Origin: an uncultured Deferribacteres bacterium
GTDB taxonomy: Bacteria; Zhuqueibacterota; JdFR-76; DREG01
Length of the DNA: 64,000 nt
NCBI GenBank assembly: GCA_913009825.1
Contig: CAJVYQ010000002.1
Location: 82,675 to 146,674, forward strand
Direction: 5' to 3'
Within the stretch, counting starts at the first letter, position 1; every line of letters starts with the position of its first letter. The notes under the pieces were generated by a model. The model did no database searches and was not told the DNA's origin. It saw only the letters and a list, made by a program, of their open reading frames with translations. Both the position numbers and the translations under genes were made by a program. This document shows, piece by piece, positions 1-64,000 of the stretch.

Positions 1-755
<755 letters not shown>

Positions 756-800
756 TTTAGGAAGATTAAAAGTTTTAAGGAAAGAAAAGGAAAATACAAG

Positions 801-3254
801 ATGGCAATAAACAGAGAAAGAATTATTCCGGTATTAATAGAAGAGGAAATGAAAAGCTCTTATCTGGATTATTCAATGTCGGTCATTGTAGCAAGAGCTT
901 TACCGGATGTCCGGGATGGATTGAAACCGGTTCACAGAAGAGTCCTTTATGCAATGAATGATATGGGGTTACTTCCGGATCGGCCTTACAAAAAGAGCGC
1001 CAGAATTGTAGGGGAAGTATTAGGTAAATATCATCCCCACGGTGATTCTGCTGTTTACGATTCGATGGTTAGAATGGTGCAAAGCTTTTCCTTGCGCTAC
1101 CCTCTTGTAGATGGCCAGGGGAACTTTGGTTCGGTAGATGGAGATTCTCCGGCGGCGATGCGTTATACGGAGGCGAAGTTAGAAAAAATTTCATTGGAAA
1201 TTCTTCGTGATATTCAAAAAAATACGGTAGATTTTATTCCGAATTTCGATGAATCATTGAAAGAACCGAGAGTTCTGCCTTCGGTCTTGCCCAATCTTTT
1301 GGTTAACGGTTCATCAGGAATAGCCGTGGGGATGGCAACCAATATTCCGCCGCATAATTTAGTTGAAATTATTGATGGTCTGATAAAATTGATAAACAAA
1401 CCTGAAATTGAAATAAGAGAGTTGATGGAGACAATAAAAGGTCCCGATTTTCCGACAAGTGCCATTATTTACGGAACCTCAGAGATGGAGAAAATATATA
1501 CCACGGGCAGAGGCAGAATCATTTTGAGGGCACGTTCTAATGTTGAATCCACAAAGGGAAGCAAAGAAAAAATTATTATTTCTGAACTTCCATACCAGGT
1601 TAACAAAGCCAATTTGCAGGAAAAAATGGCCAATCTTGTCCACAGGAAAAAATTGGAAGGTATTTCAGATATACGGGACGAATCCGACCGGGATGGTATG
1701 CGGGTGGTTATCGAACTGAAACGAGACGCACAACCGGAAGTTGTTCTCAATCAGCTTTTCCAGCATACACAGATGCAGGTGACGTTCGGCGTAAATTTGC
1801 TTGCCCTGGTAGACGGAGTTCCGCAAACATTGAATTTGAAACAAGCTTTACAACATTTTGTTAATTTTCGCCATGATATCGTCGTGCGCCGCACACAATT
1901 CGATTTGGATAAAGCGGAAAAACGAGCCCACATCCTTGAAGGATTAAAAATTGCGCTTGATAACATCGATGAAATTATTTCGATTATTCGTAAATCGAGA
2001 AATCCGCAAACGGCAAAAGCAAATCTAATAAGAAGCTTTAAACTATCGGAGATACAGGCTCAGGCTATCCTGGATATGCGTTTGCAAAGATTAACCGGCC
2101 TGGAAAGGAAAAAGATAGAAGATGAATATCTGGCGATAATTAAACTGATAGCGTACTTGCGGAGTATTTTGGAAAGCAATGCGTTGCGGATGAAAATAAT
2201 AAAAGATGAATTAATTGAATTAAGAGAAAAATATGGAGACAAAAGAAGAACGGAAATAATTGAAAATGTGGAAGAATTTAAAATTGAAGACCTTATCGCG
2301 GAAGAGGATATGGTTATCACCATTTCTCACAGTGGTTTCATTAAGAGATTTCCTGTTTCCGGATATCGGCGTCAATACCGTGGTGGTAAGGGTTACACAG
2401 GCGCAGCTACGAGTTCCGAAGACTTTGTCGAGCATCTTTTTGTTGCGTCTACTCATCACTATGTTCTCTTTTTTACCAATAAAGGAAAATGTTACTGGCT
2501 GAAAGTGTACGATATTCCACAATCCGGCCGCGTAAGCAAAGGCAGAGCAATTGTTAACCTGCTGAATCTCGAGAAAGGAGAAAGAATCCGTTCTTTTATT
2601 TCTGTTAAAGAATTTGATAATAAACACTCATTGATTTTTGCCACGGAACGCGGATTGGTGAAAAAAACCAATTTAATGGCTTTTTCTCATCCGCGCCTGG
2701 GTGGTATCATTGCGATGACCATCAACAAGGGTGACAGCCTGATCGAAACCAAAATGACAGATGGTACGCAAGAAGTAATTTTGGCCACTACAAATGGAAA
2801 GGCGGTTCGATTTTCGGAAAAAGATGCACGGGAAATGGGCCGAAATGCAGCCGGAGTAAAAGGAATTAGGCTTACTGCAGATGACCGGCTGATAGGAATG
2901 GTTACCGTTTTACGCGGCGCTTCCCTATTGGTTGTTTCTGAGCTCGGTTACGGAAAACGAAGCGATATTCTTGATTACCGCATGACCCGCCGGGGCGGAA
3001 AAGGCGTCATCGCCATGAAGACGAATGAAAAAACAGGAAGATTGGTGGCGATTAAATGTGTTTACGAAAATGAAGATCTGATGTTGATCACGAAAAATGG
3101 TTTGATTATCCGTCAACCTGTTAAAGGAATCCGCTCCATTGGAAGAAACACGCAGGGAGTCAGGTTGATCCGCTTAGCTGAAAACGATGAGATCGGCGAT
3201 GTCGCCCGTGTCATGGAAGAAGAAAATGGTAATGGAAACGGCGAGAAAGAATAA
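801..3254 (+). CDS. gyrA: DNA gyrase subunit A
   Basis: 817 aa. N-terminal [21 protein letters not shown] and the catalytic region AAMRYTE are present. The C-terminal beta-pinwheel repeats are present. It lies immediately downstream of gyrB. Confidence 0.95.
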
Positions 3255-3449
3255 AGCAATTTTTTTTGATCTTTCACTGCAGTAGGCCAGGAGAAAGAAA
3301 AACATTTTGCCGGCCATCTCCGGGCTTTGTGCAGTAATCAAATATCAAAGCGGAAATAATTTCTGCTTAATCATCTTGCAATTGTTTGTAATTCCACTTA
3401 TGTTATTATAACCTAAATTGAGCGATTCTCATGTTATCCAGTAGGAATC

Positions 3450-4493
3450 TTGCGGGTCATTCATAAATATGTATTTTTTCCGTTCAATAAAAAGGTGAGT
3501 AACTTTTTGCGAGACAAACCGATAAAAATTTTTATTCCGATGGGTGATGCGAACGGAATCGGCCCGGAAATTACAATAAAGGCTTTGGAACAAAGCCAAT
3601 TTTTGGATGATGTTCGTTTTTATGTTATTGGAGATAAAAAGGTTTTTGATTATTATCGAAAACTGCTAAAAATTAAACGGCCGGTTCCTGATCCAAAATC
3701 AGATAAAACCGGAATAATATTTATCGAAAAAAATATACCGAAACCCAATTCATTTTCACCGGGTAAAATATCTCAGGAAACCGGAAAAAACAGTGTGGAA
3801 AATCTTTATAAAGCGCTGTCTCTGGCAAAAAAAGAAGGGTTTGCCGGTATTGTCACGGCACCGGTTTCAAAAGAGGCGATGTGGCTTTCCGGTATACCTT
3901 TTCCAGGACAAACAGAATTGATTTCCGATTATTTTGGCGAAAAATATTTTGCCATGATGTTAATTTCAGGTAATTTCCGTGTGGCTTTTGTTACCACGCA
4001 TCATCCTTTGAAAAAAATTCCCGGCTTGCTTTCGCAAGCCCTGGTGGAAGAAAAGTGCCTGGTTTTACAGAGAGAGTTGATAAATCGTTTTCAAATCCGG
4101 AATCCGGTAATTGCCATTGCCGCGCTTAATCCCCACAGCGGCGAAAACGGTAAACTGGGAGATGAAGAGATAAAAATTTTAACTCCGGCAGTAAAAAATT
4201 TACAGGTTTCAGGTCTGGATATCCGGGGACCTTTTCCTTCGGATACTTTATTCACGCCACAAAAAATAACTCGGTTCGACGCATTTGTCGCGCTGTATCA
4301 CGATCAGGGAATGATTCCCATAAAAATGCACGGTTTTGGCAAAGCTGTGAATATGACGGCGGGATTGCCTGTTGTGAGAACATCGCCGGATCATGGTACG
4401 GCTTTTGATATTGCCGGGAAGGGAATTGCAAATGAATCGAGCATGGTGGAGGCAATTAAGCTTGCGATTGCGCTGGTCCGTCAGGGATGTTAA
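3450..4493 (+). CDS. pdxA: 4-hydroxythreonine-4-phosphate dehydrogenase
   Basis: KPIKIFIPMGDANGIGPEI matches the PdxA N-terminal GDPAGIGPEI motif. ALNPHSGENG and HDQGMIP are also present. The real start may lie downstream of 3450 (possible TTG near 3508). Confidence 0.8.
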   Translation: MRVIHKYVFFPFNKKVSNFLRDKPIKIFIPMGDANGIGPEITIKALEQSQFLDDVRFYVIGDKKVFDYYRKLLKIKRPVPDPKSDKTGIIFIEKNIPKPNSFSPGKISQETGKNSVENLYKALSLAKKEGFAGIVTAPVSKEAMWLSGIPFPGQTELISDYFGEKYFAMMLISGNFRVAFVTTHHPLKKIPGLLSQALVEEKCLVLQRELINRFQIRNPVIAIAALNPHSGENGKLGDEEIKILTPAVKNLQVSGLDIRGPFPSDTLFTPQKITRFDAFVALYHDQGMIPIKMHGFGKAVNMTAGLPVVRTSPDHGTAFDIAGKGIANESSMVEAIKLAIALVRQGC

Positions 4494-5235
4494 AAAAGTA
4501 AGACCCTATGAAAAACTTGCCTCCATCTATGATCATTTGATGAGTCATGTTGATTACCAATTTTGGGCGGAATACACACATGACCTGATTCAGAGATGGC
4601 ATCCCCAGGTGCAAACTTTGCTGGACATTGCCTGCGGTACCGGAAATCTGTTAAAAGAGATGAACGAATTTTCTTACAAGCTTTTTGGTTGCGATTTTTC
4701 TTTTCCCATGGTCTTACAAGCTGCAAAGAAACCGTCTCTCTGGAATGTTTCTTTATGGCAAAGTGATATGGTGCATCCGGCATTCAAACGGCGGATGGAT
4801 GTAATTCTCTGTTTATATGACAGCATAAATTATATTATGAAAGAAGAAAAAATTGCACAATTTTTAATAACCACAAATGCTTTATTGTCGCCGCAGGGAA
4901 TTCTTATTTTTGATATCTGTACGGAGCGAAATTCTCTTAATTATTTTTACAACTATTACGATCATGATGAGAATGAAAAATTCTCTTATGATCGCTGGAG
5001 TCACTACAATCAGAAAAAGAAAATTCAATTCACGGAATTTAAAATTCGTATAAAAAATAATCCGGTTACTTATCATGAAGTTCATGAGCAACGTATTTAT
5101 CCAATCTCCATCTTCCTCCGTTTAATCAAATCTTCACCGCTAAAAATATTAAGTGTTTACGATGAATTTTCTTTCGATCAGCCACAGAATAAATCTAATC
5201 GTATTCATTTTGTTCTGCAAAGGAGAGAATTTTAA
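4432..5235 (+). CDS. class I SAM-dependent methyltransferase
   Basis: The LDIACGTGNLL glycine-rich SAM-binding motif is present. The ORF in the track starts at 4393 and overlaps the pdxA 3' end. The first in-frame ATG is at 4432, so the start is uncertain. Confidence 0.6.
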   Translation: MNRAWWRQLSLRLRWSVRDVKKVRPYEKLASIYDHLMSHVDYQFWAEYTHDLIQRWHPQVQTLLDIACGTGNLLKEMNEFSYKLFGCDFSFPMVLQAAKKPSLWNVSLWQSDMVHPAFKRRMDVILCLYDSINYIMKEEKIAQFLITTNALLSPQGILIFDICTERNSLNYFYNYYDHDENEKFSYDRWSHYNQKKKIQFTEFKIRIKNNPVTYHEVHEQRIYPISIFLRLIKSSPLKILSVYDEFSFDQPQNKSNRIHFVLQRREF

Positions 5236-5239
5236 AAAC

Positions 5240-5890
5240 ATGTTGCATTTTTTTAATGTAAGTTTCCAATATAAGTATGGTTACGGAGTTTCAAACCTTT
5301 CTTTTTCCGTGGAGAATGGCGAATTTGTTTTTTTGGTTGGCCCCTCCGGAGCAGGAAAAACAACCATATTTAAATTGATTAATCTGGAACTTTTTCCTCA
5401 AACAGGGAATATTGTTTTAGGTGATAGGAACTCTATTTATTTGCGGAAAAAAGACATCCCTTATATACGGCGGAGACTGGGAATTGTATTCCAGGATTTT
5501 AAATTGTTGCCGGAAAAAACCGTTTATGATAATGTGGCCTTCGCAATGCGGGTCGTCGGAGCTTCCGGGCGTCGGATAAAACGCAGGGTTTTGGAAGTTT
5601 TAAAAGATGTGGGCCTTTCTCACAAAAAGCTGAAAATGCCCGGGGAACTCTCCGGCGGCGAACAGCAAAGAGTAGCCATTGCACGAGCGCTTGTAAATGA
5701 ACCGTACCTGCTGCTTGCCGATGAACCGGCCGGAAACCTGGATCAGGAAACAGCTTATGAAACCATGAAGCTGCTTGAAAGATTAAACTCCCGCGGAACC
5801 ACAATCCTGATGGCAACACACAATGAAAAGCTGGCAAAGGAAAGACAAAAAAGAATCATCTATATCAAAGACGGAAGGATAACCAGTTGA
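5240..5890 (+). CDS. ftsE: cell division ATP-binding protein FtsE
   Basis: ABC ATPase with Walker A (GPSGAGKTT), signature ([15 protein letters not shown]) and Walker B ([12 protein letters not shown]). ftsX lies directly downstream. Start taken as the ATG at 5240 (MLHFFNV...). Confidence 0.85.
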
Positions 5891-6744
5891 GTTGGTTCTA
5901 TTCAATTAATGAAAGCATCTCAGCGCTGAAGAAATCCTGGATATCCAGTTTTCTTTCTATTTCATCCATGGCAGTATCTTTATTTTTTTTGGGTGTTTTT
6001 ATGATTACTATTTTCCATGGATGGAAATTAGTAAGACATTTAAAAAGTCAGATTGAGATGGAAGTGTTTTTAAAAGATGGCATCAACAATGAACTTTTGA
6101 AATCTATCCGGTTAAAACTTGAACCGATGGAGGAAATTGATACACTTATTTATATTTCCAAGGAAAAAGCACTGGCAGGTTTTCAAAAGGAGATTGGCAA
6201 TGAAGAAATTGTGGATCTTCTTGGTGAAAACCCGCTACCGGCCTCTTTTCGTATCCGCCTGAAAGAAGCATATCATAATAAAGAGAATGTTGCAAAGATG
6301 CAGAAAAAAATTGAAAAATGGGCAGGAGTTGACGAGGTTCTCTACCGCTACGATTTATTAGATGCCATTATGAAATATTTAAAAACAATTATTCTCGTTG
6401 CATTTTTTCTGGGAGGAACGTTGGTTATTGCCTCCATTTTGTTGATCTCAAATACAGTCAGATTATCAATTTCCACAAAAAGAGATTCAATTAAAATTAT
6501 GAATTTGGTGGGCGCAACTCCCGGGTTTATTCGCCGTCCTTTTATTTTTGCAGGTGCTATACAGGGGGCATCGGGGGCTTTTGTTGCCATTATCGCTCTA
6601 TTTTTTTTGGCAAAAATAGTCGGTTTTTTCCTTCCGGAAATCAAGCTGCACTTCGTTTATGTTTATCTTGGTTTACTAATTTGGGGAATCTTTTTGGGTA
6701 GCATGGGAAGTTGGATTGCCATGCACCGTTATTTAAGGCTTTGA
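5887..6744 (+). CDS. ftsX: cell division permease-like protein FtsX
   Basis: 285 aa. An N-terminal TM helix, a periplasmic domain and three C-terminal TM helices are present. TTG start overlaps the ftsE stop by 4 nt. Confidence 0.8.
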   Translation: MSWFYSINESISALKKSWISSFLSISSMAVSLFFLGVFMITIFHGWKLVRHLKSQIEMEVFLKDGINNELLKSIRLKLEPMEEIDTLIYISKEKALAGFQKEIGNEEIVDLLGENPLPASFRIRLKEAYHNKENVAKMQKKIEKWAGVDEVLYRYDLLDAIMKYLKTIILVAFFLGGTLVIASILLISNTVRLSISTKRDSIKIMNLVGATPGFIRRPFIFAGAIQGASGAFVAIIALFFLAKIVGFFLPEIKLHFVYVYLGLLIWGIFLGSMGSWIAMHRYLRL

Positions 6745-6940
6745 ATTTTAAGGAAAAAACAGGATAACTTCCTTATTTTACTGAATTAAATTTAAGTAAT
6801 TTTTCTTGACAATACTTACAAAAATTATTAACTTAAACTTTGAATTTTTTTGAATTAGTAAAAAATTTCGTAAATAAATTTTTACACAGATGAAAAACAG
6901 AGCCAATTTATGGTTTTTTTTCATTGACAGGTGATTGGTT

Positions 6941-7966
6941 ATGATTAAAACAAATGATCGTGAACGACTTATTTTAAAATTGGTCGTTGAAGATTTTATC
7001 GATTCGGTATTTCCCATAAGTTCCCGGACACTGTGTAAAAACCATGATTTGGGATTAAGTCCCGCAACGGTACGAAATGTGATGATGGATCTGGAGGAAA
7101 AGGGATTGCTCGCCCAACCTCATGTTTCAGCCGGACGCATTCCTACAGATTCCGGGTACCGTCTTTATGTAGATGATTTGATGTCTGTCGATCCACTGTC
7201 ACGTTCAGAAAGAAGAAACGTATTGGAAAAACTAAAGAAAGTTTCTTTAGATATCGACCAGATTCTCGAAAGAGCGTCGAAAATACTGGGTGAAATTTCA
7301 AACCAACTGGGTATCGTTTTATTGCCGCGTTTTTATGAGGGGCTTTTCGAGAAATTGGAGTTAGTGCCCATCAATTCCAGTCGAACACTGTTGGTGGTTA
7401 ATATCCAATCCGGGTTGGTAAAGACGATTATGCTGGAGCTTGATTTTGAAATATCGCGGGATACTCTGGAAGCAACCTCCAGAATTTTGAATGAACGTCT
7501 GCATGGTTTGCTACTTTCGGAAATAAAAGACAGCATCGATGATCGGTTAAAAAATGTAAATCAGGGACACCCCAACCTGATTCAATATTTTCAATCCTCG
7601 GCTGAAGAAGTCTTCGATTTTGAGGATTGGGAAGATTATTATTTTGGCGGAACCAGAAATATTCTTCGCCAACCTGAATTTACACCGGTTTCGCAGTTTG
7701 ATAATTTAATGGAATTGTTGGAAAACAAACACAACATGATTCAGTTTTTGGAACACACGTCTACTAAAAGACCGTTGAGAATTTCAATCGGGCGGGAAAA
7801 CGACGAGCCGAAAATGAATAGTTGCAGTGTTGTTTCATCTGATTATCAGATTGGTAACGTCCGGGGAGTTGTAGGAATTATCGGGCCAACGCGCATGGAT
7901 TATGGCCGGATGGTTTCTATTGTTAAATATATGTCACATGCAATTACCAATACAGTCACAAATTAA
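6941..7966 (+). CDS. hrcA: heat-inducible transcription repressor HrcA
   Basis: About 340 aa with an N-terminal winged-helix region. The operon order hrcA-grpE-dnaJ is conserved. Start taken as the ATG at 6941 (the ORF opens at a TTG at 6935). Confidence 0.8.
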   Translation: MIKTNDRERLILKLVVEDFIDSVFPISSRTLCKNHDLGLSPATVRNVMMDLEEKGLLAQPHVSAGRIPTDSGYRLYVDDLMSVDPLSRSERRNVLEKLKKVSLDIDQILERASKILGEISNQLGIVLLPRFYEGLFEKLELVPINSSRTLLVVNIQSGLVKTIMLELDFEISRDTLEATSRILNERLHGLLLSEIKDSIDDRLKNVNQGHPNLIQYFQSSAEEVFDFEDWEDYYFGGTRNILRQPEFTPVSQFDNLMELLENKHNMIQFLEHTSTKRPLRISIGRENDEPKMNSCSVVSSDYQIGNVRGVVGIIGPTRMDYGRMVSIVKYMSHAITNTVTN

Positions 7967-7994
7967 AAAACAATCTAAGGAGTGTTTTACATAT

Positions 7995-8582
7995 ATGCCA
8001 GAAACCGAAGTTAAAGAAACGGATGAAAAAATTGAGGAATTAAAAGAGAATAATGAAAAGGAAGAGAAAAGCAGAACAGTAAAGACAAAAAGAACGAGCA
8101 GTCGTGGCAAAGTAAAAAAATTAGAAGAAGAGATAAAAAAACTTCGGGAAAATATTGTTCTGCAAAAAGAAAATTATCTCCGCCAAGCTGCAGATTTTGA
8201 TAATTATAAAAAATTGATGAACCGGGAAACGGAAAACCGGATTCGATCATCAGTAGAAAATATTATTTTAGAGATGCTGCCGGTTTTGGATGATCTGGAC
8301 AGGACAATAAGCGCTGTGCCGGAAGATGAACAGGAATCATCCATTTTAGACGGAGTAAAAATGATTCGCAACAACATGAAAAAAACGCTGGAAAAATTCG
8401 GTGTTCAGGAGATAGAATCGGTTGGCAAAGAGTTTAATGTGGAATATCACGAGGCAATGATGATGCTGAAAGATGAAAATTACCCATCGGATATAGTGGT
8501 TCAGGAACATCAAAAAGGATATAAATTCCAAGACCGTGTAATTCGACATGCAAAGGTTGCGGTGAATAAACTTGATTCATGA
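7995..8582 (+). CDS. grpE: nucleotide exchange factor GrpE
   Basis: A K/E-rich coiled-coil N-terminus is followed by a GrpE C-terminal domain (KFGVQEIESVGKEFN...HEAMM). An AAGGAG RBS precedes the ATG at 7995. Confidence 0.85.
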   Translation: MPETEVKETDEKIEELKENNEKEEKSRTVKTKRTSSRGKVKKLEEEIKKLRENIVLQKENYLRQAADFDNYKKLMNRETENRIRSSVENIILEMLPVLDDLDRTISAVPEDEQESSILDGVKMIRNNMKKTLEKFGVQEIESVGKEFNVEYHEAMMMLKDENYPSDIVVQEHQKGYKFQDRVIRHAKVAVNKLDS

Positions 8583-8647
8583 ATGGTTGGGTTTGTTGCA
8601 GCGATAATAAATAATGACAGGAAAAAATGAACAGATGGTGATAAATA

Positions 8648-9781
8648 GTGAAAAAAGATTATTATGAAATTTTTGGGATTAGGAGAGAAGCCAGCGAGAG
8701 CGAGATAAAGAAAGCCTATAGAAAGCTGGCGATGCAATACCATCCCGATAGAAACCCCGGGGATAAAGAGGCGGAAGAAAAATTTAAAGAAGCAGCCGAA
8801 GCTTATGAAATATTAAACAACCCGGAAAAGAGACAGCTTTACGACCAGTACGGTCACCGTGGTGTTGACAGCAGTTTTGGCGGCGGTGTTGATTTTGATA
8901 TTTCCGACGCTTTGCGAACCTTTATGGAAGGTTTTGGTGGTTTTGGCGATTTTTTTGGCGGCAGGCGGTCTTCCGGTCGACAGCAACGGGTTGGCAGCGA
9001 TTTGCAATTACGCCTGGCATTAACGCTGGAAGAAATTGCCAAAGGAGTTGAAAAAAATATACGTATAAAAAGACTTGGTACCTGCAATAAGTGTGGCGGC
9101 ACAGGTTCGGAAAGTAGTAACGGAGTTACCACTTGTCATATGTGTCACGGAAGCGGTGAAGTGAGGCAGGTATCCCGGTCTGTGTTCGGTCAGTTTGTAA
9201 ATGTATCTACATGCCCAACTTGCCATGGCGAAGGGCAGATTGTTTCCCAGCCGTGCAGTGTCTGCCGCGGGGAAGGCAGGGTTCGAAAAGATGAAGAAAT
9301 AAAGGTAAGAATTCCAGCCGGAGTGTCAACCGGAAACTATTTGTCCCGAAGAGGTGAAGGCAACAAGGGGCCGCGCAACGGTCCGGCCGGAGATTTGATT
9401 ATTTTGATTGAGGAAAAGGAACATCCACTTTTCGAACGCCACGGTGATGATGTTTTATACGAATTGCCGGTAGGTTATTCTCAATTGGTGATGGGCTCTG
9501 AAATTGAGGTGCCCACGTTAAACGGCAAGGTAAAATTGAAAATCCCGGGAAGAACACAAGCAGGAAAAATCTTTCGCCTTAAAGGGAAGGGAATCCCGGA
9601 ATTAAACGGTTTTGGCCGGGGAGATCTGCTTGTGCAGGTTTTTCTGTATACACCGGATAAGCTAAATAGTGAAGAAAAAAAATTAATCGAAAAACTGGCT
9701 GAATTTGAAAAAGAACATCTTAAGAAGTACAGCCGGCATAAAAGTAAAAAGAAAAAAGGATTTTTCAAACAGTTTGTTTAA
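8648..9781 (+). CDS. dnaJ: molecular chaperone DnaJ
   Basis: J-domain with HPD (YHPDRN). A G/F-rich linker follows. Four CxxCxGxG zinc-finger repeats are present. GTG start. Confidence 0.95.
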
Positions 9782-9821
9782 ATTCGGGAAGAGTATTTTA
9801 GTCATCTAAAAATGATGGATA

Positions 9822-10286
9822 ATGGGGACGCCGGGTTTTAAATTTTGGCGGAAAGAACGCTTTGACAGTTTGGGAATTTCAACGAATCAAATTATCATCA
9901 TGGCCGTTCTTGTCGTTACTTTATTGTTTGGGTTGGTTTTGTCGCAAACACAAAGGACACGGATTCCAAAAGTATCTGTTGCTGATGAAGAGAGAGCGGC
10001 AGGGGAGTTAAAATTAAAAGTTACTGAAATTGAAAGTTTATGGTATGCAGAAAGGTCGTCAGCCGGTAGGGGTAAGGCAATTGAACTTTCATTTAAAATA
10101 AACCTTAATGAAGCGGTGGAAAAAGATCTGATGCGTCTGCCGGGAATTGGGGCGGTATTGGCAAAGCGGATCATTGATTATCGTAATCGGAACGGCAGTT
10201 TTAAAAAGCAGGAAGATTTAAAAGGAGTTAGAGGTATTGGCAAAAAGAAATACGACCGTTTGGCACCATATATTAAAATAAATTAA
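9822..10286 (+). CDS. comEA: ComEA-family helix-hairpin-helix DNA-binding protein
   Basis: An N-terminal TM helix is present. The C-terminal tandem HhH motif ([45 protein letters not shown]) is characteristic of ComEA. Confidence 0.8.
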
Positions 10287-10376
10287 GTCATGATAGCGTT
10301 GCCCTCTTTTCTGATTGAAAACATTAAAAAAGGCGGCGGGCGAAATTTGAAAAATAGTGTTGTAACAGGAGGAGAA

Positions 10377-11033
10377 ATGGCAAAGAAAAAAGTTAAAGGT
10401 TCGTTGGTTTATGAAATTTTGATTGTTATTCTTACGGTTGTATTGGTGGCAACGCTTCTCTACCCGAAATCAGTTTGGAAGCGGGTAAATTATGAAGCGA
10501 TGTTGTGCAGAGACCAGATGGAAAGAATTGTCGATGCGGAAGGGTTATACATTAGTTTTCATGAAAGCCATACGTTTGATTCCTCTTTGGTGAACGTGAT
10601 GAATTATATACGGAATGATTCCATATTCGGTCTCGATTCTGTACATTCGACTATGAGGGATACATTTTACGTGAAGCTAATTTTTGATTACTTACGGGAT
10701 TATCAGGATATTCCCACTAAAAAGGCGGACGATTCCGCTGCTTCGCTTTTGGAAAAAAGATCGGATTCCCTGGCAACGGCTCAAGTTGATTCCATTATAA
10801 ATGTTATGTTAAACAAGATATTAACTTGTCCTACCTCCAGAGATACCTATAAGGTTCAGGTTGTGGACACATCTGCAATTAAAATATTAAAGGTTTCTTG
10901 TCCATTAGATTCGGTTACATTGGATAGTCTTAATCATAATTTCTGGTTTCGGGTTGTTGGCAGTGGAAAATTTGAAAATCACGGCACAATTGATAATGGT
11001 CAGCCATCCTGGGAACCGATGAAACGTAAATAA
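10377..11033 (+). CDS. type IV pilin-like (pseudopilin) protein, putative
   Basis: An AGGAGG RBS precedes the ATG at 10377. The N-terminus MAKKKVKG|SLVYEILIVILTVVLVATLL fits a class III prepilin signal: basic leader, Gly cleavage site, Glu at +5, hydrophobic helix. The rest has no recognisable family. Confidence 0.45.
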   Translation: MAKKKVKGSLVYEILIVILTVVLVATLLYPKSVWKRVNYEAMLCRDQMERIVDAEGLYISFHESHTFDSSLVNVMNYIRNDSIFGLDSVHSTMRDTFYVKLIFDYLRDYQDIPTKKADDSAASLLEKRSDSLATAQVDSIINVMLNKILTCPTSRDTYKVQVVDTSAIKILKVSCPLDSVTLDSLNHNFWFRVVGSGKFENHGTIDNGQPSWEPMKRK

Positions 11034-11076
11034 ATCAGGTTAACTCAAAATTTTGACCGATTGGAGATGTTAAATT

Positions 11077-12030
11077 ATGCTCGGGTTTTCATTATTAAAA
11101 AACAATTTTCATTTTGTTGATATTCAGTACCAGGATGGCAAGCCGGTTGTGAATCAATTTGCCAAAAGAGCAACGCCGGTCCCGTTTACTCCGGAAAGTG
11201 TAATGGATGAAAATTCTAAGAATGAATTTCGGATGCTGATTGAAGAGGCTATCAATTATTACAAATTAAGTGGCCCCGTTGCCGTTTCTCTGGATAGCCA
11301 GTTTGCTATGGTGCGAAAAATAATGGTTGACCTGACATTTTCTGAGGTTGAAACAGAAGAACAAATTGTCTGGGAAATGCGGCAAATTATTCCGGAAGAA
11401 TCTTTGCCGCATTATCAATTCGTTTATGAAGAACTTCCCGGTGGCTATTATCAGGATAAAAAAGCGCTGCTGTTTGTAACCTTTCGGAAAGAACTGCTTG
11501 CAGTTGTAAAGGAACTGTTTTTGGGCACGCCGCTAAAGGTTCAGTTTATTGAACCCGATCTGTTTTCAGCTCTGTACGGAACCAATCGGCTTTTTGGCAC
11601 CAGGGAACACGATTTATGTTTTTTAACAGATTTAAAACAGCACGCACTTGAGGCCGTTGCTGTCAGAAAGGGCGAGTTTTTTGAACAAGATCGGATTTTA
11701 TTTAATCAGGATGGAGAGGAGCAGGAAGTAGAAACATACGATTCTGATGAAAATCTGGCCAATCTGATTAATAAGGAAATGCGACGCAAGCTTCTGGATT
11801 ACGGATTGGAGGAGGAAAAACAAGTTGATATGTTATTCCTTTATGGTGAAAGAGCAGGATCAGACCTGCTTGATCAGGTGAAACAGAATACGCCGGCAAA
11901 GGAAGTGGTTTTGGTTGAACCGTTTAAAAAATTGGAATTGAATCAGGAAATTGAAAATCAGGTTGAAGAACTGACAACATCCGGAGAATATCTGATTTGT
12001 GTGGGTTCGGCCTTACGCTCTATTCTTTAA
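11077..12030 (+). CDS. hypothetical protein (possible pilus/competence assembly component)
   Basis: 317-aa acidic soluble protein. It sits between the pilin-like gene and a bitopic membrane protein. Any PilM-like role is only suggested by position. Confidence 0.3.
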   Translation: MLGFSLLKNNFHFVDIQYQDGKPVVNQFAKRATPVPFTPESVMDENSKNEFRMLIEEAINYYKLSGPVAVSLDSQFAMVRKIMVDLTFSEVETEEQIVWEMRQIIPEESLPHYQFVYEELPGGYYQDKKALLFVTFRKELLAVVKELFLGTPLKVQFIEPDLFSALYGTNRLFGTREHDLCFLTDLKQHALEAVAVRKGEFFEQDRILFNQDGEEQEVETYDSDENLANLINKEMRRKLLDYGLEEEKQVDMLFLYGERAGSDLLDQVKQNTPAKEVVLVEPFKKLELNQEIENQVEELTTSGEYLICVGSALRSIL

Positions 12031-12055
12031 TTAATAATTGGTTGGGGAGGTTTAC

Positions 12056-13180
12056 ATGCCAAACATCAATTTGTTGAACGGGAAAGATTTTTCTCGGGAA
12101 GTAGAAAAAATCGATCCGGATGCGGTCTCTTTTGAAGATTTTAAAGCTATGGAAGAGGAGCCTCCCAAAGTTGAAAAAGCGGCGGAAACGGCAGCCGAAA
12201 AAGTAGAAGAAGAAACCAGGCCGGAACCATTGCCGGTGGAGGAAGATACTTATTCCCGGTTCAGGGAGCATTCGTCAAATATGCCTCTGATTATCGGAAT
12301 CGTTACGGTGATCCTCGTTGCTATTCTGTTTGTGTTTCTTTATTCAAATTACAAATCCGGTGGAAAAGGAAAGACGGCTTCTTCTCAGCAACAGAAGCCG
12401 GCAGATACGACCGCTTCGGCTAATTTGCCCGGAACAGAATCACAGACAGGTTCGGAACAAACGACGACCCCAAAAGAAGTAGAAGTGAAACCGGGAAAAA
12501 CACAAACCCGGGAACAACCGGATATCAATCAGCCGGAAAAACAGATAGGGGCAACCCAAACCACAACCGTTTCTTTTCTTGGGTTATCCGCGGCCAGGGC
12601 AGCAGGAATGGCCGGCGCGTCTCTTCTTGGTGATGTCCAATCTGCGCTCATTCCCGGTATGGAACTACTTTTCTTCCGTTATAGCGGCGGTGTGTTTATC
12701 ACAGAAATTGCCGCCCCATCAGAGAATTTATTAACACAGTTCGAACATAACCTGAAAGCCAAAAACAGCGCAGCGAAAACGAAGATTCTCTCGGAAAGAG
12801 AAATGCTGGTTAACGGACAGGTGATGAAAATCCGCCAAATCAGCGGTAATTTGCCTGTTGGCGGCTCGGCTCCCTCTGCAACTCAAACGTTGGCTTCCGA
12901 ACGGATCAAGCGGGAATTTGGTGCAAAAGCCAGGCAATTCGGTTTAAAAACGGATCAGATAGAAATTTCTCCGGTGGTTGCATTGCAGGGAAGAAAATTG
13001 AAACTGGTTACGTTAAAAACTTCGGGTAGTCAGGAAAATATTTTAATTTTTGTTTTCGCTTTAATCAAAAGTTACGGCAATGTGGGGATTGACAAAATTA
13101 TGGTTTCCCGGTTGTCTCCGTCTCAAACAGACAATAGTCGTTTGATGGCCATATTGGATTTGGATATTTACTTAGATTGA
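12056..13180 (+). CDS. hypothetical bitopic membrane protein
   Basis: A GGGGAGG RBS precedes the ATG at 12056. An acidic N-terminal region is followed by one TM helix (LIIGIVTVILVAILFVFLY), a Q/T/S/P-rich linker and a C-terminal domain. The topology resembles PilN/PilO-like proteins. The call rests on position and topology. Confidence 0.3.
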   Translation: MPNINLLNGKDFSREVEKIDPDAVSFEDFKAMEEEPPKVEKAAETAAEKVEEETRPEPLPVEEDTYSRFREHSSNMPLIIGIVTVILVAILFVFLYSNYKSGGKGKTASSQQQKPADTTASANLPGTESQTGSEQTTTPKEVEVKPGKTQTREQPDINQPEKQIGATQTTTVSFLGLSAARAAGMAGASLLGDVQSALIPGMELLFFRYSGGVFITEIAAPSENLLTQFEHNLKAKNSAAKTKILSEREMLVNGQVMKIRQISGNLPVGGSAPSATQTLASERIKREFGAKARQFGLKTDQIEISPVVALQGRKLKLVTLKTSGSQENILIFVFALIKSYGNVGIDKIMVSRLSPSQTDNSRLMAILDLDIYLD

Positions 13181-13186
13181 TACAAA

Positions 13187-13750
13187 ATGCGCATAATTGC
13201 TGGCCACTGGAAAGGCTTTCATTTAGATGGCGGGCGATTTAAGGATGTAAGACCTTTAACAGACCGGATCAAAGAATCTCTTTTTGGCATTTTAGGGAAT
13301 GAGATTGAAGGGGCGATCATCCTGGATGTTTTTGCCGGCAGCGGTTCTTTTGGTCTGGAGGCGTTAAGCAGAGATGCAAAACAGGTTGTCTTTTGTGAAA
13401 AATCAACAGCGGTAACGGATTTAATTCAGAAGAATTTAAAAAAAACAAAGTGTGACAGAAGCAGATATCAAATCATTACTGCCGATGTTTTCAAAATTCT
13501 TCCACGTCTTGCCACTGGAGATATTTTTTTTGATGTTGTGTTTGCCGACCCTCCTTTTCGTTTGCCACAAAGTGAAAAATTTTTACATTCCCTTTCGAAA
13601 TTTGATATTCTGTCCCGGGAGGGAATTTTAATCTACAGGCATCATAAAATGGAGACAGCCCCGCAGAGAAGTGAAAAATATATTCTTTACCGGGAAAAGA
13701 TTTTTGGCGATTCTGTTGTCAAATTTTATCGAAAAGAGCACAATGAATAG
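13187..13750 (+). CDS. rsmD: 16S rRNA (guanine966-N2)-methyltransferase RsmD
   Basis: DVFAGSGSFGLEALSRDA and the FADPPF motif are present. The coaD partner gene overlaps its 3' end. Confidence 0.8.
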   Translation: MRIIAGHWKGFHLDGGRFKDVRPLTDRIKESLFGILGNEIEGAIILDVFAGSGSFGLEALSRDAKQVVFCEKSTAVTDLIQKNLKKTKCDRSRYQIITADVFKILPRLATGDIFFDVVFADPPFRLPQSEKFLHSLSKFDILSREGILIYRHHKMETAPQRSEKYILYREKIFGDSVVKFYRKEHNE

Positions 13751-14237
13751 AATAGCAATTTATCCGGGCACATTTGATCCGATTACAAACGGACACATTG
13801 ATATTATCGAGCGGGCTAGTCACCTGTTCCATCGTGTCATTGTCGCTATTGCCGTTAATCCCGCCAAACAGCCGTTGTTTTCAGTTGAAGAACGCCGGGA
13901 GATGATTCTCCAATCCACCCGGCAGATTAAAAATATGGAAGTGGATTTTTTTAACGGTCTTGTAGTCAATTATGCAGAAGCCAGGGGTGCCGTGGCTATT
14001 GTCCGGGGTTTACGGGCTGTGTCGGATTTTGAATATGAGCTGCAGATGGCGTTGATGAATCGAAAACTAAAAGAACAGGTTGTAACCGTTTTTTTGATGC
14101 CTCATGAACAAAACATCTATTTGAATTCTTCTATTGTGAAGGAGGTATTTTCTTTTGGTGGAGACATCTCATACTTGGTACCGGATGTTGTATTGAAAGC
14201 GTTGCAGGAAAAGATTCCCCGTAATTTAGATAAGTAG
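13743..14237 (+). CDS. coaD: phosphopantetheine adenylyltransferase
   Basis: MNRIAIYPGTFDPITNGHIDIIERA is the canonical CoaD N-terminus (T/HxGH motif). It overlaps the rsmD stop by 8 nt. Confidence 0.9.
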   Translation: MNRIAIYPGTFDPITNGHIDIIERASHLFHRVIVAIAVNPAKQPLFSVEERREMILQSTRQIKNMEVDFFNGLVVNYAEARGAVAIVRGLRAVSDFEYELQMALMNRKLKEQVVTVFLMPHEQNIYLNSSIVKEVFSFGGDISYLVPDVVLKALQEKIPRNLDK

Positions 14238-14269
14238 ATAATGGCTGCCGATTAAAAGTAAGGTATAAA

Positions 14270-15250
14270 ATGAATTTTATAGAAAACATACACAGTAAAG
14301 CACACAACCGGAAACGCACCATTGTATTACCGGAAGGTGAAGAAGAAAGAATGGTCAAAGCGGCCGGGATTATTCATGAAGAAAACCTGGCTGATTTAAT
14401 TTTGATCGGCCGTGAGAAAAAAATAAGAAATCAGGCGGATCAGTTGGGAGTGAATTTATCCGGCATGGAGATTCGCCGGCCGGAAGAGGATCCCAGGTTT
14501 CAGGAATATGCCGCCGCTTATTATGAACTTCGCAAAGAGAAAGGGATGACGTTAGAAAAAGCGAATAAAACCATGACCAATCCTTTGTTTTACGGAGCCA
14601 TGTTGGTGCGCCGGGGAATTGCCGCCGGAAGTGTCGCCGGGTCCATCAATACAACCGGTAATGTTTTGAAGGCAGCACTGCACCTCATCGGTCTGGAATC
14701 CGGGATTTCGGTGGTTTCCGGTGCATTCGCCATGGTCATCCCCGGTTGGGAAACGGTATTTACCTTTGCCGATAGCGCCGTTGTGCCGGACCCCACACCG
14801 GAGCAGTTAGCTGCTATTGCACGAACATCGGCGAAAACCCACCAACAGTTGACAGGCGAAGAACCGGTTGTTGCACTATTATCGTTTTCTACCATGGGTA
14901 GTGCGGACCATCCATTGGTTGACAAAGTGAAAGAAGCGTTGCAGATTGCCCAAGCAGCGGATCCCCAACTAAAAATTGATGGTGAATTACAATTGGATGC
15001 AGCCATCATTCCTGAGATTGGGAGAAAGAAGGCGCCGGAATCTGCCGTTGCCGGCAAAGCAAATGTGCTCATTTTTCCTGATTTGAATGCCGGAAATATT
15101 GGTTATAAATTAGTCAATCGATTTGCCGGGGCAGAAGCCATCGGTCCTATTGTTCAGGGATTACAAAAACCGGCCAATGACATTTCCCGTGGCTGCAGTG
15201 TCGACGATATTGTAAATGTTGTGTCCATTTGTTCATTGATGGCTAAATAG
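14270..15250 (+). CDS. pta: phosphate acetyltransferase (phosphotransacetylase, short form)
   Basis: 326 aa. IVLPEGEEERMVKAA and the C-terminal NIGYK..QGL..P.NDISRG motifs of the Pta/Ptb family are present. Confidence 0.8.
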   Translation: MNFIENIHSKAHNRKRTIVLPEGEEERMVKAAGIIHEENLADLILIGREKKIRNQADQLGVNLSGMEIRRPEEDPRFQEYAAAYYELRKEKGMTLEKANKTMTNPLFYGAMLVRRGIAAGSVAGSINTTGNVLKAALHLIGLESGISVVSGAFAMVIPGWETVFTFADSAVVPDPTPEQLAAIARTSAKTHQQLTGEEPVVALLSFSTMGSADHPLVDKVKEALQIAQAADPQLKIDGELQLDAAIIPEIGRKKAPESAVAGKANVLIFPDLNAGNIGYKLVNRFAGAEAIGPIVQGLQKPANDISRGCSVDDIVNVVSICSLMAK

Positions 15251-15260
15251 TGAGGTGAAT

Positions 15261-16454
15261 ATGAATTTTGCTCGACGGTTAGACAAAATTTTGCCATCGA
15301 AAACATTGTCTATTACCAATCGTGTCTTAGAGATGCGCAAAGCCGGAGAAGATATTATTAGTTTAGGTGCCGGAGAACCGGATTTTGCCACACCGGAACA
15401 TGTTAAACATGCGGCGATTGACGCGATAAACAAAGGTTTTACCAAATATACTGTTTCTACCGGCATTCCGGAACTGAAGGAAGCGATTGCGACAAAATTA
15501 AAAAAGGATAACAATATCGATGTAAACCCATCTCAAGTTATCGTTTCCTGCGGCGGGAAATTTGCCCTTGCTGCTGCGGTTTTGGCCTTGTGTGAAGAAG
15601 GAGATGAAGTATTAATCCCTTCGCCGTATTGGGTAAGTTACCCGGAAATGGTTCGCCTAGCCGGGGCAAAGCCGGTCTTTGTGCCCACAAAAGCAGAACA
15701 ATGCTTTGCATTTGATTTTGATGAATTACAGCGGGCATTAACTCCCAAAACCAAACTGTTGATGTTCAACAATCCGGTCAATCCGTCCGGTGCGGTTTAC
15801 GATGAAAAAGTGACCGATAATTTGGCAGAGTGGCTGAAATCGACCAATATTTTGGCCTTAACCGATGAGATTTACGAGTCAATCATCTTCGATGATATCG
15901 CAATCCGTTCCCTCGCTTCTTACCCGGAAATTAAGGAACAGGTGATTACCGTGAATGGTGTCTCGAAGACTTACGCGATGACGGGTTGGCGCATTGGTTA
16001 TGCTGCCGGGCCGAAAAAAATCATTGCACAAATGGCCAAAATTCAGAGCCATACCACATCGAATCCTACATCGATTTCTCAATGGGCGGCGGTATCTGCA
16101 ATTTCCGGCGATCAATCTTTTGTTACGGAGATGAAAGCGGCATTTAAAAAAAGGCGGGATTTTGTTTATGATCGCCTGAATAAAATGTCCGGCCTAACAT
16201 GTACAAATGGGCTTGGCGCTTTTTATTTATTACCGGACGCTTCTTACTTTTTAAACCAGAGAACCGGTAAGGGTAAAATGAAAGATGTAGTGGAATTATG
16301 CCAATATTTGCTGGAAGAGTACAGAGTAGCCGTTGTGCCGGGGAATGCGTTTGGTGTTCCGAACCATTTTCGCATCTCTTTTGCTGCATCTATGGAACAG
16401 TTGTCGGAAGCGATGGATCGTATTCAGGCCGGCTTACATAATTTGGATTCATAA
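15261..16454 (+). CDS. aspC: aspartate/aromatic aminotransferase (class I PLP-dependent)
   Basis: About 397 aa. The fold-type I aminotransferase motifs are present, with NGVSKTYAMTGWRIGY holding the PLP lysine. Start taken as the ATG at 15261. Confidence 0.8.
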   Translation: MNFARRLDKILPSKTLSITNRVLEMRKAGEDIISLGAGEPDFATPEHVKHAAIDAINKGFTKYTVSTGIPELKEAIATKLKKDNNIDVNPSQVIVSCGGKFALAAAVLALCEEGDEVLIPSPYWVSYPEMVRLAGAKPVFVPTKAEQCFAFDFDELQRALTPKTKLLMFNNPVNPSGAVYDEKVTDNLAEWLKSTNILALTDEIYESIIFDDIAIRSLASYPEIKEQVITVNGVSKTYAMTGWRIGYAAGPKKIIAQMAKIQSHTTSNPTSISQWAAVSAISGDQSFVTEMKAAFKKRRDFVYDRLNKMSGLTCTNGLGAFYLLPDASYFLNQRTGKGKMKDVVELCQYLLEEYRVAVVPGNAFGVPNHFRISFAASMEQLSEAMDRIQAGLHNLDS

Positions 16455-16640
16455 AACAGAACATTAAAACATTTCTATATTTAAGTCGATATATTTTAAG
16501 AAATAGACCGGATGTGGAATGATTTTTGTAAAATTCTATTTGCTGTGTGCGTTTCTATTTAGAAACAGCCGGTAAACAGTCCATATTTTATCACTGGTTC
16601 AGGATGAAACAGGGGAAGTATCGACTTAAGGAGAAGCGTT

Positions 16641-17768
16641 ATGAATTATATAGAATTTCGTGATACAATTGTAGCATGGAATCGGGAATTTTTAATAGAA
16701 ACTGAATATAATGAAGAAATAAATGAAGTCACTGCCCGCGTTTCCGAAAACGAACATATCTTAAATACTTTCCATTTTCCGCTCCGTGAAAAACCTGAAA
16801 ATTCCGAATTGGAACAGATCGCTAAAAAAAATCATAAATCCATATTAGGCGATTGGGAACTCCTGTTTTATATTTATGCCAAAGTAAAAAAATCCAATCA
16901 CGCTTCTTCTCTTAATAAAATGGGCCAACTTTTATCTAAAAAGAACCTGATTCAGGAGGCCATCGATTGTTTTACCCAGGCAATCGTCCGGGATGAAAAA
17001 AATATCGATGCGTACATCAATCTTGGTAAAGCTTACATAAAAGCGGAATTTTATCCGGAAGCCGAGGATATTTTAACCCGGGTACTGGAGATGTCGCCGG
17101 AATATGCGGATATTCATCTTTATTTGGGAATTGCCCATCTTAAACGGCTTGATTTTCCCGATGCCGTCAATTGTTTGGAAAAAGCCCTGCAAATCAATCC
17201 CAAATACGATTTTTCTCACTTCATGATGGCGGTGGCTTATTTACTAAGTATTGTCGATAAAGTGGATGCCTCGGAAATGATCCCGGTTTCCTTTCGTCAA
17301 AAGAAAATTTTAGGCCATCTGCAGAAAGCGATGGATCTCAATACTTATTTTGAACATGCGAATGTGCGCCAGGTGATGAAAGAAATTCATGATGAAAACT
17401 ACCAAAGCGCCGCAAATTTATTGGAGAGTGTGGAACAATCATTCGAACCAGAGAAAGACAATCATTACGATGAAGAATTTTATTTAAACTTTATGTTTGG
17501 CGGCAAAAGCAAAGATGATAAAATCATTTCCGATTATATCGATTTGCTGCACAGAAGAAGCCAGGATAAACCCAATTTTCCGGATATTCGAAATAATTTA
17601 GGCATTGCGTATCTGATTCAATGCCGGAATATGTTTTTAAAAGCGATAGAACAATTCCGCAAGGCGCTGAAGATAAATCCCAATTTCAAAGATGCCAAAA
17701 AGAATTTAAAGCTGGCTGAAAATGAAGGAAAGGGATTTATTATTTTATTGCGTGCGTTATTAAAATAA
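16641..17768 (+). CDS. TPR repeat-containing protein
   Basis: Several TPR units are recognisable (AIDCFTQAIVRDEKNIDAYINLGKAY..., AEDILTRVLEMSPEYADIHLYLGIAH..., AVNCLEKALQINPKY). Confidence 0.7.
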   Translation: MNYIEFRDTIVAWNREFLIETEYNEEINEVTARVSENEHILNTFHFPLREKPENSELEQIAKKNHKSILGDWELLFYIYAKVKKSNHASSLNKMGQLLSKKNLIQEAIDCFTQAIVRDEKNIDAYINLGKAYIKAEFYPEAEDILTRVLEMSPEYADIHLYLGIAHLKRLDFPDAVNCLEKALQINPKYDFSHFMMAVAYLLSIVDKVDASEMIPVSFRQKKILGHLQKAMDLNTYFEHANVRQVMKEIHDENYQSAANLLESVEQSFEPEKDNHYDEEFYLNFMFGGKSKDDKIISDYIDLLHRRSQDKPNFPDIRNNLGIAYLIQCRNMFLKAIEQFRKALKINPNFKDAKKNLKLAENEGKGFIILLRALLK

Positions 17769-17787
17769 ATGTTGGGAGGGAAAACAG

Positions 17788-18255
17788 ATGGTTAAAAAGT
17801 GTGTTTTATATTTTATATTATTTGTAGTCTCTGTTCCTTTATCGGGATTTGGCCAAAACAACGCGATAGACAGTTTAATTGTTCGCCCCCTCAGTTCAAA
17901 GGTCAACGCAAACACCTTGTATAAAATAACCTTTGTTTCTCCTGTAATGGTTCCGACCGATGCACAATTTATTTTAAGATTTCCGGATCAATTTGATCTA
18001 AGTCAATTGAATTTAGCGGGTTCAAGTAAAATTGACGGTGGATTTTTACTTATTAAAAAGGGACAACAAATAGTCGTGAAAAGGAGAGGAGAAGGCAATA
18101 TTATTGATCCGGGAAAAGCTCTTGATTTACTCCTGAGCGTTGTAAAAAATCCCGGTAAAAAAAGTACGGATTATCAATTACAATTTCAGATATTAAATAA
18201 TCAAGGTGTTTTTTTAACAGATAGTCAGACCGTTGCTGTTGCTATTGACCAATGA
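17788..18255 (+). CDS. small secreted protein, paralog of the N-terminal domain of the downstream giant protein
   Basis: It has a signal peptide. YKITFVSP...FILRFPDQFDLSQLNLAGSSKIDGGF aligns with YKFTFGIT...FSITFPSGFDASNVQIVGSTTMTGGF at the start of the 18300 ORF. Confidence 0.6.
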   Translation: MVKKCVLYFILFVVSVPLSGFGQNNAIDSLIVRPLSSKVNANTLYKITFVSPVMVPTDAQFILRFPDQFDLSQLNLAGSSKIDGGFLLIKKGQQIVVKRRGEGNIIDPGKALDLLLSVVKNPGKKSTDYQLQFQILNNQGVFLTDSQTVAVAIDQ

Positions 18256-18299
18256 AATTTATCATTTCGATGAAAAATTAATTTTGGAGCCTTTATAGA

Positions 18300-21200
18300 A
18301 TGTTCAATTTAAAAAAGTTCTTTACAAGCTTTTTTACTTATTTTTTTATAATTGGTTTTTCAACTGTTTTTGCCCAAATTGAAGCCATTAATACAGAGGC
18401 AGGTATAAGCACTAATTATAAATTTACATTTGGGATAACAGGCACTTTAGACCCATCAGCTACTTTTTCAATTACTTTTCCGTCCGGATTCGATGCGTCT
18501 AATGTTCAAATTGTTGGATCTACTACAATGACTGGTGGATTTACCAATATTGCAGCAACTGCTGGCACGGTAACTTTTATTCGAGATGGCACTGGAAATA
18601 ATGCAAGTGGCGGGGGGCATATTATTACAATCGGGATTGTTGAAAATCCCTCTACTTCTAAGATCACCGGAAATATATCATTTTCAGGTGCAAATAGTGG
18701 CGGGGCCGGCTTGGGAAGCGCAAGCCTTTCTAACACTGTCACAATAGCTCCCAGTTCTTTAAATTACTTTACCATGACAAGTGTTCCAGGCAGTGCAACC
18801 GCGGGAGCCACTTTTGACGGTGTTTTGGTTACGGCCAAAGATGTTTACAATAATGACAAAACAGATTACGCCGGCACCGTGAGTTGGAGCAGCACAGACG
18901 GCAGTGCAACGCTGCCGACGACAGGATTGACATTTTCGGGGGAGTCAAAGACGTTTAATGGTTTTGTATTGAAAACATCGGGCAGTCAAACAATTACGGT
19001 TACCGATGGTTCCATCAGCAAAGAGAGCAGTGTGATCACGGTGAGCGCAGCCGCGCCATCAAGTTTTAATATATCGAATCCGGGCACTCAGGTAGCGGGC
19101 AGCGGCTTTAGTTTAAGTATAACCGGAGCCGTAGATGCTTATGGGAATTCAGTAAGCGGCACTGCAACAGTCGCGTTTTCCGATGCCGGGGCACACGCAT
19201 CGCCCAATGCCACCTCGCCGACTATTACGAACATCACCGTAACCAATGGCAGCGGCAGCGCTACCCAGGTGTTGGTAAATGCGGAGAGCGGAGTGCAATT
19301 GCAGGCGACGTTAGGTAGTGTCTCGCAGTCAACAAATGCGTTTACGGTGAATGCAACGACGTTGAATGGTTATACATTGTCCAATCCCGGCAGCCAGACA
19401 GCAGGCACGGGATTTGATTTGACGATAACGGATGCGATAGATATTTATGGCAATGGAGTAGACGGCACCGCCACGGTAGAATTGTTACCGTCCGGGTCTC
19501 ATAATTCCCCGGATGGTTTTTCGCCGTCAGTTCAGAATATAGCCGTAACGGCCGCGAGCCCGGGAACGGGAAGCGCAGTCCAGATTTTATACAAGTCGGA
19601 GAACAATGTTCAGCTCCGCACCAGTATGGGGGGGATTCAACAGACGGGCGCTGCCTTTAATGTTGGCGTGAGCAGTTTATCTTATGTGAAAGTCTTAACG
19701 GATGCAAGTGGTAACACCGGAGAAGTTGGCGCGCAGACCTTAGGAGCGGGTAATACGCTAACGGTACATGCCGGCGGATTTGATGGCTATGGTAATTATA
19801 ATGTTGACGAGCCTGTAAGTTGGAGTGTCTCCGGCGGAATTGGGAATATGTCTCCGGCAAGTGGTACATCTTCAACTTTAACGGCAAGTACAGAGGGCAG
19901 CGGGTCGATCAAGGCAGACCATGCTGCCGCAACCGATGGAGTTAGTGGTACGATAACGGTAACGAAAGGAACATTGAGTTATGTTCGTGTAGTGGAGGGG
20001 TTGAGCGGAGCCGGTTCAGCCCTGGGTTCCCGAACCTTGACGGCAGGTCAATCGCTTACGGTTCATGCGGCGGGCTATGATGCGACGGACAATTATCTGG
20101 GAGATTACACGGTAAATTGGACGGTAAGTAATGGGATCGGTAGTTTCAGTTCCGGGAGCGGGGCAAGTACTGTATTTACTGCAGAAACGGTTGGTAATGG
20201 AGTGATCACGGCGCATCATTCTACGGCTACTGATGGCGCTTCAGGTACTATTACTGTGAATTATGGAACATTTAGCACATTCCAGGTAGCAGCGGATTTA
20301 AACGGAACAAATATTGGCAATAAAACAGCAGGGCAATCCTTTAACATTAGTGTTGTTGCAAAGGATGCCTATAATAATACGGTGCAAAATTTTACGAACA
20401 CAGCCAATCTTACTGATCTAACCGGAGATTTGAATACTACTACCGGTAATTTTGTTGAAGGTGCCTGGACAGGTCAAATAATAATAATGAAAAGTAAAAC
20501 GGGAAACACAATTACGGCCTCAAATTCTGGAAAAAGCGGCACATCAAATGCTTTCAATGTAGCCCCGGCATCGCTGGAACATTTTACGTTTGCCACCGTT
20601 TCAAGTCCGCAAACGGCGGGAACGGATTTTAGCGTGACAATTACAGCAAAGGATGTTTATGAAAACACCGTTACTTCCCACATGGCGGCGGCAAATTTAA
20701 GCGTAAACACAGGCGCCGGAACATTCAGTCCTACTACTACAGGCGGTTTTACCGCCGGCGTGTGGACAGGCAATATGACCGTTACCAAAGCGCAGACGGA
20801 TGTGAAAATCACGGTTAGCTACAGCAGTAAAAGCGGGCAGTCCAATTTGTTCAATGTAGGTTCGGGCGCGCTGTATCACTTTTCCATCGCTCCGGTCAGC
20901 AGTCCTCAAACTGCGGGCGCTCCGTTCAGTATTACCGTTACGGCGCAGGATGCCAACGATAATACGGTTACCGGTTTTTCCGGTACGGTAAATATAAGCA
21001 ATAAAACCGCGTCCATCAGCCCCGTCATCAGCGGGAATTTCAGTAATGGAATCTGGATTGGCAATGTGACGATCACACAAGTTAAAACATCCGATCGGAT
21101 CACCGTCTTGAGAACCGGAGGGGGAACGGAAACCGGCGTTTCCAACACATTTGATGTAACCACAACGGACATAGACCATTTTACCGTTGCCACTATCAGC

Positions 21201-24200
21201 ACTCCGCAAACGGCAGGCGTGGCGTTCACCATTACGGTAACGGCGGAAGATGCCAATAATAATAAAGTAACCGGTTTTAACGGCACTGTTTCTATCGGCG
21301 ATGAGACAGGTTCCATAAGTCCCAAAACCAGCGGCAGTTTCAGCAATGGCGTTTGGTCGGATGATGTTAGCATCACGGAAAGCAAAACAGGCAACACTAT
21401 CACCGTAACAGGCGCCGGGAAAAGCGGTCAATCCAACAGTTTTAATGTGAACCCTGCTTCGCTGGATCATTTCACTATTGCCGCCATTTCCAGTCCTCAG
21501 GTTGCCGGAGCAGCGTTTGGGGTAACCATTACTGCTAAAGATACTTACGAAAATACGCTGACAAATTATACAAATTCAGCCGGTTTGAGCGTTAACACAG
21601 GCGCAGGAACATTCTCGCCAACGACAACTACCGGAGGGTTTACGGCAGGAGGTTGGTCGGGAAATGTTACCGTTACAAAAAAGCAGGCGGATGTTTTGCT
21701 CGTTGTAAAAGACGGCTCCGTCAGCGATACTTCCAATGCATTTAATGTGCGCGCCGCGCAGGTGGCCGGCATTACGGTGCGGGATGCCGCCCTGGGTTCC
21801 GGAAATGATGTCGGCGATCGTTCGTTAACGCTTGACCAAACTCTAATCTTGTATGCAGCGGGTTATGACCAGTATGGTAATTTTTCTCATGACGTGACCG
21901 TAAGCTGGAGCGTAACAGGAAACTTGGATTCTCCCAATCCGTCTACCGGAAACTCAACCGTTTTTGATCCCGCCACGCCCAACACAAGCGGTACCATTGT
22001 GGCGGACAGCGCGACGATTTCCGATGCAACCGGAACCATTACGGTTGGCGCTATCGCATCCATTAAAATACGCGATGCGGCAAACGGAGCGGGAAATGAA
22101 ATAACGACAGCGCAATTGACGGCGGACGATTCATTAACTCTTTACGCCGCCGGGTATGATGCCGGCAACACGTTCATCGGCGATGTACAGGTTGACTGGT
22201 CTTCTACCGGTTTGGTGCCTGTTGTATCTGTTATTTCTGTCTCCGGGGTTGTTTTTTCTCCCATCGAAGCGCCAAAATCGGGCACAATAACCGCTACACA
22301 TGCAACGGCCGGAACTAAAAATGTTACCGTCACTGTTACTCCGGGTGTTCCAACGGGCGCTATCAGTCTTACGGCAGATCCTACGGCGCTGCCCGCGGAC
22401 AACAGCAGCACTTCCGCCATCACTTCCGATGTGATTCACGATGCGGATGGAAACGCTGTTGCTTCAGGGACATTGATTACGGTTTCAATAGATGATACAG
22501 ATTTGGGCACCATCACTTCTCCGGATGCCGGCGCAGGCTATGCCGGAACTCAAATTGCTACGGACGCTTCCGGTAAAATTACGTTTGTCCTTCAAGCCGG
22601 ATCGGTTGGCGGTAAAGCTTCCATTTTTATTTCCAGTGTAACCGGCAGCGCTGCCGGCAATACGGTGGTTCAGATTACAAATTTGCGAATTTTGTCCATT
22701 GAAGCGCCGGATCTGGTCAGCCAGGGACAGACGTCGGTTCCGGTTACCATGACGGTTTACAATCTGGGCGATCAGCCGATAACGGATGTTACGGCCAGTT
22801 TAAGCTTTACGGGACCGGCCTCACAAAATTTAAACGGCGATTATGCCAATATTTCCACAACTATTCCTTCTGTCCCGGCAAATCAGCAGATGTCCATTCT
22901 GTTTAATGTAACGGTTTCCACCGGTGCAACAACAGGTATTCCCGTAACTATCGATGGCGGACTGAGCGGAAAAGTAAACGGTAATCCTGTTTCCAACCAG
23001 GGCGCGGAAACAACGGATAACTGGACGGTGCAGTCACCGGCGAGTTTTAAAATAACAAAAGTAGCTACCGACATAGATAGCGTTACCATCGGTCAGCAAA
23101 ACCTTGCCGTGGAAATGCGGGTGGAGAATACCGGCCAGGCAACGGCGCAGATTACCAACGCTACGCTTCATTTTAAAAAGGGCGCGACCAACGTCAGTTC
23201 ACAATATTCTGTATCGCCGGCGCCGGCAAATCCGACAAGTTTGACAGGTGGTACAGCAGATATTTTTGAATTCGTTGTGGATGTTTCCGCCGGCGCCGAG
23301 TTGGGAACTATCACGCTGGACGGTGAAATCGCCGGTACCGACAATAATTCAAACCGCGTAATTACAGACACCGGCGCAGATACTACAGATAATTGGGAAG
23401 TGATCGCAGCAGGCGTTTTACAGATTACATCGCTCACCACAACCCAGACGACGGTGACGCAGGGTCAAACCACACCCTGGTACATTGATCTGAATGTGAA
23501 AAACAACGGCGGCGCCAATTTCACCCTGGACAGCGCCAGAATCAGCATTTACATCGGCACGGAAGTGACGCAGGAATACACCATCGTGAACCCGGCAAAA
23601 TTTTGGAACAACGGTCTGTTATCCTCCACACTGCCGGCGCATGGCCAGGATAAACTCCGTTTCAAAATTGATGCTACCGGTGTAACAAAAGGATTGGCTA
23701 CAATCCAGGGGCGTTTGTGGGTTAAAGATGAAATCAGCGGTTCACAATTATCCGAACAGACAAACGGAAACTCCGGCAGCGTAACGGTTCAGTCTCCGGC
23801 ACAACTGCAAGTGGTATATGTATTGGCAGAAAAATCCACGTTTACTGCCGGCCAGAACACACTGTGGCGTTTAATTGCCAATGTAAAAAATTCCGGTGAA
23901 AGCGCTATCCGGATCGATACTTCCAAAGCGGTATCGTCCCTGGAATTCAAAATCGGCCAGAATGTGTTAACAGATTTTGAAGTTGAACAACCGGTGGGTA
24001 TCGATCAACAGCAGGGAGCCTTTGTTTTGGCAGGCGGGCAAACCGGATTGCTGACGTTTAATATCGTTCAGACGACGTATTCCACCGGCACATGCCGGAT
24101 AAAAGCGATCATCGGCGGCAGAGAGGTAAATAGCGACCGCTCTCTGAATAGCAGCAATTTAACTTTTGTAACCATCGTGAATTCTTCCACGGTTTATATT

Positions 24201-27200
24201 CAATCGACAATGAACAAAGCCGTAAACGAGCCCAATGTTAATACCGGACAAACTTTTGATATCGACGTGAATGTTTTTAACGGCGGTGGAGAAGCGGTTA
24301 AAAATGTCAGGGTTGCGCTGCAGAGTGACGATGCCTCCACATTTAATACCCCGGTAACTATTTCACGCATAGCGGCGGGAAATGCCGGCGTCGCCTCTTT
24401 CCATGTGATTGTTTCCAGCAATGTCGATTCCGTTGAGACATTTACCGCCGCTATCCTCTCGGCTATATCCGAAAACACCGGACAGCCGGTGGATATCGCA
24501 CCTGCTCAGGATTCCACTGCCACGGCGTTCGTCCGAAAGCCGGGTGGTTTGCAGGTTCTTTCCGTGACCACTTCCCAGGATACGGTAAGCGCCGGACAGA
24601 GGTGGCCGAGAACCTGGGATATTTACGTTGCGGTGAAAGATACCGGAGATGCGGCTCTGGAGTTCAAGTCGGTTAGTAAAGAGAATATTCAGTTTTCGAT
24701 TAGCGGCAATGTGCAAACCGACTATTTAGTCATTCCTCCCACGTCCCTTGGGGGTGAGGATTTTATTTTAGCCGGCGGAGAAATTGATACGTTGATTTAC
24801 ACGGTTCGAACCACCGGCGGTTTGGGCGGTAATGTGACCATTGCAGCCAATGTTTCTGCAGAGGATAAAAACGATCAGAGAACCGTTACCGCATCGGGAA
24901 ACGGGTTTATACGGGTTAACACGGCTGCCGAAGTAAGAATATTCCGTACCGTGATAAGTTCATCCAATCCGGCGGATGTAAACACAAGGCAGATTTTTTA
25001 CATTGCCGCCGAGATTGAAAATGGGGGTTCCGAAGCAGTGGAAAATATGCATCTCAGTCTCTCCACCAACGGTCCGTCCCAAATTATTGATAAAACCAAA
25101 CTGGTGAATTCCATTGCTGTGAACAAAACGGAAACGGTTCTGTTTGCCGTAAAAGCTGATTCTGTGGAGAACCTTGTTGGTGAGACTTTCATTGTTACCA
25201 TTGACAGCGCCAAATCGGCGGTCAGCCATGAACCGGCTCTTGTCCGTGTTCCCGCCGATAATAACGCTGCGGTTAAAATTGAAAAGCCCGCCGAAGCGCG
25301 TTTGGAAATTGAATTGAACGACCGGGACGGTATTTTAACGGCTAACCAATTGTTGGATGTAAAATTGTTTTTGCGTAACGAAGGGACGGCGGCTTTTAAA
25401 GGAACAGGGCAGATTGAGTTGGTTATACCTGAAAATTTTCGCAAAATAATGCCGTCCGATACCTTTTATGTTGCAAGAGACACCGTTTTGATTTCCGCTA
25501 GTAATCCTGCCCAATGGCAATTTCTGGCGCCCGATTCTTCCCAGGGACCGGATACGTTATTTGCCAACTGGATTATGTCTCCCCTGGATGAAAACACAAA
25601 CGCCGCCGCAGATATTTTTGCGCCGGCAGATACGATGGAATTAACCACTATAGGTAAAAATGAGATTATCGGATCACTGGCAATTGTATCTCCGGATGGC
25701 GCAACAGATAATGTCGTTTCCACGGAACAGGAATTCGTCCTGCGCCTGACCGCAACAACATCGCAGAATTTGCAGGATGTGACCGCCACGCTTATTCTGC
25801 CCGCTAATTATTCCACCGTTTCAAATTTGGTGCAAAAGGTACCGAATGACACTTTATTATGGACAATCAGAGCTCCGGAAATAAAGGATCAGACGGAGAA
25901 AAATATCATCGTAAAATTACAGGCGAAAGATGATAACAATTCCGTTTTTAACGGCGATCCGGACACGCTGAAAATTAAAACGGTCAGCCGGGCAAATTTG
26001 AATATGAGCGCCGGAATTTCGCAGCCACCCGGCGCCCGGAACGGAGTTTTATCACGCGGACAACAATTTACCATACGGGCGATTATTTCTAACCTGGGGC
26101 AGGCGGATGTCACCGGTTCGGCAGAAATCAGTTTGGATTTGGGGGCGACGGGTGTAACCGTCGCTGAACCGCTAACCGGAACGGTGCATTTTCAACCCGG
26201 CGCCGCTACGTCTGATCCCGTTGACTGGAGTGCAACGGCGCCCAACGAACTGACTTCATCGGCATTTATCACGGTTCGAATGGAAACAACCCCCAACGAT
26301 GAAAATACAAATCGAACCGCGTTTTATTCGGTGGATGTAATTCAGTTTGAAGTATCCACTATCGAAGCGGCGCAACTTTCCAATAAACTTGAAATTACCG
26401 ATCCGGCCGGTGCGCTGAATGGGGTTTTATCCACGGAGCAGAATTTTACGCTGAAAGCAACCATTCAATCGCAAAACAGCACAAACGTTCGTGCCGAACT
26501 GATTTTGCCTACAGGCGCCAATTTTTTCACCGAAAATGCGGTAAAGACGGCCAACACGGGAACAGATGTTGTTTCGTGGATTGTAAAAGCGCCGGCGACT
26601 ACGGTTCAAAATGCCAAAATATATGTCGTCACCCGGGCTGTGGATGAAAACAGCAATAAACCCATTGAAAGCGACCGGGACTCCATACTTGTAACCGTGC
26701 AGAAAAAAGCAATGCTGGAATTAACGGCCGGCACGCCAAAATCTATTCTTTCTGTCGGCGAAGAATTTGAAATTAGCGCCGTAGTTAATAATTCAGGAGA
26801 AGCGGCTCTTTTAGATGAAGCGGAATTGAGAATTAATTTACCGGCTGGATTTACTACCGCGGCTGATACAATTAAGGAAACTGCGCAACTTACCACTTCC
26901 TGGATTGTGAAAGCGCCATCCGTGCCAAGCAGTGTGCCGCAAAATATCCGGATATCTATCCAACGTACGCCTCTGGATCAGAATACAAATAATTTTGCTA
27001 CGGTGAACATTTCAATCAGTACCGTTGTTGTGCGGGTGGAAGCCAAGCAAATGGAATTTCTAAAACTAACTTCGTTTACTCAATCCTCAATTGCTGAAGG
27101 TGATAAAAATGTACCGTTGTTGGGTTTTCAGCTCAAAAACAGAGGTAGCCGGGGCTCTAACCCAATCCATTTGCGGGGAATAAAAGTTTATATTTATGAT

Positions 27201-27869
27201 AATGACGGCAAGCTGATTTCTCCGCAATCGATGTTTTCCGGTTTAACAGTGCGTAATTTTACAGATACTACCATTGTTTACGGTCATGTAACCAATCTTC
27301 CTGCAGAAAACCCGGTGAGCATCCCGTTCACGAATATCCTAATTCTGACTGCTGGCGCGCCTTATTCTCTTATCGGTATTTACGGGGATGTGTTGCCTGC
27401 TGCGGCAAAGGATATATTCTTTGTAACCGTGGAGAACAATTCTGATGTGGATGCGGTAGACGGCGTAACCAAACAGAGTGTAACCCTGGTTGATGAACGG
27501 GGAATTTCCATCACCAATTTGGATATAAGCTCTACTAAAGCGGTTATTTTGGCTGCTGATTTCAACACCACGTTCAGAAATTTTCCCAATCCATTCGGAA
27601 AGCAGGATCGTCCGACGACAAGTTTTGTTTATTTTTTAGTAAATGATTCGGATGGCGAGCTGCGATTGTTTACTCTGACCGGCGATCTTGTTTGGTTGTA
27701 TAAATTTTCATCATCCGATCCGGCCGGACAACGGGGCATTCATTCGGCAGATATTGTATGGGATGGTAAAAACGGGAATGGTTTCACTGTTTTAAACGGT
27801 GTTTATGTCGCCGTTTTAACAACCGCAGACGGAAGACGTACCGTAACAAAAGTTGCTTTTGTAAAATAG
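18300..27869 (+). CDS. giant secreted repeat-containing surface protein (3189 aa) with C-terminal T9SS-type sorting domain
   Basis: It has a signal peptide. There are tandem ~100-aa Ig-like repeats (F[NT]V..A.L.HFT.A.[VI]SSPQTAG..F.VT[IV]TA.D.Y.NTVT). A middle region has ~170-aa repeats with the TTDNW motif. A C-terminal region has ~270-aa repeats with [DE]ENTN and SWIVKAP motifs. The last ~95 aa (NFPNPF...GVYVAVL...) match the Por secretion C-terminal domain pattern. Confidence 0.85.
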   Translation: MFNLKKFFTSFFTYFFIIGFSTVFAQIEAINTEAGISTNYKFTFGITGTLDPSATFSITFPSGFDASNVQIVGSTTMTGGFTNIAATAGTVTFIRDGTGNNASGGGHIITIGIVENPSTSKITGNISFSGANSGGAGLGSASLSNTVTIAPSSLNYFTMTSVPGSATAGATFDGVLVTAKDVYNNDKTDYAGTVSWSSTDGSATLPTTGLTFSGESKTFNGFVLKTSGSQTITVTDGSISKESSVITVSAAAPSSFNISNPGTQVAGSGFSLSITGAVDAYGNSVSGTATVAFSDAGAHASPNATSPTITNITVTNGSGSATQVLVNAESGVQLQATLGSVSQSTNAFTVNATTLNGYTLSNPGSQTAGTGFDLTITDAIDIYGNGVDGTATVELLPSGSHNSPDGFSPSVQNIAVTAASPGTGSAVQILYKSENNVQLRTSMGGIQQTGAAFNVGVSSLSYVKVLTDASGNTGEVGAQTLGAGNTLTVHAGGFDGYGNYNVDEPVSWSVSGGIGNMSPASGTSSTLTASTEGSGSIKADHAAATDGVSGTITVTKGTLSYVRVVEGLSGAGSALGSRTLTAGQSLTVHAAGYDATDNYLGDYTVNWTVSNGIGSFSSGSGASTVFTAETVGNGVITAHHSTATDGASGTITVNYGTFSTFQVAADLNGTNIGNKTAGQSFNISVVAKDAYNNTVQNFTNTANLTDLTGDLNTTTGNFVEGAWTGQIIIMKSKTGNTITASNSGKSGTSNAFNVAPASLEHFTFATVSSPQTAGTDFSVTITAKDVYENTVTSHMAAANLSVNTGAGTFSPTTTGGFTAGVWTGNMTVTKAQTDVKITVSYSSKSGQSNLFNVGSGALYHFSIAPVSSPQTAGAPFSITVTAQDANDNTVTGFSGTVNISNKTASISPVISGNFSNGIWIGNVTITQVKTSDRITVLRTGGGTETGVSNTFDVTTTDIDHFTVATISTPQTAGVAFTITVTAEDANNNKVTGFNGTVSIGDETGSISPKTSGSFSNGVWSDDVSITESKTGNTITVTGAGKSGQSNSFNVNPASLDHFTIAAISSPQVAGAAFGVTITAKDTYENTLTNYTNSAGLSVNTGAGTFSPTTTTGGFTAGGWSGNVTVTKKQADVLLVVKDGSVSDTSNAFNVRAAQVAGITVRDAALGSGNDVGDRSLTLDQTLILYAAGYDQYGNFSHDVTVSWSVTGNLDSPNPSTGNSTVFDPATPNTSGTIVADSATISDATGTITVGAIASIKIRDAANGAGNEITTAQLTADDSLTLYAAGYDAGNTFIGDVQVDWSSTGLVPVVSVISVSGVVFSPIEAPKSGTITATHATAGTKNVTVTVTPGVPTGAISLTADPTALPADNSSTSAITSDVIHDADGNAVASGTLITVSIDDTDLGTITSPDAGAGYAGTQIATDASGKITFVLQAGSVGGKASIFISSVTGSAAGNTVVQITNLRILSIEAPDLVSQGQTSVPVTMTVYNLGDQPITDVTASLSFTGPASQNLNGDYANISTTIPSVPANQQMSILFNVTVSTGATTGIPVTIDGGLSGKVNGNPVSNQGAETTDNWTVQSPASFKITKVATDIDSVTIGQQNLAVEMRVENTGQATAQITNATLHFKKGATNVSSQYSVSPAPANPTSLTGGTADIFEFVVDVSAGAELGTITLDGEIAGTDNNSNRVITDTGADTTDNWEVIAAGVLQITSLTTTQTTVTQGQTTPWYIDLNVKNNGGANFTLDSARISIYIGTEVTQEYTIVNPAKFWNNGLLSSTLPAHGQDKLRFKIDATGVTKGLATIQGRLWVKDEISGSQLSEQTNGNSGSVTVQSPAQLQVVYVLAEKSTFTAGQNTLWRLIANVKNSGESAIRIDTSKAVSSLEFKIGQNVLTDFEVEQPVGIDQQQGAFVLAGGQTGLLTFNIVQTTYSTGTCRIKAIIGGREVNSDRSLNSSNLTFVTIVNSSTVYIQSTMNKAVNEPNVNTGQTFDIDVNVFNGGGEAVKNVRVALQSDDASTFNTPVTISRIAAGNAGVASFHVIVSSNVDSVETFTAAILSAISENTGQPVDIAPAQDSTATAFVRKPGGLQVLSVTTSQDTVSAGQRWPRTWDIYVAVKDTGDAALEFKSVSKENIQFSISGNVQTDYLVIPPTSLGGEDFILAGGEIDTLIYTVRTTGGLGGNVTIAANVSAEDKNDQRTVTASGNGFIRVNTAAEVRIFRTVISSSNPADVNTRQIFYIAAEIENGGSEAVENMHLSLSTNGPSQIIDKTKLVNSIAVNKTETVLFAVKADSVENLVGETFIVTIDSAKSAVSHEPALVRVPADNNAAVKIEKPAEARLEIELNDRDGILTANQLLDVKLFLRNEGTAAFKGTGQIELVIPENFRKIMPSDTFYVARDTVLISASNPAQWQFLAPDSSQGPDTLFANWIMSPLDENTNAAADIFAPADTMELTTIGKNEIIGSLAIVSPDGATDNVVSTEQEFVLRLTATTSQNLQDVTATLILPANYSTVSNLVQKVPNDTLLWTIRAPEIKDQTEKNIIVKLQAKDDNNSVFNGDPDTLKIKTVSRANLNMSAGISQPPGARNGVLSRGQQFTIRAIISNLGQADVTGSAEISLDLGATGVTVAEPLTGTVHFQPGAATSDPVDWSATAPNELTSSAFITVRMETTPNDENTNRTAFYSVDVIQFEVSTIEAAQLSNKLEITDPAGALNGVLSTEQNFTLKATIQSQNSTNVRAELILPTGANFFTENAVKTANTGTDVVSWIVKAPATTVQNAKIYVVTRAVDENSNKPIESDRDSILVTVQKKAMLELTAGTPKSILSVGEEFEISAVVNNSGEAALLDEAELRINLPAGFTTAADTIKETAQLTTSWIVKAPSVPSSVPQNIRISIQRTPLDQNTNNFATVNISISTVVVRVEAKQMEFLKLTSFTQSSIAEGDKNVPLLGFQLKNRGSRGSNPIHLRGIKVYIYDNDGKLISPQSMFSGLTVRNFTDTTIVYGHVTNLPAENPVSIPFTNILILTAGAPYSLIGIYGDVLPAAAKDIFFVTVENNSDVDAVDGVTKQSVTLVDERGISITNLDISSTKAVILAADFNTTFRNFPNPFGKQDRPTTSFVYFLVNDSDGELRLFTLTGDLVWLYKFSSSDPAGQRGIHSADIVWDGKNGNGFTVLNGVYVAVLTTADGRRTVTKVAFVK
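20270..21740 (+). repeat. five tandem ~290-bp intragenic repeats encoding Ig-like domains of the giant protein
   Basis: The repeated protein units start NAFNVAPASLEHFTFATVSSPQTAG, NLFNVGSGALYHFSIAPVSSPQTAG, NTFDVTTTDIDHFTVATISTPQTAG and NSFNVNPASLDHFTIAAISSPQVAG. Similarity is also visible at the nucleotide level. Confidence 0.7.
27578..27866 (+). other. T9SS (Por secretion) C-terminal sorting domain of the giant protein
   Basis: NFPNPFGKQDRPTTSFVYFLVNDSDGELRLFTLTGDLVWLYKFSS..GQRGIHSADIVWDGKNGNGFTVLNGVYVAVLTTADGRRTVTKVAFVK fits the CTD pattern NYPNPFN..T.I.Y.L......L.IYD..G.LV......G.....WDG.N..G..V.SGVY.Y.L......K. Confidence 0.7.
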
Positions 27870-27879
27870 AAGGTTAAAT

Positions 27880-29787
27880 ATGAGAACAAAATTTTTTCGA
27901 TCCCTCTTTTCAGCACTTTTTTTACTGGTCTTTTTAACCGGTGCCACGGCACAGGATGTTCAGGAAGGAGGGATTGCCAGTATTTTTTCCAAAGGAGTAG
28001 GCGCCCGTCAGATGGGTTTGGGCGGCGCGGTTGTGGCTTATCCGCAGGATCCAACGTCCGTTTTCTGGAACCCGGCGGGGATGGAATATTTACAGCAAAA
28101 GAGTTTTTCTCTGTTTTACGCTTCTTTACTGGCAGGTGCGTCCTATAATTTTGCCGGATATGTTCATCCCACGTTAAATATCGGCACCTTTGGCGTTGGC
28201 GTCTCCAGGATTACAACAGGAGATATACATCACTTGGAATTTACACCGGATATTCTGGATAATTTCAGTTCTGACCAGAGTGAATTTTATCTTTCTTATG
28301 CAAAAATCATCCGCAATCTGTTCTCTTTTGGCATAAATTTAAAACTGGAAAGGGAGGTCATTTTTAATTCTTCCGGAGTAGGTTTTGGTGTTGATGTTTC
28401 TTTTCTCTACCGTCCGGGAATTGACAATGTTTTTCTACGGGATATTCAACTGGGTTTGACGGTTTTAAACGCGTACGCGCCCAGAATAAAATTAGAGGAT
28501 CAGATCGAAGCCATTCCCCATCGAATTTTTCTGGGCTTTGCCAAACCGTTCCGGCTTGGCAGAGACCGGAAGCCGCTCTATTTTCTGTTTTCCGTGGAAG
28601 AAGGTGATCGGGAGTCGATCAAATTCAGAACCGGTCTGGAGTACTCTTATCAAAATTTAGGCATGCTGCGATTGGGATTCAATGACGACGGCCTCTCCTT
28701 TGGCGCCGGCGCGGCATATAAACAGTTTCAGCTTGATTATGCATATGGGAAACTGGCAAACGGCACTTACAACGGTCACCGGATTTCTTTTACGGCGCAA
28801 TTCGGGAAAACCAAAGAGGAGCTGTTGGAAGTTGCCAGAGTTAGGAGAGAACGGGAAATCAACCGGAAAGTGGCATTGGAACAACAACGCAAACGGCAAA
28901 AAAACATTCAAAAGCTGTTGAAAGACGCCAACCAACTTTACAAAGAAGAAAAATATTTTGAAGCCAAAGTAAAGTTTTCACAGGTGCTGGAGCTGGATGC
29001 CGATAATCTGGAAGCCGCTGAAATGATCGATGAAAGCGATGCGCGCATGAAAGAGATCAGCGATCAGGATATTCAAAGGATTTTGGCCGCCAGACAGGAG
29101 GAGACAGAAAAAAGTAAGACGGAAGAATATGTAAGCAAACACGTAAAACTGGGACAGGGGTTTCTGACCAAAAGGGATTTCAATTCGGCCATAAGGGAAT
29201 TTAATTTGGCGCTGGAGCGGGTTCCGGAAAGTGAATCGATCAAGGATTTGGTTGACAAAGCAAAAACCGAATTGAAAAAGATAATCAACAAATTAATCGA
29301 TAAAGCCGATAATTTAGCTAAAAAGGGTGAAATTGACGGCGCGCTTGAGTATTTTAATCAAGCCGAACTTCTTAGCATGAATGATGAGGTGCGCTACAAG
29401 GAAATTGAAAAACGGATTTCGCAGCTTGAAACAAAGCTGAATGTTGACGATTATCTCACAACCGGTATCATTGCCTACCGGGCGAAAAACTGGACGGAAG
29501 CCAGAAAGAATTTTGAGAAAGCAATGAAACTGGTGCCGAATGACACCCGGATTACGCGATATTATAAAGAAGCGGAGAGGCGTGAAAATGCCCGGGAAGA
29601 ACGAATGACGCCCGATGTTAATAAGCGTTTTATAAAGGCGTTTAATCTTTATATGAGCGGCCACCTTCAGGAAGCTATCGATATTTGGGAAGCTTTGTTG
29701 GAAAAACAACCATACAATAAAAGGATTATCGATGTCATCGACAAAGCCAAAGATGATTTGAAAAAACAGCAGAGAATAAAAAAATAG
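27880..29787 (+). CDS. outer-membrane beta-barrel protein (PorV/FadL-like N-terminal domain) with C-terminal coiled-coil/TPR-like domain
   Basis: It has a signal peptide. The motif GARQMGLGGAVVAYPQDPTSVFWNPAGM and alternating amphipathic beta strands over ~300 aa suggest a barrel. The C-terminal ~300 aa are K/E-rich and TPR-like. It is immediately downstream of the T9SS cargo gene. Confidence 0.4.
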   Translation: MRTKFFRSLFSALFLLVFLTGATAQDVQEGGIASIFSKGVGARQMGLGGAVVAYPQDPTSVFWNPAGMEYLQQKSFSLFYASLLAGASYNFAGYVHPTLNIGTFGVGVSRITTGDIHHLEFTPDILDNFSSDQSEFYLSYAKIIRNLFSFGINLKLEREVIFNSSGVGFGVDVSFLYRPGIDNVFLRDIQLGLTVLNAYAPRIKLEDQIEAIPHRIFLGFAKPFRLGRDRKPLYFLFSVEEGDRESIKFRTGLEYSYQNLGMLRLGFNDDGLSFGAGAAYKQFQLDYAYGKLANGTYNGHRISFTAQFGKTKEELLEVARVRREREINRKVALEQQRKRQKNIQKLLKDANQLYKEEKYFEAKVKFSQVLELDADNLEAAEMIDESDARMKEISDQDIQRILAARQEETEKSKTEEYVSKHVKLGQGFLTKRDFNSAIREFNLALERVPESESIKDLVDKAKTELKKIINKLIDKADNLAKKGEIDGALEYFNQAELLSMNDEVRYKEIEKRISQLETKLNVDDYLTTGIIAYRAKNWTEARKNFEKAMKLVPNDTRITRYYKEAERRENAREERMTPDVNKRFIKAFNLYMSGHLQEAIDIWEALLEKQPYNKRIIDVIDKAKDDLKKQQRIKK

Positions 29788-29799
29788 AGCGAATGGCAG

Positions 29800-32700
29800 G
29801 TGTTTAAAAAAGTATTAAAAGAAGAACTTCGGGTTGCGGCCGAGAATGCATCGTTGCAAAAATTGCGGGATTTTGTGACCCGTGTCGGCAAAAAGCACCG
29901 CTTTTCCGATAAGCTGATAAATGCATTTAAATTAGCCGTCGATGAAGCCAGTACAAATATTATCCGTCATTCTTATCGGGACCGGACCGGTGAAATTACT
30001 ATTCGGGCAGTGATACGGAAAGAGAGTTTCACCATTTCTTTGATCGATCAGGGCAGATATTTTGATCCCACAAATGTGAAGAACCCGGATCTGAAGCGCT
30101 ATGTCGCCATCGGTAAAAAAGGCGGCCTCGGTATTTTTATGATCCGAAAGTTGGTTGATGATATCAGCTACTCCAAAACTGCTGAAGGGAATGAACTTCG
30201 CTTAACAAAAAATAAAGGGATTGAACGAAAAAAACGATTTGCTCTGCCCAGGGTTCCCGGCTCCATGCGGGTGAAATACTACTCAACCTCCATGGCTATT
30301 GTAAGTTTCATCGTAGTTTTCGGCTATTTTTATAATTATTTTAAAACGGATGGCAAAATCGTTGAAAATTCCCTCGATCGCATGGAATCAATCTCGCGCA
30401 TTTTTGCTCAAAACGTCATCGATGGGCTGCAAGCGGGTGACTTTCTCAGTCTCTCGAAAGCGGCAAAAGTGATTGCGCAGGAAGATTCTTCCTTCCTGAA
30501 AGCGGCCATTGTCACAGATTTGGATAACCTGGTTCAGGGAACCACAGATCCGGAAAAGATTTCGCCTTTCAGTCCGTTTGATTCCGGTCAAAAAACAAAA
30601 TCTATTCGGAAAAACATACAAATTGTCCGGAAAGATATTTCGACTTCAGCCGGAGCAGACGAATATTTTTTGGTAGAAAGACCGGTTTTTTCTCCCGGTG
30701 CTAATGGAAAAGTGCTGATCGGCCGGGTTTATCTTTTTGTTCCCATTAAGCCTGTTTATGATTCCGTTTCCCAAAAAAGAATCGGCGACTTACAAACTGC
30801 GGCACTTATCCTTATTTTAGCCAATTTGGGTGTAGGCTTGCTTATTTTCCTCATTTTAACTCCTCTACAGAAGCTCTCTAATTGGGTGGGTAAAATGGGG
30901 CAGGAAGATATCCGTGATCAAATTGATATCGATACGTCCAATGAAATTGGCAAGATTGCCCAGGCTTTCGGCGAAATTACAGACAAATTCCGTGAAAGTC
31001 AGCGCTCCTTAGCGGATCAGGAAAGAATCCAGCAAGAGATGCACCTGGCCAAAGAGATTCAGCAAACTCTCCTGCCTGCCGGTTTTCCGGATGTACAGGG
31101 ATATGAAATTGCCTCCTATTATGAATCAGCCAAAGAGGTCGGCGGTGATTACTACGATTTTGTTGATGTGGACCGGGATCGGATCGGCGTGGTGGTTGCG
31201 GATGTTTCCGGAAAGGGTGTGCCCGGCTCTCTGGTAATGACCATGATCCGCACAGCACTCCGCACGGAAGCCAGAGGAGTCTCTTCTTCGGCAGAGGTTC
31301 TGGCAAAGGTGAACAACTTTGTCATCGGCGACATCAGAAAAGGCATGTTTGTCACTCTATTTTACACTATTTTGGATTCCCGGAAACGCCGCGTCACATT
31401 TGCCAGCGCCGGTCACAATCCCATGATTCTTTATCGGTTCAGCACCCAAAAAACCTACTACCTTAATCCCAAAGGATTTCCGGTGGGTATTTCTGTAAGT
31501 GATAAAGACCTGTTTACGCAATCAATCGAAGATGATACGATTCAATTGACCAAAGGAGATATCATCCTCTGCTACACGGATGGCATAACCGAGGCGATGA
31601 ATTCCAAACGGGAGCTTTTCGGCGAAGAGAGATTGCTGGAAGTTATCCGTAAATTTGGACATCTTCGCGCCAAACATTTCACCGAAAAACTGAAGGAAGA
31701 ACTCCTCTCTTTTACGGAGGGGCAGGTTCAGTATGATGACATCACCTTTGTGGTGATTAAAGAGAAAATGAGTGCGGAAGAATCGGAGTTCGAACGGGCT
31801 AAAGAGATCTATTATGATATGCTCAATGGCAAATCAATGACAGAGGCCTGTAAAATCCATGGGATGCCGGGTTCCACTTTTTCTCATAAATACCGGGTAA
31901 AACTCGAGGAACTAGGTGTCGAGGAGTTTAAAAAGGAGTTTGAAACCACTTCCGTTGAAGCCAAGCACCTGAGTATCGAGGAATTGACAAAAATTTATGA
32001 TATTATTCGTAAAAATCCTCAATGGGGAGCAAAAAGGATTTCCAACCAATTAATTACCGCAGAGTACGGATTAACAGAGATTCCGGAAAAACGGATTTAC
32101 GAAGAGTTGATCAGAAAACGGTTGAATACAAAAGCTTTGCGGGAGGCCTATGTTAATCGCGGCACCAATAAAAAACGGATGAAACCTCCCGGTACCCCCA
32201 TGCTCACGCTGGATGGGGAGATAATTATGGACGACCAGCTTGGGCCTAAACTCCATGCCCCGGTTTTGGATGAAATGGAGATCGAGAAACCGCTGGTTTT
32301 CGAGGAAAAAGAGGTGGAAAAAAAACCGGTTGCCGAAAAACCAAAGCCGGTGAAAAAACCACCGAAAAAGAAATCCATCGAAGAAAAAGAAACGTCCGAA
32401 TTAATTCTGGAAGATATTATTGAACTATTCGATAAAACCAGGGACAGCGAAGAACCGGCAGAACCATCTGCAACAGGAGATTTGAGTGAGGATTTAAAAC
32501 CTGCAGAGATACCCGAAACCGACGGGTTGGAAGATGTTTCCTCAGATGTGGAATATGACCGGGATATTCAAAAATTGTTGGGAAATATTACAGAGGAACC
32601 GGAAGTTGCCGAACAACACGCCGGGGCGGAAATCGATTTCTCTGATCTGTCTGCTTCCGAATATGCCCAGGATCTTTTCAAAGATAAAACCAATGGTGAC

Positions 32701-33618
32701 AGCAAGGAAGGAGAATCTCCCGAACCGCATCTTACGGAAGAGAAATTTGATGAAGAAAATGTGGGAAAGAAAACCCCGGAACAGATATTTGACGATCTTT
32801 CTGTGAATATAGATAACGCTTCGGAGAAAGAGGTTGATTTTGATGATTTTGCATCTCTGATTACAGGCGATGAAATTAAGACATCCAATGAGATTGAGGC
32901 GGATGAAAAATTTCTTAAAACAGAAAGCGCAGGACTTGTTGTGGAAAAAGATGAGGATCAAACCCTGATCGATGATCAAAGAAGAGAGCAACATTTATCT
33001 TCGCCGGCAGAAGATAAAAATGTAGAAGAAATTTTTAAAGAAATTTCCGTTGATATTGATGGAGATGAAAATGAAACGGCTCATGATTTAATAGATCAAG
33101 CCGATAATAATATTGAAGAATTCTTCGATTTTATTTCCGGCGAAGTAATTAATTTTCAGGAAGAGTTAATTGATATTTCCGGTGAACCGGATGCCGGCTC
33201 AGAAGATAAAAAGAATGCGAAAAAACGGGTCAAAAAACGGAAGATCGACGGACAGCAAAAACTGCTCATCGCCGGCGGGCATTTCTATATGCAGAAGAAG
33301 TACGACAGGGCGATTCAAATATTTCATCGTATTATTGATAAATATCCCAATAATATTGAAGCCCATTATAACTTAGGTAACAGTTATTTTAGATTGCGCC
33401 GCTTTGATGAAGCACAGTCTGCCTATGAAAAAGTGTGCGAATTAGACCCCACATTTCTGGATGCGCTGGAAAATCTGGGTGTCATTTTTGCCAATAAAAG
33501 AAAGTTTAAGGAAGCAATAAGAACGTGGAAAAAGATTCTGGAGTTTGATCCAAAGCGAGAGGACATCAAAAAAAACATTGAAAAAGCGCTAAAGATCAGT
33601 AGAAAAATAAAATCTTAG
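29800..33618 (+). CDS. multidomain partner-switching regulator: RsbW/SpoIIAB-like serine kinase (HATPase) - TM - sensor loop - TM - HAMP - PP2C (SpoIIE/RsbU-like) phosphatase - acidic disordered region - TPR
   Basis: N-terminus: AVDEASTNIIRHSY...GGLGIFMIRKLVDDISY (anti-sigma-factor-type HATPase_c_2). Two TM segments flank a ~150-aa loop, with a HAMP-like segment after TM2. The PP2C motifs are EVGGDYYDF, VVADVSGKGVPGSLVM and CYTDGITEA. A ~350-aa D/E-rich low-complexity region follows. The C-terminal TPR units include YNLGNSYFRLRRFDEAQSAYEKVCELDP. GTG start. Confidence 0.7.
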   Translation: MFKKVLKEELRVAAENASLQKLRDFVTRVGKKHRFSDKLINAFKLAVDEASTNIIRHSYRDRTGEITIRAVIRKESFTISLIDQGRYFDPTNVKNPDLKRYVAIGKKGGLGIFMIRKLVDDISYSKTAEGNELRLTKNKGIERKKRFALPRVPGSMRVKYYSTSMAIVSFIVVFGYFYNYFKTDGKIVENSLDRMESISRIFAQNVIDGLQAGDFLSLSKAAKVIAQEDSSFLKAAIVTDLDNLVQGTTDPEKISPFSPFDSGQKTKSIRKNIQIVRKDISTSAGADEYFLVERPVFSPGANGKVLIGRVYLFVPIKPVYDSVSQKRIGDLQTAALILILANLGVGLLIFLILTPLQKLSNWVGKMGQEDIRDQIDIDTSNEIGKIAQAFGEITDKFRESQRSLADQERIQQEMHLAKEIQQTLLPAGFPDVQGYEIASYYESAKEVGGDYYDFVDVDRDRIGVVVADVSGKGVPGSLVMTMIRTALRTEARGVSSSAEVLAKVNNFVIGDIRKGMFVTLFYTILDSRKRRVTFASAGHNPMILYRFSTQKTYYLNPKGFPVGISVSDKDLFTQSIEDDTIQLTKGDIILCYTDGITEAMNSKRELFGEERLLEVIRKFGHLRAKHFTEKLKEELLSFTEGQVQYDDITFVVIKEKMSAEESEFERAKEIYYDMLNGKSMTEACKIHGMPGSTFSHKYRVKLEELGVEEFKKEFETTSVEAKHLSIEELTKIYDIIRKNPQWGAKRISNQLITAEYGLTEIPEKRIYEELIRKRLNTKALREAYVNRGTNKKRMKPPGTPMLTLDGEIIMDDQLGPKLHAPVLDEMEIEKPLVFEEKEVEKKPVAEKPKPVKKPPKKKSIEEKETSELILEDIIELFDKTRDSEEPAEPSATGDLSEDLKPAEIPETDGLEDVSSDVEYDRDIQKLLGNITEEPEVAEQHAGAEIDFSDLSASEYAQDLFKDKTNGDSKEGESPEPHLTEEKFDEENVGKKTPEQIFDDLSVNIDNASEKEVDFDDFASLITGDEIKTSNEIEADEKFLKTESAGLVVEKDEDQTLIDDQRREQHLSSPAEDKNVEEIFKEISVDIDGDENETAHDLIDQADNNIEEFFDFISGEVINFQEELIDISGEPDAGSEDKKNAKKRVKKRKIDGQQKLLIAGGHFYMQKKYDRAIQIFHRIIDKYPNNIEAHYNLGNSYFRLRRFDEAQSAYEKVCELDPTFLDALENLGVIFANKRKFKEAIRTWKKILEFDPKREDIKKNIEKALKISRKIKS

Positions 33619-33714
33619 GGAAAAAGATTCGCTAAGTCGATCAAATTCAGGTTGATTTTTTGAGAAATAAAAACTATATTAGCGAAAAATTATTTAAGGA
33701 TTAAGGAGGGAGTT

Positions 33715-34410
33715 ATGGAAGGAATCCAGGTTTCTATTTCGGCTGTTGGACCCAATAACGATGTTTCTGTAATCAAAGTCGGTGGTTATATCGATACCAC
33801 TACCTCCGCGGAAGTTGAACGGGCTCTGGATTCAATTTTAAAGGAGAAGAAGTACAACATCATCATCGATCTGAGTAATGTTGATTACATCAGCAGTGCC
33901 GGTTGGGGTATTTTCATCAGTGAAATAAAAGGAATCAGGGAAAAGAGCGGCGATTTAAAACTTGTCAACATGATTCCCGATGTTTATGAAGTGTTTGAAC
34001 TTTTGGAGTTTCATTATATTTTAAAAGCATTCGACACCTCAGAAGAAGCGCTGAACGATTTTAAACATAATTCTTTCAAATTATCCGGAAGCTCTGTCCT
34101 GGACCAGGAAGATAAAACGCAAAAAGAGGATACTGCGTCTTCTGCTTCACAATCCTTGCTTAACTCAACTCAATCAACGGCGCAAGTTGCTGCAAAGTCT
34201 GCTGCCGGTTCGGTTAATGAAAAAATTAAACAGATTATTATGGAAAAACCCGATATTTCTGTTTTGGATATCAAAAAAGAACTTAATACAGAGGCGTACA
34301 ATTTTACAAAAATAGGTATCCTTGAAGTTTGGAAGCGGTTGCGAAAAACAGGTCTTTCTTCAAAGAAAAAAAGAATGAAATATTTTAAAACTCATGCATT
34401 CCAATCATAA
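33715..34410 (+). CDS. STAS-domain anti-sigma-factor antagonist (RsbV/SpoIIAA-like) with C-terminal extension
   Basis: The STAS domain includes the conserved phosphorylatable Ser context (DLSNVDYISSAGWG). An S/T/Q-rich linker and a ~60-aa C-terminal domain of unknown function follow. It is directly downstream of the kinase/phosphatase fusion. Confidence 0.7.
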   Translation: MEGIQVSISAVGPNNDVSVIKVGGYIDTTTSAEVERALDSILKEKKYNIIIDLSNVDYISSAGWGIFISEIKGIREKSGDLKLVNMIPDVYEVFELLEFHYILKAFDTSEEALNDFKHNSFKLSGSSVLDQEDKTQKEDTASSASQSLLNSTQSTAQVAAKSAAGSVNEKIKQIIMEKPDISVLDIKKELNTEAYNFTKIGILEVWKRLRKTGLSSKKKRMKYFKTHAFQS

Positions 34411-34613
34411 CTAATTTATTTCACTGATCTGTTTCTTTTCCGGGGGCTGTTTTCACATGCCGAGATTTATTTTAGTACAAATCAAATCTTTTTGATACAA
34501 CTATATCGATAAAAATAGATTGATTTTTCTTATTCTTTTTGTTACTATTATTTTATAGAAAATCATTTTACCCGACAGATAATTCAAAAAAATCATTGAA
34601 TTTGGAGTTCATC

Positions 34614-36022
<1,409 letters not shown>

Positions 36023-36121
36023 AATTTTACCCTGCGTCATGTAATTAAATTTATTTAATCTCCATCTAGTATCATAACGGGTTGAATTTTCGTCAAATAA
36101 CGGGGAAAATCTTTACAGCTT

Positions 36122-37231
36122 ATGACTGAACATGAAGAAAGATATCTTCATTCTCTTCTACGTCTGATCTCAGTTCAAGGGATGGGTTCATTTCGCATCC
36201 GGCGGCTAATTAGTTACTTCAAAACAGCTTCCGAGGTTTTATCTGCGGACCTGCTGTCCCTCACCGGAATTGATGGCATAGATAAAATTCTGGCGAAAAA
36301 TATTCGTGCGGGTGGGAAACCGGATTTTGCCGGTCGGCAACTGCAAGCCTGTCGAAAGCATAACATTCAGATCATTACATATTATGACGAGCGGTATCCG
36401 TCCGCATTAAAAGAAACTCCGGACCCTCCCATCCTGCTTTTTATGAAAGGGGCGTTCCAGGACAGAGACGTGATTTCAATTGGCGTTGTGGGCACCCGTA
36501 TTCCCTCTCAGTATGGAAAGCGAGTTGCGGAATTATTGAGCAAAGATTTAATCCAAAACGGATTCACTATTGTCAGCGGACTGGCCAGGGGGATTGACAC
36601 CATCGCCCATCAAACCTGTGTAAAATTGGGTGCGAGAACGATTGCCGTCATGGGAAGCGGATTGGATATCATCTACCCGACTGAAAATAAAAAACTGTCG
36701 GATTTGATTATAGAAAATGGTGCCCTGCTTAGTGAACTTCCCTGTGGCAGCCTGCCCGATGCAGTTAATTTTCCCAAACGAAATCGGATCATCAGTGGAC
36801 TTTCTCTGGGGGTTCTGATTGTAGAAGCGGGTGAAAAAAGCGGCGCACTCATCACAGCAACTTCGGCATTGAATCAAAACCGGGAAGTATTTGCTATTCC
36901 CGGCAGCATTTTTAGCACAAAAAGCAGCGGCACGAACCGGTTGATAAAGGAAGGAGCAAAATTAGTGCAATCGGTGGATGACATTTTGGAGGAATTACAG
37001 CACCGGGTTCGTTCATTCTCCTTTGAAAAGTCCGATTTCAAAGCGTTGCCCATCGACCTGTCCGATAAAGAGAAAAAATTAATGAGTATATTTTCCGATG
37101 ATCCAATCCATATCGATATGATCGCTCAAAAAACCGGGTTTTCAACTGCGGAAACGTTGTCTGTTTTATTGACATTGGAATTAAAAGATGTAATCAAACA
37201 ATTCTCAGGTAAAATGTTTGTGCGGATTTGA
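36122..37231 (+). CDS. dprA: DNA processing protein DprA (Smf)
   Basis: The Rossmann-like DprA core is present (GVVGTRIPSQYGKRVAELLSKDLIQNGFTIVSGLARGIDTIAHQ...GSGLDIIYPTEN). A C-terminal winged-helix region follows. Confidence 0.85.
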   Translation: MTEHEERYLHSLLRLISVQGMGSFRIRRLISYFKTASEVLSADLLSLTGIDGIDKILAKNIRAGGKPDFAGRQLQACRKHNIQIITYYDERYPSALKETPDPPILLFMKGAFQDRDVISIGVVGTRIPSQYGKRVAELLSKDLIQNGFTIVSGLARGIDTIAHQTCVKLGARTIAVMGSGLDIIYPTENKKLSDLIIENGALLSELPCGSLPDAVNFPKRNRIISGLSLGVLIVEAGEKSGALITATSALNQNREVFAIPGSIFSTKSSGTNRLIKEGAKLVQSVDDILEELQHRVRSFSFEKSDFKALPIDLSDKEKKLMSIFSDDPIHIDMIAQKTGFSTAETLSVLLTLELKDVIKQFSGKMFVRI

Positions 37232-37659
37232 CCCCGGCGGCCTTTTTCTGAATTGTTGCACAGATTAACCCGGCATCTCAAAACTATTCACCCGAGGAAA
37301 AAACATAAGAATATAATTAGTGTCTGTCCGAAAATTCCCTTTTTCTGTCATTCCCGCGAAAACCGGAATCCATAACCTCTTGTATTCTTTAGATTTCTGC
37401 CTTCGCAGGAATGACGTTTTTTACTATTTTCATGGTTTTCGGACAGACTCTAATTAATCGAAAAATTTTTAACAATAAAAAGCAGGAAATTCTGTACTCC
37501 AATTAGTTTTTCAGGTTGAAGTTTTTACTAATTTGCGTTAAAGGGATAAAAATTTCAACTTTTATGTTGAAATTCGAGATGAATAATATTACCTTTATAT
37601 TTGCTGTTCCGATGCTTTAATGAGAGGAAAAAAGAGCGTTTACTGAGTATAACCATTTT

Positions 37660-37746
37660 GGAGAGGTGCGAGAGTGGTTGAATCGGGCGGTCTCGAAAAC
37701 CGTTGTCCCTTTTCCGGGACCGTGGGTTCGAATCCCACCCTCTCCG
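37660..37746 (+). tRNA. tRNA-Ser (anticodon CGA)
   Basis: The 7-bp acceptor stem GGAGAGG/CCTCTCC pairs, with discriminator G. The anticodon loop is CTCGAAA. A long variable arm and the T-loop GGTTCGAATCC are present. No CCA is encoded. Confidence 0.75.
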
Positions 37747-37791
37747 CGCGAAATGAATGAGAAAATTTCAACACATGTTTTTTGAAATTTT

Positions 37792-37874
37792 GGAGGGCTA
37801 GTCCTAATTGGTAAGGCGGCGGTCTTGAAAATCGCTGGGTTTTCCCCTTGGGGGTTCGAGTCCCTCGCCCTCCG
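37792..37874 (+). tRNA. tRNA-Ser (anticodon TGA)
   Basis: The acceptor stem GGAGGGC/GCCCTCC pairs, with discriminator G. The anticodon stem-loop is GCGGT-CTTGAAA-ATCGC. A long variable arm and the T-arm GGTTCGAGTCC are present. The D-arm pairing is imperfect. Confidence 0.6.
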
Positions 37875-37876
37875 CG

Positions 37877-38113
37877 ATGTATTACGTTTATATTTTACAA
37901 AGTCAGAAAGATGGTAAACTGTATACCGGCTTTACTGGTGATTTACAGAAACGAATAAAATCTCATAATAGCGGAAAAGTTTGATCCACAAAAGGTAGGA
38001 GACCTTTCATTCTTCTATCTTATGAGGAGTATGAAGATAAAACGGAAGCCCTAAAAAGAGAGTTGTTTTTGAAAAGTGGTCCAGGGCGAAAGTTTTTGAA
38101 GGGAATTCTTTGA
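37877..38113 (+). pseudogene. GIY-YIG (YhbQ/UPF0213-like) nuclease-family gene interrupted by an in-frame TGA
   Basis: The ATG is 3 nt after the tRNA-Ser(TGA) end. MYYVYILQSQKDGKLYTGFTGDLQKRIKSHNSGKV is followed by TGA at 37982-37984. The same frame continues STKGRRPFILLSYEEYEDKTEALKRELFLKSGPGRKFLKGIL. Together these match the full-length GIY-YIG family pattern. Confidence 0.6.
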
Positions 38114-38159
38114 TAAAGGATACAGGGCTTGTCAGCCGAAGGCTGATCCGCCTTGCGGA

Positions 38160-38231
38160 AAAATCGCTGGGTTTTCCCCTTGGAGGTTCCCTGCTTGCGC
38201 GGGCAAGGAGTCCCTCGCCCTCCGCGATGTA
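38160..38231 (+). repeat. partial direct repeat of the 3' half of tRNA-Ser(TGA) (att-like scar)
   Basis: aaaatcgctgggttttccccttgg..agtccctcgccctccgcgatgta repeats 37828-37881. A 20-nt hairpin insertion (ccctgcttgcgcgggcaagg) replaces the T-loop. Together with the original it flanks the GIY-YIG ORF. Confidence 0.6.
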
Positions 38232-38242
38232 GCAACAAGTTT

Positions 38243-38329
38243 GGAGAGGTGGCCGAGCGGCTGAAGGCAGCTGCCTGCTAAGCAGTTGTAGGTGCAAGTC
38301 TACCGTGGGTTCGAATCCCACCCTCTCCG
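38243..38329 (+). tRNA. tRNA-Ser (anticodon GCT)
   Basis: GGAGAGGTGGCCGAGCGGCTGAAGGC is a classic Ser D-arm. The anticodon stem-loop is CTGC-CTGCTAA-GCAG. A long variable arm and GGTTCGAATCC are present. The acceptor stem pairs with CCTCTCC plus G. Confidence 0.8.
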
Positions 38330-38347
38330 CATATTTTACTAAATCGG

Positions 38348-38701
38348 GTGATTACAATGTATGAACTTAAAAAATTGGACGTTTGGTCCGTTGTAAAAGT
38401 TACATTTATTCTGTCTTTTTTTGTTGGTCTTGTTTTAGGTGTCTTTTATTTTTTTATTATGTTCTTTGTTTCTCAATTTACGGGTTCTTTCGGTGGCGGT
38501 GTAGAAAGAGAGGTTTTAAGACTTGGTGGAATTATCGGTTTTTTTGTAATTATCTTCATCGCCATATTTACTTCTGTTTTTTATACAATTATCACGGCTA
38601 TTTTAGCCGGGCTGTATAATTTGGTCTCCGGATGGACCGGCGGAATAAGAGTGGAATTGTCGGAGGAGAAGACGGCGGAAGGCGTAGTGCCGCATGAATG
38701 A
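38348..38701 (+). CDS. small integral membrane protein (3 TM), unknown function
   Basis: 117 aa, strongly hydrophobic. It overlaps the gltX start by 8 nt. Confidence 0.4.
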   Translation: MITMYELKKLDVWSVVKVTFILSFFVGLVLGVFYFFIMFFVSQFTGSFGGGVEREVLRLGGIIGFFVIIFIAIFTSVFYTIITAILAGLYNLVSGWTGGIRVELSEEKTAEGVVPHE

Positions 38702-40115
38702 TTCTATGGAGGCAAAGCAGATTCGGGTACGTTTTGCACCAAGTCCTACTGGATACCTGCATATTGGGGGTGCACGCACGGCTTTGTTCAATTGGTTGTT
38801 TGCTCGAAAAAACAAGGGTAAATTTCTATTACGAATTGAAGATACGGACCAACAGCGTTCAACGGGGGAAATGGTCGATGAGATCCTGCAAAGCTTGCAG
38901 TGGTTGGGTTTGGATTGGGATGAAGATATTTGGTTCCAATCCAGAAGAATGGATGTTTACAGGGAGAAAGCAAAGGAATTGCTTGCCGACCGCAGGGCTT
39001 ATCACTGTTTTTGTGATAAACCGGATGCGGAACCGGAGGATAGGTGGCAGTCAAAATGTACTTGTCATTTGTTGACGGTTAAGGAAAAAGAAGAATTATT
39101 AAACCAGGGAAGGCAACCGGCGATACGTTTTTGGGTGCCCGATGGTACTACTGTATTTAAAGACGTGGTTCACGGTTCTTTGGAATTTAACAACGCAGAA
39201 ATTGATAATTTTATCATTTTACGGGCGGATGGAACACCCACCTATTACTTAGCGGTGGTTGTAGATGATTATGAAATGAGAATAACCCACATTTTGCGGG
39301 GTGATGACCATTTGTCGAACACGCCCAATCAAATTTTACTTTATCATGCATTCGGTTGGGATTTACCTCAATTCGCTCATGTGCCTTTAATTCTGGGTGA
39401 AGATAAAAAGCGTCTTAGCAAACGTTTCGGTGCCACAGCGGTTTCCGAATATTTTAATTCTGGCATTCTGCCGGAATCTTTGGTAAATTACCTGGCGCTT
39501 TTGGGTTGGTATCCCGGTGAAGATCAGGAGATCATGACGCAAGATGAATTGATCGAACTATTTTCATTTGGTGGCATTTCCAGAAAAAGCGCCGTATTCG
39601 ATCAGGCTAAACTGGAATGGGTGAATGGCGAACATATAAAGAACCATTCTTCGGAGGAATTGCTAAAATTTGTCACCGACTATCTTCTCAATGCAAATTT
39701 AATCCGGGAAGAAGAGCTTGAGGAAAAGCACGATTACCTGATTAAAGTTCTTGATCTCTTCAAAATGCGCATGAGAATGGTTGGTGATTTGGCAAAATAT
39801 GGCCGGTATTTTTTTATCGATCCGGAAAGATATGATAAAAATGCATTGAAAAGATACTGGGAAAAAAACACAAAAGATTATCTCACTCAATTTAGGGATA
39901 GGTACGAAAAGTTAGTAAATCACAATGCCGGGGAAATAGAAAAAACACTGAGGGTATTGGCCGGAGAGCTGAGCGTGGCTGCGGCAAAAATTATTCATCC
40001 GGTGCGAATCGTTTTAACCGGATTTGCAGTGAGTCCCGGTTTGTTTGAAATGATGGAAGTGTTGGGAAAAAATGTTTGTTTGCAACGAATAAATAGAGGA
40101 ATAGAAACTATCTGA
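38694..40115 (+). CDS. gltX: glutamate--tRNA ligase
   Basis: RFAPSPTGYLHIGGARTALFNWLFAR...LRIEDTD is the HIGH region. The KLSKR motif (KRLSKRFG) is also present. 473 aa. Confidence 0.95.
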   Translation: MNDSMEAKQIRVRFAPSPTGYLHIGGARTALFNWLFARKNKGKFLLRIEDTDQQRSTGEMVDEILQSLQWLGLDWDEDIWFQSRRMDVYREKAKELLADRRAYHCFCDKPDAEPEDRWQSKCTCHLLTVKEKEELLNQGRQPAIRFWVPDGTTVFKDVVHGSLEFNNAEIDNFIILRADGTPTYYLAVVVDDYEMRITHILRGDDHLSNTPNQILLYHAFGWDLPQFAHVPLILGEDKKRLSKRFGATAVSEYFNSGILPESLVNYLALLGWYPGEDQEIMTQDELIELFSFGGISRKSAVFDQAKLEWVNGEHIKNHSSEELLKFVTDYLLNANLIREEELEEKHDYLIKVLDLFKMRMRMVGDLAKYGRYFFIDPERYDKNALKRYWEKNTKDYLTQFRDRYEKLVNHNAGEIEKTLRVLAGELSVAAAKIIHPVRIVLTGFAVSPGLFEMMEVLGKNVCLQRINRGIETI

Positions 40116-40124
40116 TTTTAACTC

Positions 40125-40195
40125 TGGGGAGTCGTCTAATGGCAGGACGGTGGTCTCTGGATCCACTGGTCGGGGTTCGAATCCCTGCTCCCCAG
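40125..40195 (+). tRNA. tRNA-Gln (anticodon CTG), probable
   Basis: The U1:A72 pair (TGGGGAG/CTCCCCA) with discriminator G is a Gln identity feature. The anticodon loop is CTCTGGA. The T-arm is CGGGG-TTCGAAT-CCCTG. The anticodon stem has one mismatch. Confidence 0.6.
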
Positions 40196-40209
40196 CAAGA
40201 TAAACAGAC

Positions 40210-40283
40210 GCGCCCGTGGCTCAATTGGATAGAGCATCTGACTTCGGATCAGAGGGTTGGGGGTTCGAATCCTCCCGGGCGCG
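40210..40283 (+). tRNA. tRNA-Arg (anticodon TCG)
   Basis: The acceptor stem GCGCCCG/CGGGCGC pairs, with discriminator G. The D-arm is GCTCAATTGGATAGAGC. The anticodon stem-loop is TCTGA-CTTCGGA-TCAGA. The T-arm GGGTTCGAATCC is present. Confidence 0.8.
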
Positions 40284-40305
40284 CTTAAGAAAAACAAGAG
40301 TTTAG

Positions 40306-40488
40306 AGGCACACGTTCGCTTCTCATTTGCTGCAAAAAGGTGTTTCGCTTTATATCGTCTCAAAGTTATTAGACCACAGTGATATTAAGACCACAGAAAT
40401 TTACGCTCATTTAGCCCCTCAGACTTTTAATGATGTGGTTAGATTATTGAATGATGGGGAGATGAAGTTGGGGGTGAGTAAGACATAA
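40306..40488 (+). pseudogene. tyrosine recombinase/integrase C-terminal remnant (last ~60 codons only)
   Basis: It translates to [48 protein letters not shown]..., the integrase catalytic box II with the nucleophilic Tyr. An in-frame TAG stop immediately precedes it. It directly abuts the tRNA-Arg 3' end. Confidence 0.7.
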
Positions 40489-40589
40489 AGTAACACGTTT
40501 GAATTTTTTCTTGACATATAATTTTTTTCAGATTATTTTAAATTATTCAGGCAACAACTAATAAAACGAATTTTAATTGATGGTTTATC

Positions 40590-41309
40590 TTGCGAAAAAA
40601 ACTTTATTCTGATACAGAAGTTTACCCTAACTCTCCCTTAATTGAAGTTGTATGTGAGTGTAGATTTTCAGGTGATTTAAGTATAGAATGTAATAGGGAT
40701 ACGTACTTTAAGAAAATAAGAAAAGATTATCCTAATATATTAATACCACAGTTAAAAACCGGTTCAGCTTCTGCTTTAGTCCCATATCGGTTTGAAAATA
40801 AGGAGAAAAATTCTGGAATCATGCTATCTATTGATAGATTTTCCTATTATACCAGAAAATATGAAGGACACCAAAAATTTATTAAGGAGTTTTTAAGATT
40901 ATATAATCTATTAATACAAACATTTGATATAAAAATCTTCAACAGGCTGGGATGGAGATATATAAATATTATTCCATATAGCCGGGAAGACGATTTATTG
41001 CCGGTGAATGAATTTTTTAATCTGGAAATGAACATTGCACAAAATAAAAACATCAATTTTGAAAATCTAAGTTTAGTATTTATATCTAAAATTGATGTTG
41101 GAAACATAACGACTAAAGTAGAGTCAATAATAAAAGAAAATGGTGAACAAGAAGCGTTTTTATTGGACATTGATTTTGCTTATACAAAAAATTTAAAATC
41201 TGAAAGTATAGAGAATCTTATAAAAAAAGCACACAAACAGGCAAGAGATTTTTTTGAGAATTCCATAATAGAAAAATATAGACAGTTTCTTAGAGGAGAA
41301 TCTTTATGA
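40590..41309 (+). CDS. hypothetical protein, possibly TIGR04255-like 'sporadically distributed' family (islet gene A)
   Basis: 239 aa with a TTG start. The N-terminus ...YPNSPLIEVVCECRF resembles, from memory, the conserved N-terminal motif of the TIGR04255 family. GC content is ~30%, much lower than its surroundings. Confidence 0.45.
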   Translation: MRKKLYSDTEVYPNSPLIEVVCECRFSGDLSIECNRDTYFKKIRKDYPNILIPQLKTGSASALVPYRFENKEKNSGIMLSIDRFSYYTRKYEGHQKFIKEFLRLYNLLIQTFDIKIFNRLGWRYINIIPYSREDDLLPVNEFFNLEMNIAQNKNINFENLSLVFISKIDVGNITTKVESIIKENGEQEAFLLDIDFAYTKNLKSESIENLIKKAHKQARDFFENSIIEKYRQFLRGESL

Positions 41310-41728
41310 ACGACACCATCGTTCAGGAAACCTATAATATCGTTGAAGAACTAAAAAGTTATCCACCACCATTTAAGATGAACAGATATAATTCTGTAAG
41401 TACAACTTCAGATTTTATTCCTGCTAATTACATGAAGGTAAAAAACATCTTTACTTTACCCAAGTGGGTTTTTAAAAGTTTAGATGTTTGTATAAAATCA
41501 AGAGTACCAATTGAAATTGTTCTAAAACGAGAAACAGAACTATTTACTGCCGAAAATGAAAATTTAAACATTTATGCTTTGGGGACAACCGCCCAGGAAG
41601 CAATTGACGAATTTAATAAGCATATAATCTTTCTGTTTCATCATTATAAAAACGCTGAGAGAGAAAAACTAACCGGCAGAGCAATTGAATTAAAAAATAT
41701 TTTTGAAGAAAAATTCTTTGAAGTGTAA
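41306..41728 (+). CDS. HicB-like (UPF0150/RNase H-like) putative antitoxin (islet gene B)
   Basis: 140 aa. The C-terminal half PIEIVLKRETELFTAENENLNIYALGTTAQEAIDEFNKHI fits the HicB pattern (..V.IE.DE.GGY.A....L.GC.SQG.T.EEA..N..EAI). The start overlaps the gene A stop (ATGA). Confidence 0.4.
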   Translation: MNDTIVQETYNIVEELKSYPPPFKMNRYNSVSTTSDFIPANYMKVKNIFTLPKWVFKSLDVCIKSRVPIEIVLKRETELFTAENENLNIYALGTTAQEAIDEFNKHIIFLFHHYKNAEREKLTGRAIELKNIFEEKFFEV

Positions 41729-41731
41729 TAG

Positions 41732-42025
41732 ATGAATATTAACAGGAGATTGGCTCAAAAAAGCTTATCAAAAAAAGGTTTTCGGAAAGACAAATCAAGA
41801 GACCATGTTTATTACTTCCATGAATACAAAGGAAAAGAATCGGGTATTTTTACTTATGTTTCACATTCTACAAAATTCCGAGATTTAACCAGAGACATAT
41901 TATCTAAAATTAAAAAGGAACTTAGACTTAACACCAATTTGGAAGTATATAATTTTCTTACCTGCCCAATGGATGAAAATGAATATAATCGTATTTTAAT
42001 TGAAAGAGGGATTTTAAAGCTCTAA
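41732..42025 (+). CDS. HicA/YcfA-like putative mRNA-interferase toxin (islet gene C)
   Basis: 97 aa. LSKKGFRKDKSRDHVYYFHEYKGKESGIFTYVSHSTKFRDLTRDILSKIKKEL resembles the HicA pattern (GF......HH.Y.H.......T.P.H....I..G....ILKQAGL). It lies 3 nt after gene B. Confidence 0.35.
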   Translation: MNINRRLAQKSLSKKGFRKDKSRDHVYYFHEYKGKESGIFTYVSHSTKFRDLTRDILSKIKKELRLNTNLEVYNFLTCPMDENEYNRILIERGILKL

Positions 42026-42156
42026 ACATTTCCATCAAAATGTTACCAAAACATTACCAGTTTACAATTCAAACATATAAAGCTCAACAAAAGTAAATCT
42101 AAATAATTCTTTGTTTTTTCAGAAGGTTGCGTTATCTCACAACAGGGTTTTAAATT

Positions 42157-42212
42157 ACTTCGGATCAGAGGAGTGGGAATTCGAGTCCTCCCGGGCGCGT
42201 TTAAGAAAAACA
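42157..42212 (+). repeat. imperfect direct repeat of the tRNA-Arg(TCG) 3' half (attR-like) closing the islet
   Basis: acttcggatcagag-gagtgggaattcgagtcctcccgggcgcgtttaagaaaaaca aligns with acttcggatcagagggttgggggttcgaatcctcccgggcgcgcttaagaaaaaca at 40241-40296, at about 85% identity. Confidence 0.7.
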
Positions 42213-42479
42213 TGAATTTAAGCCTGATTTTTTTCGGGCTTTTTTTATTCCCCCCGGTAGTGTCAAATGAGTCATTTTACATGTTTTCACATCTGTATTT
42301 TCATATTAGCCATATTTCATTCTGCACATACTTGACCCCGGGGGAACCCGGGCGCCAAAATTTTACGTAAAAACAAAAAATTGTTATACTCATTACTTAT
42401 CGGTTTTATCTTGATTTCCATGCGTTCGCCTTGTAAATTATTTCAGATAATATTTATGCAATTTAAAAGAAAAGGATAA

Positions 42480-44711
<2,232 letters not shown>

Positions 44712-44892
44712 AACCGTGGAGATTGTCATCAATCGATAAGGTTTGGAAATTTTTCTCCCGGGCAATTCGCAAATTTGAAAAGACTCTTTTCGTTGAATCC
44801 GCGTCACCGGATCAACAAATTTACCGGGAAAGGAATCTGAGTTTTTGCAGGATGTGTTTTTTCAGAGGAATTTCGCAGGGCGAAAATATATT

Positions 44893-44930
44893 GTCGGGGC
44901 AGAAGTTCGACCCCTGCCCCTTTGGTTTTA
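44893..44930. terminator. bidirectional rho-independent terminator between convergent icd and the M14-like gene
   Basis: The GC stem GGGGCAG...CTGCCCC is followed by TTTGGTTTT on the + strand. There is an A/T-rich tract on the other side. Confidence 0.6.
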
Positions 44931-44939
44931 ATTTCTTTT

Positions 44940-46106
44940 CTACTCAAAAACAACGCGCTTAGAATTTGCTTTTTTCGGATCGTGTAAATATGTTCCTATA
45001 CCTTTTTCGATGACCTCGGCGTACCGGGGAATGTTGCGACAAACCAACGGTTTTTTGGGATGATCTTCTGTCCAGCTTTCCATGGTTTGCAAAATCGTTG
45101 ATGTGTGCCGGCCAACGCGAACATCGATGGGCCAACCGTTCTCATCGATTTTTTCAAATAACAAGCCATGTTCGCCCGCTTTCATTACAAATGCATCTTT
45201 ACCGGTCAATAATTGTTCCCGTGTGGTTTTTCCTCTGGTTGCGTCTAAAAAAGGTTCCGGAGCTTCAAACAGAAGAGAAATGGCGTTAGAATAGTCCCCA
45301 ACTTCCCGATGTGACAAACCATGAAGGTTTTTGGGTGAAAATTCCGTGCCAATATTAAATCCTTCCATATCTGTCAGCATCATGGAAACCATAGTTGCCA
45401 ATTCCTGGCCTTTCTCGTGGGTAACAATTGTGCTGATGACCGGATATTGAAGTTCTGCTTCATGGAGATCGATGAAAATATCCACGTTCTCTTTCCGGAT
45501 TAATTCCATGAAGGCATAAGTTGTTTTTTCAGTTAAGGTGCCGTTGGGTCGGCCCGGCCAGGTACGGTTCAGATTTCTGATATCCACATAAGCCAGATTT
45601 TGATTGCTTGGGTAGTGAATATAAACTTCCGGATCCGGCCATTGATCCAACGGATTGGACCACCGGTCACCCATGCGAAATTTTTGTCCACCCCAGGCGG
45701 TGGGAATAGTGAAATCCGGAGGATAACCCCCACCGATTCGGGTGACGGTAGATGCGCTTCGGTTTGCACTGAGAACCACAATCAGCCTGCCCTTTTCCAT
45801 CACCGCATTTTCGGCAAACAGCCAGGGTGCAAGGCGGCCGGCGGGTTCTTCCGGGTGGGTTCCGCCGAGAATCATCAACGTTGCCCCTTTTTCTTTACCC
45901 TCAAAAAAATAGATGTGACAATCGTCAGTGCTTCCCTTTATGGCAGGAAAGTAATCGCTCAACCGTTTCACTGTCGACACACCCGGACTCAGGACAACCG
46001 GTTCTTTCAGATGTCGGCTCTGATAAAAGCTAATTCCGGCCGGAATAAAGAGGATCAAACCAATTGCACTAAAAATTATTTTGCGTATTGCGGAAATGTT
46101 CATTTC
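44940..46106 (-). CDS. zinc hydrolase of the M14 carboxypeptidase / succinylglutamate desuccinylase-aspartoacylase superfamily, membrane anchored
   Basis: An N-terminal TM helix is present. The HxxE zinc motif (GGTHPEEPAG) and a downstream IDLHEAE histidine match the zinc ligands of this superfamily. Start taken at MNISAIRK (46106). The ORF extends to 46184. Confidence 0.45.
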   Translation of the reverse strand, partial: EMNISAIRKIIFSAIGLILFIPAGISFYQSRHLKEPVVLSPGVSTVKRLSDYFPAIKGSTDDCHIYFFEGKEKGATLMILGGTHPEEPAGRLAPWLFAENAVMEKGRLIVVLSANRSASTVTRIGGGYPPDFTIPTAWGGQKFRMGDRWSNPLDQWPDPEVYIHYPSNQNLAYVDIRNLNRTWPGRPNGTLTEKTTYAFMELIRKENVDIFIDLHEAELQYPVISTIVTHEKGQELATMVSMMLTDMEGFNIGTEFSPKNLHGLSHREVGDYSNAISLLFEAPEPFLDATRGKTTREQLLTGKDAFVMKAGEHGLLFEKIDENGWPIDVRVGRHTSTILQTMESWTEDHPKKPLVCRNIPRYAEVIEKGIGTYLHDPKKANSKRVVFE

Positions 46107-46114
46107 TACGCTTC

Positions 46115-46279
46115 CTATTTCAATCTGAACAACCGTAAAAGAAAGGGAATTAAAACAATGATGTAAAGAATTTCTTTTTCCCATGTTTTGCTTTTGATGA
46201 GATTAAGAACTAAAATAAAAACGATATAGGCAATGAATAAATAGTAAAGAATTGTAACGATTGTGGTTAAAAAATCCAT
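46115..46279 (-). CDS. small PLD-nuclease N-terminal domain (PLDc_N-like) membrane protein, 54 aa (not in ORF track)
   Basis: The reverse-strand translation is MDFLTTIVTILYYLFIAYIVFILVLNLIKSKTWEKEILYIIVLIPFLLRLFRLK. Two TM helices flank a K...W.K loop, as in short PLDc_N proteins. Confidence 0.4.
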   Translation of the reverse strand: MDFLTTIVTILYYLFIAYIVFILVLNLIKSKTWEKEILYIIVLIPFLLRLFRLK

Positions 46280-46328
46280 ATCTATTCCCAATTTAAGCAG
46301 CGTATTAAACCGATTCCTTTATCCGGAT

Positions 46329-47621
46329 TTAAAGCCCGGTTAAAAAGCCCAAATGTTTACTAAAAATAACCATAACTGTGCCAATGATCATGATGAGCAC
46401 AGCAGGGACGATACATGTTTTCAGAAATTTGGTATAGGAATCTTCATATCCAACTACCTGAACCGTTAATCTGCCAATGATGGCGGTTGGCGGTAAAGCG
46501 TCTCCCAATGGCCAGATTACGCTTAGTCCGGCTAAGGCAACGATGGGGTTCAAGCCAATTGTATTGAACAACAAAACCAAAGGTACCCCAATCACCGGGG
46601 CGGCGCCATACATTAGAATGGCTTCAGAAACCGGCATCATTAAAAAGAGACCGGCAAAAACCAAAGTTACCGGCAGAGTAACCGCTGTTACTGCCAGCAA
46701 ACCGCGAACTCCTGTTAAAGTCATTATTTGAATCAATATTCCTACCGCGGTTAGTGTACCGATAAGCGGCAGTAGCTGTTCAATAGTATCGCGGGAAATT
46801 TTGATAAAATTCAATTTTACCGGTGAAAGCAAAAATGAGGTAAGTGCGGCAAATAAAAACATCAAAGGTAATCCGATTATCGGCGTGGAATGGGGCCACT
46901 GCCGGCCCATAAAAATAAAAAATAGAAACACAAAAAACGGCAGGATTACTTTAAACCAGTTCATTTTATCCGGCGGCAAAGGAAGTTCCTGTAGCGCTTT
47001 TTCGATATTTGTGTCCTCTCCTTTCCACCCCAGCAGAAAAATAGTAATCAATGCTGCAACTACACAGGGGATCAGCAACGGCATAAAAAATCCGACGTAT
47101 GGCATATTAACACCTGCTGCTGTCATCATAGCCCAAAGACTGACGGGTGGCGCCGCTGCGCTTAAACCGGCAATGATAAAAATGATGGCGGCGGTTTTAG
47201 ATTTTGAAATTCCCATATAGTTTAAAACAACGGCAACCATGCCACCGGTAATCAAAACCGTAACACTGCCGGCTCCGGTAAGTGCTCCCGGTACCAGCAG
47301 CAAAAAAGTTAGCAAAATTAATAATAGCGCTCTGTTCTTATGAAACTTTTTTAAAATACCACGCACAACAAAGGCAATACCACCGGATTCTTTTAGAATA
47401 TTCATAAATAAAGTGGCGGTGATGAAAATCAGGTTTATATCCAGGTATGTGATGGAACCTTCTGCAATCTGACGTGGCGGAATACCAAAACCACCGGCAA
47501 GGCTGCCGGCCAGTGCGGCTGCCAACATAGAAAGTTCGGTGGAAATTTTAAAAATTTTTGCGAGAATGTAGACCAAAACCATGACGCCGAGAATGATCTC
47601 GGTATATGTAAACATATTCAC
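46329..47621 (-). CDS. TRAP-DctM-like / ion-transporter-superfamily permease
   Basis: 430 aa with ~12 TM helices. FITATLFMNILKESGGIAFVVRGILKKF...GALTGAGSVTVLITGGMVAVVL resembles the DctM pattern F.LAGEIMNRGGI..RL...A..LVG...GGLA.V...S.LF.GISGS. Confidence 0.45.
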   Translation of the reverse strand: MNMFTYTEIILGVMVLVYILAKIFKISTELSMLAAALAGSLAGGFGIPPRQIAEGSITYLDINLIFITATLFMNILKESGGIAFVVRGILKKFHKNRALLLILLTFLLLVPGALTGAGSVTVLITGGMVAVVLNYMGISKSKTAAIIFIIAGLSAAAPPVSLWAMMTAAGVNMPYVGFFMPLLIPCVVAALITIFLLGWKGEDTNIEKALQELPLPPDKMNWFKVILPFFVFLFFIFMGRQWPHSTPIIGLPLMFLFAALTSFLLSPVKLNFIKISRDTIEQLLPLIGTLTAVGILIQIMTLTGVRGLLAVTAVTLPVTLVFAGLFLMMPVSEAILMYGAAPVIGVPLVLLFNTIGLNPIVALAGLSVIWPLGDALPPTAIIGRLTVQVVGYEDSYTKFLKTCIVPAVLIMIIGTVMVIFSKHLGFLTGL

Positions 47622-47632
47622 CGATTCGGTTC

Positions 47633-48235
47633 CTATTTTTGATAAAGTTTTTTAAGAACGTTCCCCAATTCCATGTTTTTTTCGAAAAGAATCACAGGAA
47701 TTTTTTTTACTTTTGAAATAGTAGTAAATCTGCCATCTTCATCCCCGTCTTTGCGGACAATGAGCAGATCGGATTGGGGACAAACAACATCGATGGAAAG
47801 CTCATCAGAATTATCACCTGCAGCGGCGCCCTGTGATCTCCTGGCCATTCCTTCGATGTGCGACCCAATAATCATAATTCCCTCTTTTTTCGCCTCGGCC
47901 ATCAATTTTTTAATGCGTTTCAGTTCATCATCAATAGAAATTCCAGCAGCTCCCATTCCTTTCAGGCTGGCGCCGGTGACAATTATAAGAGATTTAAAAG
48001 GTTTTCCGGCTTTTTTTTTGGCGATGAGGTCTTCGGCGGTTGCCTGTAAATTATATTCATAATCGAATTTTAACCGTTTCATAAAAATTTTCATTTTTAT
48101 CGGACCCGGACTTTGGCCGCAGGATGTGATCAAAACAGGCAATTCAGCTTTTTTCTGCTTTTCCTGGGAAAATAAGGGTTGCAGGAGTGCAAGCAAAAAA
48201 AAGGTTGTAAGAAGGATTGTTGTTTTATTTACCAT
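47633..48235 (-). CDS. secreted/lipoprotein of unknown function, co-transcribed with the permease
   Basis: 200 aa. It has a signal peptide. The soluble domain is K/E-rich. It is 11 nt upstream of the permease gene on the same strand. Confidence 0.35.
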   Translation of the reverse strand: MVNKTTILLTTFFLLALLQPLFSQEKQKKAELPVLITSCGQSPGPIKMKIFMKRLKFDYEYNLQATAEDLIAKKKAGKPFKSLIIVTGASLKGMGAAGISIDDELKRIKKLMAEAKKEGIMIIGSHIEGMARRSQGAAAGDNSDELSIDVVCPQSDLLIVRKDGDEDGRFTTISKVKKIPVILFEKNMELGNVLKKLYQK

Positions 48236-48557
48236 TTCTATCTCCTTTCTTTAATATTTTGCGTTTCTGACTTAATCATTATAAAATTCAGGGAATCGAA
48301 AAGGTTCAATTTAATTATCTGAGACCCGGTTTTTTTACTAAACTTATTTTACTAAAATTATTTACAAATGCAAGAGGAAAAAGATAGGCTACCCGAAAAC
48401 GAAAAATATTTTTCACAAGAATTGCATAAAAAATATTTTGTGCTACTGTTTTGCTCATTATTTGCCAAAAAGGCTTGATTTTTTTTTATTATTGCCTTAA
48501 CTTTTAAAGTCTGAATTGAATAGGCTCATTGATAAGGATTTTTGTTTGCTTTTGAGC

Positions 48558-48613
48558 GGCGCATTCGTTTAGTGGCTTGGGACGTCCCGTTCAAACGGGA
48601 TAACACGGGTTCG
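48558..48613 (+). pseudogene. tRNA-Glu-like 5' fragment (truncated tRNA pseudogene)
   Basis: GGCGCATTCGTTTAGTGGCTTGGGACG... is near-identical to the 5' half of the downstream tRNA-Glu. The anticodon loop is only 6 nt. There is no complementary T-arm or acceptor 3' strand. Confidence 0.5.
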
Positions 48614-48694
48614 CAAAACATAGCGAATTTTCAATGGATGAAAGGATGCCCGGCAAACAAAACAGATCGATGGACTAAGATTTTGGTTTATAAT

Positions 48695-48767
48695 GGCGCA
48701 TTCGTCTAGTGGCCTAGGACGCCGGCCTCTCACGTCGGTAACACGGGTTCGACTCCCGTATGCGCTA
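48695..48767 (+). tRNA. tRNA-Glu (anticodon CTC)
   Basis: GGCGCATTCGTCTAGTGGCCTAGGAC is a Glu-type D-arm. The anticodon stem-loop is CCGGC-CTCTCAC-GTCGG. The T-arm is ACGGG-TTCGACT-CCCGT. The acceptor stem has a G1-U72 wobble. Confidence 0.7.
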
Positions 48768-48777
48768 CAAATATTTT

Positions 48778-48851
48778 GCGCCCGTCGCTCAACTGGATAG
48801 AGCATCTGACTACGGATCAGAAGGTTAGAGGTTCGAATCCTCTCGGGCGTA
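48778..48851 (+). tRNA. tRNA-Arg (anticodon ACG)
   Basis: GCGCCCGTCGCTCAACTGGATAGAGC is present. The anticodon stem-loop is TCTGA-CTACGGA-TCAGA. The T-arm is AGAGG-TTCGAAT-CCTCT. The discriminator is A. Confidence 0.75.
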
Positions 48852-48863
48852 CTTGAAGTAACT

Positions 48864-49337
48864 ATGATGAATAGTGAAGATCAACATAACAAATGGATGC
48901 GCGAGGCTTTTCGTGAAGCCGTGAAGGCGTATAAAGAAGGTGAGGTTCCTGTAGGCGCTGTTGTTGTGTTGCATAGTCGCATCATAGGCAGGGGACATAA
49001 CAGAGTGGAAGCGTTACAGGATGCCACGGCACATGCGGAAATTCTGGCATTAACGGCGGCATTCAATACTCTGTCATCGTGGCGGTTGGATGATGCCGTG
49101 CTTTATGTCACTCTTGAGCCGTGTGTGATGTGTGCCGGAGCGATCATGAACGCCAGAATCAATCGGATTGTTTTTGGCACGTTTGATTCGAGAGCCGGCG
49201 CCTGCGGGTCACGGTTCAATTTGCCGGAAGATCCCAGGAGTTTATTTAATGTTGATATTACCTCCGGGATTATGGCACTGCAGTGTAGTAAGATATTGCG
49301 ATCGTTTTTTCAATTGAAGAGACAGCAGCAGAATTAA
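48864..49337 (+). CDS. tadA: tRNA-specific adenosine deaminase
   Basis: The deaminase zinc motifs HAEILAL and LYVTLEPCVMCAGAI are present. 157 aa. Confidence 0.9.
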   Translation: MMNSEDQHNKWMREAFREAVKAYKEGEVPVGAVVVLHSRIIGRGHNRVEALQDATAHAEILALTAAFNTLSSWRLDDAVLYVTLEPCVMCAGAIMNARINRIVFGTFDSRAGACGSRFNLPEDPRSLFNVDITSGIMALQCSKILRSFFQLKRQQQN

Positions 49338-49398
49338 ATTTTGGTGGTTGGCGAAAGCGTTGCCAGTCACCTTATTTTATGTTGGCATAATTTTTCCG

Positions 49399-49483
49399 GG
49401 AGAGGTGTCCGAGTGGCCGAAGGAGCACGCTTGGAAAGCGTGTGTAGGATTTCTTACCGTGGGTTCGAATCCCACCCTCTCCG
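49399..49483 (+). tRNA. tRNA-Ser (anticodon GGA)
   Basis: GGAGAGGTGTCCGAGTGGCCGAAGGAG is present. The anticodon stem-loop is CACGC-TTGGAAA-GCGTG. A long variable arm and GGTTCGAATCC are present. The acceptor stem pairs with CCTCTCC plus G. Confidence 0.8.
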
Positions 49484-49578
49484 CAGGTTTTGTTCTTTGC
49501 AATTGTTCTACCGGAAGACCAATTGAAATGAATTCTACGATTTATTTTAACAGGCCTTCCATCCTTTTCGCAAACACT

Positions 49579-49651
49579 GGGGCAGTAGCTCAGTTGGGAG
49601 AGCGGTACGTTCGCAACGTATAGGCCGAGGGTTCGAGTCCCTTCTGCTCCA
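49579..49651 (+). tRNA. tRNA-Ala (anticodon CGC)
   Basis: GGGGCAGTAGCTCAGTTGGGAGAGC is present with the G3:U70 Ala identity pair. The anticodon loop is TTCGCAA. The T-arm is GAGGG-TTCGAGT-CCCTT. The discriminator is A. Confidence 0.8.
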
Positions 49652-49722
49652 CTTTTGTTATTTGACAAAAGATAGAATATGCACGGTTTATCTGGAAAGT
49701 TTTATTCTGTCTGAAAAGGTTT

Positions 49723-49995
49723 GGCTGTGCTAGACGGGGAGCTAGCGGTGCCCTGTACCTGCAATCCGCTATAGCAGGGTCGAATGCCCACATTGAGGTT
49801 CAGCCGCCCGATTTTTCTCGTTGACTTTCCGGTGATGAGAGTACAAGTCTCTCGCAATGCAAAGGTGCCCAATCCCGTCAGGACCGGGAGGTAGCAGCGG
49901 TCAGCATTCTGAACATGTGCCGGGAGGTAGCTTGTCTTGAACCGGGAGTCGATAGAGTGGATCAGGTACAGCGAATCGAAGGTGGGTGCACAGCC
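49723..49995 (+). ncRNA. ffs: signal recognition particle RNA, large (Bacillus-type, with Alu domain)
   Basis: The 5' end GGCTGTGCTAGACGGGGAGCTAGCGGTGCCCTGTACCTGCAATCCGCTATAGCAGGGTCGAATGCCC closely resembles the B. subtilis scRNA 5' Alu-domain sequence. Domain IV carries GTCAGGACCGGGAGGTAGCAGC. The 3' end GGTGGGTGCACAGCC pairs with the 5' end. It lies immediately upstream of dnaX, as in Bacillus. Confidence 0.8.
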
Positions 49996-50070
49996 ATTAT
50001 TTTTCTGTAGTTACATTCAAGTTTTTAGTATCCGTTTTTTTATTTACTTTATATGTTGAGACGATTCTTT

Positions 50071-51831
50071 ATGGCCTATCAAGTTTTGGCATTAAAATGG
50101 CGACCCTCCGGTTTTGACCAGGTGGTTGCGCAGGACCATGTGACGCAGACTCTTAAAAATGCGATCACTTCTAACCGGATTGCCAATGCATATCTGTTCA
50201 CCGGCCCCCGGGGTGTGGGAAAAACTACCACAGCCAGAATTTTTGCCAAAGCCCTCAATTGCAAAGAGGGGCCTACGCCAAACCCCTGTAATCACTGCTC
50301 TATTTGCTTGAAAATTACGTCAGGTCAATGTTTGGATGTGTTAGAAATCGATGGCGCTTCCAACCGCGGCATTGATGAGATTCGTAATTTGCGGGAAAAT
50401 ATCCGCTATGTCCCAAGTTCTGCAAAATTTAAAATTTATATTGTTGATGAAGTCCACATGTTAACAACGGAAGCGTTTAATGCTCTGTTGAAAACTTTGG
50501 AAGAACCGCCGCCTCATGTTCGTTTCATCTTTGCCACAACCGAACCACACAAAGTTCCCGCTACTATTCTCTCCCGCTGTCAGCGTTTCGATTTTAAACG
50601 GATCCCATTGGAGCGAATTATCGGTCAGTTAAAATTAATTTGTGACAATGAAAACATTCAAGCCGATGATGAATCGTTGTTGCTTGTGGCTAAAAAAGCG
50701 GACGGCAGTTTGCGTGATGCGGAAAGTCTGTTGGATCAGTTGGTTTCATTTTGCGGCCCGGAGATAAAGGTAGATGAAGTACTCAAAGCCTTCAGTGCGG
50801 TAAGCCAGGATTTGTACTTTCAATTGACTGATATTATCCTGGCAAATGATATTAGGACGGGATTAAATTTCGTAGATAATCTGATCAGTGCCGGCCATGA
50901 TATCAATGAATTTTTAATGGGGTTGATTGAACATTTGCGTAATCTTCTCTTTTCTCTCGCCACTGAAGATAAAAAACTTCTTGAAACATCCGAAAACTAC
51001 AAAACCCGCTATTTGGAAGTAAGTGGAAAATTCACACAAGAAGACTTGTTGCGAATGATTCAGATTGTTTCGGATACGGAATTTAAAATCAAGAAAAGTC
51101 CCAATCCCCGGGTTAAACTGGAAATGTGTATTTTTACCCTTTTAAAAATGAACAGAAGTGTAACCCTTACCCAGGTAATTGAACAGTTGAGCGGTTTAAA
51201 GAGCGACACTGTGGCAGATTTGAAGAACAAACCCTCTGGTGTACCGGTTACTCCCCAGCCGTCTCAGCATGCCCATGCTGTAGCCAGAGAGCCGGGGCAG
51301 AAAGTTTCCGGGCAAGCAGATCAAAAAAAAAAACCGGATTATCTGAACCAACCTTATTTTGAACCTTCTGTTTCTGAAATTCACGAATCCTCTCCCGGGG
51401 TCGCCGAAGAAATTTCGGCCCAACCGACTTTAACAATCGATTTATTCAAAACGAAATGGCAGGAAATCATCGCCAATGTTCAAAAACGCCGCGTATTTGT
51501 TAGTGTCTTTTTGAAAGAGGGGCAGCCGGTTCAATTTAGCGAAAACACGCTTAAAATTGAATTTCACAGCGAAAACGGTTTTCAATTGGAAGCGGTTAAA
51601 AAAAACAGGGATCTCATTCTACAGGCGATTCAGGATATTGTCGGCTCAACGGTACAGTTGGAATTTATTAAATCAGATCAGGCAAAAAAAAACGGCGAGA
51701 TGATTGAAGAACAGGATATGCCGCACAACCGTATTCCGGTGCAAAAAAAAATTGATCCCAAAGTGAAAAGATTGATCGATATATTTGAAGGCGAAATTTT
51801 AACAAACGGAGGCTATCATGGCAAAACCTAA
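50071..51831 (+). CDS. dnaX: DNA polymerase III subunits gamma/tau
   Basis: Walker A motif (GPRGVGKTT), zinc module (CNHCSIC) and SRC motif (LSRCQRFDF) are present. Start taken as the ATG at 50071. Confidence 0.9.
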   Translation: MAYQVLALKWRPSGFDQVVAQDHVTQTLKNAITSNRIANAYLFTGPRGVGKTTTARIFAKALNCKEGPTPNPCNHCSICLKITSGQCLDVLEIDGASNRGIDEIRNLRENIRYVPSSAKFKIYIVDEVHMLTTEAFNALLKTLEEPPPHVRFIFATTEPHKVPATILSRCQRFDFKRIPLERIIGQLKLICDNENIQADDESLLLVAKKADGSLRDAESLLDQLVSFCGPEIKVDEVLKAFSAVSQDLYFQLTDIILANDIRTGLNFVDNLISAGHDINEFLMGLIEHLRNLLFSLATEDKKLLETSENYKTRYLEVSGKFTQEDLLRMIQIVSDTEFKIKKSPNPRVKLEMCIFTLLKMNRSVTLTQVIEQLSGLKSDTVADLKNKPSGVPVTPQPSQHAHAVAREPGQKVSGQADQKKKPDYLNQPYFEPSVSEIHESSPGVAEEISAQPTLTIDLFKTKWQEIIANVQKRRVFVSVFLKEGQPVQFSENTLKIEFHSENGFQLEAVKKNRDLILQAIQDIVGSTVQLEFIKSDQAKKNGEMIEEQDMPHNRIPVQKKIDPKVKRLIDIFEGEILTNGGYHGKT

Positions 51832-52156
51832 CTTAGGAGCCTTGTTAGGACAAGTTCAGAAAATGCAGGCAAAAATGGAAAAAGCTCAGGAAGGGTTGGT
51901 TGAAATAGAAGTGGAAGGCAGTGCCGGCGGCGGTATGGTAACCGTAACGGCCAATGCTAAGCAGGAAATTTTGCGTATAAAAATTGATCCGGAAGTGGTT
52001 GATCCCGATGATATTGATATGTTGGAAGATCTGGTTGTTGCTGCGACCAATCAGGCGCTGGAGAAAGCGCAAGCGGCTGCTAATGAACATATTCAAAAAG
52101 AAGCCGGCTCCATGATGCCTAATTTACCCGGTGGTTTCAAGATTCCCGGATTTTAA
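51818..52156 (+). CDS. ybaB: nucleoid-associated protein YbaB/EbfC
   Basis: 112 aa. MAKPNLGALLGQVQKMQAKMEKAQEGL... is typical. The dnaX-ybaB-recR synteny is conserved. Confidence 0.85.
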   Translation: MAKPNLGALLGQVQKMQAKMEKAQEGLVEIEVEGSAGGGMVTVTANAKQEILRIKIDPEVVDPDDIDMLEDLVVAATNQALEKAQAAANEHIQKEAGSMMPNLPGGFKIPGF

Positions 52157-52170
52157 GGAATTGTCATTCC

Positions 52171-52767
52171 ATGTTCTATTCTTCACCTTCCCTTGAAAAT
52201 TTAATCGGAGAGCTCTCCCGGTTGCCGGGAATTGGCCGGAAAAGCGCCCAGAGGCTGGCGTTTTTTATTTTGAAGCGATCCGATGAAGATGCGGAAAAAC
52301 TGGCCGAGGCAATTGTGCGGATAAAAAGGAACACACGGTTTTGTTCGGTCTGTTCTAACATTACCGAAACCGATCCGTGCAGTATTTGCAGCGATACTAA
52401 AAGAGACCGCAAAACAATTTGTGTGGTAGAAGAACCTCATGATATTTTAGCGGTTGAAAAGTTAGGTCAATATTTTGGTCTCTATCATGTTTTAGGTGGC
52501 GTGCTTTCTCCTCTGGACAATATCGGCCCGGAGGATTTAAACATTAAATCACTGTTAAACAGATGCACAGAGGATGTTGACGAAATAATTGTCGCAACCA
52601 ATCCAAGTATTGAAGGAGAAGCAACCGCACTTTATTTGTCCCGGCTGATTAAACCGTTGGGGAAAAAAATTACCCGCATTGCCCGTGGAATACCTGCTGG
52701 CAGTGACCTTGAGTTTGTTGATGATGTTACCTTAATTCGTGCCTTTGAAGGAAGAAGTGATCTTTAA
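52171..52767 (+). CDS. recR: recombination protein RecR
   Basis: The HhH motif (LPGIGRKSAQRLAFF), a C4 zinc finger (CSVCSNITETDPCSIC) and a Toprim domain are present. Confidence 0.9.
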   Translation: MFYSSPSLENLIGELSRLPGIGRKSAQRLAFFILKRSDEDAEKLAEAIVRIKRNTRFCSVCSNITETDPCSICSDTKRDRKTICVVEEPHDILAVEKLGQYFGLYHVLGGVLSPLDNIGPEDLNIKSLLNRCTEDVDEIIVATNPSIEGEATALYLSRLIKPLGKKITRIARGIPAGSDLEFVDDVTLIRAFEGRSDL

Positions 52768-52870
52768 TGCTTGAAAAATGGTTTAAAATTTCTTATTCTT
52801 TTAGAGAAAGTATCTTATCAATATACAGTAAAGCAGGCTTGGTAAAATTTCCAAACAGGAGAAAAACCGC

Positions 52871-53491
52871 ATGACATTGCCAAATCAATTGTCAGTGCTG
52901 CGTATTATTCTAACGCCTCTTTTTATCGTCACTTATCTGATGAATGGTATTTGGATGAATTACCTGTCATTCCTGATTTTTTTTATTGCTTCCATAACGG
53001 ATTATTATGACGGCGTTTTGGCGCGCCGCTATGGAGTTTCTACAACCTGGGGCCGGTTTTTAGATCCTCTGGCCGATAAAATTCTTGTTTCCTCAGCTTT
53101 TATTGCTTTTATGGTCAGCGGCATCGTTGAAGTGTGGATGGTAATTTTAATTGTTGTCCGCGATGTTATAATCACTGCGCTACGCTCTTACGCCATGTAT
53201 AAAAACCATCCGATTGTCACTTCTTACCTGGCTAAAGTGAAAACCTTCGTTCAGATTGGAGTGCTTTATTTTATCTTTGGATTTGTTCTGCTGGAGAAAA
53301 CCTTTGTTCTGAATAACAGAGATCTCTCCATCATCGACAAAATCAATTCCTGGAATTTAATTTATCTTTCCATGTTGTTTGTAACCTTACTCACTTTAGC
53401 AACAGGGGTAAAATATTTGGTGGAAAATCATTCCCAGCTCAAAAATTTGGCACTGGATTTCTACCATGTTTTTGTTCCTTCGGATCTGTAA
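52871..53491 (+). CDS. pgsA: CDP-diacylglycerol--glycerol-3-phosphate 3-phosphatidyltransferase
   Basis: The CDP-alcohol phosphatidyltransferase motif D(Y)YDG..AR......G...D..ADK is present (DYYDGVLARRYGVSTTWGRFLDPLADK). Confidence 0.75.
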   Translation: MTLPNQLSVLRIILTPLFIVTYLMNGIWMNYLSFLIFFIASITDYYDGVLARRYGVSTTWGRFLDPLADKILVSSAFIAFMVSGIVEVWMVILIVVRDVIITALRSYAMYKNHPIVTSYLAKVKTFVQIGVLYFIFGFVLLEKTFVLNNRDLSIIDKINSWNLIYLSMLFVTLLTLATGVKYLVENHSQLKNLALDFYHVFVPSDL

Positions 53492-53497
53492 GTTTTC

Positions 53498-53947
53498 ATG
53501 TTTCGAACCACCTATTTTCTCGCAACAGGATTTTATAGCGGTTATTCTCCCCTTGCACCGGGAACTGCCGGGAGTCTTGTACTTCTCTTGATTTTTTTGT
53601 TTCTACCACCGTTTAGTATCCCGATTCTTCTGATAAGCGCTTTTTTCTTTTTTCTGATTGGGGTATGGGCTGCCACAAAAGTGTCCCGTGAAAAAGGGGA
53701 AGATCCGTCCATTGTGGTGATCGATGAAATGTTAGGGATGCTTGTTGTGCTAATCGGATGTCCCAGAACCCTTTTCTCCGTTTTGATCGCATTTGTTCTG
53801 TTCCGGTTTTTTGATATTGTAAAACCGTTCCCGGTTAGAAATGCAGAACGTTTGCCTTCCGGTTGGGGCATCATGATGGACGACCTTCTTGCCGGACTCT
53901 ATGCGCTTTTGATTGTGCAAATTTTACTAGCGGTACAAATTTTATGA
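53498..53947 (+). CDS. pgpA: phosphatidylglycerophosphatase A
   Basis: The PgpA pattern is present (GFYSGYSPLAPGTAGSLV...IDE..G). The protein is hydrophobic and 149 aa. It lies adjacent to pgsA. Confidence 0.7.
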   Translation: MFRTTYFLATGFYSGYSPLAPGTAGSLVLLLIFLFLPPFSIPILLISAFFFFLIGVWAATKVSREKGEDPSIVVIDEMLGMLVVLIGCPRTLFSVLIAFVLFRFFDIVKPFPVRNAERLPSGWGIMMDDLLAGLYALLIVQILLAVQIL

Positions 53948-55185
53948 AAACGGAAATCATCACCATCGGCAATGAGTTGTTGAACGGTAGTACACCGGAC
54001 ACCAATGCTACCTGGATTGCAGACCAACTTTGGTGTGCAGGGATCAGGACGGAGCGGATTGTAACCATCGGCGATGAATCGCAGGAAATCCGGGATGCTT
54101 TACGCCAATCCCTGGACCGGGCGCAAATTATTCTGGTTACCGGTGGTTTGGGGCCCACACACGATGATATTACCAAAAAGAGTGTGGCGGACTTTTTCAA
54201 TCTTCCCCTCGTGGAAAATTTGGTGTTGCGGCAGAAAATCGAAGAGCGCTTTGCAAAGCGCGGAATTCCAATGCCTAAAATCAATTTGGAACAGGCGTGG
54301 ATACCGAAAGGGTCAAAAATACTACCCAATAAAATCGGCACCGCAGCCGGTTTTTCCATCCAAAGAGAGAAGAAGTTTTGTTTTGTCATGCCCGGCGTTC
54401 CCTCGGAAATGAAAGGAATGCTAAGGGACTCGGTACTGCCCTTTCTGCAAAAGAAATTTGGCAACGAAACCGGGAATCTGTTTTCCCTGACCATCCGAAC
54501 TACCGGTATTTACGAATCTAAATTGTATGAAATTTTGTCACCGGTTTTTGAAAAACACGGGGAAGTACAAATTGCGTCTCTACCTCACCGCTTCGGTGTG
54601 GATTTGCGTTTAACGGCATCCGGAAATTCCAGGCAGGAAGCAGAAAAGAAAGTGACAAATGTTAAAGATAGTATTGTAGCCAAAATTGCTGCTTATGTTT
54701 ATGAAGTGGGGAATCGCAATTTAGAGAACGTGGTATCAGAATTATTAAAACGGAGACAGGCAACGCTTGCCGTTGCCGAATCCTGCACCGGCGGGTTGAT
54801 CAACCACCTTTTCACAAATATTCCGGGAAGCTCCGATTTTCTATTAGGAGGTGTGGTTGCGTATGAAAACGCTGTAAAAATTAATTTGCTTGGGGTGTCT
54901 CGGAAGACGCTGGAAAAATTTGGCGCGGTCAGCAGGGAAACCGCGTTGGAAATGGCGAAGGGCGTACAAAAAGCAACAAATTCCAATTGTGCTATCTCCA
55001 CAACCGGAATTGCCGGGCCTTCCGGTGGAACGGAAGAAAAACCGGTTGGACTGGTTTATATCGGAGTTGCTGTCGATGATGATGTTCAGATTGAAAAATA
55101 TATTTTTCACAAAGAGAGGATGATCAATAAATACCGTTTTGCTTACGCTGCGATGAATCTGTTGCGCACTAAATTACTGACTTAA
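53944..55185 (+). CDS. cinA: competence/damage-inducible protein CinA (MoCF-binding N-domain + CinA/PncC C-domain)
   Basis: MKTEIITIGNELLNGSTPDTNATWIA is the CinA N-terminus. The C-terminal domain carries TLAVAESCTGGL. Start taken as the ATG at 53944. Confidence 0.85.
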   Translation: MKTEIITIGNELLNGSTPDTNATWIADQLWCAGIRTERIVTIGDESQEIRDALRQSLDRAQIILVTGGLGPTHDDITKKSVADFFNLPLVENLVLRQKIEERFAKRGIPMPKINLEQAWIPKGSKILPNKIGTAAGFSIQREKKFCFVMPGVPSEMKGMLRDSVLPFLQKKFGNETGNLFSLTIRTTGIYESKLYEILSPVFEKHGEVQIASLPHRFGVDLRLTASGNSRQEAEKKVTNVKDSIVAKIAAYVYEVGNRNLENVVSELLKRRQATLAVAESCTGGLINHLFTNIPGSSDFLLGGVVAYENAVKINLLGVSRKTLEKFGAVSRETALEMAKGVQKATNSNCAISTTGIAGPSGGTEEKPVGLVYIGVAVDDDVQIEKYIFHKERMINKYRFAYAAMNLLRTKLLT

Positions 55186-55288
55186 ATTGTTTTGGCCGTT
55201 TATTTTTTTTCAATGTCCTCTTTTTTTAAATAAAATACAAGATTATTTTTGCATTTTCAGGTAACTTTATTTACTTTATATAGTTATT

Positions 55289-55849
55289 ATGGTGAAGATT
55301 CGTACCTTTATAGCATTATCCATTTCGGATGAAGCAAAAGCGGCAATTGCACAGTTGATATCTAACAGCCGGGATTCAGTTACCGCTGTACGTTGGGTAA
55401 AGCCGGAAAATATGCATCTGACAATTAAATTTTTAGGTGTTGTGGACGAAAAAAATTTGCCGGAAATAGAAAACGCATTAACCGAAAGCGTTAAAAAGAT
55501 TGAACCGTTTCATTATCAGCTTAACGGAACCGGTTGTTTTCCCAATTGTCGGCACCCCCGTGTTCTTTGGGTCGGAATTGGCGAGTCAGGCGGTTCCCTG
55601 CAGCATCTGTATGAAAACATAGAAGAAAGATTGGTAAAAATCGGCTTGCCAAAAGAAAAAAGAAATTTTAATCCCCATTTAACCGTGGGCAGAGTGAAAG
55701 ACAGTCGTAAAATGATGCCCGACCTCTCACCGTTTTTGAGTTCCTCTATCGGCGAATTAAAAACTGAGGTAACAGAGGTTAAGCTGATAAAAAGTATTTT
55801 ACAGCCCTCGGGTGCGAGATATGTACCCTTGTTTGCAGCAAAATTTTGA
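55289..55849 (+). CDS. thpR: RNA 2',3'-cyclic phosphodiesterase (2H family, LigT/ThpR)
   Basis: Two H-x-T-x motifs are present (HLTIKFLG, HLTVGRV). About 186 aa. Confidence 0.7.
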   Translation: MVKIRTFIALSISDEAKAAIAQLISNSRDSVTAVRWVKPENMHLTIKFLGVVDEKNLPEIENALTESVKKIEPFHYQLNGTGCFPNCRHPRVLWVGIGESGGSLQHLYENIEERLVKIGLPKEKRNFNPHLTVGRVKDSRKMMPDLSPFLSSSIGELKTEVTEVKLIKSILQPSGARYVPLFAAKF

Positions 55850-55877
55850 CAATAAAAAAAGAAAAGGATAAAACTTA

Positions 55878-56942
55878 ATGAATGATAATTCTGAAGTACG
55901 CACAGAAAAACAGAAAGCTCTGGAATTGGCCATGGCGCAGATTGACCGGCAATTTGGCAAAGGATCGGTCATGCGATTGGGTGACAATCGGGCGGTAATT
56001 GAGATTACTGCCATTTCAACCGGCTCTATTTCTCTGGATGCAGCGCTGGGCATCGGCGGCATTCCGCAAGGGAGGATCTCGGAAATATTTGGCCCGGAAT
56101 CATCAGGGAAAACCACATTGGCCCTGCATATCATCGCAGAAGCGCAGAAACGTGGTGGTTTGGCTGCCTTCATCGATGCGGAACATGCATTGGATGCGGT
56201 ATATGCGAAAAACCTGGGCGTAGATACAGACAATCTGTTGATTTCCCAGCCGGATACGGGAGAGCAGGCTCTGGAAATCACGGAAACGCTGGTAAGGTCT
56301 AATGCTCTGGATGTTTTGGTTATAGATTCTGTCGCGGCGCTTGTGCCCCGGGCGGAAATTGAGGGCGAAATGGGTGATGCGCAGATGGGACTGCAGGCCC
56401 GGCTCATGTCTCAGGCGATGCGGAAACTTTCCGGCGCTATTTCCAAATCGAAAGCGTGTGTTATCTTTATCAACCAGATTCGGGAAAAAATAGGCGTCAT
56501 GTTTGGCAATCCGGAAACAACTACCGGCGGACGGGCGCTGAAATTTTATGCATCGGTTCGCATCGATATCCGGCGTGTGGCTTCTATTAAATCGGGCGAT
56601 TCCATTGTGGGTAACCGTACACGGGCGAAGGTTGTGAAAAATAAAGTAGCGTCGCCCTTTAGAGAGGGTAATTTTGATATCATGTACGGAACCGGAATTT
56701 CCAGAGAAGGCGAGCTGCTTGATTTGGCTGTTAATGAAAATGTTGTGGATAAATCCGGGACCTGGTTCTCTTATGGGGAAGAAAGATTAGGACAGGGTAG
56801 GGAAAACGTGAAAAAGATGCTGCAGGAAAATCCGGATTTATTGCAGGACATCGAGAACAAGGTGCGGGAAAAATTAGGCCTGATCAAAACGGCTGAGAAT
56901 CAGGCAAAAACATCCGACACAACCCAGCGGAAAGGAAAATAA
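55878..56942 (+). CDS. recA: recombinase RecA
   Basis: Walker A motif (GPESSGKTT) is present. The L1/L2 loops are present. The canonical RecA core is present. 354 aa. Confidence 0.95.
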
Positions 56943-56951
56943 TTTTTTTAT

Positions 56952-57605
56952 GTGGCGTATCGGGTGACGAATTTTGTTAAGATAACGAAAATCGAGCAGC
57001 AGAAAAAGAGAAAGAATCGTTATTCGATCTTTGTTGACGGCGAATATTCTTTTTCCGTTGACGCCGAAATTCTTTTACAACATAATTTAACTGCCGGCCA
57101 AACGGTTTCTGAAAAACAGACTGCAAAACTTCTGGTGGAGGATGAATTAAAAAGGGGTAAAATTCAGGCCTTTCGCTATTTAGCTATTCGGGATCACAGT
57201 GAAAAAGAGTTGGCGGACAAGTTAAAAAAGAAGGCTTTTTCCGAACCGGTTATACGGGATGTGATCTCCGCTTTGAAAGAGAAACATTTTTTAAACGATG
57301 CCGCTTTTGCTGAAATATTCGCCCGCAATCGTTTGATACAAAAACCGGTAGGTCGCCGTCGACTCAGATTCGACTTGGGGAAAAAAGGAATCTCAGAAAC
57401 GATTCTGGATGAAACGCTGACTGCCGTGTACGAAGAATTTAACGAATCTGAACTTGCCCGGCAGCTTGCAGAAAAGAAGATGAAATTATTACAAAATCAA
57501 GAGCCCCAAAAGGCAAAACAAAAGTTGGCCGATTTTTTACTGCGACGCGGTTTTGACTGGGAAATTGTTCAGCAAATATTGGCAGAATTTGAACGGCATA
57601 ATTAA
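56952..57605 (+). CDS. recX: regulatory protein RecX
   Basis: 217 aa. It is a helical repeat protein directly downstream of recA, with RecX-like repeats (FRYLAIRDHSEKELADKL...). Confidence 0.7.
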   Translation: MAYRVTNFVKITKIEQQKKRKNRYSIFVDGEYSFSVDAEILLQHNLTAGQTVSEKQTAKLLVEDELKRGKIQAFRYLAIRDHSEKELADKLKKKAFSEPVIRDVISALKEKHFLNDAAFAEIFARNRLIQKPVGRRRLRFDLGKKGISETILDETLTAVYEEFNESELARQLAEKKMKLLQNQEPQKAKQKLADFLLRRGFDWEIVQQILAEFERHN

Positions 57606-57619
57606 GAAAAGAATGTGAT

Positions 57620-60247
57620 TTGAATATGATGACAGCAAATGAAATCAGAAGCACTTTTTTAGATTTTTTTAAAGGTAAGGGACATAAAATTGTTCGCAGC
57701 GCGCCGGTGATTCCTTACGCTGATCCCACTCTGCTGTTCACCAATGCCGGCATGAATCAGTTTAAAAACTTATTTTTAGGCGTGGAAAAACCGGAGGCGC
57801 CCCGCATTGCCGATACGCAAAAATGCATCCGTGTGAGCGGGAAACACAACGATCTTGAAGAAGTAGGCAGGGATACGTACCATCACACTCTGTTTGAAAT
57901 GCTGGGCAACTGGTCCTTTGGCGATTATTTCAAAAAAGAAGCCATAGAATGGGCTTGGGAATTATTAACTGAGGTTTGGCAGATTCCCAAAGAGCGTCTC
58001 TACGCTACGGTTTTTGGCGGCGACGACAAGGAAGGTTTACCCCCGGACGAAGAAGCCGAACAATACTGGAAAGAAGTGGCCGGTATCGAACCGGCACATA
58101 TTCTGCGATTTGGTAAAAAAGATAATTTCTGGGAGATGGGAGAAACCGGGCCGTGCGGTCCCTGCTCGGAAATTCATATCGATTTAACCCCGGATAAAAC
58201 CGCCGGAAATCTTGTGAATGCCGGTCATCCCAATATAATTGAAATCTGGAATTTGGTTTTTATTCAATACAACCGGACAGAAGACGGCCAATTGGAACAA
58301 CTTCCCGCCAGGCATGTGGATACGGGGATGGGATTCGAGCGCCTGGTTGCTGTTTTGCAGGGTGTGAAGTCCAATTACGACACCGATGTTTTTAAACCGT
58401 TGCTGCAGGCTATCGATGAACTCACCGAAGTTGAATATTCTTCTTATGATGGTATTGCCCACCGCGTCATTGCCGACCATGCCCGTGCTTTGACCTTTGC
58501 CATTGCCGATGGCGCCCTGCCGTCCAACGAAGGCCGGGGTTATGTTTTACGGCGGATTTTGCGCCGCGCCGCCCGTTACGGCCGTAAATTGAACATGCAT
58601 GAACCGTTTATTTACAAATTAGTCTCCGTTTTGGCTGATACTATGGGTGACACATTTCCGGAATTGATTGAAAAGAATCAATATGTGGCGATGGTCATTA
58701 AAGCGGAAGAGGAAGGTTTCAATAATACACTCGACCGCGGCATTGAAATTTTTGATCGCATCAGTGACAACTTGATCAAAAAAAATAAAATGATCTTTCC
58801 AGGGGATGCCGTTTTTCAATTGTACGATACGTTTGGGTTTCCAACCGATTTAACCCGCTTAATGGCTGAAGAAAAGCAGTTGCAGGTGGATATGGCCGGT
58901 TTCGAAACAGCCATGGCCGGGCAGCGCCGCCGGGCGAAAGATGTCCGGCAGCGTAAATTTGAAGTTAAAGAATTTTTTACCGATGGCAAAGAGGTGAAAA
59001 ATTCCGAATTTGTCGGTTATTCTGAACTCCGTGCCAGAGTAAAAATTGTGGCTTTCAATGAAAATGAATTTCTCCTGGATCGAACACCGTTTTACGGCGA
59101 ATCCGGCGGTCAGGTTGGTGACAAAGGCGTTGTTTACGATCCGTCCGGTTCGTTCAAAGTCCGCGTGATTGATACTATAAAATCGGCGAACCGGATTGTG
59201 CATGTGGGCAAATTGGCAACCGGGACTTTCGCCGGCGCAATCAACAAAGGACTCATTGCGGAAGTGGAAGCACGTTTACGCAAATCCACAGCCGGAAATC
59301 ACACGGCAACCCATTTGCTGCATAAAGCTTTAAAGAGTGTTTTGGGCGATCATGTGAATCAGGCGGGTTCGCTGGTAACACCGGAGCGGCTGCGTTTCGA
59401 TGTAACCCATTTTGAAAAAATTTCCGATGATCAGTTAGACCGGGTGGAAGAGATTGTCAACGAACAGGTTCGCCGTAATCATCCGGTGACCGCTTTGTCA
59501 CGCACCTATGATGAAGCAAAACAGATGGGGGCCTCGGCGCTGTTCGGAGAAAAATACGGCGATGTGGTGCGGATTGTCAAAATCGATGATTACAGCATGG
59601 AACTTTGCGGCGGTACTCATTTGAATGCGACGGGTGAAATCGGCTATTTCCGGATTGTTTCGGAAAGCAGTGTTGCCGCCGGGGTTCGCCGGATCGAAGC
59701 GGTAACAGGCGAAGCGGCTGACCGGCTGGTTCGGACAGAAAAAAATGAAGTAAACAGAACAAAAATGATTTTAGGTGTACCGGAAACCGGAATTACGCAA
59801 AAAGTGAAAAATCTATTGGAAGAGCGCAAACAACTACTGAAGGAAGTAAGTGAACTTCACATTAAACTTTCTTCGCAAAATCTGGATGCGTTAATTAAAA
59901 ATGCCGAATTAATCGACGGGTTTAAATTTGTTTCCGAAAAAATCACCGTGGAATCTGTTGATGAGATGAAAAAATTGGGCGATTTGGTGCGTGCCAAATT
60001 GAAAAGCGGTATCGGCGTTCTCGGTTCAATTATTGATGAAAAACCGTTTCTTCTCTGCGTTGTAACCGATGATTTGATAAAATCGAAAAATCTGAGGGCG
60101 GGAGATATTATTAAACAACTGGCAAAATACATCAACGGCGGCGGCGGCGGACGGCCGCACATGGCGCAGGCCGGAGGAAAAGATGCCGGTAAAATAGATG
60201 TTGCGCTTACAAAAGCAAGCGGCGCCATAAAAGATCTAATCGCTTAA
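57620..60247 (+). CDS. alaS: alanine--tRNA ligase
   Basis: 875 aa. The class II core (FTNAGMNQFK...), the editing-domain HxxxH motif (HTATHLLH) and a C-terminal DHHA1-like GGGG motif are present. Confidence 0.95.
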   Translation: MNMMTANEIRSTFLDFFKGKGHKIVRSAPVIPYADPTLLFTNAGMNQFKNLFLGVEKPEAPRIADTQKCIRVSGKHNDLEEVGRDTYHHTLFEMLGNWSFGDYFKKEAIEWAWELLTEVWQIPKERLYATVFGGDDKEGLPPDEEAEQYWKEVAGIEPAHILRFGKKDNFWEMGETGPCGPCSEIHIDLTPDKTAGNLVNAGHPNIIEIWNLVFIQYNRTEDGQLEQLPARHVDTGMGFERLVAVLQGVKSNYDTDVFKPLLQAIDELTEVEYSSYDGIAHRVIADHARALTFAIADGALPSNEGRGYVLRRILRRAARYGRKLNMHEPFIYKLVSVLADTMGDTFPELIEKNQYVAMVIKAEEEGFNNTLDRGIEIFDRISDNLIKKNKMIFPGDAVFQLYDTFGFPTDLTRLMAEEKQLQVDMAGFETAMAGQRRRAKDVRQRKFEVKEFFTDGKEVKNSEFVGYSELRARVKIVAFNENEFLLDRTPFYGESGGQVGDKGVVYDPSGSFKVRVIDTIKSANRIVHVGKLATGTFAGAINKGLIAEVEARLRKSTAGNHTATHLLHKALKSVLGDHVNQAGSLVTPERLRFDVTHFEKISDDQLDRVEEIVNEQVRRNHPVTALSRTYDEAKQMGASALFGEKYGDVVRIVKIDDYSMELCGGTHLNATGEIGYFRIVSESSVAAGVRRIEAVTGEAADRLVRTEKNEVNRTKMILGVPETGITQKVKNLLEERKQLLKEVSELHIKLSSQNLDALIKNAELIDGFKFVSEKITVESVDEMKKLGDLVRAKLKSGIGVLGSIIDEKPFLLCVVTDDLIKSKNLRAGDIIKQLAKYINGGGGGRPHMAQAGGKDAGKIDVALTKASGAIKDLIA

Positions 60248-60261
60248 ATATTGAGGTATGA

Positions 60262-61008
60262 TTGAACAACACATATCAACATATTCTCTCTACAATTGAA
60301 AAGAAAAGCACGAACTTTTTTGTGCTGATCGATCCGGATAAAACCAATATTGCCGATGCTATTTTGACGTGCAATATGGCCCAGGAGGCCGGGGCGGATG
60401 GAATCCTGATCGGCGGCAGTTTGCTTTTTTCCAACCAGTTCGATGAATTTATTTTGGGTGTAAAACGTGAAACCACGCTGCCGCTCATTATTTTTCCCGG
60501 CAATTCCCGGCAAATATCCCCCCATGCCGATGCGATTCTGTTCCTGTCCTTTATCAGTAGCCGTAATCCTAATTATTTGATCGGTGAACAGGTAATCGCC
60601 GCGCCGATTATCAGATCGATGAATCTGGAACCCATTTCAACCGGTTACATGCACATCGAATCCGGCAATGTAACCACAGTTGAATTTTTGAGCGGCTCCC
60701 GTTCCATTCCCAGAAACAAAACGGACATTGCTGTGGCACATGCCCTGGCAGCGGAATATATGGGCATGAAACTGATCTACCTGGAAGCCGGCAGCGGGGC
60801 GCATCTTTCTGTGCCAAATGAGATGATTGCGGAAATTTCCAGCCAAGTGACTGTTCCGGTTGTTGTGGGTGGCGGTATAAAAACGCCGGGGGAAGCGCGG
60901 GAAAAAGTGGTGGCAGGTGCAAAAATAATTGTCATCGGTAATTTTTTGGAGAAACATTTTTCTCTTCAAAATGTCCGGGAATTTTCTAATGCCGTGCACG
61001 GCGCGTAG
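60262..61008 (+). CDS. pcrB: geranylgeranylglyceryl/heptaprenylglyceryl phosphate synthase family (PcrB/GGGPS-like TIM barrel)
   Basis: FFVLIDPDK...ADGILIGGS...GGGIKTPGEAREKVVAGAKIIVIGN matches the GGGP synthase family signature. Confidence 0.65.
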   Translation: MNNTYQHILSTIEKKSTNFFVLIDPDKTNIADAILTCNMAQEAGADGILIGGSLLFSNQFDEFILGVKRETTLPLIIFPGNSRQISPHADAILFLSFISSRNPNYLIGEQVIAAPIIRSMNLEPISTGYMHIESGNVTTVEFLSGSRSIPRNKTDIAVAHALAAEYMGMKLIYLEAGSGAHLSVPNEMIAEISSQVTVPVVVGGGIKTPGEAREKVVAGAKIIVIGNFLEKHFSLQNVREFSNAVHGA

Positions 61009-61022
61009 GGAGTTCTTTTTTT

Positions 61023-61826
61023 ATGGTTGATATCCATTCCCATCTTCTCCCCGATTATGATGACGGCCCCCCCACCATCGACCACACCCGCAAAATGCTG
61101 GAAGTGGCGGAACAGGGCGGCACCAGAATAATTGTCGCCACACCGCATATTCTTGATATAACGGATTATGACCGGGAAGATGAAATACTGCATAAATTTA
61201 ATCTGGTGCGGGAGTTGATTAAAAAAGACGGCCGGAATCTAAAAATTTTTCTTGCCGGTGAAATTTTTTTGTTTCCGGATACAAAATTAGACCGTGTCTT
61301 TTCTACGTTTAATAATAAAAAAAAATATGCTCTGGTTGAATTTGGCATGCGGCAAATTCCGGATTTCGTCCCGCAAAAATTATTTGATTTTGTCATGAAA
61401 GGGTTGCGACCAATTTTGGCTCATCCGGAGCGCTACATTCCCATTATTAAATTCCCCCAATATGCTTATAAATTTGTCCAGATGGATGTGGCGCTGCAGA
61501 TGAATGCGGGCAGTATTTTGGGCGCTTTCGGAGATTCGGTAAAACGCACAGCCCGGCAACTGCTCGAACATCGTTGCATTCATATCATTGCTTCCGACGG
61601 CCATAATATCAATTCCCGCTCTATTAATTTGGAGGAAGTGCGTAAATATATTGTCAACACTTATGGAGAAAAACAGGCAAAAATTCTACTGGAAGAGAAT
61701 CCGCTGCGGGCAATCCGGGGCGAACCTCTGATCAAAGAAGAACCGATTCCCTTTGAAGAGGAAACGGACGACAGGTCGATCTGGAACAGATTCAAAAAGA
61801 AAACAGGATTGGGTAAGTTTATTTGA
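61023..61826 (+). CDS. cpsB: PHP-domain Mn-dependent protein-tyrosine phosphatase (CpsB/YwqE family)
   Basis: MVDIHSHLLPDYDDGP...ATPHI is the CpsB N-terminal metal-binding motif. AHPERY and ASDGHN are also present. Confidence 0.75.
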   Translation: MVDIHSHLLPDYDDGPPTIDHTRKMLEVAEQGGTRIIVATPHILDITDYDREDEILHKFNLVRELIKKDGRNLKIFLAGEIFLFPDTKLDRVFSTFNNKKKYALVEFGMRQIPDFVPQKLFDFVMKGLRPILAHPERYIPIIKFPQYAYKFVQMDVALQMNAGSILGAFGDSVKRTARQLLEHRCIHIIASDGHNINSRSINLEEVRKYIVNTYGEKQAKILLEENPLRAIRGEPLIKEEPIPFEEETDDRSIWNRFKKKTGLGKFI

Positions 61827-62425
61827 TGGATACAAAACGCAAAATGATCGAGCGGCAATTTACGGAAAGCGCGTCTGTGAAGACAAAAATGGCTGAGATG
61901 CTTCCCGCGGAAATAGAAACGGTTGGTGATGTTTTAATCCGGGCAATCCGGCAGCGGAAGAAAATTTTATGGTGCGGCAACGGAGGAAGCGCCGCCGATG
62001 CCCAGCATTTGTCTACCGAACTGGTCAGCCGTTTACGTTTCAACCGACCGGCGATCGCTTCCATCGCACTGACAACGGATACTTCCTTCCTGACGGCTCA
62101 TGCCAACGATTTTGGCTTCGATGATATTTTTGCCCGGCAGGTGGAAGCTTTGGGAAACGAAGGGGATGTGCTGATCGGTATCAGTACCAGCGGCAATTCG
62201 GAGAATATCATTCGCGCCATGGATCGGGCAAAACAGCGGAAAATTACCATGGTGGTTCTCTCCGGCAAAGACGGCGGTAAATTGAAGCGCATCGCTGATT
62301 ATAATTTGTCGGTCCCTTCCCGGGAAACGCAAAGAATTCAGGAAGGGCATATCACCATCGGCCACATTCTTTGCGATTTGATTGAACAGGAGTTGTATGC
62401 AGCAGAGTATGACCGGAATGGATGA
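61823..62425 (+). CDS. gmhA: SIS-domain phosphoheptose isomerase
   Basis: The motifs ILWCGNGGSAADAQH and GISTSGNSENI are present. About 200 aa. Confidence 0.8.
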   Translation: MMDTKRKMIERQFTESASVKTKMAEMLPAEIETVGDVLIRAIRQRKKILWCGNGGSAADAQHLSTELVSRLRFNRPAIASIALTTDTSFLTAHANDFGFDDIFARQVEALGNEGDVLIGISTSGNSENIIRAMDRAKQRKITMVVLSGKDGGKLKRIADYNLSVPSRETQRIQEGHITIGHILCDLIEQELYAAEYDRNG

Positions 62426-63629
62426 ATCCCGTTTGTTAACCGAAGGTAGTGATAAATTACGCGTAGCTGCACTCTATTTTCTGTATCTGTTCGCCGCGTT
62501 TCTTTCCATCTCCATTGCCGGTACGCAAATTTCCTACACTTTTTCTCTGCTCTTGTTTCTGGTTTTGCTTGGCAAAAAGAAGATAGATTTTTGGGGCAAT
62601 CGCGCCATAACCCTGCCGGTTTTATCTCTTTTTGTTGTAGCTGTTTTGGCGACCATTTTTTCTCTGTCACCTGCAGACAGTCTGTACAATTTGCGCAAAT
62701 TTTTACTTATCCCAATTGTTTTCCTGATTCCCGGTTTGATTAAAACCAAAAAAGAATTAATTGTTCTTGTTGCTGTATTTTTAGGCACCGCTTTTTTGAT
62801 GGCTTTGTTTGGCACCGGGAAATATCTGTACACAAGCTGGAACAAAGTAATTGCTACCCAATCTACTACAATGACCTGGGGCGCAATGTCCCTGTTTTTC
62901 GTTCTTGGTTGGGCCTCTTTGTTTGCCGTTTTGAAAGATTTTCGTTTTCGTATCATTTCAGTTGCTGCTCTGATCCCTCAAATTGCCGCGCTCATTTTAT
63001 CTTATGTGCGGGGTTCCTATCTGGGCATGCTTGCCGGATTGCTGGTTATCGGTTTCCTGAAACAGAAAAAATTGATGCTGTATCTGTTTATTGTGATCAT
63101 CATTTTGCTCATGTTATTCCCCGGCTCTGTCTGGCAGCGAGTAAAAAGTATCCCCGATTTAAATGTAGGCAGTACCCAGGTGCGGTTAAATCAATGGCGG
63201 GATTCAATCGGTATTTTTAAGGACTATCCGGTCCTGGGTGTCGGTTGGATCGATCTGCATGATGTTCATATTGCCCACGCTCCGCCCGGCGCAGATTTGA
63301 GCCGGCAGGAATTTCAAATCGGCCATTTCCACAATAATTACATTCAGATATTAATGATATTTGGCATTCCGGGACTACTGATTTTTCTCTGGTTATGCTG
63401 GGCGTTGCTGCGTCAGGAATGGAACATTTTCCGGAAAACGGCAAAAGATGATTTTTTGCAGGCGGTTTCCCTGTTTGCTTTTGCCGGCACTGTCGGTTTT
63501 ATGATCAACGGATTTTTCGACTGGACATTCGGCGATGAAGAAGTTGTCATGATTCTGTGGTTTGTCGTTGGCCTGTCTTTGGCGGCGCAAAAAATTTCCG
63601 GTTTGGAAACGACAGAGAAACAGAAATAG
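62382..63629 (+). CDS. O-antigen ligase/polymerase family membrane protein (Wzy_C-like)
   Basis: It has about 10-12 TM helices. A periplasmic loop carries conserved H/R (ILSYVRGSYLG..., HDVHIAHAPPG). It lies next to the gmhA/cpsB envelope genes. The start within 62382-62410 is uncertain. Confidence 0.5.
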   Translation: MNRSCMQQSMTGMDESRLLTEGSDKLRVAALYFLYLFAAFLSISIAGTQISYTFSLLLFLVLLGKKKIDFWGNRAITLPVLSLFVVAVLATIFSLSPADSLYNLRKFLLIPIVFLIPGLIKTKKELIVLVAVFLGTAFLMALFGTGKYLYTSWNKVIATQSTTMTWGAMSLFFVLGWASLFAVLKDFRFRIISVAALIPQIAALILSYVRGSYLGMLAGLLVIGFLKQKKLMLYLFIVIIILLMLFPGSVWQRVKSIPDLNVGSTQVRLNQWRDSIGIFKDYPVLGVGWIDLHDVHIAHAPPGADLSRQEFQIGHFHNNYIQILMIFGIPGLLIFLWLCWALLRQEWNIFRKTAKDDFLQAVSLFAFAGTVGFMINGFFDWTFGDEEVVMILWFVVGLSLAAQKISGLETTEKQK

Positions 63630-63756
63630 ATTCATCATTGCTCTCCTTCTCATAATTCTGTGGAAGGTTGACAGATTGTTTGCTAAATTGATAAAAAGAC
63701 ATTTTATACAGAGATTGTTAAAGAAGTAAATTCTGTAAAAAATCTTTGAGGTCTGT

Positions 63757-63961
63757 ATGAAACTAAAAATAATTCTCCACCATGCTGAAGAAGGTGGTTA
63801 TTGGGCGGTAGGTTCCTGCTATTCCTGGCTGTGCAACGCAGGGCGAAAATTTTGAAGACCTATTGGCGAATTTATATGAGGCGATTGAAGGATGTTTATC
63901 CACCGATATTGATGAGAAAGAAATATCTGAACAGGATAAAGTTTTAGAGATTGCTGTATGA
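63757..63961 (+). pseudogene. hicB: HicB-family antitoxin gene with apparent +1 frameshift (or sequencing error)
   Basis: MKLKIILHHAEEGGYWA is followed, after a 1-nt shift near 63810, by VPAIPGCATQGENFEDLLANLYEAIEGCL.... Together these are the classic UPF0150/HicB sequence. The unshifted frame stops after 32 aa. Confidence 0.55.
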
Positions 63962-64000
63962 AATCAGTCTCGGGAAGACAATTTTGCAGAATATTAGAAA
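63958..64000 (+). CDS. hicA: HicA-family toxin, 5' end (truncated by window edge)
   Basis: MKSVSGRQFCRILE matches the HicA N-terminus (M.K.SG.E.I.ILEK.GW). The ATG overlaps the hicB stop (ATGA). Confidence 0.5.
   Translation, partial: MKSVSGRQFCRILE

Follow-up and report, generated by a model that had tools for sequence, protein, structure and literature searches.

A membrane-bound kinase-phosphatase sensor and its STAS partner carry paralogous HTH-like domains and lie beside a gene for a giant secreted protein

The window (the whole 64-kb stretch of DNA analysed here) carries on its forward strand a surface-protein locus that runs directly into a two-gene signalling module. A cytoplasmic TPR protein of 375 aa (16641..17768) is followed by a giant secreted protein of 3189 aa (18300..27869) with a T9SS type-A-like C-terminal domain: its C-terminus scores 20.6 bits against 23 for Por_Secre_tail and has C-terminal matches to PorZ (1e-5) and PorU (7e-4). 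The next gene (27880..29787) encodes a PorV/PorQ-family outer-membrane barrel joined to a coiled-coil/TPR region (NCBIfam, 121.7 bits against a cut-off of 90) and ends merely 12 nt before the start of the sensor gene. The sensor gene (29800..33618; 1272 aa, GTG start) and the STAS-HTH protein gene (33715..34410; 231 aa, with an AGGAGG ribosome-binding site upstream) lie where a preliminary description of this DNA had placed them. A 155-aa ORF had no match in a family search.

The preliminary description had also remarked on the neighbouring giant surface protein, and this arrangement is no coincidence but conserved synteny. The module comes directly after a giant-protein gene and a PorV/TPR gene in 14 loci, which represent about seven phylum-level groups; the giant-protein, PorV/TPR and sensor genes are separated by spacers of 10-12 nt, and the sensor and STAS genes are adjacent in every relative with downstream sequence at hand. 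The cytoplasmic TPR protein turns up in such neighbourhoods of other phyla too. The cassette is very common: for each protein, more than 2,000 homologues came back from database searches (E cut-offs of 1e-10 for the sensor and 1e-5 for the STAS protein), and the cassette is spread over KSB1, Calditrichota, Ignavibacteria, Zixibacteria, Eisenbacteria and Latescibacterota-type genomes. Because the pair is inherited across many phyla, always immediately behind a gene for a giant secreted protein, a cell-surface structure is probably what it controls, and by an unusual route; a literature search for a connection of T9SS/PorV with STAS/RsbU systems found none described.

The sensor is built, in order, from a kinase, a transmembrane (TM) helix, a periplasmic domain, a second TM helix, HAMP, PP2C, HTH1, HTH2, a short motif, an acidic stretch and TPRs, and its N-terminus agrees with the family consensus MFKxVxKEEL. 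The kinase domain (aa 1-140; 29800..30219; Pfam HATPase_c_2 over aa 13-137, E 1.6e-28) is, judged by sequence, a typical RsbW/SpoIIAB-type anti-sigma Ser kinase. Its N-box (E49/N53), G1 (D83/G85) and G2 (G108-G111) residues are all invariant and line up with those of B. subtilis RsbW (6m36_A). The PP2C/SpoIIE phosphatase (aa 406-655; 31015..31764; Pfam SpoIIE over aa 459-654, E 8e-50) aligns to RssB (3es2) and Rv1364c (3ke6), and D450, D453, D468, G471, D594, G595, D646 and D647 are likewise invariant. Invariance was judged in 30-56 homologues. No other part of the sensor is as well conserved as kinase and phosphatase (66% and 74% identity); the sensors among the homologues are only 42-66% identical, yet the ATP-lid, Mg-binding and metal-binding Asp residues do not vary. 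Both domains look active. The idea that one or both are inactive relics and the protein merely a scaffold is contradicted by the invariance of every catalytic residue; it is extremely improbable, and is rejected on that ground.

Between the two catalytic domains lies the predicted input. The putative TM1 (aa ~161-182; 30280..30345) is aromatic-rich and weakly hydrophobic; it is assigned despite this, since the topology appears to need it and a basic stretch precedes it. TM2 (aa 331-356; 30790..30867) is strongly hydrophobic, with a Kyte-Doolittle mean above 2, and leads into HAMP and a coiled-coil linker (aa 350-405; 30847..31014; Pfam HAMP over aa 350-395, E 9e-6). The sensor has no match to Response_reg (REC); its middle is TM, periplasmic domain, TM and HAMP. 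The periplasmic sensor domain (aa 183-330; 30346..30789) had no match in a family search and varies more than any other folded part (18% mean identity), but is still detected by HMM across phyla and is homologous between them. Such a topology could also serve LapD-like signalling from the inside out, whereby the phosphorylation or STAS-binding state in the cytoplasm would pass through HAMP to the periplasmic domain, which would act on the periplasmic TPR part of the PorV-like neighbour, or else on the giant protein itself, and so control export or retention. The homology of the periplasmic domain across phyla and the invariable position of the sensor gene, tightly spaced behind the giant-protein and PorV/TPR genes, would fit this. 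The low identity of the domain argues against it, as does the established understanding of HAMP-PP2C proteins (SiaA, RsbU-like sensors) as working outside-in, and the reading is very unlikely.

The domain layout in the preliminary description was borne out, with one omission: aa 656-812 do not belong to the acidic stretch but form a conserved helical region that it had missed, made of HTH1 (aa 656-718; 31765..31953; HTH_28/HTH_23-like, from profile matches and AF2 helices), HTH2 (aa 719-790; 31954..32169; HTH_32/HTH_21-like) and a KPPGTP..L.G motif (K-PPGTP-x-L-T-L-D-G; aa 795-806; 32182..32217), which is invariant and occurs in long forms only. The acidic stretch itself (aa 813-1150; 32236..33249) had no match in a family search and is poorly conserved, with repeated short hydrophobic-acidic motifs, 30% D/E over aa 813-1140 and a net charge of -58 over aa 813-1150. 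It is followed by a C-terminal TPR domain of about three repeats (33250..33615; Pfam TPRs over aa 1160-1260). The motif, the acidic stretch and the TPR tail are confined to KSB1/Calditrichota forms. Sensors of other phyla are without them and mostly stop within about 160 aa after HTH2, and the Latescibacterota-type sensors run on into fused STAS domains instead. The suggestion that the TPRs act as effector was dropped for this reason: neither the tail nor the acidic stretch is the core effector when both are present only in this part of the family.

The STAS domain (aa 1-118; 33715..34068; Pfam STAS over aa 14-112, E 1.8e-19) has a mean identity of 79% across the family, and its AF2 model superimposes on SpoIIAA from the SpoIIAB complex with a TM score of 0.89 and an rmsd of 1.6 Å. 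The predicted phospho-acceptor, Ser61 (codon 33895..33897), is invariant within an invariant DYISSAGWG and aligns with the DSAG motif of TM1442; we take it, by our own residue count, to match the phospho-serine of SpoIIAA, Ser58. A disordered, variable linker (aa 119-162; 34069..34200; pLDDT below 50 over aa 124-162, 11% identity) connects it to the HTH_21-like C-domain (aa 163-231; 34201..34407), which has four helices, a net charge of +9 and a pLDDT of about 91 over aa 165-228 in the AF2 model. The extra C-terminal domain seen earlier is therefore real, conserved and folded.

The spacer before the STAS gene holds a sigma-70-type promoter-like element, TTGATT-17-TATATT (33652..33680), with an equivalent TTGAYW-16/17-TATATT in 5/5 relatives; the promoter and terminator scan of the cassette was otherwise uninformative. 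Comparison with relatives revealed no conserved operator in the sensor-STAS spacer. An 8-bp inverted repeat around the STAS promoter, TTCGCTAA/TTAGCGAA, was considered as an operator and discarded, as such repeats occur at chance frequency (3 in the window against 2.96 expected) and this one is not conserved in relatives.

The most distinctive feature of the module is its paired HTH domains and their paralogy. On profile alignment, the STAS C-domain and sensor HTH2 are paralogues (hhalign 96.9%, E 1.3e-10), and the STAS protein carries just the second half of the two-part HTH. The assignment as HTH is a matter of consistent, mostly sub-threshold matches: in the window sequence the best profile matches are HTH_psq (0.012) and HTH_32 (0.03) for the sensor region and HTH_Tnp_Tc3_2 (0.017) for the STAS C-domain, all below curated thresholds, and the family consensus scores 28.8 bits against a threshold of 33.7. 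HTH_32, HTH_28 and HTH_21 match 16, 10 and 8 of 22 members, respectively (HTH_32 at E <=0.01), and P0254, which is related to the STAS C-domain, exceeds the Pfam HTH_21 threshold (82 against 28 bits). The sensor HTH region resembles the N-termini of IS481 (2e-5) and IS3 transposases. The N-terminal regions of IS481/IS3/IS630 transposases (HTH_28/HTH_23 plus HTH_32/HTH_21) have the same two-part helical arrangement; unlike in these enzymes, the predicted HTH is embedded in signalling proteins, and neither the sensor nor the STAS protein has a match to an rve/DDE catalytic domain. Foldseek found no significant structural match for the HTH domains in the PDB or BFVD, and a PDB profile search with them found nothing relevant.

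The distribution of the paralogue follows that of its sensor. The STAS C-domain occurs only with HTH-bearing sensors (7/7 such loci), and none of the unfused kinase/phosphatase/STAS sets at other loci has it. Two Latescibacterota-type MAGs encode single-polypeptide sensor-HTH2-STASx3 fusions, and where STAS is fused to the sensor in this way the separate STAS C-domain is missing. An HTH_21/HTH_32-type domain is always covalently joined to STAS, as the STAS C-terminal domain in most lineages and as the sensor's HTH2 with three STAS domains in Latescibacterota.

Taken as a whole, the best explanation is a phospho-switch with output through the HTH domains rather than a neighbouring sigma factor, a tentative reading with somewhat less than an even chance of being right. 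The sensor and STAS genes would form a switch of the partner-switching type. The sensor would be an inner-membrane protein, probably dimeric, with kinase and PP2C in the cytoplasm; the kinase would phosphorylate Ser61 of the STAS protein, PP2C would strip that phosphate, and the periplasmic domain would set the phosphatase/kinase balance through TM2, HAMP and the coiled-coil linker. We infer these steps from the intact catalytic motifs and from what is known of the family. Unphosphorylated STAS-HTH would be held on the membrane-bound kinase and phosphorylated STAS-HTH would be free; the likeliest output would then be the basic, transposase-derived HTH domain joined to STAS, with the HTH domains binding DNA in feedback control of the co-inherited giant-protein and PorV-like cassette.

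This output step is the weakest link; it may run through DNA binding, through tethering or through a sigma factor encoded elsewhere. DNA binding is favoured by the strongly basic character of both HTH2-type regions (+8 over sensor aa 719-800, +9 in the STAS C-domain). It is disfavoured by the sub-threshold assignments in the window, by HTH_21 DNA binding being itself merely predicted, by the half HTH of the STAS protein, by the Foldseek result and the lack of a conserved operator in the spacer, and by the membrane anchoring of the sensor, which is unusual though not unheard-of for DNA binders. In a further version of this reading, the STAS protein would be a phosphorylation-switched DNA-binding regulator with a domesticated transposase HTH, co-acting or competing with the sensor's copy, and the sensor would report the periplasmic state of the giant T9SS-type protein and its PorV-like partner; this version is rather unlikely.

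The same domains could instead be protein-protein tethers, the STAS C-domain docking on sensor HTH2 and so keeping the substrate beside both catalytic domains. Output would then be STAS binding to a protein target, as for SypA, SiaC-SiaD and HsbA-HsbD, and the target might be a diguanylate cyclase, a ParA-like ATPase or a component involved in handling the giant protein. The two paralogous domains strictly co-occur, and fused forms are without the STAS copy; both observations speak for a tether, as does the absence of a structural match to any solved DNA-binding protein. In the loci L007 and L011, STAS-HTH is followed by a GGDEF gene and separated from the sensor gene by a ParA/BcsQ-like gene; the cyclase and ATPase genes that flank STAS in Ignavibacteria point to protein targets, and the high identity of the STAS core suggests several binding partners. 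Outputs from STAS to enzymes are known (PMC8457831, PMC5085249, PMC13555669). Set against this, ORF domain scans found no cyclase or ParA-like gene beside the module in the window; two strongly basic domains should repel rather than pair; and a canonical first HTH (HTH_28/23-like), which the sensor has retained as well, would be superfluous for a tether. Tethering is a possible but unlikely account.

The third candidate is canonical partner switching on a distant sigma factor, with the membrane-tethered kinase sequestering it and unphosphorylated STAS releasing it. As reported earlier, no sigma gene lies nearby: Sigma70 has no match among the window's ORFs of 120 aa or more, nor in the parts scanned around the related loci L004, L007, L081 and L082, so a nearby sigma factor is ruled out for these regions, which likewise hold no sigma target in the same operon. 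An absent neighbour need not mean a sigma-independent output, because HsbR and CrsR, fused phosphatase-kinase proteins, act on RpoS with rpoS not described as part of their gene cluster (PMC6482189). The anti-sigma type of the kinase speaks for a distant sigma factor, and the portion of the genome inspected is 64 kb; such a factor would, however, leave unexplained both the conserved HTH domains in the two partners and the conserved link to the giant-protein cassette, and is distinctly unlikely.

Partner switching is mostly known from sigma control in Firmicutes and from a few proteobacterial exceptions with unclear outputs, such as SypA, and the phyla that carry the cassette have almost no experimentally studied regulation. 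Here, a built-in candidate HTH domain makes the output testable, natural fusions reveal which parts must stay together, and the constant genomic company of a giant secreted protein and a PorV-like protein suggests what is controlled. If the HTH domains bind DNA, a transposase DNA-binding module would have been recruited into a phospho-switch, and giant surface proteins of T9SS type would have a first regulator outside Bacteroidota. If the STAS protein is the DNA-binding regulator, a DNA-binding domain would stand in for sigma in this partner switch, conserved across much of the FCB superphylum.

Kinase-phosphatase fusions without an adjacent sigma factor are already known in SypE/SypA, HsbR/HsbA and Rv1364c, whereas three features have not been described before: the input through membrane and HAMP, the pairing of HTH domains and the linkage to a giant protein. 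SypE of Vibrio fischeri is alike in described architecture, with an N-terminal RsbW-like kinase of about 140 aa (key Asn52, the counterpart of Asn53 here), a central input and a C-terminal PP2C in a single chain that acts on a STAS protein (PMC3610818). It sets the phosphatase/kinase balance likewise, but a cytoplasmic REC domain takes the role of the membrane input. SypE is without HTH, acidic stretch and TPR, SypA is STAS-only, and the syp locus encodes polysaccharide rather than a giant protein with a PorV-like gene. The accessible parts of two sources, one a review that gives the SypA target as unknown, name no sigma factor for SypE/SypA (PMC3610818, PMC8256260).

In HsbR/HsbA(/HsbD) of Pseudomonas and CrsR/CrsA of Shewanella, a single STAS protein is under the control of a protein that fuses phosphatase and kinase/anti-sigma domains (PMC6482189). 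HsbA has several partners, among them a diguanylate cyclase (PMC6482189, PMC5085249), a link paralleled by the GGDEF gene directly after STAS-HTH in the Ignavibacteria relative L007. HsbR and CrsR differ from the sensor in being soluble, in their order of REC, PP2C and kinase (kinase last), in targets that include RpoS and in having no HTH.

SiaA of the Pseudomonas aeruginosa SiaABCD system is a membrane HAMP-PP2C sensor, and aa 335-652 of the sensor in the window match its model over nearly the full TM-HAMP-PP2C length (E 1.2e-15), far below the equivalog cut-off (57 against 700 bits). SiaC, the SiaABCD substrate, is reportedly not a classical STAS protein. The SiaABCD output is not a sigma factor (PMC8457831). 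It is the cyclase SiaD, in contrast with the window, where there is no cyclase, and the kinase SiaB is separate where the sensor's is fused. Rv1364c of Mycobacterium tuberculosis is a multidomain phosphatase, and its solved fragment (PDB 3ke6) is the one that aligns with the sensor PP2C. It has the order phosphatase, kinase, STAS, with PAS input, and is linked to SigF. Rv1364c-like single-chain fusions of kinase, phosphatase and STAS also occur in the Latescibacterota relatives; Rv1364c itself is cytoplasmic, whereas the sensor is predicted to be membrane-bound.

The sensor is encoded on the forward strand at 29800-33618, from a GTG start, and comprises 1272 residues; the STAS protein follows at 33715-34410 on the same strand (231 aa, with AGGAGG upstream). 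Both reading frames exist as the preliminary description had them, and their domains were matched by Pfam: HATPase_c_2 at sensor aa 13-137 (1.6e-28), HAMP at aa 350-395 (9e-6), SpoIIE/PP2C at aa 459-654 (8e-50), about three TPRs at aa 1160-1260, and STAS at aa 14-112 of the second protein (1.8e-19). The second transmembrane helix of the sensor (aa 331-356) is strongly hydrophobic and lies N-terminal of HAMP, and the first (about aa 161-182) is weaker, aromatic-rich and C-terminal to a basic stretch. Because the kinase and the phosphatase must both be cytoplasmic, the topology should be N-in and C-in, with a periplasmic loop at aa 183-330. In the AF2 model of the STAS protein, the STAS fold overlays SpoIIAA as found in complex with SpoIIAB (TM 0.89, rmsd 1.6 Å), followed by a disordered linker (aa 124-162) and a confident C-terminal domain of four helices (pLDDT about 91).

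The catalytic residues were followed through alignments of full-length homologues, first 30 and later 56, with sensor identities to the window protein of 41-91%. The kinase boxes, which were aligned with those of Bacillus subtilis RsbW, are invariant (N-box E49/N53, G1 D83/G85, G2 G108-G111), as are the PP2C motifs GGDYYD (D450, D453), ADVSGKG (D468), TDG (D594) and DD (D646, D647), which align with the phosphatase structures of RssB and Rv1364c. With these kinase residues and aspartates retained throughout, it is hardly credible that the enzymes are inactive relics in which the ATP lid or the PP2C aspartates have been lost. In the STAS-protein homologues the segment DYISSAGWGIFISE is invariant, and in the alignment with TM1442 Ser61 falls on the serine of its DSAG motif; by residue count, we take its counterpart in SpoIIAA to be Ser58. 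Judged by its sequences, the kinase, phosphatase and STAS triad is complete and catalytically intact, a single membrane protein carrying both the kinase and the phosphatase. By analogy with RsbW/RsbV, SpoIIE and SypE, Ser61 would be phosphorylated by the sensor kinase and the phosphate removed by the PP2C domain. The balance between the two activities would be set, as family knowledge suggests, by the periplasmic domain acting through HAMP and a coiled-coil linker.

A poly-acidic stretch of ~350 aa had been described after the PP2C domain. The acidic region is real (aa 813-1140, 30% Asp/Glu; net charge -58 over aa 813-1150), but aa 656-812 lie outside it and are conserved and helical, forming two bundles in the AF2 model (pLDDT 80): HTH1 (aa 656-718) and HTH2 (aa 719-790). 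Mean identity is 65% in HTH2 and 72% in the motif that follows, against 14% in the acidic region. The family consensus of this region matches HTH_32 (1.9e-6), HTH_28 (3e-5), HTH_21 (8.5e-5), HTH_29 and HTH_23; among 22 members, matches at E <= 0.01 were obtained to HTH_32 in 16, HTH_28 in 10, HTH_21 in eight and HTH_23 in six; and the window segment itself matches the N-termini of transposase models (IS481 2e-5, IS3 1e-3), all of these scores being below the curated cut-offs. No DDE/rve domain was found with the region, and Foldseek against PDB and BFVD returned nothing significant for it, the top entries being weak (paired-domain, KorB, homeodomain).

The C-terminal domain of the STAS protein is homologous to HTH2 (aa 722-788; hhalign probability 96.9%, E 1.3e-10). 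The AF2 models of the two domains have the same helix pattern, and both are basic, with a net charge of +9 in the STAS C-domain and +8 over sensor aa 719-800. With the C-domain as query, an exhaustive phmmer search retrieved no more than 43 cluster representatives, and the best match is C-terminal in almost every one. One relative, P0254 (487 aa), consists of at least five tandem domains of this type and passes the Pfam HTH_21 model (82 vs 28 bits); another, P0248 (386 aa), is a STAS protein with two of them. From this anatomy and from co-occurrence, the output of the switch would involve the basic domain of HTH2 type to which STAS is linked. The explanation tentatively favoured overall is DNA binding with feedback on the cassette that includes the giant protein gene. 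Homotypic tethering between such domains, with a protein as the target, is a less probable reading of the same pair, though one of appreciable weight.

Each of the two proteins has more than 2,000 homologues, from sources that include KSB1, Calditrichaeota, Cloacimonas and 'Bacteroidetes' MAGs, with annotations such as SpoIIE family protein phosphatase, Serine-protein kinase RsbW, tetratricopeptide repeat protein, STAS domain-containing protein and anti-sigma factor antagonist. Domain HMMs mapped onto 80 species-representative loci resolved four architectural forms. Only KSB1/Calditrichota-type genomes carry the long form, which has the acidic stretch and the TPR tail. Its motif K-PPGTP-x-L-T-L-D-G (32182-32217, sensor aa 795-806), possibly a site of docking or phosphorylation, is invariant and confined to sensors with the acidic stretch and TPR tail; as KPPGTP..L.G it is present in 4/4 long forms and 0/8 others. 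The short form lacks all three elements, mostly stops no more than ~160 aa after HTH2, and is found in Eisenbacteria, Ignavibacteria, Zixibacteria, FCPU426 and one Omnitrophota-labelled MAG. Two Latescibacterota-type MAGs encode single ORFs (L003, 10278-14684, 1469 aa; L006, 10081-14412, 1444 aa) that run from kinase through TM, periplasmic domain, TM, HAMP, PP2C and HTH2 to three STAS domains, with genes for a ParA-like ATPase, a small ORF, a TPR protein and two plain STAS proteins downstream. Finally, many lineages, archaea included, carry PP2C, STAS and kinase as ordinary, unfused genes without HTH. The module is real and widespread. The STAS C-domain is present in all seven loci with a separate STAS gene after an HTH-bearing sensor, and absent from all unfused sets among the remaining surveyed loci; the STAS domains that are part of the Latescibacterota fusions lack it as well. 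STAS is therefore covalently joined in every case to one domain of HTH2 type, its own or that of the sensor.

In the window, the gene order is a TPR protein (16641-17768), a secreted ORF of 155 aa (17788-18255) that by eye resembles the N-terminal domain of the next product, a giant secreted protein (18300-27869), a PorV/PorQ-family outer-membrane barrel (27880-29787), the sensor and the STAS protein, with spacers of 10-45 nt within the cassette and 96 nt before the STAS gene. The giant protein (3189 aa) is T/S/A/G/V/N-rich and Cys-free, and its C-terminal 133 aa narrowly miss the cut-off for a T9SS type-A sorting domain. The barrel passes the NCBIfam PorV/PorQ model and carries a fused coiled-coil/TPR region, about 300 aa long; its gene lies between giant protein and sensor in all related loci with upstream sequence. 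The order giant protein, PorV/TPR, sensor holds in L081, L082 and 9/9 fused loci with upstream sequence, and the same linkage in L019, L022 and L054, whose PP2C, kinase and STAS genes are unfused, brings the total to 14 loci under about seven phylum-level labels. A ParA/BcsQ-like ATPase gene adjoins the module in Ignavibacteria, Zixibacteria and Latescibacterota-type loci, and in the first two it lies between sensor and STAS gene (L007, L011). In L007, a GGDEF diguanylate cyclase gene (SiaD-like, 5e-45) comes after the STAS gene, and polysaccharide-deacetylase genes are nearby. The positions of these inserted and following genes are 12780-13520 and 14286-16022 in L007 and about 1625-2390 in L011. 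Inside-out signalling in the manner of LapD was considered and is very unlikely.

Elsewhere in the window, a low-GC patch at 40001-42000 (0.32 vs about 0.43) holds overlapping unannotated ORFs (40590-41309, 41306-41728), the second with a weak PHD_like antitoxin match (0.0046), and may be a small acquired island. A PilM_2-like ORF (11077-12030) between ORFs without family match (10290-11033, 12038-13180) may mark a divergent pilus or assembly locus.

The sensor-STAS spacer carries a promoter-like element, TTGAYW-16/17-TATATT (33652-33680 in the window; also in the spacers of L009, L052, L081 and L082), conserved in 5/5 KSB1/Calditrichota-type loci, so the STAS gene probably has its own promoter and is transcribed separately from the sensor. 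The element also suggests that ordinary sigma-70-type promoters are used in this lineage. An 8-bp inverted repeat bracketing the promoter, TTCGCTAA/TTAGCGAA (33628-33635, 33679-33686), was rejected as an operator: its frequency in the window is that expected by chance, and relatives do not share it.

The reported lack of an adjacent sigma factor gene holds within the available sequence. Pfam scans of essentially all plausible window genes gave no Sigma70 region, and the neighbours are housekeeping genes (gyrB/A, pdxA, ftsEX, hrcA-grpE-dnaJ, pta, obg, dprA, gltX, icd, dnaX, recR, recA-recX, alaS). No sigma gene was found among the flanking ORFs scanned in L004 and L007, or within ~10 kb downstream of the L081 and L082 modules, where only housekeeping or unrelated genes occur; upstream, these modules are flanked by the giant-protein and PorV/TPR genes. 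HsbR and CrsR act on RpoS, although rpoS is not described as belonging to the gene cluster that encodes them (PMC6482189), and absence of a nearby sigma gene is thus no proof of sigma-independence. A distant sigma factor as target is unlikely.

Neither the kinase-phosphatase fusion nor the lack of an adjacent sigma factor is new. The enzymatic logic of the sensor is that of SypE/SypA, where an N-terminal kinase carrying Asn52 is combined with an input domain and with a PP2C domain at the C-terminus (PMC3610818, PMC8256260), and related logic is found in HsbR/HsbA/HsbD with CrsR/CrsA, in SiaABCD and in Rv1364c. A literature search for a link of such phospho-switch modules to a giant T9SS-like protein or PorV gene found none. 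Three features were found to be undescribed in comparison with these systems: the union of membrane/HAMP input and N-terminal kinase in one sensor, a predicted transposase-type HTH in the sensor with a paralogue on the STAS protein, and deep linkage with the genes for a giant T9SS-like protein and a PorV/TPR protein.

Follow-up and report, generated by a model that had tools for sequence, protein, structure and literature searches.

A GIY-YIG pseudogene beside a hairpin-split tRNA copy points to minimal nuclease cassettes in bacterial tRNA gene clusters

Introduction

tRNA genes are the most conserved DNA of any genome and classic landing sites for integrase-borne islands. In the 64-kb stretch of DNA analysed here (hereafter the window), a small GIY-YIG open reading frame (ORF) with an in-frame TGA is wedged between an intact tRNA-Ser(TGA) gene and a hairpin-disrupted 3′ copy of the same tRNA, raising the question of how a nuclease gene, a tRNA duplicate and small palindromes came to lie together. 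An earlier note on this DNA located these elements correctly and read them as the footprint of site-specific integration into a tRNA gene.

Results

Organization of the locus

The insert between tRNA-Ser(TGA) and tRNA-Ser(GCT) spans 367 nt (37876-38242), and its elements follow one another in the order intact tRNA-Ser(TGA), GIY-YIG ORF, hairpin-split partial tRNA copy, tRNA-Ser(GCT). The features are as follows:

37660-37747, + strand: tRNA-Ser(CGA), first gene of the Ser tRNA cluster, given for context (ARAGORN; Rfam tRNA 55 bits)
37792-37875, + strand: tRNA-Ser(TGA), intact, functional copy with no encoded CCA (ARAGORN; Rfam tRNA 43.9 bits)
37877-38113, + strand: GIY-YIG (Slx1/UPF0213-type) ORF of 78 codons, a pseudogene (Pfam PF01541, PDB 1zg2, alignment)
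37982-37984, + strand: in-frame TGA, codon 36 (Arg or Lys at the same place in homologues)
38123-38131, + strand: degenerate remnant CAGGGCTTG of tRNA positions ~28-36, anticodon stem and loop (sequence reading; alignment)
38132-38159, + strand: double hairpin TCAGCCgaaGGCTGA + TCCGCcttGCGGA in tandem, interrupting the copy in its anticodon loop (tRNA position 36/37), a module found family-wide
38160-38189, + strand: copy of tRNA-Ser(TGA) positions 37-66, 29/30 identical to 37828-37857
38190-38207, + strand: 18-nt hairpin CCTGCTTGCGCGGGCAAG in the T loop, between TTC and GAGT
38208-38231, + strand: copy of tRNA positions 67-84 and the next 6 nt, 24/24 identical to 37858-37881
38243-38330, + strand: tRNA-Ser(GCT), right-hand neighbour (ARAGORN)

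The 3′ end of tRNA-Ser(TGA) falls at 37875 or 37874 in the ARAGORN and Rfam calls, leaving 1-2 nt before the ATG of the ORF; the earlier note was right about this close adjacency and gave the distance as 3 nt. No further GIY-YIG copies were found in the window by tblastn with 23 family members as queries. A scan of 37300-38750 for promoters and terminators yielded matches at shuffle level only, and an Rfam scan of 37000-39000 (E<=1) returned the three tRNAs together with sub-threshold matches overlapping them or lying elsewhere in the stretch, none of which covered the split tRNA copy or its hairpins.

A minimal GIY-YIG gene with a nonsense codon

The ORF matches the Pfam GIY-YIG domain (PF01541) over residues 1-67 with 64.1 bits (E 1.4e-17; gathering score 22.6 bits), and a PDB profile search ranked 1zg2 (E 7.8e-16) and 1ywl (4e-12) ahead of eukaryotic SLX1 (~1e-4). 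The product has no auxiliary domain, and its alignment contains no invariant Asn past E62. Judged by sequence, the protein belongs to the minimal Slx1/UPF0213 (YhbQ-like) clade, the family to which the earlier note had assigned it. Bacterial stand-alone Slx1-like GIY-YIG proteins of this type (UPF0213), such as YhbQ, YazA, BH0048 and EF2693 (Dunin-Horkawicz et al., 2006, PMC1564403), consist of the same minimal domain and include its best solved-structure matches. They have been treated as vertically inherited repair-type proteins with no mention of a link to tRNA genes (PMC1564403), whereas the window subfamily is bound up with tRNA clusters, with duplications of tRNAs and with hairpin modules.

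Catalytic-type residues are conserved across an alignment of 23 homologues, and Y5, Y16, R26, H30 and E62 are all still encoded in the window ORF. The TGA at codon 36 splits the N-terminal motifs from E62, and an uninterrupted catalytic set is absent. As the earlier note held, TGA is a genuine stop codon in this genome, where it terminates 12 of 45 long ORFs. The same note had considered that the TGA might be a sequencing error; it is no one-off assembly error, because two further contigs carry it, namely L206, which is identical to the window over 3120 nt and may come from the same dataset, and L081, which comes from a different dataset and differs at 4 of 3332 nt. The motif was located in 67 homologous loci, and there the residue homologous to codon 36 is R or K, never Cys or Sec. 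Because the TGA is real and homologues have Arg or Lys in its place, the window ORF is a pseudogene of the GIY-YIG superfamily rather than an intact member. The nonsense codon that inactivates it differs from AGA and from CGA by a single step.

Recoding of the TGA, as selenocysteine or by read-through, with the gene remaining functional, is extremely improbable. The reading frame stays intact for 42 more codons and a 6-bp hairpin (37991-38007) starts 7 nt past the TGA, but this hairpin arises from the coding sequence for the conserved KGRRPF segment, the residues found in homologues and the ordinary use of TGA as a terminator here argue against recoding, and the Rfam scan of 37000-39000, consulted for a SECIS-like element, gave only tRNA-related matches. 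Between inactivation and a need for read-through, both of which the earlier note had entertained, the evidence favours the former.

The partial tRNA copy and its hairpins

The similarity between 37828-37881 and 38160-38231 is far beyond chance. Its first segment (38160-38189), delimited by a repeat search, spans the 3′ anticodon stem, the variable arm and the 5′ T stem, while the 6-nt flank closing the second segment, GATGTA, is the start of the ORF. The remnant at 38123-38131, aligned with L207, L001 and the intact tRNA, forms the 5′ edge of the copy. Between remnant and repeat lies the tandem double hairpin, which the earlier note had not recorded; its halves are TCAGCCGAAGGCTGA (38132-38146) and TCCGCCTTGCGGA (38147-38159), and homologous modules occur in L207, L066, L001, L006 and L058. 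The repeat itself had been recognized in that note, with a flank of 7 rather than 6 nt, and so had a hairpin in the T loop, there described as a 20-nt replacement of the loop and found here to be an 18-nt insertion into it. One mismatch in the T stem and a decayed 5′ edge mark the copy. Folded as RNA or as DNA, the post-ORF region is no stabler than shuffles (z -1.45 and -1.0, respectively), so thermodynamics alone provides no argument for a structured RNA in this region. A hairpin-split tRNA copy lying at 48558-48626 of the same window has no ORF; the alternative in the earlier note, a mere tandem tRNA pseudogene that also turns up where the ORF is missing, holds to the extent that such ORF-less split copies exist.

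An empty site in a closer relative

The empty-site comparison proposed in the earlier note is provided by locus L084, in which tRNA-Ser(TGA) and tRNA-Ser(GCT) lie 21 nt apart with no insert. L084 is the closer relative of the window (GltX 74% identical), yet the more distant L001 (GltX 51-59%) is occupied at the Ser(TGA)|Ser(GCT) site, as is L017, so that the same site is polymorphic for presence and absence. Because this closer relative has an empty site, insertion of the window cassette into the tRNA cluster is supported. A search of IMG/VR viral contigs gave no relatives, and phages and plasmids hold distant (<50% identical) UPF0213-like relatives only; no vehicle for horizontal spread is therefore evident. 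One Rhizobium phage copy that we inspected has no adjoining tRNAs.

Architecture across homologous loci

The locus set comprised the 80 closest homologous loci, found with a narrowed alignment of the family. A tRNA gene lies within 400 nt of the ORF in 73 of them, and all 97 tRNAs in that range are co-oriented with their ORF. Intact homologues are encoded, for example, at L027, L074 and L015, and culturable carriers include Fulvivirga lutimaris KCTC 42720 (L015) and Melioribacter sp. Ez-97 (L043). A fragmented copy of the same tRNA is present across the ORF in 66 loci according to BLAST and in 61 according to chaining, and in approximately 60 of the 80, mini-hairpins in the D, anticodon and T loops break up the partial copy of the neighbouring tRNA. 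These loops account for 107 of 111 hairpin inserts, with neither duplication nor loss of target sequence. The copy is 3′-anchored and downstream of the ORF in 22 loci, and 5′-anchored and upstream of it in 29. Extra ORF copies or fragments occur in 18 of the 80 loci, several as tandem repeats; arrays with a period of ~300 nt are found in L074, which carries four identical units, and in L043, L011, L012, L032 and L077. Pseudogenes and fragments of the ORF are seen at other loci as well.

The subfamily shares the motif HNxGKV[KR]STK, and the ORF tree groups sequences by tRNA type, with host taxa mixed within the clades. Hosts include the FCB group (Ignavibacteria, Bacteroidota, Calditrichota, Zixibacteria), Patescibacteria, Omnitrophota and other phyla, and the wider protein family numbers 8,482 cluster representatives at E<=1e-10. 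The set looks like a family of selfish elements residing in tRNA gene clusters across many bacterial phyla, and apparently an undescribed one: in the full-text literature searched, which covers few subscription journals, tRNA-linked minimal GIY-YIG genes with hairpin-split tRNA copies are not described. The N-terminal extensions of database homologues, considered as translated tRNA T arms, contained the motif in only 6 of 50 cases and were not used as evidence.

An integrase-type footprint is disfavoured

Taken as the attR of a site-specific integration event whose recombinase has since been lost, the partial tRNA copy would make the GIY-YIG ORF leftover cargo. The window does resemble tRNA-targeting integrative islands of the tyrosine-integrase att type, with the classical succession of intact tRNA, cargo and a 3′ direct repeat beginning near the anticodon loop, and with repeat breakpoints at the anticodon and T loops, reported as integrase crossover sites (Williams, 2002). 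The window insert, however, is only ~0.35 kb long, and 37876-38242 contains no recombinase or remnant of one and no other ORFs or matches. At its distal end the insert does carry a direct repeat of the 3′ tRNA portion, but hairpins interrupt it and break the would-be att core, and the relatives add 5′-anchored upstream copies, tandem arrays and further hairpin-interrupted repeats. The window also contains a genuine integrase islet, now degraded, which is associated with tRNA-Arg(TCG) and looks different:

40327-40488: integrase C-terminal fragment of the tRNA-Arg(TCG) islet
42153-42200: uninterrupted 3′ tRNA-Arg copy of the same islet

This islet, with its integrase fragment, 1.9 kb of cargo and uninterrupted 3′ tRNA copy, is a true integrase-type footprint. 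We consider integrase-mediated insertion of the GIY-YIG cassette very unlikely, and the absence of a recombinase, the 29 5′-anchored against 22 3′-anchored copies and the tandem arrays speak against the site-specific integration put forward in the earlier note. What stands of the minimal mobile or selfish cassette proposed there is the insertion and the selfish-looking minimal family, without integrase-type mobility.

Discussion

The 367-nt insert is probably, by a modest degree of confidence, a decaying copy of a small selfish cassette kept by recombination through tRNA homology. The cassette would consist of a minimal Slx1/UPF0213-type GIY-YIG gene, an incomplete second copy of the tRNA next to it and mini-hairpin modules interrupting the loops of that copy, and cassettes of this type would reside, co-oriented, in tRNA gene clusters of many bacterial phyla. 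We propose that the nuclease breaks or nicks DNA in or close to tRNA genes, in the manner of SegB from phages T4/T6, and that repair by homologous recombination would use the highly conserved tRNA sequence as a homology arm. If the crossover fell in the uninterrupted end segment of the tRNA fragment carried by the element, it would yield one intact tRNA, which, being essential, would always be retained, and would leave the ORF and the hairpin-split partial copy on the other side. This one scheme could generate 3′-anchored, 5′-anchored and tandem arrangements, and recombination between the repeats could delete the cassette and restore an empty site. With the ATG 1-2 nt past a CCA-less tRNA, 3′ processing of the tRNA may free a leaderless mRNA. 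The window cassette would represent a stage of degeneration, given its nonsense codon, T-stem mismatch and decayed 5′ edge. Co-orientation, split copies, empty and occupied sites, amplification, decay, conserved residues, mixed-host clades and the concentration of hairpins all lend this reading somewhat more weight than not.

SegB, of the UvrC/I-TevI lineage, is ~220 aa long and has a DNA-binding region. It is the best analogue of the cassette protein: a free-standing GIY-YIG homing endonuclease of the tRNA gene cluster of phages T4/T6 (PMC2330249; PMC13096335), it cleaves within tRNA genes at the T-loop box (motif RAWTSGAAC), its cuts having been mapped genome-wide by SITE-seq. Tandem repeats of tRNA plus segB arise through the recombination that it drives, and its homologues are statistically enriched near tRNAs (PMC13096335). 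Both are GIY-YIG genes embedded among tRNA genes, and the relatives of the window ORF show natural tandem arrays of tRNA fragment plus ORF, breakpoints in the T loop and, among SegB-like lifestyle traits, the tRNA association, tandem amplification and presence/absence polymorphism described above. The likeness does not extend to sequence. The window protein, of the Slx1/UPF0213 lineage, lacks the C-terminal extension of SegB and falls outside the I-TevI/Seg family, because it is a 78-aa minimal domain without an extra domain and scores only 17.3 bits (E 0.0037) against the group-I-intron endonuclease model TIGR01453, whose cut-off is 56. SegB is moreover phage-borne, whereas window-type cassettes are chromosomal, and the hairpin-split tRNA copies of the window family are not described for SegB.

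Several observations sit uneasily with a selfish cassette. The putative nuclease has no DNA-binding domain that could give it sequence specificity, and an intact, presumably cleavable tRNA always adjoins the gene, so that self-cutting must be avoided or tolerated, a puzzle that applies to SegB likewise. The protein is well conserved and the same site is occupied at GltX identities of ~51-59%; long vertical residence under purifying selection, in the service of a host function, may still be contemplated. The fairly unlikely alternative built on these points is a minimal Slx1-like structure-specific nuclease useful to the host, housed in tRNA operons and acting where tRNA genes are heavily transcribed, to resolve structures such as stalled forks, R-loops and extruded cloverleaf hairpins, with tRNA duplications and hairpins as collateral products of recombination and the window copy having simply died. 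Slx1/UPF0213 membership, the missing specificity domain, strong residue conservation, the occupation of one site in distantly related genomes and the very large size of the wider family would all suit such a nuclease, as would the strict co-orientation, which implies co-transcription with the tRNAs. Its distribution is nevertheless patchy, with the closer relative L084 empty, pseudogenes and fragments are frequent, the identical tandem units of L074 look like selfish or accordion amplification, and a tie to disrupted duplicates of whichever tRNA adjoins is unexpected for a housekeeping gene.

The selfish-cassette model alone does not explain the role of the hairpins. In favour of a link with the cassette, GC-rich mini-hairpins are denser in cassette flanks (4.1 per kb) than in the remaining non-coding DNA (1.2 per kb). 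There is a real, if lesser, chance that the hairpins are independent REP- or MITE-like mini-palindromes that colonise dispensable DNA, redundant tRNA copies included, and form no functional part of the GIY-YIG cassette. The 20-nt palindrome CCTGCCTGCCGGCAGGCAGG behaves in this way, splitting tRNA-Arg copies in four Bacteroidota loci and recurring in at least 120 metagenome contigs of 29-71% GC, near a tRNA or GIY-YIG gene at only 13 of 127 sites, with depletion in coding sequence and enrichment for short flanking direct repeats; L032 and L079, too, carry an identical 22-nt double hairpin at the same position despite diverged tRNAs and ORFs. Hairpins of the TCC..GGA type, to which the window double hairpin belongs, point the other way, being concentrated ~30-fold in the 500 nt around the ORFs while 680 kb of unrelated contigs contain few of them, and so do the near-restriction of inserts to tRNA loops without target duplication or loss and the constant order of the double hairpin relative to the ORF strand. 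A preference of CCTGCCTGCCGGCAGGCAGG for nesting in the centre of pre-existing hairpins was not significant (8% versus 6% of controls).

Fungal mitochondrial double-hairpin elements and GC clusters offer a comparison (Paquin et al., 2000, via PMC10085805). The summary in PMC10085805 describes double-hairpin elements as identical across diverged hosts, located in intergenic DNA and structural-RNA genes and presumed mobile. Compared by form rather than homology, they are, in that account, likewise short GC-rich two-hairpin modules in AT-richer DNA; the two-hairpin form and the cross-host identity are seen in the window family, where the TCC..GGA type is confined to cassette flanks. The double-hairpin elements are mitochondrial, not bacterial, and are not known specifically from tRNA-duplicate loops or from beside a dedicated nuclease gene.

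The cassettes point to a second, far smaller occupant of tRNA genes, ~300 bp long, each encoding a bare nuclease domain only, keeping one tRNA intact and leaving a hairpin-split duplicate. If the nuclease stimulates recombination at tRNA genes, it would be a chromosomal analogue of phage SegB. Such activity would account for the assembly breaks often met at tRNA clusters and for spurious extensions of ORFs there, would place the large UPF0213/Slx1-like family, uncharacterised as to function, in a definite biological setting, and could supply a minimal enzyme-plus-hairpin system for studying the movement of tiny palindromic elements. That hairpin modules and minimal nuclease form one system of an undescribed kind is a long shot, for which two versions can be drawn. 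The GIY-YIG protein may be a trans-acting mobiliser of 20-30-nt hairpins or double hairpins into the single-stranded cloverleaf loops of tRNA genes, and may thereby parallel, in bacteria, the double-hairpin elements and GC clusters of mitochondria. Alternatively, the hairpin-bounded tRNA fragments may be transcribed as scaffold-plus-guide RNAs that steer the domain-less nuclease to tRNA genes, which, if true, would explain the tRNA-type-specific lineages of a 78-aa protein.

A GIY-YIG cassette within a tRNA-Ser cluster

Between tRNA-Ser(TGA) and tRNA-Ser(GCT) the window carries a compact cassette, made up of a GIY-YIG ORF and a partial, hairpin-interrupted duplicate of the upstream tRNA gene.

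Features of the tRNA-Ser cluster and its cassette (window positions)
37660-37747, tRNA-Ser(CGA), on the same strand as the other two Ser tRNAs
37792-37875, tRNA-Ser(TGA), co-oriented, gene without CCA
37877-38113, GIY-YIG ORF, 78 codons, ATG at 37877
37982-37984, in-frame TGA, codon 36 of the ORF
38132-38146, mini-hairpin 1, TCAGCCgaaGGCTGA, directly 5' of the tRNA copy
38147-38159, mini-hairpin 2, TCCGCcttGCGGA, in tandem with mini-hairpin 1
38160-38189, copy piece 1, corresponding to 37828-37857 of tRNA-Ser(TGA), 29/30 identical
between the two copy pieces, an 18-nt hairpin-forming insert
38208-38231, copy piece 2, corresponding to 37858-37881, 24/24 identical, including 6 nt (GATGTA) with the ORF start
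38243-38330, tRNA-Ser(GCT), co-oriented

This layout of tRNA, ORF and repeated tRNA 3' part had been described in an earlier note, which had overlooked the tandem mini-hairpins at 38132-38159, found on re-reading the sequence. The pair falls precisely at tRNA position 36/37, following a degenerate remnant of positions ~28-36.

With the stop masked, the ORF product matches the GIY-YIG Pfam family at 64.1 bits (cut-off 22.6). A profile search against solved structures returned UPF0213 protein BH0048 (1zg2, E 7.8e-16), EF2693 (1ywl) and then eukaryotic SLX1, and the group-I-intron/Seg-type model gave no match to the window protein in profile searches. Judged by its sequence, the protein belongs to the standalone, minimal Slx1-like clade lacking the C-terminal Asn, defined by Dunin-Horkawicz et al. 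(2006; PMC1564403) with no tRNA-gene link reported. The wider family comprises 28,680 cluster representatives at E<=1e-3 and 8,482 at E<=1e-10.

Occupied and empty sites

The DUF3566 gene downstream of the cluster has few relatives. In one of them, L084, whose GltX is 74% identical to that of the window, the gene order is tRNA-Ser(CGA), tRNA-Ser(TGA), a 21-nt spacer, tRNA-Ser(GCT), DUF3566 and gltX, and both the GIY-YIG ORF and the partial tRNA copy are absent from this Ser cluster. The more distant locus L001 (GltX 51-59% identical) is occupied at the identical position, with the ATG 2 nt past tRNA-Ser(TGA) and, 3' of the ORF, a tRNA fragment that carries a double hairpin at 36/37, tRNA-Ser(GCT) and gltX; locus L017 is likewise occupied between the same two tRNA genes. 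The comparison with relatives proposed in the earlier note thus yielded both empty and filled sites, and at the level of sequence comparison the window cassette is shown to be an insertion.

Metagenome contigs often end within or beside cassettes, as in L082, which breaks inside the repeat and begins at window position 38185, L083, and many of the 80 best homologous loci, where a contig end is no more than a few hundred nt from the match. This suggests that the repeats of the cassettes interrupt short-read assembly at tRNA clusters.

The in-frame TGA codon

TGA terminates 12 of the 45 long ORFs in the window and is therefore an ordinary stop there. The possibility that codon 36 reflects a sequencing error, raised earlier, was dispelled by two further contigs carrying the same GTT TGA TCC: L206, identical to the window over 3120 nt and possibly sharing its dataset, and L081, from a different dataset, with 4 mismatches in 3332 nt, one of them inside the partial tRNA copy. 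The corresponding site encodes Arg or Lys in 23 aligned homologues and in 67 homologous loci with a locatable motif (AAA, AGA, CGT, AGG, CGA and others), so that TGA is one substitution away from AGA or CGA. Taken together, the alignments identify the TGA as a real nonsense mutation. Since every family-invariant residue (Y5, S9, Y16, T20, R26, H30, T38, P43, E50, E62 and K66) remains encoded, the inactivation is recent. Recoding or read-through, also considered in the earlier note, was rejected: the homologous site is never Cys or Sec, no Rfam element was detected there, and the hairpin following the stop consists of codons of the conserved KGRRPF segment.

tRNA-linked GIY-YIG loci across phyla

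Relatives were sought in one genome per GTDB species, yielding at least 580, of which the best 80 loci were analysed. These derive from Ignavibacteria/Melioribacteraceae, Bacteroidota, Calditrichota, Zixibacteria, Patescibacteria, Omnitrophota, Elusimicrobia and others. A tRNA gene lies within 400 nt in 73 of the 80, and the 97 tRNAs counted in this way all share the strand of the ORF; Ser predominates, then come Arg, Gly, Cys and Gln. In 66/80 loci by BLAST and 61/80 by chaining of exact matches, the same tRNA is present nearby a second time, broken into exact collinear pieces with inserts of ~15-30 nt, at times up to 80 nt, between them. Among 111 inserts of at least 10 nt, 41 fall in the anticodon loop, 36 in the D arm (a class drawn broadly, roughly positions 8-27; mode 21/22-22/23), 30 in the T loop between TTC and GAA, and 4 elsewhere. 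At the junctions, tRNA nucleotides are neither duplicated nor missing.

The window is one of 22 loci in which the intact tRNA is followed by the ORF and a 3'-anchored copy (keeping the tRNA 3' end); 29 show the mirror order of 5'-anchored copy, ORF and intact tRNA, and in 10 the copy lies on the intact gene's side of the ORF. Extra ORF copies or fragments occur in 18 of the best 80 loci, with four identical units of period 300 nt in L074, three in L043, and truncated or stop-riddled copies in others. Architecture and co-orientation with tRNAs hold across the family, in which gain/loss polymorphism, tandem amplification and decay can all be seen. A neighbour-joining tree of 81 ORFs, crude for 78 aa, groups them by tRNA type (Ser, Cys, Arg, Gln) with host taxa mixed. 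Some database proteins (P0130-P0132; 157-214 aa) were called as a single ORF with two GIY-YIG domains; probably cassette copies in tandem were joined, either during gene calling or because the stop between them had been lost.

The closest homologue (L207, contig JBHLRA010000055.1, 1-660; protein 72% identical) is labelled a Thorarchaeota MAG, a doubtful archaeal assignment. On either side of its ORF lies 5'-truncated tRNA-Ser(TGA) sequence, plain upstream and hairpin-split downstream, and an intact tRNA was not detected in the 3 kb of sequence examined; either the cassette lies away from a functional tRNA or the tRNA 5' half was lost.

The window also holds a relic without an ORF, a degenerate 5'-anchored copy of tRNA-Glu(CTC) at 48558-48626 that retains positions 1-27 with 3 mismatches, then 45-57, with hairpin TCCCGTTCAAACGGGA (48585-48600) in place of the anticodon arm. 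The intact gene (48695-48768) lies 68 nt downstream. It is the second relic of this type in the window.

Hairpin modules

Each insert consists of perfect or nearly perfect mini-hairpins, frequently two in tandem and in constant order, the second having the form TCCGCCnnnGGCGGA or TCCCnnnGGGA. Stems co-vary (e.g. tgcc/ggca, tggc/gcca, ccac/gtgg) and loops are often UUCG-, GAA- or GNRA-like. The window module recurs at the same position in L207 as TCAGCCggaGGCTGA + TCCACCtctaaCGGA, and its double hairpin is also found in L066 (Elusimicrobia). An identical 22-nt double hairpin occupies an identical position in L032 and L079, whose tRNA-Ser(TGA) genes differ at ~25 or more positions (ungapped comparison), whose ORFs are 61% identical, and in each of which the split copy matches the local tRNA; the module is therefore better conserved than ORF or flanks. 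GC-rich mini-hairpins number 4.1 per kb in cassette flanks, versus 1.2 in distant non-coding and 1.0 in coding-like DNA, and TCC..GGA types show a ~30-fold enrichment at distances of up to 500 nt from the ORFs.

The 20-nt perfect palindrome CCTGCCTGCCGGCAGGCAGG, which splits tRNA-Arg copies in four Bacteroidota loci (L023, L067, L068, L077), behaves differently. It is also scattered over at least 120 metagenome contigs (L086-L205; GC 29-71%), at mostly intergenic, coding-depleted sites mostly distant from tRNAs or GIY-YIG genes, and flanking direct repeats of at least 7 nt occur at 12% of sites against 2% of controls. CCTGCCTGCCGGCAGGCAGG looks like a promiscuous mini-palindromic element, and for this reason at least some hairpins may be mini-elements in their own right. 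Besides such autonomy, the hairpins could serve in target-site disruption, in breaking up homology and so slowing deletion, or at the RNA level.

Possible origin of the cassettes

The partial tRNA copy had originally been read as part of the footprint of a site-specific integration into the tRNA gene. This model fails: the cassette contains no recombinase, relatives carry 5'-anchored copies, and tandem arrays occur. A degraded integrase islet of the classical type is present in the window at tRNA-Arg(TCG) (40210-42200) and differs from the GIY-YIG cassette in its integrase fragment, three cargo ORFs and unsplit 3' tRNA copy.

Features of the tRNA-Arg(TCG) islet (window positions)
40327-40488, integrase C-terminal fragment (PF00589 positions 140-171, E 7e-6)
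40590-41309, cargo ORF 1, no family
41306-41728, cargo ORF 2, weak antitoxin-like match
41732-42025, cargo ORF 3
~42153-42200, uninterrupted tRNA-Arg(TCG) copy, anticodon loop to 3' end

A host function, with a Slx1-like nuclease maintaining tRNA loci, seems unlikely. We favour a mechanism in which the nuclease would promote breaks in or near tRNA genes, with recombination then proceeding through tRNA homology. The element would bring along a tRNA fragment split by hairpins, and a single crossover in the unsplit segment at the end of that fragment (in the window, the 24-nt exact repeat at 38208-38231) could generate both architectures and would always leave one intact tRNA; a crossover elsewhere would place a hairpin inside an essential tRNA gene and be purged, and repeat-repeat recombination would restore the empty site. 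For the GATGTA past the window's partial copy, the simplest explanations are that it is left over from a second tandem unit or marks the crossover point. As in the window, the ATG lies within 1-2 nt of the tRNA end in L001, L027, L052, L056, L074 and L207. Given this spacing and a tRNA gene without CCA, tRNA 3' processing would free a leaderless mRNA.

The closest experimental precedent is SegB, a free-standing GIY-YIG homing endonuclease of the T4/T6 phage tRNA cluster, which cuts within tRNA genes at RAWTSGAAC, the reverse complement of the T-loop box, and gives rise, through recombination, to tandem repeats of tRNA-Tyr plus segB (PMC13096335). Free-standing GIY-YIG nucleases associated with tRNA genes are already known; new are the domain-only Slx1-type enzyme, the chromosomal multi-phylum distribution and the hairpin-split tRNA duplicates. 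We found no description of this arrangement, a tRNA-linked minimal GIY-YIG with hairpin-split tRNA copies, in the open-access full texts searched.

Other features of the window

A tRNA-adenosine-deaminase-like gene (48864-49337; cytidine/deoxycytidylate deaminase family, E 8e-31) begins 12 nt past tRNA-Arg(ACG), which would be the TadA substrate tRNA. The window also contains a very large + strand ORF (18300-27869; 3189 aa).
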